The translations under genes and the position numbers were made by a program. From NCBI GenBank assembly GCA_033855155.1, contig JAWVGK010000391.1, positions 1 through 44,933 on the forward strand: a DNA stretch of 44,933 nt. The letters run 5' to 3'. Below the pieces are notes generated by a model. The model was not told the DNA's origin. It saw nothing but the letters and a program-made list of their open reading frames with translations, and made no database searches. This stretch comes from Solirubrobacteraceae bacterium. GTDB taxonomy: Bacteria; Actinomycetota; Thermoleophilia; Solirubrobacterales; Solirubrobacteraceae. Shown in pieces: positions 1 to 44,933 of the stretch. How positions within the stretch are numbered: the first letter of the stretch is position 1; each line of letters opens with the position of its first letter.

Positions 1-1913
1 TCGAGCGCGATCCGCACACCGACGCCGCGCAGGTCGTCGAGCTGCTCGGTCGCGAGCTGGCCCTCGCCGGTGACCATCGTCTCGGCGACCTCGAGCACCA
101 GCCGGTGCGGCGCCAGCCCGCTGCCGCGCAGGGCACGCGAGACGGTTGCAGCCAGGCCGGGCGCAGCGAAGTGGCGCGCGGAGACGTTGACGTGGACCGC
201 CGGAAGCGGTCCCGCGGGGTCATCGCCGAGCACGCCGTCCCAGACGGCGAGCTCGCAGCAGGCGATCGACAGGATCTCGGCGCCGAGCGGGACTGCGAGC
301 CCGCTGGCCTCGGCGGCCGCCAGGAACTGCGCCGGCGCGAGCAGGCCGTGCTCGGGATGCTGCCAGCGCACGAACGCCTCGACGGCCATGATCCTGCCGC
401 TCGAGAGGTCGACGATCGGCTGGTAGTGCAGGCGCAGCTCGCCGTCGGTCAGCGCGCGGCGCAACCCCTGCTCGATCTCCGCCGCGTGCAGCAGCCGCCG
501 GCGCATCCCCTGCGTCGCGAGCTCCGCGCGCGCGCCGCCGCGCTCGCGCGCGCGGGTCGCCGCGACGGTCGCGGTGCGCAGCACGTCGGAGACCGTGCCG
601 GCGCCGCGCTCGGTCAGCACGACGCCGATGCTCGCCGTCAGCGACAGCTCGCGCCCGCCCGCGAGCAACGGCTCGCTGAGCGCCGCGCCGATGCGCTCGG
701 CGATGACGAGCGCCTCCGCGTCGGAGGCGACGCCGGGGACGAGCACCGCGAAGTCGTCGCCGGCGAGTCGCCCGGCGGTCGCGTCGGCGGGCAGCACGCC
801 GGCCAGGCGCGCGCCGACGCCGACGAGGACCTCGTCGCCGGTGCCGTAGCCGAAGCCGTCGTTGAGCCTGCCGAAGCCGTCGACGTCGACGAACAGGACC
901 GCCGCGTCGCCCTGCCCGCGGCGCGCGCGGTCGAGCGCCTGCTGCAGGCGGTTCTCGAACAGCGGCCTGTTCGCGAGGCCGGTCAGCGGATCCTGGAGCC
1001 CCAGGCGGGTGATCTCCTCGTCGGCCCGCCAGCGCGCGATCGCCGTGCCGACGACGTTCGCGATCGCCTGCGCGAAGCCGATGTCCTCCGGGCCGATTGC
1101 GAGCGGGTCGTCGGATGCGACCGCGAGCATCCCGAGCGTTGCGTCGCGGGGGCCCTGCAGCGCGACGCTCAGCACGGACACCATTCCCTGCGCGACGAGC
1201 AGGCCGTCGCCGGCGACGTCGGTCACCTCGTCGCCGCTCAGCAGCAGCGAGCCGCCGGCATCGATCGTGCGCCGCAGCATCGCCGCCTGCGTCGCTCCCG
1301 CCGGCTCGCCGTGGCCGGCGAGCGGGCCGAGGCCGATCGCCGACTCGCGCCGCAGCCCACCGTCGGGCTCGACCGTCAGCGCGCTGCCGCGCTCGAGGCC
1401 CATGCCCTCCAGCAGCGTCGCGAGGCCCGAGGCGCAGAGGCTCTCGGGGTCCAGGCCCGCGAGCGCGCTCTGACCGAGCGCGACGACGAGCGCCTGGCGC
1501 GCGATGCGCTCGGCGCGCTCCTGCTCGACGAGCTTGTGGTCGGTGATGTCGCGGATGAAGCCGGTGTAGGTCGCCTGCGAGCCGCTCATCCGCGTGATCG
1601 CGAGCTCGACGGGGAAGGTCGTGCCGTCCGAGCGCTGGGCCTCGAGCTCGACGCGCTTGTCGAGGATCCGGCTGTCGGCGCCCTGCAGCAGGCGCAGCAG
1701 CCCCGCGCGGTGGCTCGCGCGCCTGGCGGGCGGCACGATCAGCTCGGCCATGTCCTCGCCGATCACGGCGTCGCGCGCGTAGCCGAACATCCGCTCGGCG
1801 GCCGGGTTGAACTCGAGCACCCGGCCGTGCGCGTCGATCGAGACGATCGCGTCGAGCGAGGCCCGCAGCACCGTTGCGTCGACCTGCGCCGACGGGATGA
1901 TCGCGAGATCCAT
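1..1913 (-). CDS. PAS-GAF-GGDEF-EAL c-di-GMP signalling protein; its 3' end runs off the left edge
   Basis: Absent from the ORF track because it has no stop inside the window. My own translation of the minus strand from ATG (complement of 1911-1913) stays open down to position 3. It reads MDLAIIPSAQVDATVLRASLDAIVSIDAHGRVLEFNPAAERMFGY (PAS); LGLQDPLTGLANRPLFENRL...VLFVDVDGFGRLNDGFGYGTGDEVL...RLAGDDFAVL (GGDEF fold); LRLHYQPIVDLSSGRIMAVEAFVRWQHPEHGLL (EAL fold). Track ORFs 105..1952(+) and 220..2202(-) are off-frame artefacts of this gene. Confidence 0.85.
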   Translation of the reverse strand, partial: MDLAIIPSAQVDATVLRASLDAIVSIDAHGRVLEFNPAAERMFGYARDAVIGEDMAELIVPPARRASHRAGLLRLLQGADSRILDKRVELEAQRSDGTTFPVELAITRMSGSQATYTGFIRDITDHKLVEQERAERIARQALVVALGQSALAGLDPESLCASGLATLLEGMGLERGSALTVEPDGGLRRESAIGLGPLAGHGEPAGATQAAMLRRTIDAGGSLLLSGDEVTDVAGDGLLVAQGMVSVLSVALQGPRDATLGMLAVASDDPLAIGPEDIGFAQAIANVVGTAIARWRADEEITRLGLQDPLTGLANRPLFENRLQQALDRARRGQGDAAVLFVDVDGFGRLNDGFGYGTGDEVLVGVGARLAGVLPADATAGRLAGDDFAVLVPGVASDAEALVIAERIGAALSEPLLAGGRELSLTASIGVVLTERGAGTVSDVLRTATVAATRARERGGARAELATQGMRRRLLHAAEIEQGLRRALTDGELRLHYQPIVDLSSGRIMAVEAFVRWQHPEHGLLAPAQFLAAAEASGLAVPLGAEILSIACCELAVWDGVLGDDPAGPLPAVHVNVSARHFAAPGLAATVSRALRGSGLAPHRLVLEVAETMVTGEGQLATEQLDDLRGVGVRIAL

Positions 1914-2016
1914 GCCTTAAGGAGATGTCGGCGTTTGGGCGTCGCGGCTTGAGCCGCGCGGCGCTCGATCGAGCCTCCACACGCCGAACGCGCTCCGGCG
2001 TGGCACGATCGACGGC

Positions 2017-3414
2017 GTGGCCTCCGTCACACCGACCCTCGCCGATCCCGCCGACCCGCTCGGAAAGCTCCAGCGCGGGCTCGGCTCGGGCTACCTGTGG
2101 GCGCTGGACGCCGACCGCGCCGTCGGCGCCGCGCTGCTCGTGCACTGCATCTTCAACGACCCGCGCTGGGACCGCCAGCTCGACGATCGCGACGACTACC
2201 ACGCGACGCTCGCGCTCGACATCGCACTCGACCTGCGCCCGCTGGAGGCGTGGCTGCAGTCAAGCGGCGAGGAGGACGGCGAGACCGCGCACGACGTGCT
2301 GGCGGTGCTCGGGCGGATGTCGATCCGCGGCCACGAGGACGCGCGCCGCGTGCTGCGCGAGTACGTCGCCTACGGCGCGGCCTGGGCGCGCGCGATCGAG
2401 AGCCTCGTCGGCGACGGCTCGACGCCGCGCGGCGCGGCGCCCTGGCCGGAGGTCGTCGGCGGCCTCGACGCCGTCCTGCTCGAGCGCTTCGCGACCCAGG
2501 ACGCGCTCGACGAGGCGCTCTCCGGGATCGACCCGCGCGTGCGTCCGTGGACGCTGTGGTCGGTCGAGAACCCGCAGATCGCGCGCGCGCTCGCGCTCGA
2601 CCAGACCCATACGCCGGCGCCCAACCGCGCCTGGCGCCCGCGCGAGCGCCAGCCCAAGCCGCACGAGCTGATGACCGTCGAGCTGCTCGGCATCGAGGAG
2701 AGCTCGCGCTGGGCGCAGATCGCCGAGGAGCTCGCGACGCGCACGACCGACGAGGACGTGATGTTGCTGCTCGCGGCGGCCAACGCGCCGGACCTGCCGA
2801 TGCGCCGCGCGGCGATCCTCGCGCTCGGCCAGCAGGGCCGCCGCGAGGTGCTCGCGATCGCCGAGCAGAACACGCACCAGGCGGAGCGCGGCAAGCTGCA
2901 GGGCGCGATCGCGCTGGCGCTCGAGGCGATGCCGCTGTCGCAGACGCGCGCGCTCGCGCACGATTGGCTGACCGCCGACGACTGGGCGCGGCGGCGCAAG
3001 GCCGCGGGCCTGCTCGCGACGTGGGCCGAGGACGAGGACCTCGCGCCCGCGCGCGACGCGCTCACGCGTGAGCTCGATCGCGGCCTCGACGGCGACGTCT
3101 ACGTCGTCTGCTCGCTGGCCGAGGCGCTCGGGCGCTGCGCCGTGCACGGCCCGTTCGAGGAGCTCACGCGCGCGTACGAGCAGATCCCGTACTCCTACGG
3201 CCGGCGCTACGTCGTCGCCGCGCTGGCGGCGGCCGACCCGACGTTCGCCGGAGACGTCGCCGTCGAGTGCCTGTGGGACTGCGAGCGCGAGACGCGGGCG
3301 CTGGCGGCCGAGCGCGTCGACCGCCGCGTACGCCTGGCGACGCAGCGCCTCGAAGAGCTGCGCGGCGACGAGGCCCAGGCCGCGTCCGTGCGCCGGGCGG
3401 CTGCGACCTCCTAA
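2017..3414 (+). CDS. Hypothetical protein, helical HEAT/ARM-like repeat appearance
   Basis: Track ORF of 465 aa with a GTG start. The composition is protein-like rather than low-complexity, e.g. DPRWDRQLDDRDDYHATLALDIALDL and RRAAILALGQQGRREVLAIAEQ...AIALALEAMP. I recognise no catalytic motif. Confidence 0.6.
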   Translation: MASVTPTLADPADPLGKLQRGLGSGYLWALDADRAVGAALLVHCIFNDPRWDRQLDDRDDYHATLALDIALDLRPLEAWLQSSGEEDGETAHDVLAVLGRMSIRGHEDARRVLREYVAYGAAWARAIESLVGDGSTPRGAAPWPEVVGGLDAVLLERFATQDALDEALSGIDPRVRPWTLWSVENPQIARALALDQTHTPAPNRAWRPRERQPKPHELMTVELLGIEESSRWAQIAEELATRTTDEDVMLLLAAANAPDLPMRRAAILALGQQGRREVLAIAEQNTHQAERGKLQGAIALALEAMPLSQTRALAHDWLTADDWARRRKAAGLLATWAEDEDLAPARDALTRELDRGLDGDVYVVCSLAEALGRCAVHGPFEELTRAYEQIPYSYGRRYVVAALAAADPTFAGDVAVECLWDCERETRALAAERVDRRVRLATQRLEELRGDEAQAASVRRAAATS

Positions 3415-3444
3415 GTCCGGATCCGGACTAAGCTGAGGGGTCAC

Positions 3445-4866
3445 ATGACAGCTTTTGCCGATCTCGGCCTTTCAGACAGCACGCTCGGAGCACTGCAGGA
3501 CGTCGGCTACGAACAGCCGAGCCCGATTCAGGAACAGGCCATCCCGCCGATGCTGGAGGGCCGCGACGTCATCGGCCAGGCGCAGACCGGCTCCGGCAAG
3601 ACGGCCGCCTTCGGCCTGCCGATCATCGAGTACGTCGATCCGACCGAGCCCGAGGTGCAGGCGCTCGTCCTCACGCCGACACGCGAGCTCTGCATCCAGG
3701 TCACCCAGGCGATCCGCGCCTACGCCCAGCGCAAGGGCGCCGACGTCGTCGCCGTCTTCGGCGGCGCGCCGATCCGCACCCAGCAGGCACAGCTGAAGGC
3801 CGGCGGCCACATCGTCGTCGGCACCGTCGGCCGCGTGCTCGACCTCATCAACCGCCGCTCGCTCGTGCTCGACGCATGCCGCTTCGTCGTGCTCGACGAG
3901 GCCGACGAGATGCTCGACCTCGGCTTCCTCGAAGACGTCGAGAAGATCCTGCGCCTGACGCCCAACAGCCGCCAGACTGCGCTGTTCAGTGCGACGATGC
4001 CGCCGCCGATCCGCGCGCTCGCCGACAACTACCTCTATGACCCGGTGCTCGTGCAGGTCCAGTCGGCGACGCTGACCGTCGACTCCGTCGAGCAGTTCCA
4101 GGTCGACGTCAAGACCGCCGACAAGGCCGACAAGCTCGTCGAGGTGCTCGAGGCCGAGAAGCCCGACCAGGCGATCGTCTTCGTGCGCACGAAGATCCGC
4201 ACCGACCAGCTCTACAAGAAGATGCGCGACAGGGGCTTCAACGTCAAGGCGCTGCACGGCGACATGACGCAGGGCTCGCGCGACGGCGTGATGCTCGGCT
4301 TCAAGGGCGGCCGCGTGCCGATCCTCGTCGCGACCGACGTCGCCGCGCGCGGACTGGACATCTCGACCGTCACGCACGTCGTGAACTTCGACGTCCCGCG
4401 CTCGCCCGACGTCTACGTGCACCGCATCGGGCGCACCGGCCGCGTCGGGCGCTCGGGCCGCGCGATCACGTTCGTCGAGCCCAAGCAGGAGAAGGAGCTC
4501 GAGGCGATCGAGCGCCACGTCGGGACCGCGATCTCGCCGTGGACGCCGGGCGCGCAGGTCGAGCCGGCGAAGGTCACCGAGCGTCCCAAGCGCCACGACA
4601 AGCCGCGGCTCAAGCACAACGGCGACGAGCAGTACGCGAAGCTCATCGTCAGCGGCGGGCGCTCGGCCGGGATCGAGGTCGCCGACCTCGTCGGCGCCGT
4701 GACGCGGGCGGCGGCCGTCGACGGCGAGGCCGTGCGCAACGTCAAGGTGCTCGAGCACTTCGCGTTCCTGTCGGTCCCGGCGCAGGACGCCGAGCGCATC
4801 GCGGCGGCGGTCGACGGCGAGCGCGTGCGCGGCCGGCGCATCCGCGTCGAGCCGGCGAAGGTCTGA
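3445..4866 (+). CDS. DEAD-box ATP-dependent RNA helicase with a DbpA/DeaD-type C-terminal RNA-binding domain
   Basis: Q-motif (YEQPSPIQEQAIP), Walker A (AQTGSGKTAAF), VLDEADEMLD, SAT, and HRIGRTGRVGRSG. The C-terminal region is YAKLIVSGGRSAGIEVADLVGAV...RRIRVEPAK. A GAGGGG RBS precedes the ATG. Confidence 0.95.
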   Translation: MTAFADLGLSDSTLGALQDVGYEQPSPIQEQAIPPMLEGRDVIGQAQTGSGKTAAFGLPIIEYVDPTEPEVQALVLTPTRELCIQVTQAIRAYAQRKGADVVAVFGGAPIRTQQAQLKAGGHIVVGTVGRVLDLINRRSLVLDACRFVVLDEADEMLDLGFLEDVEKILRLTPNSRQTALFSATMPPPIRALADNYLYDPVLVQVQSATLTVDSVEQFQVDVKTADKADKLVEVLEAEKPDQAIVFVRTKIRTDQLYKKMRDRGFNVKALHGDMTQGSRDGVMLGFKGGRVPILVATDVAARGLDISTVTHVVNFDVPRSPDVYVHRIGRTGRVGRSGRAITFVEPKQEKELEAIERHVGTAISPWTPGAQVEPAKVTERPKRHDKPRLKHNGDEQYAKLIVSGGRSAGIEVADLVGAVTRAAAVDGEAVRNVKVLEHFAFLSVPAQDAERIAAAVDGERVRGRRIRVEPAKV

Positions 4867-4868
4867 CG

Positions 4869-6296
4869 ATGGCCGTGGCCGACGTCCACGACGCAAGGAC
4901 GCCGGCCGCACGATCCGCCGCCGGCAAGCAGGCGCGCGAGCAGGCCGGGCGATCGAGCCACGGCTCGTGGCGGCCGGCGGACGACCGCTCCGATCCCGTC
5001 GACGTCCTGCTCGACCAGGCGAAGGGCCGCGTCGCGGAGCTGCTGCCGCTGCGCTACGGACGGATGCTCGTCTCGCCGTTCTCGTTCTATCGCGGCGCGG
5101 CCGCGATCATGGCCGCCGACCTCGCCGCGACGCCGACCTCCGGCCTGACGGTGCAGCTGTGCGGCGACGCGCACCTGTCGAACTTCGGGACGTTCTCCTC
5201 GCCCGAGCGCGAGCTCGTCTTCGCCATCAGCGACTTCGACGAGACGCTGCCGGGCCCGTGGGAGTGGGACGTCAAGCGCCTCGCCGCGAGCGTCTGCATC
5301 GCCGGTCGCGATCGCGACTTCACGGGGCGCCAGGTCAAGGCCGCGGTGCTCGGCACCGTCGCCGCCTATCGCGAGGCGATGAACGGCTTCGCCAAGCGCG
5401 GCAACCTCGACGTCTGGTATGCCGACGTCGAGGTCGACCGCGTCTCGCGCCTGCTGCGCGAGGGCGTCGACGTCAAGGGCATGCGCAAGCTCGAGCGAGA
5501 GCTCGACGGGGCCCGCCGCAACACGAGCGTCAAGGCCGCGGGCAAGCTGACGGAGACCGTCGGCGGCGAGACGCGCTTCCTCCACAAGCCGCCGCTGCTC
5601 GTCCCGATCGACCAGCTGTTGCCCGCCGACGATGCCGAGACCGCCCGCAACAACGTGCTGGGCCTGCTGGCCGGCTACCGCGAGAGCCTGCCCGAGAGCC
5701 GCCGCGCGCTGCTGGACGGCTACCGCTACGTGGACGTCGCGCGCAAGGTCGTCGGAGTCGGCAGCGTCGGCCTGCGCGTCTGGGTGATCCTGCTGCACGG
5801 TCGCGACGGCAACGACCCGCTGCTGCTGCAGGCCAAGGAGGCGACCGCGTCGGTGCTCGAGCGCCATCTGCCGGCGCCGGCGGGCGCCGGCCACGCCGAG
5901 CGCGTCGTCGAGGGCCAGAAGCTCATGCAGACGGTGAGCGACATCTTCCTCGGCTGGCACGTCGCCCGGGGCCCCGACGGCGGCGCGCGCGGACGCAAGC
6001 GCGACTACTACGTGCGCCAGGCCGCCGACGGCAAGGGGGCGATCGACGTCTCGCTGCTGCTGCCGGGCGGGCTGGCTGCGTACGGACGCCTGTGTGCCTG
6101 GACGCTGGCGCGCGCCCACGCGCGCTCTGGAGACCGCATCGCGATCTCCGGCTACCTCGGCGGCGGCGACGCGTTCGACGACGCGGTCGCGGTGTTCGCC
6201 GACCGTTACGCCGACCGCAACGAGGCCGACTACCAGGCGCTGCGTGCGGCGGTCGCCGCGGGCCGCGTACAGGCGGCGAGCGACGACCCGGAGTAG
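4869..6296 (+). CDS. DUF2252 family protein
   Basis: In frame within track ORF 4539..6296. I chose the ATG at 4869, 3 nt after the helicase stop. Family-typical blocks: LPLRYGRMLVSPFSFYRGAAAIMAADL, CGDAHLSNFGTFSSPERELVFAISDFDETLPGPWEWDVKRLAAS. Confidence 0.85.
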   Translation: MAVADVHDARTPAARSAAGKQAREQAGRSSHGSWRPADDRSDPVDVLLDQAKGRVAELLPLRYGRMLVSPFSFYRGAAAIMAADLAATPTSGLTVQLCGDAHLSNFGTFSSPERELVFAISDFDETLPGPWEWDVKRLAASVCIAGRDRDFTGRQVKAAVLGTVAAYREAMNGFAKRGNLDVWYADVEVDRVSRLLREGVDVKGMRKLERELDGARRNTSVKAAGKLTETVGGETRFLHKPPLLVPIDQLLPADDAETARNNVLGLLAGYRESLPESRRALLDGYRYVDVARKVVGVGSVGLRVWVILLHGRDGNDPLLLQAKEATASVLERHLPAPAGAGHAERVVEGQKLMQTVSDIFLGWHVARGPDGGARGRKRDYYVRQAADGKGAIDVSLLLPGGLAAYGRLCAWTLARAHARSGDRIAISGYLGGGDAFDDAVAVFADRYADRNEADYQALRAAVAAGRVQAASDDPE

Positions 6297-6309
6297 GGCT
6301 CGACGATGC

Positions 6310-6552
6310 CGCCGAGGGGTCCAGAACCCGTCGGTGCCGGGTGCGACCTCAGCGCTCCACCGTCGGACCGAGCATCGCGTGGGTCGTCGCGCTGTGCGGG
6401 CCGGCAAGGACGCGCTGCGGCGGGCGTGACCATATGGCACGGACAACATGGGCGTGGTGCCCAATGCGCTGTTGACCGAGCGCATCACGCGACTCGGGCC
6501 GGCCAAGCTCGCTGAGCTCTGCGCTGCGCTCGACGTCGCCACCGATTGCTAA
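6310..6552 (+). pseudogene. Possible decayed MazF/PemK-type toxin remnant, interrupted by a stop and internally deleted
   Basis: A single frame reads ...HRVGRRAVRAGKDALRRA*PYGTDNMGVVPNALLTERITRLGPAKLAELCAALDVATDC*. The first part resembles the MazF GRRPAVV(L)S.DALNR block. The tail resembles the MazF C-terminus (L.ERIG.L....L..V..AL). There is an in-frame TGA at 6427-6429, and about 40 aa of the middle are missing. No antitoxin gene is seen. Confidence 0.3.
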
Positions 6553-7035
6553 GGGCACGTTCGCGATCGGCGGCGATACCGGGCGACGATCGGCCGGCGA
6601 CCGCTACGGACGGAAGGCCCTCGCCACGGCGACGGGAATACGCGAGAAAGATTCTCTACGTCAACCGCATTGATGGCCGGAGGCTGGCCGCGCGCACGCC
6701 TCGTTGAGCCGCCGCTCTGAGGCGAGCCGGCCAGCGCCGTCAATCCAGGCTCTGGCCATCCAGAGCGTCGCTGCCTTGCTGAGGGATGGAGCGACTGCTG
6801 AAGGCCCCGTGGCCCGGCTCCGTCAGCGATGTCGTTCTTCCGACGGCAGGGCCAGGGCGCTGGCCACACGAGAAGACGATCGCGCGCGAACGCGACCTCG
6901 GCCGGCGAGTCAACTTCTGCGAGCCACTCGGAGCGCCGATGACCGCCACCCTCCTGGAGGCCATCACCGCCAATCCGCGGCGGCGCTCGCGCCCAGCGCG
7001 ACTCGCCCGCGCGGGGCGCGTTACCCTCTGAGACC

Positions 7036-8127
7036 GTGGCGCTGCTGTTGAGAGATCGTGACGCGACCTCCGAGGTCGCAGGCGACCCGCCCGGCGGCGG
7101 TGCGCCGGTGCTCGCCCCGGACTTCGCCTGCGAGTCCTGCGGCGCGGCGATGGTGCCCGGCCAGGACTGGTGCCTGGACTGCGGCACGGCGGCGCCAGGA
7201 CGGCTCGGCGCCCGCCCGGGCTGGCGCGCCGCCTTCACCGTCGTCGCAGTCACGATGCTGCTCGTCGTCGGCGCCGTCGTCGCGAGCTACGCCGCGCTGA
7301 CGAGCGACGCCGAGCGCAAGGCCGCCGCACCGTCGACCGGCGACGGTGCGCCGATCGCCGCGCCGGGGCCCGCCGTCGCAGCGCCCGTCGCACCGGTCAC
7401 GCCGGGCGCGACCGGACCGGGCACCGTGCCGCCGGCCGCCGGCGCGATCCCCGGCGTCGCCCCGGGAACCGCGCCCGGCACGACCCCCGGCACGACGCCC
7501 GGAACGATCCCCGGCGCGACGCCCGGCGCGGTCCCCGGCACCGGCCAGACGATCATCCCGACGGCGCCGCAGGCGCCCGCGACGAACACCCTGGTGAAGC
7601 CGCCCGCCGCCACGCCGCCCGCCGCCGGCGCGACGCCACAGCAGCCCGCCGCCACTCCCGCGCCGAAGCCGGAGATCGTCAAGCTCGGCGCCGACGCCGC
7701 GTCGACGTATGACCCCGGCAAGCGGGCGGGCGCCGAGTTCGGTCCCGCGAAGCTCGCGATCGACAAGAGCCAGAAGAGCGTCTGGGACGTGACCGTGCCC
7801 GCCGACGGCAAACCTATCGGCGCGGGCCTGATGCTCGACCTCGGCAAGCCGTACGCGCTGCGCGCGCTGAAGATCGCGACGCCGACCAACGGCTTCCGGA
7901 TCGAGCTGTACGCGGCGGTGTCGGCGAAGGAGACGCCGCTGGACGTGCTCGACAAGCGCTGGCAGCACCTGACCGACATCGACGAGGTGCAGGACGGCAA
8001 GCCCGTCTCGCTGCTGAAGAAGGCCAAGGGCAAGTTCCAGCTGCTGCTGCTGTACGTGACCGACCCCGCCGACCCGTCCGATCCGCGCGCGGCGATCGCC
8101 GACGTGACGGTCGCCGGCACGCCGTAG
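7036..8127 (+). CDS. Membrane-anchored protein: N-terminal zinc ribbon, one TM helix, Pro/Gly/Thr-rich linker, C-terminal beta-rich (discoidin/galactose-binding-like) domain
   Basis: Track ORF of 363 aa with a GTG start. Zinc ribbon: [21 protein letters not shown] helix: [24 protein letters not shown]. The linker carries PGxx repeats. C-terminal region: [50 protein letters not shown]. Confidence 0.7.
7450..7545 (+). repeat. Eight tandem 12-nt (4-aa) in-frame repeats, CCC/CCG-GGN-NNN-NNN = P-G-x-x
   Basis: Read directly from the sequence: [32 protein letters not shown], inside the 7036..8127 CDS. Confidence 0.8.
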
Positions 8128-8155
8128 CCGCCGCGCACCCCGTAAGCTCCGGCCC

Positions 8156-8614
8156 ATGTCAGTAGCCGCCATGAGGACCACCGAAGGCGTCATCATCTTC
8201 GAGCTGTTCGACGCCGACGCGCCGAAGACCGTCGCGAACTTCCGCAAGCTCGCGAGCGAGGGCTTCTACGACGGGCTGTCGTTTCATCGCATCATCAAGG
8301 ACTTCATGGCGCAGGGCGGCTGTCCGGAGGGCACCGGCACCGGCGGCCCCGGCTACCAGTTCGAGGACGAGTTCAACGACCACAAGGTCGTCCGCGGCGC
8401 GCTTGCGATGGCGAACTCGGGGCCCAACACGAACGGCTCGCAGTTCTTCATCGTGACCGCCGACGAGGCGCCATGGCTGGACGGCAAGCACACGGTCTTC
8501 GGCCAGGTCGTCGAGGGCGAGGACGTGCTCGACCGCCTCAACAGCACGCCGACCAGCGGCGCCGACCGGCCGAAGGACGCGGTCCTCATCTCCTCGATCG
8601 AGCTCGGCGACTAG
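8156..8614 (+). CDS. Cyclophilin-type peptidyl-prolyl cis-trans isomerase
   Basis: Matching blocks: [78 protein letters not shown]. Confidence 0.95.
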
Positions 8615-8625
8615 CGGCTCGCGCC

Positions 8626-8658
8626 GCGTCGCCGCCGCCAACGACAGCCCGGCGACGC
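8626..8658 (+). other. Intergenic stem-loop between the PPIase and uppP genes
   Basis: GCGTCGCCG (8626-8634) is the perfect reverse complement of CGGCGACGC (8650-8658), with a 15-nt loop. No U-tract follows, so it is not a classical intrinsic terminator. Confidence 0.3.
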
Positions 8659-8662
8659 ACGG

Positions 8663-9487
8663 GTGGGTCTCCTCCAAGCCATCGTCCTGGGCATCGTGCA
8701 GGGCCTGACCGAGTTCCTGCCGATCTCGAGCAGCGGCCACCTGCGCATCGTGCCGGCACTGCTGGGCTGGAAGGATCCCGGTGCCGCGTTCACCGCGGTC
8801 ATCCAGCTGGGCACGATGGCGGCCGTCGTGCTGTTCTTCCGCGCCGACCTGCTGCGCATCGCCCGCGCCTGGCTGGCGTCGCTGCGCGACCGCTCGCGGC
8901 GCGCCGACCTCGACGCGCGCCTGGGCTGGTACCTCATCCTCGCGACGATCCCGATCTCGATCCTCGGGCTCGCCTTCAAGGACAAGATCGAGAGCGGCGC
9001 CCGCGACCTGTACGTCATCGGCGCAGCGCTGATCGTGTTCGGGCTCGTGCTGCTGCTCGCCGAGCGGCTGTCGCGGCGCGATCGCGAGATCGCGCAGATC
9101 ACGCGCCGTGACGCCGTCGTCGTCGGCTTCGCGCAGGCGCTCGCGCTGGTCCCGGGCGTGTCGCGCTCGGGCGCGACGATCAGCGCCGGCCTGCTGCTCG
9201 GCTTCGAGCGCGTCGCGGCCGCGCGCTTCTCGTTCCTGCTGTCGATCCCGGCCGTCGTCCTGAGCGGGCTGTTCGAGCTCAAGGGCGTCCTCGACGGCAG
9301 CGCCCACGGTGCCGCCGGCGCGGGCGCGACGGCGGTCGCGACGCTGCTGGCGTTCGTCACGGGCTACGCGTCGATCGCGCTGCTGCTGCGCTTCCTGACG
9401 ACGCACACGACCGCGGTCTTCGTCGGCTACCGCGTCGTGCTCGGCGCGACCGTGCTGGCGCTCGCCGGCACGCACGCGATCTCGTAG
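8663..9487 (+). CDS. uppP: Undecaprenyl-diphosphate phosphatase (BacA/UppP)
   Basis: LLQAIVLGIVQGLTEFLPISSSGHL at the N-terminus, PGVSRSGATISAGLLLG, and a multi-TM profile. GTG start. Confidence 0.95.
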   Translation: MGLLQAIVLGIVQGLTEFLPISSSGHLRIVPALLGWKDPGAAFTAVIQLGTMAAVVLFFRADLLRIARAWLASLRDRSRRADLDARLGWYLILATIPISILGLAFKDKIESGARDLYVIGAALIVFGLVLLLAERLSRRDREIAQITRRDAVVVGFAQALALVPGVSRSGATISAGLLLGFERVAAARFSFLLSIPAVVLSGLFELKGVLDGSAHGAAGAGATAVATLLAFVTGYASIALLLRFLTTHTTAVFVGYRVVLGATVLALAGTHAIS

Positions 9488-9493
9488 CGCGGG

Positions 9494-11229
9494 CTACTTC
9501 TTGAAGCCCATGTCCTGGTACCTCGGGGTCTTGAAGCCGAAGGCGCCGACGTTGACGACGTTGTCGCTGACGGCGATGTTCTGCGGACGCTGGAACAGGA
9601 CCAGGGAGTGGACCTCGTTCCAGATCAGCTTGTCCGCCTGGTTGGCGAGCTCGCGGCCCTTGGCGACGTCGACCTGCTCCTCGGCGCTGGACAGCAGCTT
9701 GTCGATCGCCGGCGACCCGATCCGCGCGAAGTTCTGCTGGACCTGCAGCTCGCCCTTGGCGTCCTTCTTCGGCTTGACGTAGATCGACTTGTTCGGCGAG
9801 ATCGGAAACGCGTTGCCGATGAACGAGAACACGGTCAGGTCGAAGTTGCCGGGGATGATGTAGTCGTCGAAGAACGGGTCGCTGGGGACGGTCTTGATGA
9901 CGATCTGGATGCCGACGTCCTTCGCCATCGCCTGCGCGAGCTCGGCCTCCTGGCGGCTGGCGGGGACGCCGCTGGGGATCACGAAGGTCAGCTTCAGCGG
10001 CTTGCCGGCCTTCTTGCGAAACGCGCCGCTCTGCTTCCAGCCGGCGCCGTCGAGCAGCGTCCTCGCCCGGGCCGGATCGAACTTCGCGAACTCGCCGGCA
10101 TTGTCGACGTAGCCCTTCTGCGTGTTGACGAAGAAGTGGTTGTCCATCGTCACCGCCGGCCAGTTCAGCCCGGTCAGGTCGGACCTGGCGATGACCGCGC
10201 GGTTGATCGACAGCGCCAGCGCGCGGCGCACCTGGACGTCCTTGAGCACCGTGCTCGTGCCGTTGAGCGTGAACTGCCGGAAGTCTGGCCCGCCGGCGAC
10301 GCGCACGCCTCCGCCCTGCGTGTTCGTCGCGCGCTTGACGAGGCTCGCGTCCGCGCCGATGTTCACGCGGTCGACCTCGCCGTTGGCGAACGCGTTGACC
10401 TGCGCCTCGAGCTCGGGCGAGTTGTAGGCGATCGCGTCGAGCTTCGCCGCCTTGCCCCACCACCTGGGGTCGCGCACGATCCGCAGCGACTGCGCCGACT
10501 TGTCGAGCTTGTCGACCTTGAACGGTCCCGCCGTGACCGGGATGTGGTCGAGGTAGGACGTGTTGAAGTGCTTGGGCGTGTCGTCGGCCTGCTTGGGATA
10601 CAGCGGCGTGAAGAGGGACTGCCACTCGCCGAACGGGCGCGCGAACGTGATCACGACCTCGAACTGGTCGGCCCCCGCCTTGACGCTCGAGATGCGCTCG
10701 TAGCCGGTCGAGCTGCCGATGCTGTAGGCGCTGTCCTTGCCGCTGAGCGCCTTCGCTTGCGCGGCGAAGTCCTGCCACGTGATCGGCCGCCCGTCGGACC
10801 ACTTGGCCTTCGGGTTGAGCTTCAGCGTGACGACCTGTGGTGAGGTCGACACGTCGAAGGACGCGACGTAGTCGGGGTTGGCGGTGACGGTCGTGTGCTC
10901 GTCGGCGACGAACAGGATCGGCAGCGTCGCGTAGACGACGTCGAAGGTGGCCTGCGTCTGCCCGTCGACCTGGTTGTAGTTCCACTGCGAGGAGAACTGG
11001 TCCAGCGGCCAGCGCATCGTGCCGCCGTCCTTGACCTGGTCGCGCGGCGTCGCAGCGATGTCGATCAGCTTCTGTGCTGTGGCCTTCTGCCCCGCAGACG
11101 GCGTGCTGCCCTCCTTCGCCCCGCCGCATGCTCCCACCGCCACGGCGAGCGCGACGAGGCTTGCGGTTACGGCGGCACGGCATCCGATGAACACGCGTTC
11201 TCCCAACTGTCGGTGCGACGCAGCGTTCC

Positions 11230-11233
<4 letters not shown>
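9494..11233 (-). CDS. ABC transporter substrate-binding lipoprotein, peptide/nickel (family 5) type
   Basis: Signal peptide with lipobox (LVALAVAVGAC) followed by a long family-5 SBP-like body. The GTG start overlaps the upstream ATPase stop as GTGA (11230-11233). Confidence 0.9.
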
Positions 11234-13304
<2,071 letters not shown>

Positions 13305-13308
<4 letters not shown>

Positions 13309-14237
13309 CGGCCGCGGGAGGTCGGGTCGATCGCGTCGCGCAGGCCGTCGCCGACGAGGTTGACCGCGAGCACGATCGCCACCAGCAGGCCGCCGGCGAA
13401 CCAGAACAGCCACGGGAAGGTCACCGCCGAGTTCGTGCCGGCGGCGATCAGCGTGCCGAGCGACACGTCCGGCGGCTGGACGCCGAAGCCGAAGTACGAC
13501 AGGCCCGTCTCGGCGACGATCGCCGCGCTGACCTGGATCGTCGCGTCGACGATCAGCAGCGAGGAGATGTTCGGCAGGATGTGGCGCATGATGATGCGCG
13601 GCGTCGAGACGCCCATGTAGCGCGCGGCGAGGACGTACTCGCGCTCGCGCAGCGAGATCGTCATGCCGCGCACGATGCGCGCGGTCACCATCCACAGGAA
13701 GGCGGCCAGCAGGCCGACGAACAGCAGCCACGTCTTGCCGCGAAAGCTCGGCGACAGGATCGCGACGATGAGAAACGCCGGGATCACGAGCAGCAGGTCG
13801 ACGACCCACATCAGCACGCGGTCGACCCAGCCGCCGACGTAGCCCGCGAACGCGCCGACGAGCGCCGCGAGGCTCGTCGAGATCAGCGCGACCAGCAGGC
13901 CGATGATCAGCGACTTCTGCATGCCGCGCATCGTCCGCGCGAAGACGTCGGCACCGGTCTTCGTCGTCCCGAACCAGTGCGACGTCGACGGCGGCTGCTG
14001 GAAGGCGTTGTAGTCGAGCTCGGTGTAGCCCCACTGCCCGACGTGGGGGCCGGCGAAGGCGAGCAGGAACAGCAGCGCGATCGCGACGAGCCCGGCGAGC
14101 GCGAGCCGGCGCCGGACGAAGCGCCGGCCGATCAGCCCGAGCCGCGAGGCCGCGCGCGTCTCGTCCAGCGGCGCGCGGTCGCCCGCCCCGCCCTCGTGGC
14201 CGAGGACGACGTTCATCGCATCGCTCGGGACGGACAT
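13305..14237 (-). CDS. ABC transporter permease (DppC/OppC-like)
   Basis: Track ORF of 310 aa with multiple TM helices. The EAA-type loop region reads REREYVLAARYMGVSTPRIIMRHILPN. Confidence 0.9.
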
Positions 14238-14265
14238 CAGTCGGTCGCTCGCGAGCGGCTCGCCA

Positions 14266-15249
14266 TCAGTCGACCCTCACGCGCGGGTCCAGCAGCGCGT
14301 ACGCGACGTCCGACAGCAGTCCGGCGATCAGCACGAGCAGCGCGGCGAAGCACGTGACCGCGGCGACCGCGTTGATGTCGCTCTCGGTGATCGAGTCGAC
14401 GAACCACTCGCCCATGCCATGCCAGCCGAAGATCTTCTCCGTGAACGTCGCGCTGACGAGCAGCAACCCGAAGCTGTACACGAACAGCGTCGCCGAGGGG
14501 ATCAGCGCCGTCCGCAGGGCGTGCTTGAAGAGCGCGTCGCGACGGCGCAGGCCCTTGGCCTGGGCGGTACGCACGTAGTCGCTGCCGAGGACGTCGAGCA
14601 TCGCGCTGCGCTGGTAGCGGCTGATGATCGCCAGCTGCGCGAGGATCAGCGTGAACGTCGGCAGGACGAGGTGCTGCACGCGGTCGGCGAGGTGCGTGAA
14701 GAAGCCGCCCTGCAGGCCGGGCGAGACGTCGCCGGTGTACTCGAAGAACTTCGCGCCGATGGCGTTGTTGAAGCCGATCGCGACGACCTCCAGCAGCACC
14801 GCGAGGACGAACACCGGCGTCGACAGGACCGCGAACGACAGCAGCGTGATCGCGTGGTCGGAGACCTTGTACTGGCGCACCGCGCTCCATGCGCCGGCGA
14901 GCACGCCGAGCAGCCCGCCGACGATCGTGCCGATCAGCAGCAGCCGCAGGCTGACGGCGATCCGCCGGCCCATCTCCGCGTTGACCGAGCCGCCGTTCCA
15001 CGTGCGACCGAAGTCGCCGTGCACGACGCCACCCGCCCACCTCCCGAAGCGCTGGAGGATCGGCGTCTTGTCGTTGATGTTGCGCGCGGTCAGCAGCGCG
15101 TCGGTGACCGCCGCCGGCGGCGGCGGGTTGCGCCCCTCGTAGTGCGAGCGCGGCTTCAGGCTGACGCCCGCGAGGACGTACGCGAGGCTCGTCGCGATCA
15201 TCACGAGGATCAGCGAGTTGAGCAGCCGTCGCAGCAGGAACTTCGTCAA
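14266..15249 (-). CDS. ABC transporter permease (DppB/OppB-like)
   Basis: The family-typical N-terminus LTKFLLRRLLNSLILVMIATSLAYVLAG begins at a TTG (complement of 15247-15249). Also DYVRTAQAKGLRRRDALFKHALR. The Arg-rich track extension to 15516 looks non-coding. The start is uncertain; an alternative ATG lies at 15441. Confidence 0.85.
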   Translation of the reverse strand: MTKFLLRRLLNSLILVMIATSLAYVLAGVSLKPRSHYEGRNPPPPAAVTDALLTARNINDKTPILQRFGRWAGGVVHGDFGRTWNGGSVNAEMGRRIAVSLRLLLIGTIVGGLLGVLAGAWSAVRQYKVSDHAITLLSFAVLSTPVFVLAVLLEVVAIGFNNAIGAKFFEYTGDVSPGLQGGFFTHLADRVQHLVLPTFTLILAQLAIISRYQRSAMLDVLGSDYVRTAQAKGLRRRDALFKHALRTALIPSATLFVYSFGLLLVSATFTEKIFGWHGMGEWFVDSITESDINAVAAVTCFAALLVLIAGLLSDVAYALLDPRVRVD

Positions 15250-15282
15250 GGGCAGCTCATCGTGACAGGCGGCGGCGCGGGC

Positions 15283-15357
15283 GGGCGTCGCTGCCGGGCT
15301 TGCGCCCCGCGGGTTGCCGCGGCGGCGGCAGCGGCGCCGCGAGCCCAAGCGACGCCC
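15283..15357 (-). promoter_or_regulatory. 75-nt G+C-rich imperfect hairpin in the leader of the ABC operon
   Basis: GGGCGTCGCT (15283-15292) is the perfect reverse complement of AGCGACGCCC (15348-15357). Inside it, GGGCT pairs with AGCCC, and a CCGCGG/CCGCGG palindrome pair is present. Confidence 0.35.
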
Positions 15358-15546
15358 TCTCGGCAGATGACGAGCGACCCCGCTGCTGGTCAGCGGTGGA
15401 TGGTGTCGCCGTGCCAGTAACGACAGCGCGAGGAGCGACATCTCGTCAGTGACCGTGAAGCGAAACGGCACAATCGGCTTTATGTCCAGAACACAGCTAT
15501 GTGTGACCGGTGGCACTCATACGTAATGCAAACATGGTGAGGATGC

Positions 15547-16875
15547 ATGGATGCCTCCTCGCCCTCAGAACGTCGCGTCCTGTCCATGAACAGCATCCGG
15601 CATCAGTCACGAGCCGGCGGGCGCGCGAATCCTTTTCGCGTGAGCCACCACGCGACCGCGCCGCCCGGGATTCGGTCGTTCAACCAGCTCAAGACGCTCG
15701 AGCGAGACCGTCCGGTGGTGACGCTGTTCAGCGGAGGTCTCGACAGCACCTACCTCTTGCTGCGCCTTCGCGAACTGGGGTTCTCCTCGGTGCACGCGAT
15801 GAGCGTCGACCTCGGCGACTGCGAGTCCAGCGACCACAAGCGCGCGCTCGCGCGGGCACTCGGTGTCGAGCTACATATCTTCGACCGGCGGGCGATCTTC
15901 GCGCGAGACTACGTCCTACCCGCGATCGCCGCACAGGCGGTCTACCTGGGAGTCCATCCGATCAGCTCCTCGCTGAGCCGGCCGCTCATCGCCAGCGCGG
16001 CGATAGAACTCGCCGACGCGCTCGCAGCGGACACGATCATCCACACCGCGAACCGCTCGCAGAACACGCTGCGCCGACTCAACGGGGCGCTCGGCCAACT
16101 CGGGTTCTCCGGAAGCTATGGCAGCCCGTACGACCTCGAACCCGTCGATCGCGCCCGCAAGATCGCCCTGCTCAGCGACGCAGGCGTGAACTGCCTCAGC
16201 GACCGCTCGGTAAGCGGCGACTCCAACCTGTGGTGTCGCGAGTTCGAATCGGGGCTGCTCGACGACCCGGAGAGCCATGCCTCACCCGAGGCGATGTACG
16301 CCTGGAGCGCCACGGTCCCCGCCGATGACTGTGTCGACATCGAAGTCGGCTTCGAGCGTGGCATCCCGGTTTGCGTCGACGGGATGCGCATGGCGCCGGT
16401 GGAGCTCATCGCCACGCTGAACTACGAGGTCGGCAGGCACGGCCTCGGTCGCTACACCGGGCTAGAGCACCTCGAAGGCGGACAGAAGGTGCTCGAGGTT
16501 CGCGAGATGCCGGCCGCCTGGCTGCTGCTCGGCTCGTTCCGCCACCTCGAGAGCGCCTGCGTCGACGCCGAGACGATCCGCGAGAAGCTGCACATCGAGC
16601 AGCTCTGGGTCCGCGAGGCCATCGAGGGCCGCTGGTTCGGTGGATTGCGTCGCGCCCTGCAGTGCTTCGTGGACTCGTGCGCCGCCCGGGTCTCCGGCTC
16701 GGTCACGTGGAGGCTCGCCAACGGCCGCGCGACAACCCGATCGATCGTCGCAGCGCATCCGCTCTACGTCACCAACCGCGAGAGCTGGGAGGCCGACTCC
16801 ATCGCGGCCGAGTCCGGAGCCTTCCGCTCGCCATCAGTCACCAACCACCACGGGACAATTCATGCTCTTCACTAG
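15547..16875 (+). CDS. Argininosuccinate-synthase-family (ArgG-like) ATP-dependent ligase paralogue
   Basis: PP-loop VVTLFSGGLDSTYLL. ArgG-like blocks: IIHTANRSQNTLRRL (compare HGATGKGNDQVRFE), SNLWCREFESGLLDDPE, and GIPVCVDGMRMAPVELIATLNYEVGRHGLGRYTGLEHLEGGQKVLEVREMPAAWLL. The long N-terminal leader makes the start uncertain; an alternative Met is at MNSIRH. Confidence 0.8.
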   Translation: MDASSPSERRVLSMNSIRHQSRAGGRANPFRVSHHATAPPGIRSFNQLKTLERDRPVVTLFSGGLDSTYLLLRLRELGFSSVHAMSVDLGDCESSDHKRALARALGVELHIFDRRAIFARDYVLPAIAAQAVYLGVHPISSSLSRPLIASAAIELADALAADTIIHTANRSQNTLRRLNGALGQLGFSGSYGSPYDLEPVDRARKIALLSDAGVNCLSDRSVSGDSNLWCREFESGLLDDPESHASPEAMYAWSATVPADDCVDIEVGFERGIPVCVDGMRMAPVELIATLNYEVGRHGLGRYTGLEHLEGGQKVLEVREMPAAWLLLGSFRHLESACVDAETIREKLHIEQLWVREAIEGRWFGGLRRALQCFVDSCAARVSGSVTWRLANGRATTRSIVAAHPLYVTNRESWEADSIAAESGAFRSPSVTNHHGTIHALH

Positions 16876-17578
16876 CGAATGCGCCGTCACCACCGTCGAC
16901 TCGCTCGCGCACCGCGGCTTCGCCTTCGTCGACCCCGACCCCATGCTCTCGCAAGGGTCCGGCTGGTCGCAGCTCGCGACGACCTGGGACGACCTGCGAC
17001 TGGACACGTACATGGCCGACGGCGGAACGTATCGCTACCGGCGCTACGGGCGGCTCACGTTGAACAGCACCACCGGGGAGCTCACCCCCCTACCCGACAG
17101 CCCGTACCGCCAGGAGACCGACCACAACCCGCTCAACGGGGGGATCGACCGCCACTTCGCGCCGTTGACCGACGGCTTCGTCCGGAGCACGGTTCTGGCG
17201 CAGGTCCTTCGCGAAATGGGCGGCTGGTACTGCCAGCTGACCGGATGCGACAGCTGGGAGATCATGCTCCACCAGAATCGGATCATCGCGCGCACGGGTC
17301 AGCCCGGTCAGCCGGCGCCGGAAGGGCCGCATCGCGACGGCGTGACCTACATCGGCACCATGCTCGTCAATCGTCTCAACGTCGACGGCGGTGAGAGCAG
17401 GGTCCACGATGGCGACGGCAGAGTCGTGCACGCCCAGACCCTGAGCACGCCCGGCGACCTGCTCGTGGGCGACGACGTCCGCACCCTGCATTCGGTGACG
17501 CCCGTGGTGCCGGTGGACCCCGAACGGGAGGGACACCGCGACGTCCTGGTGATCGGCTTTACCGCGGCCAGCGTGTGA
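16862..17578 (+). CDS. 2OG-Fe(II) dioxygenase of the PF10014 (isoleucine-dioxygenase-like) type
   Basis: In frame within track ORF 16640..17578. The ATG at 16862 overlaps the ArgG-like stop. HxD motif at PEGPHRDGVTYIG, with a distal His in RTLHSVTPV. Confidence 0.75.
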   Translation: MLFTSECAVTTVDSLAHRGFAFVDPDPMLSQGSGWSQLATTWDDLRLDTYMADGGTYRYRRYGRLTLNSTTGELTPLPDSPYRQETDHNPLNGGIDRHFAPLTDGFVRSTVLAQVLREMGGWYCQLTGCDSWEIMLHQNRIIARTGQPGQPAPEGPHRDGVTYIGTMLVNRLNVDGGESRVHDGDGRVVHAQTLSTPGDLLVGDDVRTLHSVTPVVPVDPEREGHRDVLVIGFTAASV

Positions 17579-17582
17579 AGGC

Positions 17583-18497
17583 GTGCTGATCCAGCGCCGC
17601 TGGCTCGTTGACGGCGCGCTGCTGCTCGTCGCCGTCGTCTGGGGATCGAGCTACCTCACGGCCAAGGATCTCGTCACCACGCAGACGGTGCTCGCAGTGC
17701 TTGCCCTGCGATTCGGTCTGGGAACCGTCGGGGTCGCCCTGTTCGCCGGCGTGCGGCTCAAGGCGCAGGAGGTCAGGATCGGCGTCGTCTTGGGCGCGAT
17801 CCTCAGCCTCGTGTTCGTATTCGAGACGTTCGGCGTCACGCGGACGTCGGCGACCAACGCGGGCCTCATCATCAGCCTCACGCTCGTCCTGACTCCACTC
17901 GTCGACCGCGCCTGCGTTCCACGGAGGTTCTACCTCGCGGCGATCTTGGCGATGCTTGGCGTGGCACTGCTCACGCAGGGGAACGGGCTCAGCACGCCCT
18001 CGCTCGGAGACCTCCTCATGCTGCTGGCGGCGGCGGCCCGAGCCGTCCACATCACGGCGATGCACCGCCTGTCCGCGGACAGGCCCATCGACTCGCGCAG
18101 GCTGACGCTGATCCAGCTCGGCACGGTCGCGCTCGTGTTCCTCGTCGCGAGCCTCTTTGTGGGCGACGGCGTCGCGGATACGGCGGGGGCGCTGACGGTC
18201 GGCGGGTGGATCGAGCTGGTCTACCTCGCTCTCGCGTGCACCGTGCTTGCGTTCTGTGTTCAGATGTGGGCCGTGCGCAGGACCTCGCCCGCCCGTGTCA
18301 GCCTGCTCCTCGGAACAGAGCCCATATGGGCGGCGGCGGTCGGCGTCGCGCTGGCCGGCGATCGGTTGACGACGGTCGGCGCCGCCGGCGCGGTGCTGAT
18401 CTTCGCCGCTACCACATGGGGGCGGCGCCTGGAGGAGACGGCGCGCGAACAGCGGGCGCGCGGCACGACGCTGGACCCGCTTCCCGTCGTGGCGTGA
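17583..18497 (+). CDS. EamA/DMT-family transporter (probable exporter)
   Basis: 304 aa with about 10 TM helices. Typical N-terminus: ALLLVAVVWGSSYLTAKDLV. Confidence 0.85.
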   Translation: MLIQRRWLVDGALLLVAVVWGSSYLTAKDLVTTQTVLAVLALRFGLGTVGVALFAGVRLKAQEVRIGVVLGAILSLVFVFETFGVTRTSATNAGLIISLTLVLTPLVDRACVPRRFYLAAILAMLGVALLTQGNGLSTPSLGDLLMLLAAAARAVHITAMHRLSADRPIDSRRLTLIQLGTVALVFLVASLFVGDGVADTAGALTVGGWIELVYLALACTVLAFCVQMWAVRRTSPARVSLLLGTEPIWAAAVGVALAGDRLTTVGAAGAVLIFAATTWGRRLEETAREQRARGTTLDPLPVVA

Positions 18498-18682
18498 TCG
18501 GCGGCTCGCGACCCCCGAGCTAGCTCGCGCCGGATGAGCAGCGCTTGGCGGGTCCGGCCACCGACCCCAGCGAGCACCGCGAAGACCACGAGCGCCGCAG
18601 CATCAGCGATCACCGCGCGCGTAGGTGTGATCGACCGAGGTGGCTAAGGTGTCCCGAACCGTCGACTTCGAGGAGCAACGAG

Positions 18683-20227
18683 ATGTCCAGCGTCGATACG
18701 ACGGCCGCGAAGAGCGCCAACGGCCGCGGAGGCGGGGCCGAGATCCCCGTCGAGAACCCGGCCACGGGCAAGGTGATCGCGCACGTCGCCGATCTCGCCG
18801 CCGACCGCGTGGCCGAGCTCGCGCGCCGCGGCCGCGCCGCCCAGCCCGGCTGGCACGCGCTCGGCTTCGACGGCCGCGCGCGCGTGCTGCTGGCGATGCG
18901 CAAGTGGCTCATGGACAACGGTGAGCGCGTCGTCGAGACGATCGTCTCGGAGACCGGCAAGACGCACGAGGACGCGTGGATGATCGAGCTCGCCTACACC
19001 GGCGGCGCGCTGACGTACTGGGCGAAGAACGCCGAGCGCATGCTCGCCGACGAGGCGGTGGCGGTCAAGACGCTCGCGGTCACCGGCAAGAAGCTCGTCA
19101 CGCGCTACGAGCCGCTCGGGCTCGTCGGCATCATCGGCCCCTGGAACTACCCGATCGTCAACTCCTTCGGCGACGCGATCCCCGCGCTGCTGGCGGGCAA
19201 CAGCGTGCTCCTCAAGCCGTCGGAGTTCGCCCCGCTCACCTCGCTGCTGCTCGCCGAGGGCCTCGAGCACAGCGGCCTGCCGAGGGACGTCTTCCAGGTC
19301 GCGACCGGTCGTGGCGCGACCGGCGCGGCGGTCGTCGACGAGGTCGACATGGTGATGTTCACCGGCTCGACGGCGACAGGCAAGAAGGTCATGGCGCAGG
19401 CCGCGCAGACGCTGACGCCGGTATCGCTCGAGCTCGGCGGCAAGGACCCGATGATCGTGCTCGCCGACGCCGACGTCGAGCGTGCGGCGAACGTCGCCGT
19501 CTACTACTCGATGCTCAACGGCGGCCAGACCTGCATCTCGATCGAGCGCGTCTACGTCGAGGACGCGGTCTACGACGACTTCGTCGGGCGCGTCGTCGAG
19601 AAGGTCGGAGCGCTGCGCCAGGGCGCGTCGACCGGCGCCGGGACGGCCGAGGTCGGCGCGATGACGACGCCCGGCCAGCTGAAGATCGTGGAGCAGCACG
19701 TCGCGGACGCCGTCGCCAAGGGCGCGCGCGCACTGACCGGCGGCAGGCGCGCCGCCGGCCCGGGCCTGTTCTACGAGCCGACGGTGCTCGTCGACGTCGA
19801 TCACTCGATGCAGGCGATGACCGAGGAGACCTTCGGCCCGACGCTGCCGATCATGCGCGTCGGGGACGCCGACGAGGCGATGCGCCTGGCCAACGACTCG
19901 CCGTACGGGCTCGGCGCGTCGATCTTCACCGGCGACGCCGCCCGCGGCCAAGAGCTCGCACGGCGGTTCGAGGCCGGCGCGGTGTGCGTCAACGACGCGC
20001 TCGTGAACTACCTCGCGGTCGAGCTGCCGATGGGCGGCTGGAAGGCGTCGGGGCTCGGCACGCGCCACGGCGCCGGCGGCATCCGCAAGTACACCAAGCA
20101 GCAGTCGCTGCTGACGACGCGCCTGGCGCTCAAGCGCGAGCCGTTCATGTTCCCCTACAAGACGAGGACCTCGAAGCTGCTGTTCCGCGGGATGCGGCTG
20201 ATCTACGGCCGCGGCAAGCGCGGCTGA
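18683..20227 (+). CDS. NAD(P)-dependent aldehyde dehydrogenase
   Basis: The ATG at 18683 is preceded by AGGAGC. Matching blocks: ENPATGKVIA, GPWNYP, FTGSTATGKKV, and LELGGKDP with the catalytic Cys in NGGQTCISIERVYV. EETFGPTLP is also present. Confidence 0.9.
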   Translation: MSSVDTTAAKSANGRGGGAEIPVENPATGKVIAHVADLAADRVAELARRGRAAQPGWHALGFDGRARVLLAMRKWLMDNGERVVETIVSETGKTHEDAWMIELAYTGGALTYWAKNAERMLADEAVAVKTLAVTGKKLVTRYEPLGLVGIIGPWNYPIVNSFGDAIPALLAGNSVLLKPSEFAPLTSLLLAEGLEHSGLPRDVFQVATGRGATGAAVVDEVDMVMFTGSTATGKKVMAQAAQTLTPVSLELGGKDPMIVLADADVERAANVAVYYSMLNGGQTCISIERVYVEDAVYDDFVGRVVEKVGALRQGASTGAGTAEVGAMTTPGQLKIVEQHVADAVAKGARALTGGRRAAGPGLFYEPTVLVDVDHSMQAMTEETFGPTLPIMRVGDADEAMRLANDSPYGLGASIFTGDAARGQELARRFEAGAVCVNDALVNYLAVELPMGGWKASGLGTRHGAGGIRKYTKQQSLLTTRLALKREPFMFPYKTRTSKLLFRGMRLIYGRGKRG

Positions 20228-20232
20228 CGCGT

Positions 20233-21330
20233 TCAGAAGTACGTCTCGAGCCGCTCCGCGCGGCGCATGTCGAGCGTGATGCAGTGAAAGCCGCCGCCGT
20301 ACAGGCGCGAGTGCCTGAGCTCGACGGGGATCGGCGTGAGGCCCCGCAGCTCGAGCGCGCGGATCGTGTTGGTGCAGCGCGCGTTGATCAGCACCCGGTC
20401 GTCGCCGATCGCCAGCACGTTGGCGCTGATGTTCTCGCTCGCGAGCAGCAGCTCGCCGTCCTCGTAGACCGTCTCGTCGGTGTCGCAGACGCTGATCGTG
20501 TCCCAGCCGCGCAGCGCGAGCGGGAGGCGGTCGAGCTTGCCGTCGAGCGTGCGCGGGTTGACGAACAGCAGGCCGGGGCGCAGCGGCATCATCGTGGCGT
20601 CGATGTGGTCGGCCGCGACGCCGTCCACGACGTGGACGGTGAACCGCTCGCCGAGGTGACGCTGCAGCCAGCGCGCGCCGAGGCGGTGGTGCTCGGTCGA
20701 GACGTTGATGACGATGTCGGTGCCGAACCGCAGGCACTGCGCCGCGTCGAACATCATCTCGATCTCGTCGCCCCCTTCGCCGTCGCCACGATCGAACGAC
20801 GCGTCGCGCATGAGCGGCCGCGGAGCGACCGTCCACTTCGCGCCGCCCCTGAAGTAGCCCTGGAACAGCTGCTTGAGCAGGTCGTTCTCGAAATAGCGGT
20901 GCCGGCAGAGCGGAGGCGTCTCGATGATGTCGTCCCCGACGACGAGCGTCTGGTCGCGGACGTTGTGCGCGAAGTGCGTCAGCGAGCTCCAGTCCGGGGT
21001 GGCGACCGGCGCGATCGCGGCGAGCCGCTGCGGGCGCTTCACGGTGACGCCCAACTGCTCGAGCACGACGACGAGCTGCTCGACGTCCTCGCGCCGTTCC
21101 TGCACCACCCGATCGACGTAGGGGCTGATCGTCTCCGGGCGCAGGCCCGGACCGTGCGCTGCCTGCCCGTCGACCACTCGTCCCTGCGGGAGGTTGGCGC
21201 CGTAGAACAGCCGGTAGGAGAGATCGGCGTCGCCCGGATCCTTCGGCACATAGCCGTTGTGGACCTCGCCGACGATGACCTCCTCGAGGCGCCCCCACTC
21301 CGTAAAGACGTTCACGACGGATGCGCTCAT
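20233..21330 (-). CDS. Amidinotransferase (glycine/inosamine amidinotransferase family)
   Basis: Begins MSASVVNVFTEWGRLEEVIVG and ends with the catalytic-Cys region SRLYGGGFHCITLDMRR. I chose the ATG at the complement of 21328-21330. The track extension to 22533 is artefactual. Confidence 0.85.
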   Translation of the reverse strand: MSASVVNVFTEWGRLEEVIVGEVHNGYVPKDPGDADLSYRLFYGANLPQGRVVDGQAAHGPGLRPETISPYVDRVVQERREDVEQLVVVLEQLGVTVKRPQRLAAIAPVATPDWSSLTHFAHNVRDQTLVVGDDIIETPPLCRHRYFENDLLKQLFQGYFRGGAKWTVAPRPLMRDASFDRGDGEGGDEIEMMFDAAQCLRFGTDIVINVSTEHHRLGARWLQRHLGERFTVHVVDGVAADHIDATMMPLRPGLLFVNPRTLDGKLDRLPLALRGWDTISVCDTDETVYEDGELLLASENISANVLAIGDDRVLINARCTNTIRALELRGLTPIPVELRHSRLYGGGFHCITLDMRRAERLETYF

Positions 21331-21399
21331 GGCCCACGGCCGACCATATCCGCGATCACTAGGGTTCACCATCCGGCGACGACGAAGGAGGCGGGCACA

Positions 21400-22251
21400 A
21401 TGGCGGCGATCGCGCTCGCGCTGGCGTCCTCCGTCCTGTGGGGGCTTGCCGACTTCCTCGGCGGCGTCAAGAGCCGCAGCTTCTCCGTGCCCGTCGTGCT
21501 GGCCTGCATGTACCTCACGTCGCTGACCGCGCTCGCCGTGTTCGTCGGGGCGCGCGGCGAGGGCCCGCCCGACGCGGATGCGGTCGCCGCCGGGTTGGTA
21601 TCGGGCATCTGCGGGATCGGCGCGCTGATCGCGTTCTACCGCGCCCTGGCGATCGGCACGATGAGCATCGTGGCCCCGATCGCCTCGACCGGCGTCGCGC
21701 TGCCGGTGATCGTCGGCCTGGCGACCGGCGACGACCCCGGGCTTGCGCGCTCGCTCGGGCTGGCGGCCGCTATCGCCGGGATCCTGCTCGCCTCGCGCGA
21801 GGCCACCGACCTGCCCGGCGAGCGGCGCCTGCAACGCCAGAGCGTGCTCCTCGCGATCGTCGCCGGCCTCGGAATCGGGACGTACCTCGTGCTCTCCGAG
21901 GTCTCCGCGCGCGGGGATGTCGGCTGGGCGCTGCTGCTGTCGCGGGTCGCCGCGACGCCGTTCGTCGTCGTGTTCGCGGTGCTCGCGCTGCGTCGCGGCG
22001 CGCGGCGCCCGGCGCCGCGCGCGCTGCTGGCGATAGCCGGCATCGGCCTGCTCGACCTCGCCGCGAACGCCTTCTACAACGTCTCGACGACGATCGGTGA
22101 GCTGTCGACGGTCGCCGTCGCGAGCTCCCTGTATCCCGTCACGACCGTGCTGCTGGCCGCCGCGCTGCTCGGCGAGCGCGTGCGCGGCACGCAGCGCCTC
22201 GGGGTCGTGCTCGCGCTGTGCGGCGTCGTGCTGATCTCGGCCGGGGCGTAG
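21400..22251 (+). CDS. EamA/DMT-family transporter
   Basis: Begins MAAIALALASSVLWGLADFLGG and has a multi-TM profile. The ATG at 21400 follows GAAGGAGG. It sits inside the artefactual 1091-aa track ORF. Confidence 0.85.
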   Translation: MAAIALALASSVLWGLADFLGGVKSRSFSVPVVLACMYLTSLTALAVFVGARGEGPPDADAVAAGLVSGICGIGALIAFYRALAIGTMSIVAPIASTGVALPVIVGLATGDDPGLARSLGLAAAIAGILLASREATDLPGERRLQRQSVLLAIVAGLGIGTYLVLSEVSARGDVGWALLLSRVAATPFVVVFAVLALRRGARRPAPRALLAIAGIGLLDLAANAFYNVSTTIGELSTVAVASSLYPVTTVLLAAALLGERVRGTQRLGVVLALCGVVLISAGA

Positions 22252-22412
22252 CGTGGCGGTGGCCGACGCCCGTGCGGGCACGGTCGACGCCGGGCTGGTC
22301 GGCGCGTGCGCGAGCTGCCTCGCGGCGAGCGCCGCGGCGCTGGCGGCCGCGCGGCTGTGGGCGCGGCGCAGCGGCTGAGTCGTCCCGGCGGACCTGTCAG
22401 CCTTCGCTCGCG

Positions 22413-23315
22413 ATGCTCCCGCTCGCAGCGATCGTGCACGTGGCACCGCTTCAGGTCGCACCGGCGATCGCCTTCGGCGCGCTCTACGCCGTGCGCGCGC
22501 GGACGCTCGCCGGGCAGGGGCGTCCGGTTGCACAAGCGCGGCAGTGGTGCTGGTACGGCGGCATGGCGATCCTCGTCGTCGCGCTGATCTCGCCGCTCGG
22601 CGCGCTCGCCGACGACCTCTTCTACGCGCACATGGCCGAGCACCTGCTGATCGCCGACGTCGGCGCGCTGCTGCTGGTGCTCGGCCTCACCGGCCCGCTG
22701 CTGGCGCCGCTGCTGCGCGCGCCGGGGCTCGGCTGGATGCGCGCGCTCGCACATCCCGTGCCGGCGTTCGGTCTGTGGGCGGGCGACCTGCTGTTCTGGC
22801 ACCTCGTCGGGCCGCACGAGGCGGCGGTGCGCCACGACGCGGTGCACGCGATCCAGCACATGCTGTTCGTCGGACTGGGGATCAACATGTGGATGGCGCT
22901 GCTGGGCCCGCTGCCAAAGCCGTCGTGGTTCGGCAACGCCGCGAAGCTCGGCTACATCGTCGCCGTGCGCCTGACGACGACCGTGCTCGCCAACGTCTTC
23001 GTCTGGACCGGCCACGCGTTCTTCGGCGTCTACGCGCCGGGCGAGCGCGCGCACGGCATCTCGCCGGCGTCCGACCAGGTCGTCGCCGGCTCGATCATGA
23101 TGGTCGAGGGCTCGATCCTCACCCTGTGCCTGTTCTGCTGGCTGTTCCTGCGCAGCGCGCGCGAGGGCCAGGAGCGCCAGGAGCTGCTCGAGCTGGCGGC
23201 GGCCGGCGGCGTCGCGCTCGACGCGCGCCGCGCCGCGCGCGCGGTCGCGGCCGGGCGCGGCGGCGAGCTGCGGCGTCGCATCGAGGACGAGCGGTCGAGG
23301 CGGGTCAGTGGGTAA
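22413..23315 (+). CDS. Cytochrome c oxidase assembly factor CtaG-like membrane protein (Caa3_CtaG family)
   Basis: YAHMAEHLLIADVGALLLVLGLTGPLLAP, HAIQHMLFVGLGINMW, and a multi-TM profile. I chose the ATG at 22413. Confidence 0.8.
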   Translation: MLPLAAIVHVAPLQVAPAIAFGALYAVRARTLAGQGRPVAQARQWCWYGGMAILVVALISPLGALADDLFYAHMAEHLLIADVGALLLVLGLTGPLLAPLLRAPGLGWMRALAHPVPAFGLWAGDLLFWHLVGPHEAAVRHDAVHAIQHMLFVGLGINMWMALLGPLPKPSWFGNAAKLGYIVAVRLTTTVLANVFVWTGHAFFGVYAPGERAHGISPASDQVVAGSIMMVEGSILTLCLFCWLFLRSAREGQERQELLELAAAGGVALDARRAARAVAAGRGGELRRRIEDERSRRVSG

Positions 23316-23325
23316 TGTCATCGCC

Positions 23326-23544
23326 ATGTCCACCCTCATGCAGAAGCTGACCGAGCTCGCCCACTCCCCGCAGGGCAAGAAGCTCGTCGACAAGGCACAG
23401 CAGTTCGCCAACGACCCGAAGACCAAGCAGCAGGTCGAGAAGGCGAAGACCAAGCTCGCCGAGATGCGCTCCGGTGGCAGCACCGGCACCGGCACCGGCG
23501 GGGCGCCGACCGATCCGCACGACGGACCGCCGAAGGCGGCCTGA
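23326..23544 (+). CDS. Small Lys/Gln-rich helical hypothetical protein
   Basis: Sequence MSTLMQKLTELAHSPQGKKLVDKAQQFANDPKTKQQVEKAKTKLAEM. Third-position G+C is good. No recognisable family. Confidence 0.5.
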   Translation: MSTLMQKLTELAHSPQGKKLVDKAQQFANDPKTKQQVEKAKTKLAEMRSGGSTGTGTGGAPTDPHDGPPKAA

Positions 23545-23550
23545 ACGAGC

Positions 23551-24528
23551 TCAGCCGCGCCCGCTCGCGAGCGTCAGCTCGCGAGCGCGCTCGGCAAGCT
23601 CGACGACGCCGGAGCCGAAGCTGCGCACCCACGGGTCGTCGGTGCTGCCGGCGAGCGCGCGGCGCAGGTTGCCCTCCATGAAGATCGCCGCCTTCCACAG
23701 CGCGAGCGTGCGATACCAGCCGATGTCCGTCACCGACCGCCCGCTGGCGGCCTCGTAGCGCGCGACGAGTTGCTCGCGGGTGGGGAACCCCTCGCCGCGC
23801 GTGACGTCCGACAGCGCGAACATGCCCAGCGGCGGGTCGTCGCACTGCACCCACAGCGCGCACAGGTAGCCGACGTCGGCCAGCGGGTCGCCGACGGTCG
23901 CCATCTCCCAGTCGAGGATCGCGGCCAGCCGCACCGGCGCGCCGGGCGCGAAGATCGCGTTGCCGAGGCGGTAGTCGCCGTGCACGATCGTCGCCGGGCT
24001 CGAGCGCGGCAGGCGCTCGCGCAGCCACGCGCCGACCTGCTCGATCGCCGGGACGTCGCGCGTGCGGTGGTGCTCCCAGAGCCCGCCGAAGCGCCGCAGC
24101 TGGCGCTCGAGGTAGCCGCCGGGATCGCGCGAGAAGCCGTCCAGGCCGCACGCGCGCCAGTCGACCGCGTGGATCTCGACGAGCGCGTCGACGAGCTCCT
24201 CGGCGCAGCGTGCTCGCTGCGCCGGCGTGTCGAGCGCGGCCGGCAGCGCCGCCGTCACGACGTCGCCCGCGACGCGCTCCATGACGTAGAACGGCGCGCC
24301 GACGACCGCTTCGTCGGCGCAGACCGCGAGCACGCGCGGCACGCGCGCCTGCGTGCCCGCGAGCGCGCGCAGCAGGCGCGCCTCGCGCAGGACGTCGTGC
24401 GTGCTCGGCGCCAGCGGCCCGCGCGGCGGGCGGCGCAGCACGAGCTCGCAGCCGCCGGGGCGCCGCACGAGGTACGTGACGTTCGAGTGGCCCTCGCCGA
24501 GCCGGCTCCGACGCTCCGACCTGTCCAC
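23551..24528 (-). CDS. APH-family phosphotransferase (acyl-CoA-dehydrogenase-associated kinase type), probably 5'-clipped
   Basis: GEGHSNVTYLV...VLRRPPRGPL, PFYVMERVAG, VHGDYRLGNAIF, and ILDWEMATVGDPLADV. Only 12 residues precede the GxxSNxTY block, and the GTG start abuts the junction at ~24530. Confidence 0.85.
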   Translation of the reverse strand: MDRSERRSRLGEGHSNVTYLVRRPGGCELVLRRPPRGPLAPSTHDVLREARLLRALAGTQARVPRVLAVCADEAVVGAPFYVMERVAGDVVTAALPAALDTPAQRARCAEELVDALVEIHAVDWRACGLDGFSRDPGGYLERQLRRFGGLWEHHRTRDVPAIEQVGAWLRERLPRSSPATIVHGDYRLGNAIFAPGAPVRLAAILDWEMATVGDPLADVGYLCALWVQCDDPPLGMFALSDVTRGEGFPTREQLVARYEAASGRSVTDIGWYRTLALWKAAIFMEGNLRRALAGSTDDPWVRSFGSGVVELAERARELTLASGRG

Positions 24529-24529
24529 G

Positions 24530-24818
24530 TACGCCGGTGCCCGATGCGGTCGTAGGTAGGGACGCGAACGCGCGCTCCTGCAAGCGCCGCGTCCAGCGTA
24601 GCCATCAAGAGGTCACTATCTAGGCTAGCGATGCTGTCGAAGTTCACACTTCCAAGCTCGTCAGCCGCCAGGTGGGAGCGGTCGGGGTAGTAGTCGTCCA
24701 TGCACAGAACTGTGGCCGCGCCCCGGAACCCCGCGGCGACCTCGGCGGCGAGACGCGACTTGCCAGCGCAGGTGCCACCCGCAATCGCGAGGCACACCGG
24801 GGCGCGCCGGCGACTCAT
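24530..24818 (-). pseudogene. Uridine/cytidine-kinase (Udk/PRK family) gene truncated after about 95 codons
   Basis: APVCLAIAGGTCAGKSRLAA...VLCMDDYYPDRSHLAADELGSVNFDSIASLDSDLLMATLDAALAGARVRVPTYDRIGHRR aligns block-for-block with the N-terminal half of Udk. After HRR the frame reads out-of-frame through the APH gene as Arg/Ala/Ser junk, down to 24255. Confidence 0.65.
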
Positions 24819-25846
24819 CCGACTGAGACAGCCGCGGCTGAATTGCGCGCCCGTGTCAGGATCAGGTCCCCACCATCGGTCTCATCGTCCATCACGTTCT
24901 GTACCTCTTGCAGAAGGTCAGAGCATCGAGAATCCGAGAGGCGCGGATCGAAACAAGCGATCGACGTTCCCCAGCTGCTCATTCCCGCCCCTGCGACGCC
25001 GAGCTCTGACCGGAGCCTCCTTAGAATACGTCCGATTCCGACTACCTGAGCATCGATCTCGAATGCTTTCCAGCAATGGTCTTGCACGTCCCACAGACTA
25101 CGACCAAAAGCCGAGAGGTTGCACTCTGCGACCGCGGGCAGCAGCCGCATAAGCAGGAGGTGCGTGAGGGACCGGACGTCGTCAAGGGGCACCGGGCATA
25201 CTTCCGCGAAAAGGCTTGCCTCAAGCGGCCCGTGGATCTCCCTGCCGTGCGGCGTCAGGAGGAGTATCGGCCAGGCTGGAAATCTCATCCGCGACAGCAA
25301 TGGTGGGATTCGCATCGTTGTAGAGAACGCGGACGGACGGTAGCCTGCGTCTGTCTGGTTCTTATCAGCAAAACTATGACCGCCATCCACAATAAGACCG
25401 CCGCGCTCAAATCCGTACATGCCAATTCCAGATGTTCCACCGCGTGCCGTGACGCGCCCAAGCGACTCAAGATCGAGATGCTTGTCGTAGACGGCGGTCG
25501 CTGCGGTAGCAACCGCAAGAAGGGTCTGGGTCTTGGCGCCGAGACCCGTATGGGGCATCGGGCAGGTGTCGATTCGCACCGCCCAGTCGCCTGTGTCGGT
25601 GACGTCACGAACGCGGTCCAGAACCTCGTGGACCTGGGGCTCAAACGCAGCTATCTGTGAGGTCGCCACCAATGACGACCATTGCACGTCGCGCGTAGGC
25701 GCCGCGGTGGCGGCCACTCTAACGGCAGGGTCCTCCAGCATGAATCCCACACCGCCATCGACGCGGTTGGACACAGTCCCGTGCATATCAATCAACGTAA
25801 TGTGAAACCGCGCACCACCCGTGACGGTAACGGTCTTGTTAGTCAT
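24815..25846 (-). CDS. Beta-ribofuranosylaminobenzene-5'-phosphate (beta-RFAP) synthase-like GHMP-family enzyme
   Basis: GGARFHITLIDMHGTVSNRVDGGVGFMLEDPAVRV, PHTGLGAKTQTLLAVATA, and ARGGTSGIGMYGFERGGLIVDGGH. The ATG at 25844-25846 follows GGAGGA. Its stop overlaps the Udk-like ATG as ATGA. Confidence 0.8.
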   Translation of the reverse strand: MTNKTVTVTGGARFHITLIDMHGTVSNRVDGGVGFMLEDPAVRVAATAAPTRDVQWSSLVATSQIAAFEPQVHEVLDRVRDVTDTGDWAVRIDTCPMPHTGLGAKTQTLLAVATAATAVYDKHLDLESLGRVTARGGTSGIGMYGFERGGLIVDGGHSFADKNQTDAGYRPSAFSTTMRIPPLLSRMRFPAWPILLLTPHGREIHGPLEASLFAEVCPVPLDDVRSLTHLLLMRLLPAVAECNLSAFGRSLWDVQDHCWKAFEIDAQVVGIGRILRRLRSELGVAGAGMSSWGTSIACFDPRLSDSRCSDLLQEVQNVMDDETDGGDLILTRARNSAAAVSVG

Positions 25847-25877
25847 GCTCCTCCATACGCCAAGCGCCCAGGGCGGC

Positions 25878-26909
25878 CTACGGGACACTTGTGTTGGTAG
25901 CGGGCGCCAGTGTAGTCGACGGCGACGGTGCCGAGGACGAATCGTCGAGCCGCGCCGTGATGAACGCGCCCACGGCCCCGCCACCGAGAGCCGTGGCGAT
26001 CGTCACGAGCAAGAGGACCCAGTATCGGCGGCTCTCCCGCAACGAGGACTGCCTGGCATCGGACTCCCGCCTGTATTTCGCCTCCGCGTCTTTGAACGCG
26101 CTCTCGAGCTCCTTGACATCCTCCTCGATCTCCGCCACTTGTCGCGTCATCCGCCCCGCCTCTGCGCGCACCTCTTCCATCGCGGTGCGAACCGACGTGG
26201 CGTCGGATACCAACTCCGAAACGCGGGCCGGGAGCGACGGCTGATCGTCAAGCCCGGCTGAGAGCAAGCGCCGATGCTCCGCCAGATGTGCGGTGATAAC
26301 GTCGAATGGTGGGCCAAGCTCCGGTAGCTCATCGAGCTGCTTTGAGGTGGTCGTCGCGCCGGGTCGCCACGTCGGGTAGAGATGTACGTCGGGCCAGACG
26401 CTCGGTGGCTCCTCAGGTCCCGATTGCGAGTATGCCGGGGTCTCCTCCCACGCTTCGGGCAGCTCGTTGCGGGCCAACTCCAGCACGAGGAGTTTGGCGA
26501 TTCGCTCCTGGCCGACCCGAAACGGTTGCGACGGGAAGTTCCGGAGGTTCTCGAGGGTCAGGGTCGTCGTGTGCTGGAAGCCCGGATCGATTGCCGTAGC
26601 TGGATGCGATACACCGCCCGCAAGCAGTCTCGCGCCGGCGATAATCAGGCCCCAGTAGATCGGCGCGCCTTTCGCATCAGCTAAGCAGAACTTCTCATTG
26701 ATTTCGACATTTACCACCTCCCCGGGACCAAGCCTCAGTAGTCCATCGACTTCTCGATAAGTGGCCTCCCCGGCAGACACCGACTGCACGTGGCTTCCTA
26801 AGGTGAGATGATAAAACAAACCGTCGCAGTTCTGGCGACGAAAGTTGGCACGGATCACGAGGCCCTTGCCTGCTAGTTCCTCAATCTCGGCCGCGTTCAC
26901 AATCCGCAT
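25878..26909 (-). CDS. dCTP-deaminase/dUTPase-fold (Dcd-like) domain protein with a coiled coil and C-terminal TM anchor
   Basis: The N-terminal ~165 aa align with E. coli Dcd: MRIVNAAEIEEL, YHLTLG, LGPGEVVNVEINE, ATAIDPGFQHTTTLTLENLRN, and VGQERIAKLLV. A charged heptad-like stretch follows (MEEVRAEAGRMTRQVAEIEEDVKELESAFKDAEAKYRRE). The TM helix YWVLLLVTIATALGGGAVGAFITA lies at 25953-26024. The ATG at 26909 follows GGAGGGA. Confidence 0.7.
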   Translation of the reverse strand: MRIVNAAEIEELAGKGLVIRANFRRQNCDGLFYHLTLGSHVQSVSAGEATYREVDGLLRLGPGEVVNVEINEKFCLADAKGAPIYWGLIIAGARLLAGGVSHPATAIDPGFQHTTTLTLENLRNFPSQPFRVGQERIAKLLVLELARNELPEAWEETPAYSQSGPEEPPSVWPDVHLYPTWRPGATTTSKQLDELPELGPPFDVITAHLAEHRRLLSAGLDDQPSLPARVSELVSDATSVRTAMEEVRAEAGRMTRQVAEIEEDVKELESAFKDAEAKYRRESDARQSSLRESRRYWVLLLVTIATALGGGAVGAFITARLDDSSSAPSPSTTLAPATNTSVP

Positions 26910-29101
26910 GGTCTTTCCCTCCAAGTAGCCGTGGTAGCGCCGTCGCCGACGGCGGCGCTTGGCGTCTCGCCAGTGCGGTTCGACTTCAACCGCCAAGCGT
27001 GGAGTGGATGAAGCGATGCGCCCACGGGGCAATCGCCACCCGTCGCTTGCCAAGCGTTGAAGATGGCACTCGCGGTGGCGATCGCGGCCGGCTCCCCAAG
27101 TCCGGGGGTCGTCGCAATGTCGCGCTCGTCCCCAAGCAGCTCGACTTGAATAGCGGGGAGTGCGGAACTGCGAAGGAAAGTCACCGCCTGCGCCGCGTCG
27201 GCGCCGCCAACCAGCGCTGCGCTCGCAGCCATCGCGGCACCCCCATGGACCTGCGCTTCCGCTGCCTTGTGGTCGACGATGAGTCCGAGGTCGTGGACGG
27301 CCACCACGGCCTCGAGCGTGATCCCACCGGTTTGTCGGTCGACTTGAATTCTTACTACGTGGCCGCCGGCCGCATACACGGGATAGTGGATGCCGAGTTC
27401 CTCGGAGATCTCAGGGTCGTAACGTCCCATCCCGCCAAGGTCGCGCCCAAGCAAATCGCGTATCTGGTCAAGTGTTAGTACGTCGCGCCGTCCTGATGAG
27501 CCGCATAGCAATGTACCGGATGGCGTCCACTCAACCTCGTCCCAGGCACCGGCTACCCTGACCGCCTTCGCGGCACCATCCAGCAGGTCGCGGATGGCAC
27601 GCACAACAGCGTTGCCGACGAAATGGACCGTCCGACTGGCAGACGTCTTCCCTGAATCCGGCAAACTAGTGGTATCACCACGGACCAGCTCGATGTCGCG
27701 CAACCCGATTCGGAACTCCCTCGCACAAATCGCGCGGAGAGCCTTGTGGCTTCCCTGGCCCATGTCGGACGTACTCGTGTACAGCCTCACCCGACCATGA
27801 CCAACGTATTCGACGCGCGCGGCGGCTGGGTTCCGCTGACCGGTGTTGCCAATGCCGTACAGAAATAACGCAAGCCCGACGGCAGACGTCGCATCCCGTG
27901 TCTCTCGAGTGGCATCCGCCAGGAGGCGGTCGCGCGCCTCGGCGCACCGCTCCAGAGACCGCGCGATCTCAAGCGACGGTCCAACCGTCTGACCATTGCC
28001 AAGCTTCTGTCCTGGTCTTGCAACGTTACATCTTCTGAGCTTAATCGGATCTATTCCTGTTTGTCGCGCGAGCCTCTCGATGCTGTCCTCCAGCATCACC
28101 GTCAGGGGCCCGACACCAAAACCGCGGAACGCAGACGCAGGGCGGTCGTTGGTCCAGACCAAGGTGCCCTCGGCATATACGCTCCGTACGTGGTATGGGC
28201 CGGCAGCGTGCGCGAGGATGCGACGAAGCACTCCGCCACCATAGGAAGAGTATGCGCCCGCATCGACGCGGGTCGACAATCGCAACGCGACCAGCCGCCC
28301 ATCCGGGTCGCACCCGAGCACGAGATCAGCTCCGATGCCATTGCTGTGCGGCCCAAACATACGATGCTCCGTAGGAGTTATCGCGATAGAGACGCTACTG
28401 CGGAGCACGAACGCGGCAAGGGCGGCGAGGCAAGGAAGCAGGGGATCCAGTAGTCCTCCGAACGAGCCCCCGGAGGGACCCCCGCGTATGGTCACCGCGT
28501 CCGGCTCACAAGCGAGCATGTCAGCGACCTGGTGACGCAGTTCAAACGGCGCGTGACACGCGGTCCACACCACCAGGTGGTCTCCTTTCCACGCGGAGAC
28601 ACACGAGTCCGGTCGCAAGTATGCGTGTCGCACGGGGGGGAAGTGATACCGCCCGCTAACCCAGTGCGCGGCAGATGCCATCGCCTCAGCAGTGGCACGA
28701 GAATTCCCTAGAGACTGCCGCGCCAGTGTGTGCGACTCCAGGTAGTCGCCACCCAGATCTTCCATCAGGACAGGGCGGTATGCGGCGGGCGCGGCGGTCG
28801 TGGCAACGCGCAGATCGCGGCGCGCCGACTGATCGGAAGATCCGTGTGGCACGGCCAGCAGTGCGAGAACCTGACCGCGATAGCGAATCTCGTGTCGTGG
28901 GAGCACGACCTCATCACGAGCAAGGGGCCCGATGAATCCCTCCCCGGGGATATCTCTCGCGGTGATCAAACGTGCGAGCGGCCGCGAATTGCCGAGCGTG
29001 AGCGATTCGAGGCGTCCCGCGGCAACATCGCTCCGCACCGGTATCACCGTCCATTTGGGGCGCGGCGGACACGTCTCCCCATCGACGTCAGCTGACGCCA
29101 C
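26897..29101 (-). CDS. Xanthine-dehydrogenase/aldehyde-oxidase-family molybdopterin-binding large subunit homologue
   Basis: 734 aa with a GTG start. Hammerhead-like N-terminus: ARLITARDIPGEGFIGPLARDEVVLPRHEIRYRGQVLALLAV. Also FRGFGVGPLTVMLEDSIERLARQTGIDPIKLRRCN, SDMGQGSHKAL, and C-terminal PGLGEPAAIATASAIFNA, which retains the Glu position. Confidence 0.85.
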   Translation of the reverse strand: MASADVDGETCPPRPKWTVIPVRSDVAAGRLESLTLGNSRPLARLITARDIPGEGFIGPLARDEVVLPRHEIRYRGQVLALLAVPHGSSDQSARRDLRVATTAAPAAYRPVLMEDLGGDYLESHTLARQSLGNSRATAEAMASAAHWVSGRYHFPPVRHAYLRPDSCVSAWKGDHLVVWTACHAPFELRHQVADMLACEPDAVTIRGGPSGGSFGGLLDPLLPCLAALAAFVLRSSVSIAITPTEHRMFGPHSNGIGADLVLGCDPDGRLVALRLSTRVDAGAYSSYGGGVLRRILAHAAGPYHVRSVYAEGTLVWTNDRPASAFRGFGVGPLTVMLEDSIERLARQTGIDPIKLRRCNVARPGQKLGNGQTVGPSLEIARSLERCAEARDRLLADATRETRDATSAVGLALFLYGIGNTGQRNPAAARVEYVGHGRVRLYTSTSDMGQGSHKALRAICAREFRIGLRDIELVRGDTTSLPDSGKTSASRTVHFVGNAVVRAIRDLLDGAAKAVRVAGAWDEVEWTPSGTLLCGSSGRRDVLTLDQIRDLLGRDLGGMGRYDPEISEELGIHYPVYAAGGHVVRIQVDRQTGGITLEAVVAVHDLGLIVDHKAAEAQVHGGAAMAASAALVGGADAAQAVTFLRSSALPAIQVELLGDERDIATTPGLGEPAAIATASAIFNAWQATGGDCPVGASLHPLHAWRLKSNRTGETPSAAVGDGATTATWRERPCGL

Positions 29102-29103
29102 AG

Positions 29104-29529
29104 CTAGGCGTTGTAGACGCGACCCGCGCGGTGGCTCTGGATCGCGAGGTCAACCGCGCCAAAGAGGGGGCTGGGAAGAGCGTCGAACCGGTACCAATCC
29201 CAATTCTCCACGCGGTCAGGCTCCGTGATACGCGGACTGCCGTCAAAGTCGGTGCACACGAACTCGACATCGACGTAATGCTTGCCGTAGCCAAGGAGGT
29301 TGCTGACACATAAGAACTTGAGCTCGCCCGCGGCAATCCCGGTCTCCTCCAGCACTTCACGACGGGCTGCTTCTTCGAGCGTCTCGCCAAACTCGACGTG
29401 TCCGCCGCACCAGCCGTAGGTAGACACCCCGTGAGCCCCTCGCCGCTTTCCGAGGAGCACTAGTCCAGCCGAGTCCAGCAACATCACGCCTACACCAACC
29501 TTTGGGCGTTCGCCTTCTGCTGTCTTCAT
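29104..29529 (-). CDS. Nudix hydrolase
   Basis: Nudix box GGHVEFGETLEEAARREVLEETG at 29338-29406. The stop lies 2 nt before the next gene's start. Confidence 0.9.
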   Translation of the reverse strand: MKTAEGERPKVGVGVMLLDSAGLVLLGKRRGAHGVSTYGWCGGHVEFGETLEEAARREVLEETGIAAGELKFLCVSNLLGYGKHYVDVEFVCTDFDGSPRITEPDRVENWDWYRFDALPSPLFGAVDLAIQSHRAGRVYNA

Positions 29530-29553
29530 GTGGTCGTCCCTTGCTCGTTAGCG

Positions 29554-30525
29554 CTACCAGACTGACGCGTCGGCGGGAGAGCCCAAGTCAACGCGGTCGA
29601 GCCACCAGCGCAGCTCTGCAGCAGCCACCCGGTCGCCATACGCCGTGGGCTCATCTGCCGTAGCGTAGCCCGTGTTGTATTCCATGTACACGTCGGACTG
29701 CCGATATACCGTCACATCGTCCATGGCTCCGATGCCGTAGCGCACCAACCAGAGTGGCGAATTAGGAAGGTCTCTTCCCGCCTCATCCAGCAGCTGCCGA
29801 ACCGTGCGTGCCGTGACGTCCCGGTCTACCTCATGACCTATCAGGCGGGCTAGGGTGGCCGCCTCCACGATGATCACATCGACCCGTCGAATAATGATCA
29901 AAAGCTCAGCGTAGGTGATGAACCGGTCGAGGTCGTGGGGCACGAGGTCAATGCACACGAGACCGCCGCCGTCGTTAGTCACAGTGATCGCAGTGTCGAC
30001 GGCGCCGCTTGATGACGACGTGAGCAGCGAGTAACCGTCTACGACCAACAGGTCTGACGCCGACAGTTGGGACCGATAAGCGAGTACGTCCCTCGGAGCC
30101 AGGAAATGGCTCGGGGCGGGCTGACTTGAGATGAGGACACGCGTCCCTTGCGACGAACCTGCCGACGGAGCGTCGCGAACGATGAGCACGACTCCGTTCG
30201 GCACATCAGGAATCTGGGTCAGGAGTGGTGTGACGCCGAGATCATGGAAATGGGCTTGTACGACCGACGAGTAGGCATCGCACCCGACAGCGGCGAGCAC
30301 GTTGACGGCAGCAAAGTGCTCCACTGCGTAGCGGGCGAAGTTGGCAGCCGTGCCGGCTATCGAAAGTGCGATCGGCGCGAACTCGAAGTGGTCTGTGCTG
30401 ACATCAGCAAAGCGAGTCGCAAGGCGGGATCGGACGTCGATACGCACGTCTCCCAACACGGTGACGGTATAAGCTCGTGGCTGCCTTTCCGTGGTAGCAA
30501 GGAGGTGAGTGGGCGAGGTGAGCAT
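29554..30525 (-). CDS. PfkB/ribokinase-family sugar or nucleoside kinase (divergent)
   Basis: VTVLGDVRIDV, IAGTAANFARYA (compare GGKGANQA), and C-terminal DEPTAYGDRVAAA (compare the DTTGAGD anion-hole/catalytic Asp block). There is no clear RBS at the ATG, so the start is uncertain. Confidence 0.7.
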   Translation of the reverse strand: MLTSPTHLLATTERQPRAYTVTVLGDVRIDVRSRLATRFADVSTDHFEFAPIALSIAGTAANFARYAVEHFAAVNVLAAVGCDAYSSVVQAHFHDLGVTPLLTQIPDVPNGVVLIVRDAPSAGSSQGTRVLISSQPAPSHFLAPRDVLAYRSQLSASDLLVVDGYSLLTSSSSGAVDTAITVTNDGGGLVCIDLVPHDLDRFITYAELLIIIRRVDVIIVEAATLARLIGHEVDRDVTARTVRQLLDEAGRDLPNSPLWLVRYGIGAMDDVTVYRQSDVYMEYNTGYATADEPTAYGDRVAAAELRWWLDRVDLGSPADASVW

Positions 30526-30898
30526 GGCACGGGAGGCTCGATCTGCGTCGCTAGACGCGGGCGCAGCTGGCAGCGACTGGCGAAGGATCGCCGCCCTTTA
30601 TATCGTGTTTTGACGCTGCGCCCATATCATTCGGCCTTGGGAATACGCGCTGACCCATAGTGCTCTCCGGCCAAGCTACGACCAATCTCGATGCCGAAGA
30701 TCACGCACATCGCGCGTATGCTCGAGCCAGTCGGTGCCAAGCTCGGCAACGACGACGAGCGTGAAAGGATCGCGGCGCTGAGGACGTCCCCCTCTGAAGA
30801 GAGCCGCAGGGTGGCTTCAGCGTCACGAGTTCCCGACGACCAGTCCAGAGCAGTAGACGCCGGGCACGTGCTTCCCGGAGCACCAGCCCCAGCGAGGT

Positions 30899-33238
30899 AT
30901 GGGAGCGCTCGTCTGCCGCTCGCCGCGCTGTCACCGAGTCCGGGGCACTGTCAACGTGTATAGCGCACCGTCGACGAGTCTCGCCGATGACGATTGGTCG
31001 CGCTATGACTCGTGGAACGCAGCGATTGCTGAGGAGTTCTTCGGGGGCCGATGGGGTGGCCGGCCGGTGTATCTCGACCTGGAGGACGACGTCCTCGAGC
31101 GCGTCACGCGGACGGCCCAGGCGACCGGCCCCGATGAAGCGCCCGATCTGATCGCCGCCGTTCGTCCCACGCTACGACTGGGCGAGCATGGGTCGCTGTT
31201 CGGCGCACATGCCGCGAGGCTCAGGCGCTGGCGAATCCAGAACCGGCAGGGACCGCCGCCGGTGCTAGGCGTCCTCGCGCTGCTGTCACTCGTCGCCGAG
31301 CAGATGCACACCGACGCGAAGTTCTCGGCGTCGAACTACTACGGGCGCTTCGTACAGCTCCTCGGTGGCGACACCGCCGACGAGCCACTTCGTCAGAAGG
31401 TGGTTCGCGGGTTCGCCGATCAATCGCACATCCTCTGGCGTGCCCTCAACGAATGGCTGTCGGAGGATCCCGCCGTTCGCGGGATCCCAACCGCATACGC
31501 TTTCGACTTCCGAGTTCACGTGGGCGTACCGATGTCGCAGGCCTTGGTGCGCGAGCCAGACCGACGGCGCCTTCAGGAGCTGTTTCTCGATGCTCGCTTG
31601 CGCCCTGGCGAGCGGTTGAGCCACAGCGACATGTTGAGACTGCTCGGTCAGTGGATCCCTGCCTCCTCCGTGAGCCGGACTCTCAAGGTCCTATGCCTCC
31701 AGCCCGAGGTGCTCGAGCGAGTCGCCGAGGTCGCATGCGTCGAGCTTGAGGCGTGGGGCGGGCAGGTCGACGTCGCATCCCCGGTTGCCAGATCAGAGCT
31801 CGCGCTCATCGCTCATCTGCGCGCCGTGCCGAGGCGGCGACTGGACCTGTCACTTGCGGCCAAGCTCCCGCTTGGGACGCACGCCGACGAGCTCGTGCTG
31901 TCTGATGATAGTGGCCCCGCAGCCATCCACGCTCTGGAACACGCCGACGGGCGACTGGAGCTCGACCCCCCGGATGAGGCCGGATGGCGCGCGGTGCGAA
32001 ACGCTCGAGATATCTCGATGCCGGACCTGCTGCTCGCGACGATGCACTTGTCCACCGTTACGGGCGCGGGGATCAGGAGGATTCCACGGCGGCTCATCCT
32101 CCTGGAACGTGACGAGACGATGCTTCGCTACGTCGAGGTCCCGCGAGCCCGGCTGGGCAACGAGTATCTGCTGCTCGCGATGGATGCCCTGCAAGGCGAG
32201 CTTGCGGCGGCGCTGGAGGAGGCCGCCCGTCCCGGGTATCGAGCGATTCGGCCCAAGTTCCTCCGGGGTTTACCGGAAGGGTGGATTGCGTACCTCGGTG
32301 TAGAGCTCATCGGGATCACCAGCAGCGATCGAGCAGACCTTGCGTCGCTCATCCCGGTCGCGTGGTCGCAGGTCAGCTTCTCTGGTGGCCTGAAGCTGCC
32401 TGGCCGCGCCAGCTGGCACCGGGACGATCCGCCGTCGCTGAACGCGACGTCGTTCGCAGGGGAGCCGGTTGATGCGGTGATCCATGCAGAGGCGGTCGAC
32501 GCGAGTGCAGAAGACGACGCCACCGATGAGACCCTGCTTCTTGGGCTCGTCGATGGCGCGGATGTCTTCGATCTGTCTTCCCTCGGCTTGGACAACGGCA
32601 GCTACCGGGGCGCGCTTGTGACCGCCGGCGACGCGAGCGTGATCGGGTCGGCGCCGTTGCGCCTTTCGTCGGCCTCGGAATCGGACGGTTCGGCAGCGAT
32701 GGGGGCCGGCACGCCCTTGGACAAGCCCGAGCTCGCACTTTTCGGAAGTTGGGGATCCGGTCTGACCCGTGGCGCCGATTGGCCGGAGACCGCGCCCGTC
32801 GATACAGCGCCAGGTTCCCTCCCGGCGAGGGGTCTGGTGTCACTCGCCCAACGAACGGTGGACGAGGAGCAGGACGACGAGCCTCCGCCAATTGCCCCGT
32901 CGCCGCAGCCGGCGAGCGTCGCGAACTGCCTGGAGACTGGCGCCCACTACTTCGTGCTTGACTCCCATGCCGGTCGCCGAGGTCTCGCCGACATGTTCGG
33001 CGGCGACTGCCGCTACTGCGGCTTGGAGAAGTTCTTCCCCGCTCGGCCGCGTCGGGGCAAGAAGGGTCAACGACGCGGAAGCGTCGGTGGACGCCGCGCC
33101 GCCCAGCTCCACGATGTCGTCCGAAGCCTTCAGAACGTCCCTCGGCGCAACGATCCCCAACGCATGGATCCAAACGTCCTGCTCGACGCGCTCTCGCTCA
33201 TTGGCGGCTCCGATTGGGTGTGCTGCAAAGGATGGTAG
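30899..33238 (+). CDS. Large hypothetical protein with no domain recognisable by eye; first gene of the helicase-DUF1998 module
   Basis: Track ORF of 779 aa with protein-like composition throughout. A late Cys cluster reads CLETGAHYFVLDSHAGRRGLADMFGGDCRYCG. An alternative in-frame GTG start is at 30956. Confidence 0.6.
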   Translation: MGALVCRSPRCHRVRGTVNVYSAPSTSLADDDWSRYDSWNAAIAEEFFGGRWGGRPVYLDLEDDVLERVTRTAQATGPDEAPDLIAAVRPTLRLGEHGSLFGAHAARLRRWRIQNRQGPPPVLGVLALLSLVAEQMHTDAKFSASNYYGRFVQLLGGDTADEPLRQKVVRGFADQSHILWRALNEWLSEDPAVRGIPTAYAFDFRVHVGVPMSQALVREPDRRRLQELFLDARLRPGERLSHSDMLRLLGQWIPASSVSRTLKVLCLQPEVLERVAEVACVELEAWGGQVDVASPVARSELALIAHLRAVPRRRLDLSLAAKLPLGTHADELVLSDDSGPAAIHALEHADGRLELDPPDEAGWRAVRNARDISMPDLLLATMHLSTVTGAGIRRIPRRLILLERDETMLRYVEVPRARLGNEYLLLAMDALQGELAAALEEAARPGYRAIRPKFLRGLPEGWIAYLGVELIGITSSDRADLASLIPVAWSQVSFSGGLKLPGRASWHRDDPPSLNATSFAGEPVDAVIHAEAVDASAEDDATDETLLLGLVDGADVFDLSSLGLDNGSYRGALVTAGDASVIGSAPLRLSSASESDGSAAMGAGTPLDKPELALFGSWGSGLTRGADWPETAPVDTAPGSLPARGLVSLAQRTVDEEQDDEPPPIAPSPQPASVANCLETGAHYFVLDSHAGRRGLADMFGGDCRYCGLEKFFPARPRRGKKGQRRGSVGGRRAAQLHDVVRSLQNVPRRNDPQRMDPNVLLDALSLIGGSDWVCCKGW

Positions 33239-34059
33239 GTCAGCACGACGATCGGCCTTGGGGCGCACTCGAGTGCGCCCGCACGCTCTCATGCCTCGGT
33301 CACCTGGACCTCAACATCGACCCACGGACCGTGCGTCCGACTCGGTGGTCGATCGCGCCAGCGACCATCGTGGTAACCGAGTCAGGTTCGTTCCTGGCCG
33401 GCTTCCGCTCCGACCGGCTGATCGCCGCGCTCACCGACCACGCAGTAGATCGAGGGCTACAGGTGACGCGAACGCCGGCGCCGAGTTCGCCGGATCGGAT
33501 CTCGTTCACCCCGCTCGGCGGCGCTGATGCACTCCAACTCGCAGACGCGATCCGAACCGACAGCAACCTCGCGGTTGGTGTCTGCGTCGATCCCTCGAAG
33601 CACCTCCTGGAGTGGTTGCCGTCGCTTGAGAAGCTTCGGATGACGCTCCCGTTGGACGACTTCGTGATCCATGAAGGACTGGAGCGATTCGATGTGACTA
33701 CCGGCCGTTGGGAGCCGGCGGGTACCTCTCGGGCCGAGGGTGCCTACCGCACCGCTCGCCTGCCGCGTCGCCACTGGCATCGGTCCAGCGGCGAGACGCG
33801 ACGTAGCCTTGACCCACTGTCGAAATGGCTAGCCGCCGCGGATGTCCAACCGCTGCTCGCGTACGACCCCGAGACCCAGCAGCTCGCCTGCCACGTCGGC
33901 TGTCCTCTACCTGCCCTCCACGAGCGCGCCGCTGTCCTCGCTACCGGGTGGACACCGTCTCACGTCGGCTCACACATGATCTACGGAGGCATCAATGACC
34001 GGCTCGCCGCGGCGTTGGCCCGTAAGCTACGTGTTCCGGTGATCCATGGCTCAGCCTGA
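33232..34059 (+). CDS. Hypothetical protein; second gene of the helicase-DUF1998 module
   Basis: Track ORF 33214..34059. The ATG at 33232 overlaps the upstream stop (ATGGTAG), and the 3' end overlaps the helicase start by 14 nt. No recognisable domain. Confidence 0.55.
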   Translation: MVGQHDDRPWGALECARTLSCLGHLDLNIDPRTVRPTRWSIAPATIVVTESGSFLAGFRSDRLIAALTDHAVDRGLQVTRTPAPSSPDRISFTPLGGADALQLADAIRTDSNLAVGVCVDPSKHLLEWLPSLEKLRMTLPLDDFVIHEGLERFDVTTGRWEPAGTSRAEGAYRTARLPRRHWHRSSGETRRSLDPLSKWLAAADVQPLLAYDPETQQLACHVGCPLPALHERAAVLATGWTPSHVGSHMIYGGINDRLAAALARKLRVPVIHGSA

Positions 34060-37000
34060 CCCCCTGCAGCTGCAGCAGCAGCTGTCGGCGGCATACCTGC
34101 GGTACTACGACACGGCCTTCCGCCTGCGCGATCCACAGCTCCGAATCGAGCGGCGGAGGCTGCTGGAGCGTCCGGGCACGGTGTTCACGCAGCCTCTGAT
34201 CGAGCCCGTGATCCCTTACCCCAGCAGCGTCTCCGTGCGGGATGCGTGCGCTGCGGCAGGCCTGCGGCCGGAGATCGCACCAACGCTGTCGCACATGCTC
34301 TTCCAGCAGGGCGAGGGCTTCGGGCTGCGCGAGCATCAAGCTGAAGCGCTGAGGATCTCGCTGTCCCCGCCCGACACCGACCGGCGCCACGTCGTCGTCA
34401 CATCAGGCACCGGCTCGGGCAAGACCGAGTCGTTCCTGCTTCCGATCTTCGCGCGTCTGCTCTCGGAGGCGCTTGACGAGGGAGCCGAGCCAGCGCTGCG
34501 TCGCTGGTGGGATCGCGACGCCCCCGCAGGACGATGGCGGAGCGCGAGACCGGACGGAGGCCGCCCGCCCGCGATGCGAGCCATGATCCTGTACCCAACC
34601 AACGCGCTGGTCGAGGACCAGATCTCCCGGTTGCGGCGCGCCATCTCACTGGCTCCGCGCCAGGGCGGCGGACCTGCGCTGTACTTCGGTCGTTATACGG
34701 GGGCCACGATCGGGGGCGGGGAGCTCCCGACGACGATGAGCGACCCTCGTGTCCGGGAAGTCGCTCTGCAGCTCCGACTGATGGAGCGAGAGCGCAACGG
34801 GCTGGCCGGGGTCGACATCGAGGTAGCAGGGCAGTTCGCCGAACCCAGGGAGGGCGAACTGATCGTCCGATGGGACATGATCGTGACCCCGCCAGACGTG
34901 CTCGTGACGAACTACTCGATGCTCAACGTGATGTTGCTGCGCGATCGCGAGTCATCGCTCTTCGGTGCAACGCGCGACTGGCTCGCCGGGGATCCCAAGC
35001 GCGTCTTCACGCTCGTCGTCGACGAGTTGCACGGATACCGAGGGACGCAAGGCAGCGAGGTGGCGCTCGTCGTGCGCAACCTCCTACGACGCCTTGGGCT
35101 CTCCGGAGACAGCCCGCAGCTTCGGTGCATCGGAACGAGCGCATCGCTCGACGGCGAGGAGGGACTGGAGTTCCTCGAGCAGTTCTTCGGCGCACCGCGA
35201 GACAGCTTCCACGTCACCGCCGGTACACCAGAGCAGATCCCGGACGTCGACTTCACAGACCTCCAGCTCGATCGAGTGCCCCGGGACGGAGCGCCTCGCC
35301 TTGACCAGGTGGTTGCCGCCGCATGTCGCGACGCCGATGGCATCCGGGCACGAACGATCTCGCAAGTCCAGCGTCGACTCTTTGGGGACGGCGATCACAA
35401 CCGCGAGTCGATGAGGCGAGTGCTCTCCCTCGTGGCTGAGCAGGGTGACAAATCGGGCCTGATCTCATTTCGATCGCACCACTTCGTCCGGATGATCCGC
35501 GGTTTTTGGGCGTGCTCCGATCCGGACTGCGAAGTCGCGGATCGGTCGGATCACCAGCCTAGGTCCGTCGGGCGCCTGTATTCGATCCCCACCGCCCGCT
35601 GCGAGTGCGGGGCACGGGTGCTCGAGCTCCTGTACTGCAACCAGTGTGGTGAGGTCTCGCTTGGGGGCTTCGTCGCGGTCCCCGACAGCGACGAGCCCCA
35701 AGACGGCGAGGGCTGGTACCTCAGTGCGCTTCCGAGCGTGCCGCGCGTCGCCGAGCAACTCGTGTTCCGCCGTGGTTGGGGTGAGTACATGTGGTATTGG
35801 CCCGGGGAGTGTCCAACTGACGTCAACCCGTGGCGACACTCGCTCGACGAAGGAGCGCTTCAGCTCCGGTTCGGGCCGGCAGAGCTCGATCCACGCACAG
35901 GCGTGCTCTCGCCGGCCCCGCGCCCACTCGCAACGGGGACGATGATGACGCTATCTCGCCGCCTCGCCGACCTTGCGCCGCGACGTGTGCCGGCCCTCCC
36001 CGAGCGGTGTCCGCGGTGCGACGCCGCGGGCTTCAACCGCGACCCACGCACCTTCTTCAGAGGGCTCGTCAGATCGCCGATCCGCGCACACACCACCGGC
36101 GTTGCACGTGTGAACCAGGTGTTGCTCGACAGGGTGGTCCGAAACGTCGCCGAGCGTCCCCAGGATGGTCGCACCATCGTGTTCACGGACAGCCGTGACG
36201 ACGCTGCCGGGACGGCTGCTGGGGTCGAGACCAACCACTTCAGGGACCTCATCCGGCAGGTGGTGACGCAAGAGCTTGCCGTGGCCGACAGCCCTGCGAC
36301 GATCATGCGCCGCGCTGCGCATGGCCAGGATCTGACATCCGATCAGCAGAGCCTGCTTCCGCTCTACAAAGGTGACGCTCCAGACGTCTGGAGCGCGATG
36401 CGGCTCGATGCTCGTGGACTAGCCGAACCCGACGATCTGTCGCTCATCGCGGCGTACATCGGCCAGCACGGGGGCGAGTCGAGACGCCTGCCCTGGGAGG
36501 TGCTGCGGCAGCGGGTGGAGCGCCGACTCGTGAGCCTGGGCGTCAACCCAGCGGGGTCAGCACCGTCCGCCGCGACGTTCGGCCCACACCCATGGTGGCT
36601 CCTTCATGCATCCCCTCATGGCCAGTGGACGCAGCTAGCGGCAGAGATCCGTGCCGACGGGCAAGCGGAGGCCCGGACGCGACTGGACAACCATCTCGCC
36701 GACGCGCTGTTCAACCGCGGAGGGCGGGACTTCGAATCGGTCGGCCTCGGTTGGTTTGAGCCCGCCCGCACGATCACCGGCCAACTGCCGTTACCGACCG
36801 GATCAGACTCGGAGACCATCCGCTCGACGATCCGTCTTCTTGCCCTCTCGGGCCGTTACCCAGGCACACGCTGGGACGCCACGGGACCCGGTCAGGCGCT
36901 CAGGCGATACCTCAAGGCGGTTGGTGCGCGTCACGACGTAGACCCAAAGACACTCGAGCAGTTGCTCGAGGATCTGCTCGCCGACGCACGCGTCACACGG

Positions 37001-39364
37001 GACTGGCAGCTGCGACTGGACGCGCTCGACATCGTCCTAGCGGCGCCGGGTCAGCATTGCTGGCGCTGCCCGCGCTGCTCGAGGATCCACTTGCACCCGA
37101 GTGCCGGCGCATGCACAACCAGCGGATGCAACGCTCAGCAGCTCATTGAGGGTCCGATCGACGCGGAGGTCGAGGACTACTACCAATGGCTCGCGCGCGA
37201 GCCACCGCGCCGGCTGCATGTTGAGGAGCTCACGGGCCAGACCAAACCGCTCAGCGAACAGCGCGCCCGCCAGCGACGCTTCAAGGGGGCCCTACTACCA
37301 GCGCCAGCCGAGTGCGAGCTCACCCAGTCGATCGATGTCCTGTCGGTCACCACCACGATGGAAGTCGGCGTCGACATCGGGACCTTGCGCGCCGTCGTGA
37401 TGGCCAACATGCCGCCGCAGCGGTTCAACTACCAGCAGCGTGTGGGACGCGCCGGCCGCAAGGACCAGCCATGGTCCTTCAGCCTCACGCTCTGCCGCGA
37501 TCGCGCCCACGACGACTACTTCTTCAACAACCCCGAGCTGATCACCGGCGACCGTCCTGCGCAGCCGTACCTGGATCTCGGTCGGCCCCAGATCGTCCGA
37601 CGCGTCGTCGCAGCGGAAGCCCTTCGGCGAGCCTTTGGGGAGCTTCCCGAGGACCTGCGAAGCGCTGCGCGCGTACGAAGCGTCCACGGAGACTTCGGTC
37701 GGACGGCCGACTGGAAAGGCTCGTTTCGCGCGCCGGTCTCACGCTGGCTCGTCGAGAGCGACGAGATTCCCGCGATCGTCGACGCATTCACGGCGTACAC
37801 GCCGCTCTCGAGCAGCGAAGTCGCGACGATCGAACCGTGGCTACGCGGCGAGCTCGTGTCTGAGGTCGACGACGTGGTCGCGAGCAGCCATTTCGGACAA
37901 CCTGAGCTGAGCGAGCGTCTGGCAAATGCCGGGCTGCTACCGATGTTCGGCTTCCCGACGCGAGTCCGAAGCCTCTATCGACGGGCGCCGCGAAGTCGCG
38001 ACGACGAAGCAGAGAGCACCGTGTCCGATCGCCGCCTCGACATGGCCATCTCGAGCTTCGCGCCGGGCGCCGAGGTCCTGCGCGACAAGCAGCTGCATCT
38101 GTGCGTGGGATTTGCGGCGTACGAGTTCGCTCGCGGACGTCCCACCCCCCGCGACCCCCTCGGTACCCCGATCACCCTCGTTCGCTGCCAGGAGTGCGAC
38201 GCAATCGATGTCGGTGCGGTTGACGCCGCCGAGCCTTGCCCCGCGTGCGGTGGGAAGCGAACGCTCATGCCGATGTACGAGCCTCGCGGCTTTCGCACCG
38301 ACTTCCGCCCGCGTGACTTCGACGATCAAGCGGAGCGCGGCCCATCAGGCAGCCTTCCACAGATCGCCTGGACGCCGGACGACGCCGAGCGCCAGCCAGT
38401 CCGGGGCGTCACGGTCGACAGGCGTAGCGGGACTCCGGTGTACGTCGTCAACGACAACGCCGGTGATCTCTACGAGATGCGTCGCTTCGACGGGACGGTC
38501 GTCGTCACTTCGCCGGAGCTCTACTCGGACACCCCTTCGTTACCAGTCGCGGTCTCGGAGCGCCCTCCGGATCTGGTTGGGGCCATCGGAGCGGTCAAGC
38601 CCACTGACGTCATGATCATCGAGCTCGATCGACTTCGTCGCGGCCAGGAGCGTGGCGCTCTCGCGGTGGACGCGCACCACGGAGGGTCACTTCCCGCGCT
38701 GTGGTCGTTCGCGGAGCTGCTGCGCATCTCCAGCGCGCTCGAGCTTGACGTGGATCCTCGCGAGCTCGTGGTGGGCTTACAGCCCTATGCGCTCAGCGAC
38801 GGCAGAGGTTCCCGTCGCATCTTCGTCGCCGACCAGCTCGAGAACGGCGCGGGCTACTCGTACCGCCTGGGGCGCGCTGAGGTGCTGGGCCACGTCCTTG
38901 ACCGCATCGTCGATCAGATCGGTCCCCGCTTCGAGGAGCACCCGCACGCTGCTGAGTGCGACAGCGCGTGTCCGCAATGCCTGCGCAACTACGAGAACCG
39001 TCGCCTGCATCCGTTGCTTGACTGGCGCCTGGGGCTCGACGTCGCTGAGCTCGCAGCCGACCGTCCTCTGCGGGTCGGGCGCTGGCTCGCCGAGTCAGAG
39101 CGCATCGCGCGGCATTTCGCCAAAGCGTTCGAACTGACATCGTTCATGGCAGGCTCGCTGGGCGCGATCGAAGACGACTACACGGGCCGCGTGGCGATTC
39201 TCGGCCACCCACTCTGGCCGGCGGAGGCCGAGGGTTTGGTCGATGAGCAGCGCGCTGCGAGGAGCGCGCTTGCGCCGGGCGTGACGGTGCTGATGTCCGA
39301 CCTCTATACGGCTGTGCGATGGCCCGAGCGGATCGCCACCTGGCTGGCACGCCCTGCGACGTGA
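34046..39364 (+). CDS. 1772-aa DEAD/DEAH-box helicase fused to a C-terminal DUF1998 (MrfA-type Zn-binding) domain; Druantia DruE-like or DISARM DrmA+DrmB-like
   Basis: Walker A SGTGSGKTES (34406-34426), TNALVEDQ, DELH (35021-35032), FTDSRDDAA, TTTMEVGVDIG, and QQRVGRAGRKDQ. The DUF1998 signature ECDSACPQCLRNYENRRLH is at 38957-39010. Additional Cys clusters lie at 35513-35647, 37058-37129 and 38186-38248. Confidence 0.9.
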   Translation: MAQPDPLQLQQQLSAAYLRYYDTAFRLRDPQLRIERRRLLERPGTVFTQPLIEPVIPYPSSVSVRDACAAAGLRPEIAPTLSHMLFQQGEGFGLREHQAEALRISLSPPDTDRRHVVVTSGTGSGKTESFLLPIFARLLSEALDEGAEPALRRWWDRDAPAGRWRSARPDGGRPPAMRAMILYPTNALVEDQISRLRRAISLAPRQGGGPALYFGRYTGATIGGGELPTTMSDPRVREVALQLRLMERERNGLAGVDIEVAGQFAEPREGELIVRWDMIVTPPDVLVTNYSMLNVMLLRDRESSLFGATRDWLAGDPKRVFTLVVDELHGYRGTQGSEVALVVRNLLRRLGLSGDSPQLRCIGTSASLDGEEGLEFLEQFFGAPRDSFHVTAGTPEQIPDVDFTDLQLDRVPRDGAPRLDQVVAAACRDADGIRARTISQVQRRLFGDGDHNRESMRRVLSLVAEQGDKSGLISFRSHHFVRMIRGFWACSDPDCEVADRSDHQPRSVGRLYSIPTARCECGARVLELLYCNQCGEVSLGGFVAVPDSDEPQDGEGWYLSALPSVPRVAEQLVFRRGWGEYMWYWPGECPTDVNPWRHSLDEGALQLRFGPAELDPRTGVLSPAPRPLATGTMMTLSRRLADLAPRRVPALPERCPRCDAAGFNRDPRTFFRGLVRSPIRAHTTGVARVNQVLLDRVVRNVAERPQDGRTIVFTDSRDDAAGTAAGVETNHFRDLIRQVVTQELAVADSPATIMRRAAHGQDLTSDQQSLLPLYKGDAPDVWSAMRLDARGLAEPDDLSLIAAYIGQHGGESRRLPWEVLRQRVERRLVSLGVNPAGSAPSAATFGPHPWWLLHASPHGQWTQLAAEIRADGQAEARTRLDNHLADALFNRGGRDFESVGLGWFEPARTITGQLPLPTGSDSETIRSTIRLLALSGRYPGTRWDATGPGQALRRYLKAVGARHDVDPKTLEQLLEDLLADARVTRDWQLRLDALDIVLAAPGQHCWRCPRCSRIHLHPSAGACTTSGCNAQQLIEGPIDAEVEDYYQWLAREPPRRLHVEELTGQTKPLSEQRARQRRFKGALLPAPAECELTQSIDVLSVTTTMEVGVDIGTLRAVVMANMPPQRFNYQQRVGRAGRKDQPWSFSLTLCRDRAHDDYFFNNPELITGDRPAQPYLDLGRPQIVRRVVAAEALRRAFGELPEDLRSAARVRSVHGDFGRTADWKGSFRAPVSRWLVESDEIPAIVDAFTAYTPLSSSEVATIEPWLRGELVSEVDDVVASSHFGQPELSERLANAGLLPMFGFPTRVRSLYRRAPRSRDDEAESTVSDRRLDMAISSFAPGAEVLRDKQLHLCVGFAAYEFARGRPTPRDPLGTPITLVRCQECDAIDVGAVDAAEPCPACGGKRTLMPMYEPRGFRTDFRPRDFDDQAERGPSGSLPQIAWTPDDAERQPVRGVTVDRRSGTPVYVVNDNAGDLYEMRRFDGTVVVTSPELYSDTPSLPVAVSERPPDLVGAIGAVKPTDVMIIELDRLRRGQERGALAVDAHHGGSLPALWSFAELLRISSALELDVDPRELVVGLQPYALSDGRGSRRIFVADQLENGAGYSYRLGRAEVLGHVLDRIVDQIGPRFEEHPHAAECDSACPQCLRNYENRRLHPLLDWRLGLDVAELAADRPLRVGRWLAESERIARHFAKAFELTSFMAGSLGAIEDDYTGRVAILGHPLWPAEAEGLVDEQRAARSALAPGVTVLMSDLYTAVRWPERIATWLARPAT

Positions 39365-39481
39365 CCTCGCAGCGCACGCGTCCAGGCGCTCGGGGACTGC
39401 TGATCTGCAGCTCGCACCGCGAGAGCCCGTATCACAACCAGGGTCCTTCCGGTTCAAGTCCGTGGTTAGACGGCATCGTCC

Positions 39482-40702
39482 TCATGCCGCCTTCGCGCGT
39501 CGGCGTCGCGGCGCCATCGACCGCGGTGCTGCAGAGACGCGCCGCAGGGGCAGGGGAGCGACGGGCGCGCCTTCGATCGACGCCTGCCGAGCCTGGAAAG
39601 CGTGTCCGACCGCGAGCGCGACATAACGGGCAAGACGGGGCGGCACGGCGTTGCCGATCTGCCGGAACTGGGCATTTCGAGACCCCTTCCACTCCCAGCC
39701 CTCGGGGAAGCTCTGGAGTTCGGCAGCCTCCTCGACAGTAATGCGCCGCAGCGGATGCGGACGCTTGAGGTGCGGCTGCCCCGCGGCGAGTCGGGTGTGG
39801 TGGCGGCAGACCCACGGAGTGACGAAGACGTCTGGGTGGGCAAGCCGGGCCGCGAGCTCCTTGCAATCAACGATCGGGGTGCCGTTGCCGCCCATCGACG
39901 CTGGCAACGTGCGTGCAACCGCGTCGAGTTCGAGGGGACGGCCAGAGCCGTTGAAGAGCAGACTCCCCTTGTACGGGCTCGGCCGCATCACGGCCTTCTT
40001 GGCCAGCACTACCCGGGCCGTGCAGCTTGAGTCGTTCCCCACCTCGCCGAAGGCCGGTAGTCGCTGTAGCGCCTCGAGCACAGTCAGCGGGCGAGCCGCC
40101 GTCATGGGCACCGGGAACAGCGGAGGACCGTCGCGCACTCCGACCAGGAACATGCGCTCGCGGGCTTGCGGGACCGTGTAGCTCGCCGCATTCAGGACCG
40201 CCGACCCTACGGTGTAGCCGAGTTGCGTGGCCCGCGCGATCAGCCCGTCGTACACGGGCTTCCACCGTGCGCTGGTCGCGAAGGCCTTCACGTTCTCCAT
40301 GCAGAACACGGCTGGCTGGTACGCGCGCACCGCGTCCATGAACGCGTGTATGTGCTGTGAACGGGGATCCTGCGGGTCCATCAGCCCGATGACTGAGAAG
40401 CCCTGGCACGGTGGGCCGCCGATGATGACGTCCGGATTGAACTTGCCGGGGCGCGGGAGCTTCCTCAGCGCGGCAGGGAGGTCGCCGAGGACGATGTGAT
40501 CACCGATGTTCGCCGCATACGTGTCGACTGCGGTCTGATTCGCTTCAACAGCGTAGGAGATCTGGAAGCCCGCGTCCATGAAGCCGCGGTCGAGCCCTCC
40601 CGCGCCCGAGTACAGCGAAAGTACCTGCAGTCCCTCGCCCGGACGTTCTCCCAACCACGGCCCGCACAGAGATTCCCAGTCGGGGGTCGGAACATCGGAC
40701 AC
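39482..40702 (-). CDS. dcm: DNA (cytosine-5)-methyltransferase
   Basis: Motif I LSLYSGAGGLDRGF, motif IV GGPPCQGFS (40394-40420), motif VI ENV, and motif X QIGNAVPPRLA. I chose the GTG at 40700-40702, 50 nt after the vsr stop. The track ORF extends to 40837 and would overlap vsr. Confidence 0.9.
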   Translation of the reverse strand: MSDVPTPDWESLCGPWLGERPGEGLQVLSLYSGAGGLDRGFMDAGFQISYAVEANQTAVDTYAANIGDHIVLGDLPAALRKLPRPGKFNPDVIIGGPPCQGFSVIGLMDPQDPRSQHIHAFMDAVRAYQPAVFCMENVKAFATSARWKPVYDGLIARATQLGYTVGSAVLNAASYTVPQARERMFLVGVRDGPPLFPVPMTAARPLTVLEALQRLPAFGEVGNDSSCTARVVLAKKAVMRPSPYKGSLLFNGSGRPLELDAVARTLPASMGGNGTPIVDCKELAARLAHPDVFVTPWVCRHHTRLAAGQPHLKRPHPLRRITVEEAAELQSFPEGWEWKGSRNAQFRQIGNAVPPRLARYVALAVGHAFQARQASIEGAPVAPLPLRRVSAAPRSMAPRRRRAKAA

Positions 40703-40752
40703 TGCTCGATTGTCGCCCGCGACGCGGACGCCATCTATGGCTGCGCGCGACA

Positions 40753-41190
40753 CTAGCACCGCTCGGCGACGACTCGGGCGACGCGCTCCGCGACCGTCGC
40801 GGGATCCTCGTGCTCCCAAGCGCGCACCACGAGCCACCCTCGCGATGAGAGCTGGGCATTGGTGTCTGCGTCACGGGCGACGTTGTTGGCGAGCTTCGGC
40901 GACCAGTACGCAGCGTTCGACGCCGGCTGCGTCCCATGCTCCGGGCATGCGTGCCAGAAGCACCCATCGACGTACACCGCGACGCGTGACCGCGTGAAGA
41001 CCAGATCCGGCCGCGTCCAGCGGCGACCGTCTAGCTTGATGGTGTAGCGCGTGCGGAACCGCAAGCCCCGGCGGTGGACCAGCGAACGGAGGGCCAACTC
41101 AGGCGTCGTGTCGCGGCTGCGGTTCCCGCGCATGACGCTCGACGTCGCCGTGGAGTTCGCAACAGGCCAGTTCGGGTCGCCCGGCTTCAT
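40753..41190 (-). CDS. vsr: Very-short-patch repair endonuclease
   Basis: SSVMRGNRSRDTTPELALRSLVHRRGLRFR, RPDLVFTRSRVAVYVDGCFWHACPEH, and NVARDADTNAQLSSRGWLVVRAWEHE. Confidence 0.9.
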   Translation of the reverse strand: MKPGDPNWPVANSTATSSVMRGNRSRDTTPELALRSLVHRRGLRFRTRYTIKLDGRRWTRPDLVFTRSRVAVYVDGCFWHACPEHGTQPASNAAYWSPKLANNVARDADTNAQLSSRGWLVVRAWEHEDPATVAERVARVVAERC

Positions 41191-41287
41191 GCCCGTCGCA
41201 GCTTCGCAGATAGTACGTATTCGAGAGGTCCTCGCGCCGCTCCGGCCGCGGCCGCTGCCTCACCGTTTGGACAGTCGTCTCATCAGG

Positions 41288-42490
41288 TCAGGAGACGATC
41301 GCGTCGACCTCGCCGCGCCAGCGGTCGTAGGACAGGAGCCAGTCGTCGTTGGCAAGCCCGCCGTCCTCACCGAGTCGTCGCACCGCTCCATCCCAAGCGC
41401 CGCGCTGCTTGAGCTGTTTTGGTCCCACCAAGAGCAGCGCCGTCTTGGGAATGCGTGAGCGGCGAGCGATCACTCGATCGACGATGTAACGGTGGAGGAC
41501 GTCCGCCGCACTGAAAGCAGCTGCTACCTCGGCCGACGATGGGCGGTGGCCGCGATGAACCACGCGACCCCGTAGGTACGCCAGGTCATTCGACCAAGGT
41601 CCGACGGGTGGACGAGTGCGGTCCCAGGATCCACCGAGCAGCGCTGAGAAGTGACGCTTGATCCTGGCAGCGAGATCCAGACGCAGGGCTGGCGCGGCAT
41701 CGGATGCGCCGTCGCCGCGCTCCCAGAGGCTAAGGGCGAACACGGCGTCCAACATGACCTCGACCGCGATCGACAGGCGCAGGATCGCGTCTTCGGGATG
41801 CGTCGTGATCCGGGCCTCCTCCGCAGCCAGAAGCCACTCCATCCACCGCATGAAGGGATGGCGTGCCTGCATGGCCCCGAGAGCTGTCTCGACGCCCGCA
41901 ATGGCCTCCTCGTCAAGTTCGTCGGGCACAGGTCGATCACGGAGTTGGTTGTTCTCCAGCACGATGATCTGCGGCAGCCCCAACGTCTGCCCGGTGACCG
42001 CGTCGCGGCGGACGCACGGCACAATCGGCCATACGTCTCCCGGAGCCACCGGCGTCTGGGCTGCATCGCTCGCGATGATGGTCGCGCGGTCGGCATCACG
42101 CAGAGCGTCCAGTCCACGGGCAAGGGCGACCTCAAGATGTTGCTCGTCGTCGTGCGGCAGCGGCATCGTCAACTCGACGACGGTCTCGCGATGCTCGTCG
42201 GGACTGAACAGAGTTGCACCGGGTGGCCTCGCCGCTGTGGCAGCTCCGGTGCGCTCGTGCATCACCGCGTGGACGAGATCGAACGCCTCATCATCACGGC
42301 GCGCCGCAACCGCCCGCTGATGGAAGATGATCTGCACCCACCAGCGATCGGGAGGTCCGATCATCGGGGAATCGGTGCGGAGCGCGAACGGCGGCACCTC
42401 GATCTCAGACGCGCCGAGGACGGTCATCGCGGTGCCGTCCGGCCACGCAAGGGCACGAGGCAAGAGGACGAAGCACGTCAGGTGGACCAT
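41288..42490 (-). CDS. Hypothetical protein with a C-terminal HEPN-like helical region (Rx4H)
   Basis: Track ORF 41288..42550. The motif RGRVVH lies at 41555-41572, in the context LAYLRGRVVHRGHRPSSAEVAAAFSAADVL. It is preceded by a helix, EDAILRLSIAVEVMLDAVFAL. The N-terminal ~250 aa are unrecognised. The start is uncertain: GTG 42550, ATG 42490 or ATG 42427. Confidence 0.55.
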   Translation of the reverse strand: MVHLTCFVLLPRALAWPDGTAMTVLGASEIEVPPFALRTDSPMIGPPDRWWVQIIFHQRAVAARRDDEAFDLVHAVMHERTGAATAARPPGATLFSPDEHRETVVELTMPLPHDDEQHLEVALARGLDALRDADRATIIASDAAQTPVAPGDVWPIVPCVRRDAVTGQTLGLPQIIVLENNQLRDRPVPDELDEEAIAGVETALGAMQARHPFMRWMEWLLAAEEARITTHPEDAILRLSIAVEVMLDAVFALSLWERGDGASDAAPALRLDLAARIKRHFSALLGGSWDRTRPPVGPWSNDLAYLRGRVVHRGHRPSSAEVAAAFSAADVLHRYIVDRVIARRSRIPKTALLLVGPKQLKQRGAWDGAVRRLGEDGGLANDDWLLSYDRWRGEVDAIVS

Positions 42491-42586
42491 CCGACGCCTA
42501 CTTTGGCGGCGAGGCCGTGGCGCGCGACCGACCGGCGCCGAGCGGTTCACCCAAGGCCGGTCGGTGTGAGCGCGTCGTATCCGGAT

Positions 42587-43474
42587 TCACGGCACGACGC
42601 GCCGCTGCCAGCGCGCAAATCCGTCGTGGATGAAGCTCTCCTCCGCCAGCAACGGCTGCCACGGGTCGCCGATGTCCTCAAGCAGGCTCAGGAGGCGTAC
42701 GCGCTCCACGATGAGATCGGTGTTCGAGCGCAGCTCGTCCCAGTGCTCGTAGCCGGGCTCCAGTGCGTGTGGGATCGCCAGCGCTGCGCTGAACACGCCC
42801 TCGCGAACGTCGAGCAGCCTTCCCCATTCCCCCGGCGCGATCTCACGCGCCTTGAGGATCAGGTCGGTATGCGTGCGCTTGAGCGTGCATTGGCACAGCA
42901 CCACGGGGTGAGCCGCCCGGCGGTCGCCGAAGGGTCGCCAAGACGCCACGTCGAGCCCATGATCGTTGCGACTCGGCCGCGCGTTCGTCTCGTGCGTACC
43001 GATATGCATCATCCGGCCCAGCGAACGGATTCGTGCCCGCACCCCAGGCTCGTCGATGTCAGCGAAGACAACGGACTCCCCGGCGACGAATGCCCCCATG
43101 GCGGGGGCGGCAATGCGCTCGAACGCTCGGCCGGGCTGGAACCCGACCTGGTTGCTTCGGAAGCTTGGTGCAACGGAGCACAGGGCGAGGAACTTGTACA
43201 GCAGCTCTACCCCAGGCTCGACTGCTCGGCGATGAAGCCCGCGGAGACCGGTCGTGAACGGGTACAGCGCACCGGCGCGAACCGACCGGCGCTGGACCTC
43301 GGCGAGGATGTCGCTGACCGCTGTCTCGACTTGGTCGAGGTCCATGTCCGGATCGGCAAGCGCGACGACCCGCTGGATCTCGCTGTGCCGCAGCAGCGGC
43401 CGCGACTGCGCAAGGCACGCGAGCTCGAACCAGTCCGTGGCGATAGCGAGATCGCTCAGCATGGGACCGCTCAC
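42587..43474 (-). CDS. Hypothetical protein with an Mrr-like PD-(D/E)xK nuclease core
   Basis: GRAFERIAAPAMGAFVAGESVVFAD followed by NDHGLDVASWRPFGDRRAAHPVVLCQCTLK (42878-42964). This matches the Mrr pattern G..FE...(x)..D.G.D(V/I)....(x)..V.(V/L)Q(C/A)K. The start overlaps the upstream stop by 4 nt. Confidence 0.6.
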   Translation of the reverse strand: MSGPMLSDLAIATDWFELACLAQSRPLLRHSEIQRVVALADPDMDLDQVETAVSDILAEVQRRSVRAGALYPFTTGLRGLHRRAVEPGVELLYKFLALCSVAPSFRSNQVGFQPGRAFERIAAPAMGAFVAGESVVFADIDEPGVRARIRSLGRMMHIGTHETNARPSRNDHGLDVASWRPFGDRRAAHPVVLCQCTLKRTHTDLILKAREIAPGEWGRLLDVREGVFSAALAIPHALEPGYEHWDELRSNTDLIVERVRLLSLLEDIGDPWQPLLAEESFIHDGFARWQRRVVP

Positions 43475-44676
43475 GGCGCGATTTCCTCCTCGCCCTCATC
43501 GCCGTCGTCGCCGAAGTCCACGTCGTCGCCCTCATCCTCGTCCACGAGCTCGAACTCCTGACCTCCCTCGGCGATGGCGTCCTCGGCAGCGACGACGCCG
43601 GCGTCGAGCTGGTCCAGTTGCTCCCGGATCGCCGCGATGGCCATCTGCACGGCTTCATCGTCGGCATGCTCCGCGTAGTCGGGGGCCGCTTGCTGTAGGC
43701 CCGTCAGTGCCTTTGCGAGCCCCTTGAGAACGAAGTCACGTCGTCCGCCGGCCGCCTCGAACGCGCGCTCGAGGTCGCGCTCGGTCTCGAGAATGCGAAC
43801 ACCGTCGTCCGTCTGGAGGGCGACGGACAGATCGTCGATCCTGCGCGTGTCCGTGAACAACCGGTCGGGTCCCCCGGGTTCGCCGTACAGAAACGACAGG
43901 AGCTTGGCCATCTGCTCGCTTGGCGCGTCATATGCCGTGTCTGATCCGGGCTGCATCACTGTGGGAGAGCGCGCCTCGATGTACTCGCGCACGCCTCTGG
44001 CGTTCATCGCGCGCTCCCAGCGGCCGAACTCCGCCTGCGCCTCGACGATCCGCACGCCTGCTTCCTCGGCTTGCTTCAGAGCGAGCCAATCGCGCAGACG
44101 CCGCTGGATCCGTCGCGGGTTCTCCCCGACCAGCTCACTGACCTGCTCGAAGTCGCGAGTGGGATCCTCCTCGAGGAGCTTGACCACGAACGCGGACTTC
44201 TCGAACGCGTCCCACTTCAGGATGCCGACGATGTGGCGGTATCCGATGATCGGAGCCGCCGCCTTGCGGTCGGGCACCTCTTGACACGGGATGGTCGCGA
44301 GGCGGGCGACGCGTTCCGGGTGAGTCTGCAACTGGGCTGCCATTCGATCCCACTCGGCACCAGCATCGACGGCCTCTCGCAGTTCTGGGTCGAGCAGCAG
44401 CTTCAGTGCGACGAGTCTTCGGTTGCCCTCGGCGACGACGTAGGCGCCATCCTCCGGGAAGACGATCAGCGGCTCGGTGGCGAAGAAGCCGAACTCCACG
44501 ATCGATCGCCCGACCGGTTCGGGATCGAACCGGGCGAGCAGCGCCTCGACCATCGCCGGCTCGTCGAGCGGGCCGTCCTCGAGGGTGAACCGGTGAAGCC
44601 GGGGGTTCTCCGGGTCGAGGCGAAGATCCCCGAGCGCATGGTGGGTGATCGGCGTTTCTGCGAGCACATCAGTCAT
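43471..44676 (-). CDS. ParB/Srx N-terminal-domain protein with an acidic C-terminal tail
   Basis: LRLDPENPR and VVAEGNRRLVALKLL (GxxRxxA motif at 44407-44427). A central helical region follows, then the tail ELVDEDEGDDVDFGDDGDEGEEEIAP. A GGAGG RBS lies upstream of the ATG. Confidence 0.8.
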   Translation of the reverse strand: MTDVLAETPITHHALGDLRLDPENPRLHRFTLEDGPLDEPAMVEALLARFDPEPVGRSIVEFGFFATEPLIVFPEDGAYVVAEGNRRLVALKLLLDPELREAVDAGAEWDRMAAQLQTHPERVARLATIPCQEVPDRKAAAPIIGYRHIVGILKWDAFEKSAFVVKLLEEDPTRDFEQVSELVGENPRRIQRRLRDWLALKQAEEAGVRIVEAQAEFGRWERAMNARGVREYIEARSPTVMQPGSDTAYDAPSEQMAKLLSFLYGEPGGPDRLFTDTRRIDDLSVALQTDDGVRILETERDLERAFEAAGGRRDFVLKGLAKALTGLQQAAPDYAEHADDEAVQMAIAAIREQLDQLDAGVVAAEDAIAEGGQEFELVDEDEGDDVDFGDDGDEGEEEIAP

Positions 44677-44933
44677 GCAGCCTCCGAGATCGGCGTGTTT
44701 GGCGGGAGGTTCCGTGCCGCGAGATTCGACGGAGCATCAGCCGGTGTCGTTGCCGCGGCGAGCAATCGAGTGTCGCGCGTGCAGGTCCCAGCGGGCACGG
44801 TCATATCAGTCAAGTCCCAGGACGTGGTGTAGGAGTTCGGCGCTCATCTCGTCGGTGACGACGTGGTGCTCACGCTGCGGCGAGCTCGGCGACCTCCTCT
44901 TCAGATCGGGAAGAGAGAGATCCATCGGACCGG

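Follow-up and report, generated by a model that had tools for sequence, protein, structure and literature searches.

A Six-Gene Nucleotide-Enzyme Operon at the Edge of an Island

Which pathway, if any known one, is encoded by six tightly packed genes for nucleotide-modifying enzymes at the edge of an island in a Solirubrobacteraceae genome? The window (the whole stretch of DNA analysed, 44,933 nucleotides of contig JAWVGK010000391.1) carries these genes co-directionally on the minus strand (Table 1), as a first-pass annotation had described, and the tight junctions that it listed are all present: the Nudix and Mo-subunit genes are separated by 2 nt (29104/29101, TAG-ct-GTG), the Mo-subunit and Dcd-like genes overlap by 13 nt (ATG 26909 / TGA 26897), and the RFAP-like and Udk-like genes share an ATGA overlap (24815-24818). 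The Dcd-like protein starts at ATG 26909, not at TTG 27053 of the longest ORF, and the RFAP-synthase-like protein at ATG 25846, in agreement with the N-termini of its homologues. Of the GGAGG-type ribosome binding sites that the annotation ascribed to most genes, clear examples precede only the Dcd-like and RFAP-like genes; the Nudix gene has AAGGGA, and none was visible upstream of the PfkB, Mo-subunit and Udk starts. In the 373-bp intergenic region that separates the operon from druF, neither a sigma-70-like site nor an Rfam match above noise was found. Profile searches upheld most of the family calls, with corrections needed for the Dcd-like protein and the Mo subunit.

Table 1. Features of the operon and its flanks (positions in the window)
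Feature	Position	Strand	Evidence
APH-family gene, chromosomal, N-terminally truncated	23551-24528		Pfam
Deletion/recombination junction, truncated Udk-like vs truncated APH; left edge of low-GC island	24528-24545	.	frame translations, GC by gene
Udk/PRK-family kinase gene, 5' remnant, pseudogene	24534-24818	-	NCBIfam uridine kinase profile
Beta-RFAP-synthase-family PRPP-dependent C-glycoside synthase (predicted)	24815-25846	-	TIGR00144, ForT alignment
Dcd-like tail-anchored membrane protein (predicted)	25878-26909	-	profile vs PDB, AF2, Foldseek
Molybdenum-hydroxylase (XDH/aldehyde-oxidase family) Mo-binding subunit, stand-alone	26897-29101	-	MoCoBD_1 + MoCoBD_2
Nudix hydrolase, MutT/NUDX1/NUDT15-like; predicted non-canonical NTP pyrophosphatase	29104-29529	-	Pfam NUDIX, PDB matches
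PfkB-family (ribokinase-like) kinase, divergent; operon gene 1	29554-30525	-	Pfam PfkB
Intergenic region, divergent, operon vs druF, 373 bp	30526-30898	.	sequence
Druantia type II, neighbour outside operon	30899-40837	.	PADLOC
druF, split	30899-33238 + 33214-34059		PADLOC DruF2 E 6e-116 + 7e-30
druE	34046-39364		PADLOC DruE2 1565 bits
druM	39482-40837	-	PADLOC DruM2 E 7e-59

Conservation of the Gene Set and Truncation of the Window Copy

About 12 other contigs carry the gene set in a conserved order, with proteins that are 35-75% identical in amino-acid sequence; since these contigs are independent, the operon represents more than a chance association, and the co-occurrence outside the source genome on which the annotation's reading depended is borne out. 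The order in the window is PfkB-Nudix-Mo-Dcd-like-RFAP-Udk', where Udk' is the truncated gene. The closest relative (L004) has PfkB-Nudix-Mo-Dcd-like-RFAP-PRK-Tmk-NT5C, the NT5C nucleotidase being an extra gene, L006 has Nudix-Mo-Dcd-like-RFAP-PRK-Tmk, L007 has Tmk-PfkB-Nudix-Dcd-like-RFAP-PRK, and L002 and L005 share Mo(paralogue)-Tmk-PfkB-Nudix-Dcd-like-RFAP-PRK, in which the Mo subunit is a 24%-identical paralogue at another position. Full-length Udk-like and dTMP-kinase genes are thus additional members of the more complete copies (dTMP kinase: TIGR00041, 156.5 bits vs a cut-off of 83.25). L009 and L010 combine RFAP-PRK with a different, ribokinase-like PfkB and are without Nudix, Dcd-like and Mo genes, and only the RFAP-like and PRK genes are universal. 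In a sister clade the RFAP-like and Nudix genes are paired with an EamA transporter, and at L048 a Nudix orthologue (47% identity) adjoins a sister-clade RFAP-like gene (42% identity). Judged by sequence, the Mo paralogue, the ribokinase-like PfkB and the L048 Nudix pairing represent repeated independent recruitment. The accessory enzymes of the related clusters belong to pyrimidine-nucleotide families (Udk, dTMP kinase, a cytidine-deaminase-like protein, the dUTPase fold and NT5C).

The sixth gene of the window is a remnant of about 95 codons with the P-loop GGTCAGKS, and it is truncated, as first annotated: it matches positions 5-98 of the 210 positions of the NCBIfam uridine kinase profile and no further, and is 53% identical to residues 4-104 of the 206-aa full-length L004 orthologue, after which similarity is lost. 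It is fused to the APH-family gene, whose Pfam match begins at profile position 4, equivalent to residue 9 of the remaining ORF. GC content falls from 0.76 in the APH gene to 0.68 in the remnant and 0.60-0.64 in the operon, which confirms the position at an island edge. A deletion has cost the Udk-like gene its distal half, together with anything downstream of it, and has also shortened the chromosomal APH gene; the window copy is the 3'-truncated form of a larger cassette and may be partly functional at most.

A Predicted C-Glycoside Synthase with a Stand-Alone Molybdenum Hydroxylase

The assignment of the fifth protein to the beta-RFAP synthases is well founded: it scores 230.5 bits with TIGR00144 (cut-off 113.5), matches the ForT structure 6yqq (E 6.6e-29), and its R13, T106 and R135 align with the PRPP-binding residues R19, T106 and R135, which are essential in ForT. 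The enzyme shares 35-40% identity with archaeal RFAP synthases, which are nearer to it than ForT is, and the equivalents of D19 and R26 of the archaeal enzyme MptG, implicated in pABA binding, are conserved. These two features would suit a genuine pABA-dependent RFAP synthase of methanopterin/H4MPT-type cofactor biosynthesis, but this is highly improbable: NF040726 (NCBIfam) gives 260.6 bits, under its equivalog cut-off of 328, the partner genes encode nucleotide kinases and pyrophosphatases, and none of the roughly 12 related loci nor the window contains H4MPT, methylotrophy, dihydropteroate-synthase-like or C1-transfer genes, so that the linkage named in the annotation as a potential refutation does not occur.

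The third protein has both Mo-binding domains (MoCoBD_1, E 2.4e-49, 168 bits; MoCoBD_2, E 1e-39, 137 bits), with GQG, TxASR and the catalytic GxGE invariant across all six aligned sequences. Called a xanthine-dehydrogenase-type subunit at first, it does belong to the XDH/aldehyde-oxidase family, but its best solved relative is the nicotinate dehydrogenase of E. barkeri (3hrd, E 1.2e-35), not xanthine dehydrogenase. No copy of the cluster encodes an FeS/FAD partner (Fer2_2, FAD_binding_5). The subunit would have to turn over without electron-transfer partners from the cluster, which counts against the explanation that we prefer below.

XDH-family enzymes typically catalyse the first step of N-heterocycle catabolism, and the cassette might accordingly serve salvage or catabolism of nucleosides or N-heterocycles that are exogenous or modified, in which the kinases and pyrophosphatases would recycle a ribosyl compound, the Mo enzyme would hydroxylate the ring to prepare its degradation, and the RFAP-like enzyme would ribosylate an aromatic acid intermediate. 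On a Neorhizobium plasmid, a more distantly related RFAP-like gene is indeed found among genes that look catabolic, namely those for a complete XDH with FAD, FeS and Mo subunits, for an Amidohydro_2 decarboxylase and for a luciferase-like oxygenase; L005 is surrounded by ordinary sugar and peptide transport genes and MarR, and pseudouridine kinase is one of the PfkB kinases (a match to NF007355 is weak). We nevertheless consider salvage unlikely, as RFAP synthases catalyse an irreversible, biosynthetic reaction in which CO2 and PPi are lost, the cluster has no conserved ring-cleavage, amidohydrolase or transporter genes, and extreme rarity in a mobile-element context is atypical of nutrient catabolism.

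Kinases, Nudix Hydrolase and a dUTPase-Fold Membrane Protein

The PfkB-like protein is divergent (Pfam PfkB, E 6.6e-9, 36 bits vs a cut-off of 25.8; no PDB sequence match at E 0.01). Its orthologues, 34-53% identical, retain the SGTAxNxA motif and show an invariant YGD where the PfkB family has the GxGD catalytic Asp; the Asn of the NxxE motif is lost. The Nudix hydrolase is the most conserved cluster protein (64-75% identity; Pfam NUDIX, E 1.4e-19, 70.9 bits), with a complete, perfect Nudix box (GGHVEFGETLEEAARREVLEETGI), and its best PDB matches are 4kyx, A. thaliana NUDX1 and human NUDT15 (E 1e-26 to 1e-19), relatives that sanitise non-canonical NTPs.

The Dcd-like protein has just 12 relatives among 5.8 billion proteins, and its family is undetectable from the single sequence, but 36 of 40 relatives found by profile match PF22769. 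A dUTPase/Dcd-fold N-domain (about residues 1-150) is followed by a long helical region (helix 226-321 in the full-length model, at low confidence) and a C-terminal TM helix at about 299-321; such a single C-terminal hydrophobic segment occurs in 12/12 family members, and the protein is predicted to be tail-anchored in the membrane. The N-domain profile matches the archaeal dUTPases 9ln0 (E 8.5e-28; deposited under the name 'dCTP deaminase') and 8y1w (E 4.2e-25) ahead of M. tuberculosis Dcd (E 5e-16), and Foldseek places the AF2 model (pLDDT 92.6) at TM 0.7-0.8 to Dcd-Dut and dUTPase structures, so that the modelled protein has the dCTP-deaminase/dUTPase fold. At the deaminase Glu position, 17 of 22 relatives have Thr and none has Glu. 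Because this catalytic residue is missing and archaeal dUTPases are nearest by profile, the precedent of antiphage dCTP deaminases that the annotation invoked is not transferable.

Genomic Neighbourhoods and the Probable Product

Druantia type II lies 373 bp from the operon, and a PD-Lambda-5-like gene further along the same island. The closest relative abuts MzaBCD+Vsr+Dcm (the Mza defence system) at 190 bp, a Schlafen/AlbA_2 protein is near L006, and other related loci contain an integrase, a TrwC relaxase, a transposase or Lsr2, so the variable-island setting proposed at first holds; the cassette is rare, patchy, horizontally mobile and actinobacterial. The gene combination is described by none of the PADLOC models and in no publication that was found, in accordance with the annotation's failure to recognise a named system.

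We consider it an even call that the cassette both makes a ribonucleotide of a non-canonical, carbon-linked (C-) type and controls how far it is phosphorylated. The RFAP-family enzyme would join PRPP to an electron-rich aromatic or heteroaromatic carboxylate, with CO2 and PPi lost, to give a C-nucleoside 5'-monophosphate, and the stand-alone Mo hydroxylase would oxidise the ring, either before coupling or on the product; one option is a nicotinate to 6-hydroxynicotinate type of activation, para to the carboxylate. Interconversion of nucleoside, mono- and di-/triphosphate would fall to pyrimidine-type kinases, these being the Udk-like kinase, the dTMP-kinase-like enzyme that the more complete copies add and the divergent PfkB, a ribosyl kinase, and the MutT/NUDT15-like Nudix and the membrane-anchored dUTPase-fold protein would return triphosphates to monophosphates, as a producer safeguard or in the supply or depletion of a competing pool. 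The protein families, among them the pyrimidine-type accessory enzymes, the catalytic and binding residues tested, synteny, the repeated recruitment, the defence neighbours and mobile elements, and the viperin and minimycin precedents taken up below speak for this explanation. Against it, the 'base' could be a plain benzenoid, not pyrimidine-like, because the archaeal enzymes that use pABA/4-HBA are closer to the RFAP-like enzyme than ForT is; kinases alongside two pyrophosphatases would appear futile if their specificities were the same; and the lost PfkB Asn, the truncated window copy, the universality of no genes other than RFAP-like and PRK, the few defence neighbourhoods, the ordinary transport genes around L005 and the want of a conserved exporter or regulator weigh on the same side.

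One sub-case of a C-ribonucleotide cassette is anti-phage defence, which we regard as a tentative possibility: upon infection, a C-nucleotide analogue would poison phage polymerases, or the pyrimidine pool would be reshaped, with the Nudix and the membrane-anchored dUTPase-fold protein protecting or regulating the host. The island neighbours and the rare, patchy, mobile distribution are in its favour, as are the bacterial viperins, to which nucleotide kinases are genetically linked, and a weak match of the Nudix to the PADLOC candidate PDC-S07 (E 3.6e-8). However, no other PADLOC model matches any of the six or the Dcd-like family at large, most neighbourhoods are free of recognised defence genes, there is no evident infection sensor, a recognised defence system adjoins in only two of about nine informative neighbourhoods, itself a small sample, and the island is decaying, as the truncated operon and split druF indicate.

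About as tentative is the reading that the genes form a compact biosynthetic cluster whose secreted product is a C-nucleoside antimetabolite or antibiotic, in which the RFAP-like enzyme would build the scaffold, the Mo hydroxylase tailor the base, the Nudix and NT5C dephosphorylate for release, and Udk, Tmk and the dUTPase-like protein act as self-resistance 'safeguards' favouring the natural pyrimidine pool. The C-glycoside synthases of formycin and pyrazofurin are RFAP-synthase-like, the minimycin C-nucleoside cluster employs 'safeguard' nucleotide enzymes, the host is an actinobacterium as judged by GC content, one family member is in a Micromonospora genome, and the sister clade has its EamA transporter; yet no conserved exporter, regulator or base-building enzymes were found across the clusters compared, the ForT/PyfQ pathway partners are all absent, and two contexts are defence islands, not typical BGC regions. 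If a C-ribonucleotide is made, the product of this cassette is most likely a conflict antimetabolite, either an antiviral inside the cell or an exported antibiotic.

Layout of the operon and its truncated last gene

The six co-directional minus-strand genes and the three junctions of the first-pass annotation are all present as described. Its statement that most of the genes have GGAGG-type ribosome-binding sites was overstated, because only two show a clear GGAGG: the N-termini of homologues place the real starts of the Dcd-like gene at ATG 26909 and of the RFAP-like (beta-RFAP-synthase-like) gene at ATG 25846, and GGAGG precedes both. GC content is 0.76 for the flanking APH gene, only 0.60-0.64 for the operon and ~0.67 further right; this drop therefore marks a genuine island edge, where the annotation had placed it. 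A scan of the operon for promoters and terminators stayed at background level, neither the operon nor eight related loci contained an Rfam family or a riboswitch, and no att-type landmark was found because the window contains no tRNA.

The last gene, Udk-like, had been read as a truncated Udk/PRK-family kinase, and both family and truncation hold. The remnant comprises only the first ~95 residues, P-loop included (profile positions 5-98 of 210), and falls short of the ~205 aa of a full-length P-loop kinase. Its similarity to the 206-aa PRK of L004, the contig with the closest related locus, ends at about residue 95-104, past which the frame runs into an APH-family gene missing ~30 first codons. 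Because both genes are truncated at this point, the 3' half of Udk-like and the 5' end of APH were lost by deletion or illegitimate recombination, and any downstream genes for Tmk (dTMP kinase) and NT5C (nucleotidase) would have gone with the Udk-like deletion. The five upstream genes are intact, and their lengths resemble those of the L004 orthologues.

Coordinates of features in the window and in related loci
Feature	Coordinates	Strand	Remark
Nudix/Mo subunit junction	29104/29101		Nudix stop 29104, Mo subunit GTG 29101; 2-nt gap
Mo subunit/Dcd-like junction	26897/26909		Mo subunit TGA 26897, Dcd-like ATG 26909; 13-nt overlap
RFAP-like/Udk-like junction	24815-24818		ATGA overlap
Udk-like/APH fusion junction	24528-24545		two truncated genes joined
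Chimeric 187-aa ORF	24255-24818		Udk-like remnant, reads APH gene out of frame
druF, first ORF	30899-33238	+	PADLOC DruF2 profile positions 3-725
druF, second ORF	33214-34059	+	PADLOC DruF2 profile positions 735-979
Right-end gene, 420 aa	41288-42550	-	no Pfam or PADLOC match
Right-end gene, 295 aa	42587-43474	-	no Pfam or PADLOC match
Right-end gene, 401 aa	43471-44676	-	N-terminal ~150 residues match PD-Lambda-5_A, E 3e-18
L004, PNP-HEAT-CDA trio	395-3685		upstream of the operon
L011 cluster	2235-13347		Neorhizobium sp. EC2-8 plasmid NZ_CP147998.1
L048/L049/L050 cluster	546-4303		sister-clade RFAP-like gene
L051 cluster	8001-12316		bacterial RFAP-like gene, 38% identity

The RFAP-like enzyme

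RFAP-like is a member of the RFAP-synthase family outside the methanopterin pathway. The protein passes TIGR00144, the beta-RFAP synthase family model (230.5 bits, cut-off 113.5), fails the methanopterin equivalog NF040726 (260.6 bits, cut-off 328) and matches ForT (6yqq) with E 6.6e-29. In the alignment, R19, T106 and R135 of ForT, which mutagenesis identified as essential for PRPP binding, correspond to R13, T106 and R135, and the GHMP phosphate loop HTGLGAKT aligns to ForT H99-S104. Equivalents of D19 and R26, which are implicated in pABA binding by the M. thermautotrophicus RFAP synthase, are also kept. No H4MPT biosynthesis or C1 genes were found in the window or in the related loci L001-L010, and a methanopterin pathway was rejected for lack of such partner genes; linkage to H4MPT or methylotrophy genes, which the first-pass annotation had raised as a check, is thus seen in no related locus.

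The protein belongs to a clade of ~12 proteins (43-55% identity) with clade-specific motifs, below which the archaeal RFAP synthases come next at 35-40% identity. It is a separate, very rare clade of the PRPP-dependent C-glycoside synthase family; to our knowledge, enzymes of this kind have a known role only in the methanopterin, formycin and pyrazofurin pathways. A pattern-dependent GTDB scan with the clade returned only relatives of <=35% identity, mostly archaeal RFAP synthases with two bacterial MAG hits, and tblastn of RFAP-like and Dcd-like against phage and plasmid collections gave no close relative.

The archaeal RFAP (RHP) synthases MptG/MJ1427/MTH0830 are the nearest characterised relatives (35-40%) and have the D19/R26 equivalents and the GHMP phosphate loop in common with RFAP-like, whereas RFAP-like lies below their equivalog cut-off, in a separate clade, and never beside H4MPT genes. 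ForT and PyfQ, from the formycin and pyrazofurin clusters of Streptomyces, are of the same family, with a predicted conversion of PRPP and an aromatic carboxylate to a C-ribotide, CO2 and PPi, and like the cassette (the gene set conserved among related loci) they occur in actinobacteria. However, the cassette is without their pyrazole-building and PurA/B/C/H-like genes, and no pyrazole-forming enzymes or purine-pathway paralogues were found among the neighbours in any locus. Its partners are a Mo hydroxylase, Nudix, a dUTPase-fold protein, PfkB, Udk and Tmk, and ForT is no nearer to it than the archaeal RFAP synthases, to which RFAP-like is closer. A ForT-type biosynthetic cluster was rejected for lack of partner genes; by analogy, the cassette is predicted to work like the ForT/PyfQ step, yet it is no member of the ForT/PyfQ clusters.

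Relatives of RFAP-like also occur in other settings. Many Methanomicrobiales RFAP synthases (the archaeal relatives P0028-P0034 and others) are ~510-aa fusions with PF01947 (DUF98, chorismate-lyase-like), which fits a direct supply of 4-hydroxybenzoate to the synthase; no PF01947 domain accompanies the actinobacterial clade. The plasmid locus L011 carries a more distant RFAP-like gene that is probably frameshifted, because it was matched in two pieces, in a cluster that also encodes all three subunits (FAD, 2Fe-2S and Mo) of an XDH-type enzyme, as well as an Amidohydro_2 decarboxylase-family protein, a flavodoxin-like reductase, amidohydrolases and a luciferase-like oxygenase; it is a second, independent association of RFAP-like with a Mo hydroxylase and looks catabolic. 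In L048, L049 and L050 a sister-clade RFAP-like gene (42% identity) has another conserved set of neighbours, namely a Nudix orthologue (47% identity), an EamA transporter, an IspD/MobA-like nucleotidyltransferase and a CDP-alcohol phosphatidyltransferase; RFAP-like and Nudix therefore form an older two-gene module serving more than one pathway. In L051 the neighbours are PRAI, a zinc alcohol dehydrogenase, a DeoC aldolase and an NADH-pyrophosphatase-type Nudix; this adds one more uncharacterised role of the family beyond the methanopterin and C-nucleoside antibiotic pathways.

Mo subunit, PfkB and Nudix

The Mo subunit contains both MoCoBD_1 and MoCoBD_2 (Pfam) and keeps GQG, TxASR and the catalytic GxGE, with G667, G669 and E670 invariant in six sequences. 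The first-pass annotation had called it xanthine-dehydrogenase-type: the Mo-hydroxylase domains and GxGE agree with this, but the protein scores far below the cut-off of every XDH equivalog (e.g., 256 vs 830), and its best solved relative is the E. barkeri nicotinate dehydrogenase (E 1.2e-35). In XDH the substrate Glu (bovine E802) follows the GGGFGGK motif; the Mo subunit has GGSFGGLLD at this motif, resembling nicotinate dehydrogenase, and lacks that Glu. Neither [2Fe-2S] nor FAD partner subunits were found in the window operon or any related cluster, and they are co-encoded only in the unrelated L011 cluster. A genuine xanthine dehydrogenase was rejected on the equivalog scores and the missing partner subunits.

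The PfkB and Nudix assignments of the annotation are both borne out. PfkB is very divergent (Pfam 36 bits, cut-off 25.8) and found no match in the PDB by sequence; its orthologues keep SGTAxNxA and have YGD at the catalytic-Asp motif (GxGD), invariant in the five of them, and conservation does not extend to the Asn of NxxE. Nudix (Pfam 70.9 bits) has an intact, perfect box Gx5Ex7REUxEExGU, GGHVEFGETLEEAARREVLEETGI, and is nearest to NUDX1/NUDT15/MutT-type enzymes, which hydrolyse non-canonical NTPs.

The Dcd-like protein has a dUTPase fold and a tail anchor

A single-sequence search with the Dcd-like protein gave nothing significant, and in PDB searches with the single sequence and the full-length profile coiled-coil noise dominated. 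Twelve relatives were found among 5.8 billion proteins and only 51 when 1.84 billion representatives were searched exhaustively with a profile; pattern scans for the family in GTDB species genomes, IMG/VR and JGI metagenome contigs, which depend on the pattern, gave no match. PF22769 (DCD) is matched by 36 of 40 aligned relatives. The N-domain profile matched archaeal dUTPases in the PDB (9ln0, E 8.5e-28; 8y1w, E 4.2e-25) and the Dcd of M. tuberculosis and E. coli (E 1e-16 to 1e-13). AF2 modelling of the full-length protein with 12 sequences gave pLDDT 49.5 (N-domain <50); modelling of the N-domain only, with 22 diverse relatives aligned, gave 92.6, and Foldseek placed this model with the Dcd-Dut and dUTPase structures 4xjc, 2qlp and 2j4h (probability 1.00, TM 0.7-0.8). 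The modelled N-terminal domain thus has the dUTPase/Dcd beta-barrel fold.

Where deaminases have their catalytic Glu (E138 in E. coli Dcd; the Glu of ITLELSN in M. tuberculosis), the window protein and 17/22 relatives have Thr, and Glu never occurs; the residue of the archaeal dUTPases is Met. By both sequence and structure the nearest relatives are dUTPases. The DPGF...N core motif is present, with D108 and N121 invariant, and the triphosphate-binding R-S-S position is (G/S/N)AR within the cluster clade and K among remoter relatives. A long helix is common to all 12 close family members, as is a single hydrophobic segment at the C-terminus, after which 5-32 residues follow. Because of the missing Glu, the fold and this C-terminal segment, we regard Dcd-like as a tail-anchored dUTPase-fold protein and not a deaminase, and it is predicted to act as a (d)NTP pyrophosphatase or nucleotide-binding protein. 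The "Dcd-like with a TM anchor" of the annotation is therefore right as to fold and anchor; the deaminase precedent attached to it fails on the catalytic Glu.

The fold and DPGF...N are shared with the archaeal Dcd-like dUTPases (P. furiosus P45, 9ln0; T. pacificus, 8y1w; S. tokodaii, 2zdc) and the bifunctional Dcd-Dut enzymes, and the deaminase Glu is absent from monofunctional dUTPases as well; compared with the archaeal enzymes, Dcd-like adds a ~100-residue helical region and the C-terminal transmembrane anchor and has (G/S/N)AR in place of RSS. With the anti-phage dCTP deaminase of nucleotide-depletion defence it has the Dcd superfamily fold in common and a Udk-type P-loop kinase encoded nearby, but it is membrane-anchored, is without the catalytic Glu and has no PADLOC match. 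The kinase domain of the defence deaminase is reportedly fused to it, whereas the cassette kinase is a separate gene and the RFAP-like gene lies between it and Dcd-like. A defensive dCTP deaminase was rejected, as the catalytic Glu is absent.

Conservation of the cassette

The annotation had asked whether the other genes co-occur with homologues of RFAP-like and Dcd-like, and the gene set does recur; gene orders were taken from the neighbourhoods of related loci and a tblastn table.

Gene order of the cassette in the window and on other contigs
Locus	Gene order	Remark
Window	PfkB-Nudix-Mo-Dcd-like-RFAP-Udk'	Udk', truncated Udk-like
L004	PNP-HEAT-CDA, then PfkB-Nudix-Mo-Dcd-like-RFAP-PRK-Tmk-NT5C	closest, 52-75% identity
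L006	Nudix-Mo-Dcd-like-RFAP-PRK-Tmk	
L002, L005, one JGI contig	Mo(paralogue)-[Tmk]-PfkB-Nudix-Dcd-like-RFAP-[PRK]	Mo paralogue 24% identity (L002/L005); JGI contig: no Tmk call, last gene unidentified
L007	Tmk-PfkB-Nudix-Dcd-like-RFAP-PRK	
L001	decayed copy	beside integrase
L009, L010	PRK-RFAP	with different, ribokinase-like PfkB; L009 also TrwC relaxase, Lsr2, transposase

Three independent recruitments argue for functional coupling and not hitch-hiking: the Mo subunit of L002 and L005 is non-orthologous, so is the PfkB of L009 and L010, and in L048 an orthologous Nudix lies beside the sister RFAP-like gene. In L001, L002, L005 and L007 an intergenic region takes the place of the Mo gene, and no conserved element was found in it. 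L001 and L002 come from one sample (ERZ25039538) and encode an identical Dcd-like protein (P0004). One copy has a Mo subunit and full kinases; the other has no Mo gene and no intact Tmk or PRK called, though tblastn found similarity to both, and adjoins a phage-type integrase. The pair fits a cassette that has been duplicated or is mobile. In L004 the translationally coupled trio upstream of the operon encodes an MTA-nucleosidase-like PNP_UDP_1 protein, a 641-aa HEAT-repeat protein and a cytidine-deaminase-like protein. No other locus has this trio, which could either extend the pathway or be a module of its own.

Genomic surroundings

To the left of the operon lies ordinary core genome (DbpA helicase, BacA, Opp-type ABC transporter, aldehyde dehydrogenase and CtaG), and to the right, divergent and 373 bp away, Druantia type II with a split druF followed by druE and druM. 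The two druF ORFs overlap; the split is a frameshift, that is, a pseudogene or a sequencing error, and together with the truncated Udk-like gene it suggests a decaying island. Of the three genes at the right end of the window, one has a defence-type match, and they may be a further defence module. The L004 operon is followed, 190 bp on, by MzaB/C/D, Vsr and a Dcm methylase, a Schlafen/AlbA_2 protein is encoded upstream of the L006 copy, and L005 is flanked by transport and regulator genes. From such neighbourhoods we conclude that the cassette lives in variable or mobile DNA; a recognised defence system adjoins it in two of ~9 informative neighbourhoods, a small sample in which the adjacency is suggestive. 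PADLOC v2.0 gave a single match among the operon proteins (Nudix to PDC-S07, E 3.6e-8) and none for the remaining operon proteins or the wider Dcd-like family, and literature searches turned up nothing on this gene combination or on RFAP-type enzymes in phage defence.

Proposed working of the cassette

The sole known chemistry of the RFAP family is electrophilic substitution with loss of CO2 and PPi. A PRPP-derived oxocarbenium would accordingly substitute an electron-rich aromatic carboxylate to give a C-nucleoside 5'-phosphate. The accessory enzymes are mostly of pyrimidine-nucleotide families (Udk, dTMP kinase with 156.5 bits against a cut-off of 83.25, cytidine-deaminase-like, dUTPase-fold and NT5C), which suggests handling of the product as a mimic of pyrimidines. 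To activate a heteroaromatic acid for coupling, the Mo hydroxylase might introduce a para-hydroxy group, as in nicotinate to 6-hydroxynicotinate, the aza-analogue of 4-hydroxybenzoate, a specific substrate that is speculative; alternatively, it might oxidise the product. The kinases would drive the product to higher phosphorylation states, and Nudix together with the membrane-anchored dUTPase-fold protein to lower ones, the latter two acting as producer safeguards or in pool-shaping; minimycin biosynthesis uses nucleotide enzymes as such safeguards.

The reading of the operon in the first-pass annotation is thus partly supported and sharpened: its observations are confirmed, and the mechanism is one that we infer. 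The use may be antiviral or that of an exported antimetabolite. For an antiviral use there is a precedent in bacterial viperins, to which nucleotide kinases are linked: viperins and the cassette both pair a possible analogue-generating enzyme with nucleotide kinases, and both occur in defence-island contexts. The cassette is, however, without a radical-SAM enzyme, its analogue would come de novo from PRPP and not from modification of an NTP, and its antiviral role is a prediction. We consider it possible, though rather unlikely, that the cassette is a new bacterial immunity or conflict system, in which a C-linked, hydrolysis-resistant nucleotide analogue is made de novo from PRPP and fed to viral polymerases via pyrimidine-type kinases while Nudix and the dUTPase-fold protein shield the host; if true, a C-glycoside synthase would for the first time form the basis of a defence system.

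C-nucleosides, among them formycin, pyrazofurin and the drug remdesivir, are privileged scaffolds for antivirals and antibiotics, and the cassette wires the RFAP-like clade to nucleotide kinases, two predicted NTP pyrophosphatases and a Mo hydroxylase in mobile DNA beside phage-defence systems. The complete L004-type operon spans only ~7 kb. If the cassette makes a new C-nucleotide, it would contribute a novel natural product, perhaps also a novel principle of immunity by nucleotide analogues, and would offer a compact enzyme set for biocatalytic C-nucleotide synthesis.

Follow-up and report, generated by a model that had tools for sequence, protein, structure and literature searches.

A candidate restriction-modification-like defence cassette pairing a ParB/Srx-like protein and an Mrr-like protein with a DNA methyltransferase in a Solirubrobacteraceae bacterium

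A 44,933-nt stretch of DNA from a Solirubrobacteraceae bacterium (contig JAWVGK010000391.1; hereafter the window) carries three adjacent genes, designated g1, g2 and g3, directly upstream of a vsr-dcm pair. A preliminary description regarded the three as a self-contained system matching no named one, with vsr-dcm as its neighbour. This raises the question of which of the five genes belong together and what they do. Our comparison of related loci showed that the conserved unit consists of g1 and g2, almost always with a DNA methyltransferase, and that g3 lies outside it.

All the motifs quoted previously for g1, g2 and g3 were found in their translations, RGRVVH at the same position, and the acidic tail of g1 is indeed a D/E-rich stretch (Table 1). 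The co-directional minus-strand genes were likewise present as ORFs at the coordinates first given, and only the start of g3 needed refining. The motif LTxFxLxPxAxAWPDG, which lies upstream of a later Met, is conserved in homologues, and the g3 family HMM alignment runs through it; the start was therefore set at the ATG in Table 1, its likely position judging from these alignments. A GGAGG ribosome-binding site was found for g1. As described, g2 starts 4 nt inside the end of g1, an overlap that can be read directly (cgGTGAgc), and vsr and dcm overlap by 1 nt (TAGTG junction), whereas g3 is flanked by spacers of ~93 and ~97 nt. Because g1, g2 and g3 have database homologues and their family alignments show little or no variation at the quoted motif residues, the comparison indicates that they are real genes rather than chance ORFs.

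Table 1. Genes and motifs of the locus, with nucleotide positions in the window
Feature	Position	Strand	Remarks
g1	43471..44676	-	ORF, 401 aa
g2	42587..43474	-	ORF, 295 aa; GTG start
g3	41288..42493	-	401 aa, refined start ATG 42493
g3 ORF	41288-42550	-	before start refinement
vsr	40753..41190	-	Pfam Vsr 1.7e-17; PADLOC Vsr
dcm	39482..40753	-	Pfam DNA_methylase 3.9e-53; probable GTG start 40753; longest ORF reaches 40837
g1 Box I-like LRLDPENPR	44599-44625	-	translation
g1 Box II-like EGNRRLVA	44407-44430	-	translation
g1 acidic D/E-rich tail	43474-43557	-	translation
g2 DHGLD	42950-42964	-	translation
g2 Q195	42890-42892	-	
g2 K208	42851-42853	-	
g3 Rx4H motif RGRVVH	41555-41572	-	translation (LRGRVVHRGH)

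The g1 product has 44 homologues in the database and 184 relatives among species-representative genomes. Its ParB/Srx-fold N-terminal domain is followed by a probable HTH (approximately residues 162-197), a helical C-terminal region and the acidic tail. A search of the PADLOC models matched residues 14-164 to PD-Lambda-5_A (E=3e-18) and residues 75-357 to PDC-M38A (1.9e-10), and the g1 family profile matched the H. pylori ParB 4umk (E=0.0034) across the GxRR patch; its homologues in phages carry the annotation 'ParB N-terminal domain-containing'. The assignment of this domain in the preliminary description is thus upheld. Matches to HTH, ParB_N and GmrSD_N were weak, those to GmrSD_N being marginal and limited to 5 of 65 family members. 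Residues D21, N24, P25, R26, E83, G84, N85, R86, R87 and H148 were invariant over these 65 proteins. The Asn of the GNRR motif replaces the Glu of the ParB GERR motif, so NTP hydrolysis by g1 may be slow or absent.

For g2, which has 23 database homologues, the AF2 model (pLDDT 87.7) showed an N-terminal winged-helix-like domain and an Mrr-like PD-(D/E)xK-type core. The best PDB matches in Foldseek were MspJI, FokI, VC1899, NucS and PspGI, all weak (E>=0.013), and viral proteins annotated as 'Restriction endonuclease' or 'Mrr-like' matched the structure with probabilities of 0.47-0.84. Pfam Mrr_cat was matched by 8 of the 62 family members (best E=0.0039), the g2 of the window itself having no significant match in Pfam and none among the PADLOC models; its motifs aligned with the DGGxD and QC motifs of an Mrr at a low hhalign probability. 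The family invariants are E17, R63, D171, D175, W179, Q195, K208 and R258; the canonical QxK lysine is replaced by T or A, and K208, 13 residues downstream of Q195, is invariant. The motifs behind the original call of an Mrr-type nuclease are therefore present, and several fold-level signals agree with it, although each is individually weak; g2 is plausibly an Mrr-like PD-(D/E)xK nuclease.

High conservation of the pair was evident in 79 related loci, of which 72 carried g2 within 500 nt downstream of g1. The g1-g2 loci span Actinomycetota, Chloroflexota, Bacteroidota, Planctomycetota, Acidobacteriota, Patescibacteria, Pseudomonadota and one archaeal MAG. A C5 methyltransferase with the consensus motifs PCQ, ENV and GNAV was located within 6 kb in 67 of the 79 loci, and D12-class N6 or N6_N4 methyltransferases lay directly beside g2 in four more; no methylase was seen in the other eight, several of which are truncated contigs. 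The dcm of the window has motifs I, IV (PCQ), VI (ENV), VIII and X (GNAV). Since no gene accompanies g1-g2 more constantly than the methyltransferase, vsr-dcm belongs to the system and is not the mere neighbour that had been assumed. The chemistry of the partner varies and it is always a DNA methylase, which is a signature of self-protection. Of the 79 loci, 35 also encode, no more than 6 kb from g1, Vsr, the very-short-patch repair endonuclease that repairs T:G mismatches produced by 5-methylcytosine deamination.

The gene arrangement varied while g1, g2 and the methylase stayed together: a Vsr-Dcm fusion precedes g1 and g2 beside an integrase (L003, L006), Dcm precedes g1 and g2 (L007), or Dcm follows them (Kup2HL77, L069, L078-L081). 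In 32 of the 79 loci a Z1-domain SF2 ATPase (helicase) was encoded directly upstream of g1, and in many of these the methylase was on the opposite strand, 1-5 kb distant.

The cassette also occurs in phages. In P2-like phages, g1, g2 and the methylase lie between gpA and gpQ, a defence hotspot, in Wphi (orf98/orf96/mth), vB_EcoM-12474III, L-413C and Pseudomonas vB_PaeM-D14A; hhalign comparison of the phage counterparts with the window families gave E=3e-55 for g1 and 2e-19 to 2e-24 for g2. In E. coli, prophages carry the relatives of g1-g2, those of O145:H28 among them, and no fewer than 36 complete genomes of this species contain the whole cassette. A combination of 'DNA_methylase + hypothetical + ParBc' has been listed at the P2 hotspot (Rousset 2022). 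In the window, genes for Druantia DruF/DruE adjoin the module, in agreement with the defence-island setting originally proposed.

These results suggest that g1-g2-(g3)-vsr-dcm belongs to a restriction-modification-like type of defence cassette that is widespread and has no name, a reading that we hold, with the roles set out here, at somewhat better than even confidence; judging from the sequences, its most likely function is NTP-gated defence. Dcm, the proposed cognate modification enzyme, would methylate host DNA and so provide the self mark, and Vsr would mend the T:G mismatches arising from its 5mC. The g1 protein, with Box I (NPR) and Box II (GNRR) of its NTP-binding domain intact and an HTH behind it, would bind DNA as an NTP-gated sensor or clamp and license g2, which would cut DNA lacking the methyl mark. 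Against an unmethylated target speaks the classic role of Mrr-like and ParB-like proteins (Mrr, GmrSD, SspE) as sensors of modified DNA.

Alternatively, the locus could be a conventional Type II restriction-modification system in which g2 is by itself the restriction endonuclease, with g1 standing outside the enzyme as a transcriptional regulator resembling DndB or a C protein. Regulator genes are frequent in restriction-modification operons, the ParB-like DndB has been described as a regulator, and g1 contains an HTH-like segment; however, g1 proteins are 350-400 aa long with NTP-pocket residues invariant across phyla, g1 is translationally coupled to g2 and kept in 72 of the 79 loci in any promoter context, and where the locus is of Z1 type it sits between helicase and nuclease. 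One locus (L001) that retains a truncated g1 and an intact g2 with no methylase nearby also argues that g2 would be inactive alone, and fits with g2 being harmless without g1. We consider this reading unlikely, although it ranks first among the alternatives.

Less likely again is the original proposal of an obligate three-gene system, independent of vsr-dcm, with g1 as sensor or clamp, g2 as DNase and g3 as RNase. Its third component has nine close homologues and 1279 cluster representatives at E<=0.001. The C-terminal half of g3 gave a confident helical model (pLDDT 75-94) and the N-terminal half (~190 residues) no usable one. Foldseek matched g3 to the HEPN proteins 2hsb (probability 0.98) and 4nqf (0.90) and also to Csm6, and E224, W269, R287 and H292, hence the Rx4H motif, were invariant in 53 diverse relatives. 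The HEPN-like call is borne out by these features but not by Pfam, whose HEPN families gave no significant match to g3 and matched one of the 53 relatives; the model and motif suggest that g3 is probably HEPN-like. The three genes are adjacent and co-directional, their five-gene order with vsr-dcm recurs in three other loci (L005, L009, L010), and ParB, HEPN and methylase are known together in PD-lambda-5 and the MAE_28990 HEPN family. However, those three loci are 81-88% identical and thus represent the same element; g3 was absent from all 79 of the more distantly related g1-g2 loci, also when the HMMER filters were disabled. Where its homologues at 57-60% identity occur, neither g1 nor g2 is close by, and the adjacent genes encode RecQ-like helicases, a GmrSD_N protein or a GHKL ATPase. 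The trio is therefore not a conserved unit: the constant partner of g1-g2 is the methylase, and the spacers flanking g3 contrast with the overlaps within the two pairs. From this distribution, g3 appears to be an optional, facultative module inserted between g1-g2 and vsr-dcm, and in the favoured cassette it would be a separable HEPN-like component, probably a back-up RNase of abortive-infection type, comparable to the HEPN part of the ParB fusion protein in PD-lambda-5.

A modification-dependent, Type IV-like g1-g2 that attacks foreign modified DNA, as do GmrS/GmrD, SspE and Mrr, with the methylase not serving as self-marker, has a low probability. The winged helix and Mrr-like core of g2 give it an Mrr architecture, GmrSD and SspE sense modified DNA through domains of the ParB superfamily, the five marginal GmrSD_N matches among g1 relatives point the same way, and a small accessory protein in L042 is fused to an AspBHI_N-like domain, which we take to be a 5mC reader. 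Nevertheless, Type IV enzymes would not be expected to show a near-constant link to a methyltransferase, one that differs in type between loci (C5, N6, N4) and often shares the operon. A nuclease that depended on 5mC would also be toxic to its own host next to an active Dcm, unless the two differed in specificity.

Lower still we place the possibility that g1, g2 and vsr are accessories of a Druantia type II/IV-like system whose DruM is dcm. The module has DruF/DruE beside it at four independent loci (L004, L023, L036 and the window), and in L036 vsr directly borders DruF and shares its strand. No second methylase was seen in the window, and dcm matched DruM models at 6.7e-59. However, dcm matched generic Type II methylase models equally well, and at least 75 loci and all P2-phage cassettes have g1-g2-methylase without DruE; one methylase might also serve both effector modules, which would add to the main explanation and not displace it. 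Scarcely credible is a role in plasmid or prophage partition with g1 as centromere-binding ParB. The domain order of g1 (N-terminal domain, then HTH) is that of ParB and speaks for it, but the constant partners of g1 are a nuclease-like protein and a methylase, a ParA-type gene was not found beside g1 in the window or the conserved neighbourhood, and NCBIfam parB_part scored 11.9 bits against a cut-off of 58.

Several known systems share parts of this cassette. Mrr (Type IV; Pfam Mrr_N + Mrr_cat) also has a winged helix before a PD-(D/E)xK core with D-x3-D and Q-containing strands, its DGGIDG/QCK aligning with DHGLDV/QCT of g2; g2 differs in its replaced QxK lysine and in always being paired with g1 and a methylase. 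GmrSD, SspE and Menshen NsnA (ParB-DUF262) likewise combine a ParB-superfamily NTPase domain, a DNA-binding domain and a nuclease effector in anti-phage defence, but they belong to the DUF262 branch (DGxQR), use HNH or other effectors and sense modified DNA, whereas g1 has ParB-type NPR and GNRR motifs and its methylase linkage suggests the opposite polarity. The HEPN modules of restriction-modification operons (Anantharaman et al. 2013) resemble g3 in its helical domain, invariant Rx4H, HEPN structural matches and position inside such an operon; g3 differs in its Pfam result, and its RNase role is putative.

The claim that no named system applies held as regards membership, although relatives exist in PD-lambda-5 and CglI/NgoAVII-type systems. 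CglI/NgoAVII is a biochemically proven ATP-dependent restriction-modification system of M, R and N subunits (Zaremba et al. 2014, PMC4267653). It shares a C5 methyltransferase and a split-polypeptide restriction enzyme needing nucleotide hydrolysis, and the DEAD/Z1-domain protein of the 32 loci is N-subunit-like; however, its R subunit combines a PLD nuclease and a B3-like domain in place of a ParB-like and Mrr-like pair, and no Z1 gene was seen in the window or its clade, the sequence covered upstream of g1 being 257 nt. The nearest named system is the experimentally validated PD-lambda-5 of E. coli ECOR7, a 'ParB/HEPN' protein with a methyltransferase, interpreted as a compact prophage 'RM+Abi' system (Vassallo et al. 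2022). The window locus is not a member: the g1 similarity is limited to the first ~150-190 of 430-590 A-model positions, PD-lambda-5 consists of two genes, one encoding a ParB-HEPN fusion, whereas the effector beside ParB in the window is the separate Mrr-like g2, g3 is separable and matches no PD-lambda-5 model, and vsr is present. The two nevertheless share the N-terminal domain of g1, which matched 24 PADLOC PD-Lambda-5_A models (best 3e-18), a DNA methyltransferase partner, a HEPN-like component and, for the E. coli relatives of g1-g2, a prophage-borne setting.

Translation of the open reading frames gave three same-direction genes on the minus strand, which we call g1 (a ParB/Srx-like protein with a putative HTH), g2 (a candidate winged-helix and Mrr-like PD-(D/E)xK-type protein) and g3 (a probable HEPN-like protein). 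Every motif that the preliminary description had quoted for the three products was found in the translated ORFs, the RGRVVH of g3 lay at the coordinates reported, and the 4-nt overlap of g1 and g2 (GTGA) was verified. Pfam confirmed both genes of the pair downstream of the trio, vsr (very-short-patch repair endonuclease) and dcm (C5 cytosine DNA methyltransferase), which probably overlap by 1 nt (TAGTG). The start of g3 appears better placed at ATG 42493, because the stretch LTxFxLxPxAxAWPDG is conserved in the homologues and is covered by the alignment to the family HMM. With this start, g3 stands between spacers of approximately 93 and 97 nt and is flanked by the overlapping pairs g1/g2 and vsr/dcm. 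The G+C content of the window is approximately 70%, and its nearest relative is a Solirubrobacteraceae MAG. A promoter and terminator scan of the window yielded no signal exceeding shuffled expectation, and no tRNAs were found in it. Between positions 25000 and 31000 the G+C content is approximately 0.62, compared with approximately 0.70 elsewhere; two ORFs of this stretch, one for a molybdopterin-binding oxidoreductase-like protein and one for a PfkB-family kinase, lie just before the Druantia genes, and the stretch may be the edge of an acquired island.

Coordinates of the features discussed, in the window and in the related loci (L numbers) compared with it
Feature	Sequence	Coordinates	Strand	Remarks
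g1	window	43471-44676	minus	ORF, 401 aa
g1 D/E-rich tail	window	43474-43557		~28 residues
g2	window	42587-43474	minus	ORF, 295 aa
g3	window	41288-42550	minus	ORF; refined start ATG 42493 (401 aa), conserved N-terminal stretch
RGRVVH of g3	window	41555-41572		Rx4H motif
vsr	window	40753-41190	minus	Pfam, 1.7e-17
dcm	window	39482-40837	minus	Pfam DNA_methylase, 3.9e-53
Druantia-like operon DruF/DruL/DruE	window	30899-39364	plus	PADLOC
DruF	window	30899-33238	plus	6e-116
DruL/DruF-C-like ORF	window	33214-34059	plus	
DruE	window	34046-39364	plus	1565 bits
Molybdopterin-binding oxidoreductase-like ORF	window	26897-29101		low-G+C stretch
PfkB-family kinase ORF	window	29554-30525		low-G+C stretch
Z1-domain SF2 ATPase upstream of g1	L049	7915-9963		29 further loci
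Z1-domain SF2 ATPase upstream of g1	L055	7125-9968		
Z1-domain SF2 ATPase upstream of g1	L013	6081-8243		
~95-aa protein after g2	L055	11934-12218		
~95-aa protein after g2	L021	11923-12207		
~95-aa protein after g2	L042	11042-12157		fused to AspBHI_N-like domain
g3-family locus	L011	8279-11176		RecQ-like helicase
g3-family locus	L092	449-3455		RecQ-like helicase
g3-family locus	L094	572-4105		GmrSD_N protein
g3-family locus	L093	1745-3754		GHKL ATPase
P2-like phage cassette	L095	2974-6010		
P2-like phage cassette	L097	96-3266		
P2-like phage cassette	L098	3007-5974		
Degenerate g1 with intact g2	L001 (and L002)	9606-10834		

Searches of Pfam and NCBIfam gave no significant match for g1. In PADLOC, residues 14-164 matched 24 PD-Lambda-5_A models (best 3e-18) and residues 75-357 matched the candidate PDC-M38A; the latter resembles g1 beyond the ParB domain, and part of the family has thus been glimpsed before. 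Full-text searches found no literature on PDC-M38. The ParB N-terminal fold proposed for g1 was upheld by PADLOC, by RefSeq, which names the phage homologues of 31% identity 'ParB N-terminal domain-containing protein', and by a 21-member family profile that matched H. pylori ParB (4umk) over the GxRR patch (GERRLRA) at a marginal E of 0.0034. PDB sequence searches with single proteins and family profiles returned this marginal match for g1 and none for g2 or g3. The ParB/Srx signatures of the N-terminal domain, Box I (LDPENPR) and Box II (EGNRR), were invariant; across 65 members the conserved positions were D21, N24, P25 and R26 (Box I-like), E83, G84, N85, R86 and R87 (Box II-like), and H148, W155 and G184, with Asn in place of the Glu of the ParB GERR. 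Weak HTH matches follow this domain, and the overall order is ParB-like: NTP pocket, HTH and helical C-terminal part, the last of which contains no Rx4H motif in family alignments. ParB-fold proteins bind CTP, ATP or GTP, and the invariant pocket residues and ParB-like domain order suggest that g1 may serve as an NTP-gated DNA sensor or clamp. The acidic C-terminal tail is confined to the clade that has no Z1 helicase; it could act by mimicking DNA or by autoinhibition. A 508-aa homologue of g1 (P0056; 61% identity over 82% of the query) on a contig of 114,916 bp also matches Pfam DNA_methylase; either methylase and g1 are fused in it, or two genes were merged when they were called.

For g2, nothing significant was found in Pfam or NCBIfam, PADLOC 2.0.0 returned nothing for either g2 or g3, and the RefSeq label of g2 is 'hypothetical protein'. 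In the AlphaFold model (pLDDT 87.7, pTM 0.88), a winged-helix-like N-terminal unit (helix-strand-helix-helix-strand-strand) precedes an alpha/beta core whose secondary-structure order agrees with the alpha-beta-beta-beta-alpha-beta core of PD-(D/E)xK enzymes. Its best Foldseek matches in the PDB belonged to restriction nucleases and other proteins of the PD-(D/E)xK type, namely MspJI, FokI, VC1899, NucS, PspGI, Ecl18kI and McrC, all weak (E>=0.013); among viral models, the best named were 'Restriction endonuclease' and 'Mrr-like domain' proteins (probability 0.47-0.84). Pfam Mrr_cat weakly matched 8 of 62 family members, and hhalign of the family against a single Mrr sequence, rather than an Mrr profile, aligned DGGxD with DGGID and QC with QCK at low probability. 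The family invariants are E17, R63, D171, D175, W179, Q195, K208 and R258; the lysine expected two residues after Q195 is T or A, and the invariant K208 is displaced. The secondary-structure order and the invariant D171, D175 and Q195 agree with the Mrr-type nuclease core claimed for g2, whereas all database matches were weak and the QxK lysine was missing; we consider an Mrr-like nuclease core likely.

To describe the neighbourhood, a g1 profile was scanned against one genome per species, which gave 184 relatives, and 80 loci were retrieved; neighbours were counted by HMM searches of six-frame translations of 79 more distant loci. A g2 gene lay within 500 nt downstream of g1 in 72 of these 79, contig ends accounting for two of the seven exceptions. 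A C5 methyltransferase was present within 6 kb of g1 in 67/79 loci when the neighbour cluster served to build the search HMM, a count that a single-query dcm tblastn underestimated at 33/79. In four loci that lack the C5 enzyme, g2 adjoins a methylase of the D12-class N6 or N6_N4 kind, and a DNA methyltransferase of any type was linked in 71/79. The C5 cluster consensus contains motifs I, IV (PCQ), VI (ENV), VIII and X, and the dcm of the window has all the catalytic motifs. Less constant were vsr within 6 kb of g1 (35/79), a Z1-domain SF2 ATPase immediately upstream of g1 (32/79) and a conserved protein of approximately 95 aa after g2 (29/79), and g3 was found in none of the 79 loci, even with HMMER --max, which was applied because the default filters missed g3 even in the translated window itself. 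Hence the conserved system comprises g1, g2 and a methyltransferase, to which Vsr, the Z1 helicase and the small protein are optional additions. The genes around g2 homologues included an overlapping upstream gene of approximately 390 aa and a C5 methylase, which Vsr did not always accompany; their order varied, and an integrase was often adjacent.

Several variants were seen among these loci. The Z1 ATPase also matches PADLOC Helicase_II and MzaC, and a Sigma70_r4/HNH_repeat protein (a weak MzaA match) sometimes precedes it or is fused to it. The ~95-aa protein (MSTGSTEPR...TKP...IVE..G..W...ES.G.TVT) matches no family, is absent from the window and in one locus is joined to an AspBHI_N-like domain. 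On the Neorhizobium conjugative plasmid NZ_CP147997.1 (L096), genes for a cytosine methylase and for proteins with DUF262, a Z1 domain and a PD-(D/E)XK motif precede, in that order, a g1 homologue, named only 'hypothetical protein' in RefSeq, after which come two 'hypothetical' proteins, the first matching g2 in position and size. In L001 and L002 a degenerate copy adjoins an integrase, with no methylase nearby; it consists of the last ~100 residues of g1 (a 132-aa ORF) followed by an intact g2, and this persistence suggests that g2 requires g1.

The cassette also occurs in phages. With the N-terminal half of g1 as query, P2-like phages were matched, as were Yersinia phages L-413C and HQ103, and an IMG/VR scan with the g2 profile gave at least two loci. 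In vB_EcoM-12474III, Wphi (orf98/orf96/mth) and Pseudomonas vB_PaeM-D14A, a ParB-like gene is followed by an overlapping 'hypothetical' gene and then by a convergent DNA cytosine methyltransferase gene. Profile comparisons with the phage proteins (E=3e-55, probability 100% for g1; 2e-19, 9e-22 and 2e-24, probability >=99% for g2) confirm that these cassettes are homologous to g1-g2. The vB_EcoM-12474III cassette comes after the portal gene Q and hence lies in the gpA-gpQ hotspot, which houses anti-phage systems in P2-like phages (Rousset et al. 2022). 'DNA_methylase + hypothetical + ParBc' is listed repeatedly at that hotspot (Rousset 2022 Table S5A), and the main text and file of tested systems of that study do not mention ParB. 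The full cassette was present in at least 36 complete E. coli genomes, for example O145:H28 strains.

Functional statements on this locus are inferences drawn from sequence, structure prediction and gene neighbourhood. The best-supported reading is that g1-g2 and the methylase form a putative restriction-modification-like system. It is favoured by the constant linkage to a methylase that differs in type, by the continued association of the genes in changing orders, by the Z1 helicase of relatives, which resembles the N subunit of CglI/NgoAVII, by the parallel of PD-lambda-5 (ParB/HEPN and methyltransferase), and by the survival, with no methylase nearby, of the remnant in which g1 is truncated and g2 intact. 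The generic arrangement of such systems, a methyltransferase with intact motifs linked to a putative nuclease, here g2, is present. In this scheme the methylase would mark self DNA, Vsr would repair damage from 5mC deamination, g1-g2 would be the restriction half, and g3 might be a back-up RNase, as proposed for HEPN modules in restriction-modification operons (Anantharaman et al. 2013). With considerable doubt, we suggest that g1 could be a ParB-type DNA clamp, gated by CTP, ATP or GTP and recruited to immunity, that loads, slides or spreads, and licenses the Mrr-like g2 only on DNA without cognate methylation. If true, NTP-dependent restriction enzymes would gain a new mechanistic class, in which a ParB switch stands in for the helicase motor, or joins it in Z1 variants, and the family would extend from Actinomycetota of soil as far as the P2-phage defence hotspot in E. 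coli.

The defence-island setting was substantiated by a Druantia-like DruF/DruL/DruE operon, which adjoins dcm and converges on it. The genes of this operon, and not g1-g3, correspond to Druantia type II/IV, and g1, g2 and g3 matched none of the Druantia models in PADLOC. DruF/DruE also lie beside g1-g2-vsr/dcm in three other independent loci (L004, L023 and L036), in the last of which DruF and vsr share a strand and abut. An accessory role of g1-g2 within Druantia agrees with these four loci, but approximately 75 loci and the phage cassettes, all without DruE, count against it. No second methylase was seen among the scanned window genes, and one methylase may serve both modules, as the recurrent Druantia adjacency hints. 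That g1-g2 is a modification-dependent (Type IV) pair fits in part, the analogies with Mrr and GmrSD favouring it and the methylase linkage being at odds with it. Less probably, g1 is no more than a regulator; the size of g1, the invariance of its NTP pocket and its place between helicase and nuclease speak against this.

The grouping of g1, g2 and g3 as an obligate trio, proposed in the preliminary description, was contradicted by the distribution of g3, and a methyltransferase is the linked partner of g1-g2 instead of g3. It accompanies g1-g2 only where identity to the window is 81-88%, namely in L005, L009/L012 and L010; more distant g3 homologues adjoin RecQ-like helicases, directly following them in two loci, a GHKL ATPase or, in another locus, a GmrSD_N protein, which they precede. 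This distribution is why g3 is excluded from the conserved system; it appears to be a separable module inserted in the lineage of the window, and the occurrence of its family (1279 cluster representatives) beside such other partners suggests that these HEPN-like defence genes form a family of their own. No significant match to g3 was found in Pfam or NCBIfam, and the structure prediction, made on a 380-aa version shorter than the refined 401-aa g3, was confident in the C-terminal half only (N-terminal half pLDDT<50). Foldseek matched that half to 2hsb (probability 0.98, TM 0.63 on target), 4nqf (0.90) and Csm6. Of the HEPN assignment, the invariance of the Rx4H (E224, W269, R287 and H292 being invariant in 53 diverse relatives) and the HEPN proteins in Foldseek stood, whereas the Foldseek E values of the HEPN matches were weak (~0.6-0.8) despite these probabilities and Pfam HEPN matched only 1/53 relatives (0.0011); from motif and model, g3 is probably HEPN-like. 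A partition role for g1, in a module with a centromere-binding partner, has no support and was rejected, as no ParA-type gene was seen beside g1 in the window or among its conserved neighbours, its constant neighbours are a nuclease-like protein and a methylase, and NCBIfam parB_part scored 11.9 bits against a cut-off of 58.45.

Full-text searches found no literature naming or testing the g1-g2-methylase cassette. If confirmed, it would represent an unrecognised, phylogenetically broad family of restriction-modification-like systems, the ParB NTP-switch fold would gain a role as nuclease gatekeeper, and PD-lambda-5 and Z1/CglI-type systems would be joined in one modular scheme. Pfam, NCBIfam and PADLOC hold no family for either protein of the restriction side; current defence-annotation tools therefore miss the cassette and count its methylases as orphans or DruM. 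Its presence in E. coli P2-type prophages and the classical phage Wphi offers a directly tractable model.

PD-lambda-5, described as 'ParB/HEPN, methyltransferase', gives broad phage defence, required an mrr-deleted host for its study and was read by its authors as a compact RM+Abi system (Vassallo et al. 2022). Its A protein is a ParB-HEPN fusion, whereas g1 covers only positions ~7-190 of the 430-590 in the models. In PD-lambda-5 an adjacent methyltransferase is the second of two genes; the window has a C5 methylase too, with g2, g3 and vsr lying between it and g1, and the PADLOC matches listed were the best 25 of 63. In CglI/NgoAVII, ATP hydrolysis and an R-N complex are needed, as proven biochemically (Zaremba et al. 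2014, PMC4267653). The N subunit of these systems (DEAD-family ATPase and Z1) has counterparts in 32/79 distant relatives but not in the window, where, as in close relatives, six-frame searches with filters off found no Z1 match, the search upstream of g1 being bounded by the 257 nt of window there. Their R subunit consists of a PLD nuclease and a B3-like domain, and neither Pfam nor PADLOC gave a PLD or B3 match in g1-g3. The kind of system, a restriction-modification-like one with an NTPase-assisted nuclease, is known, and its restriction components are new.
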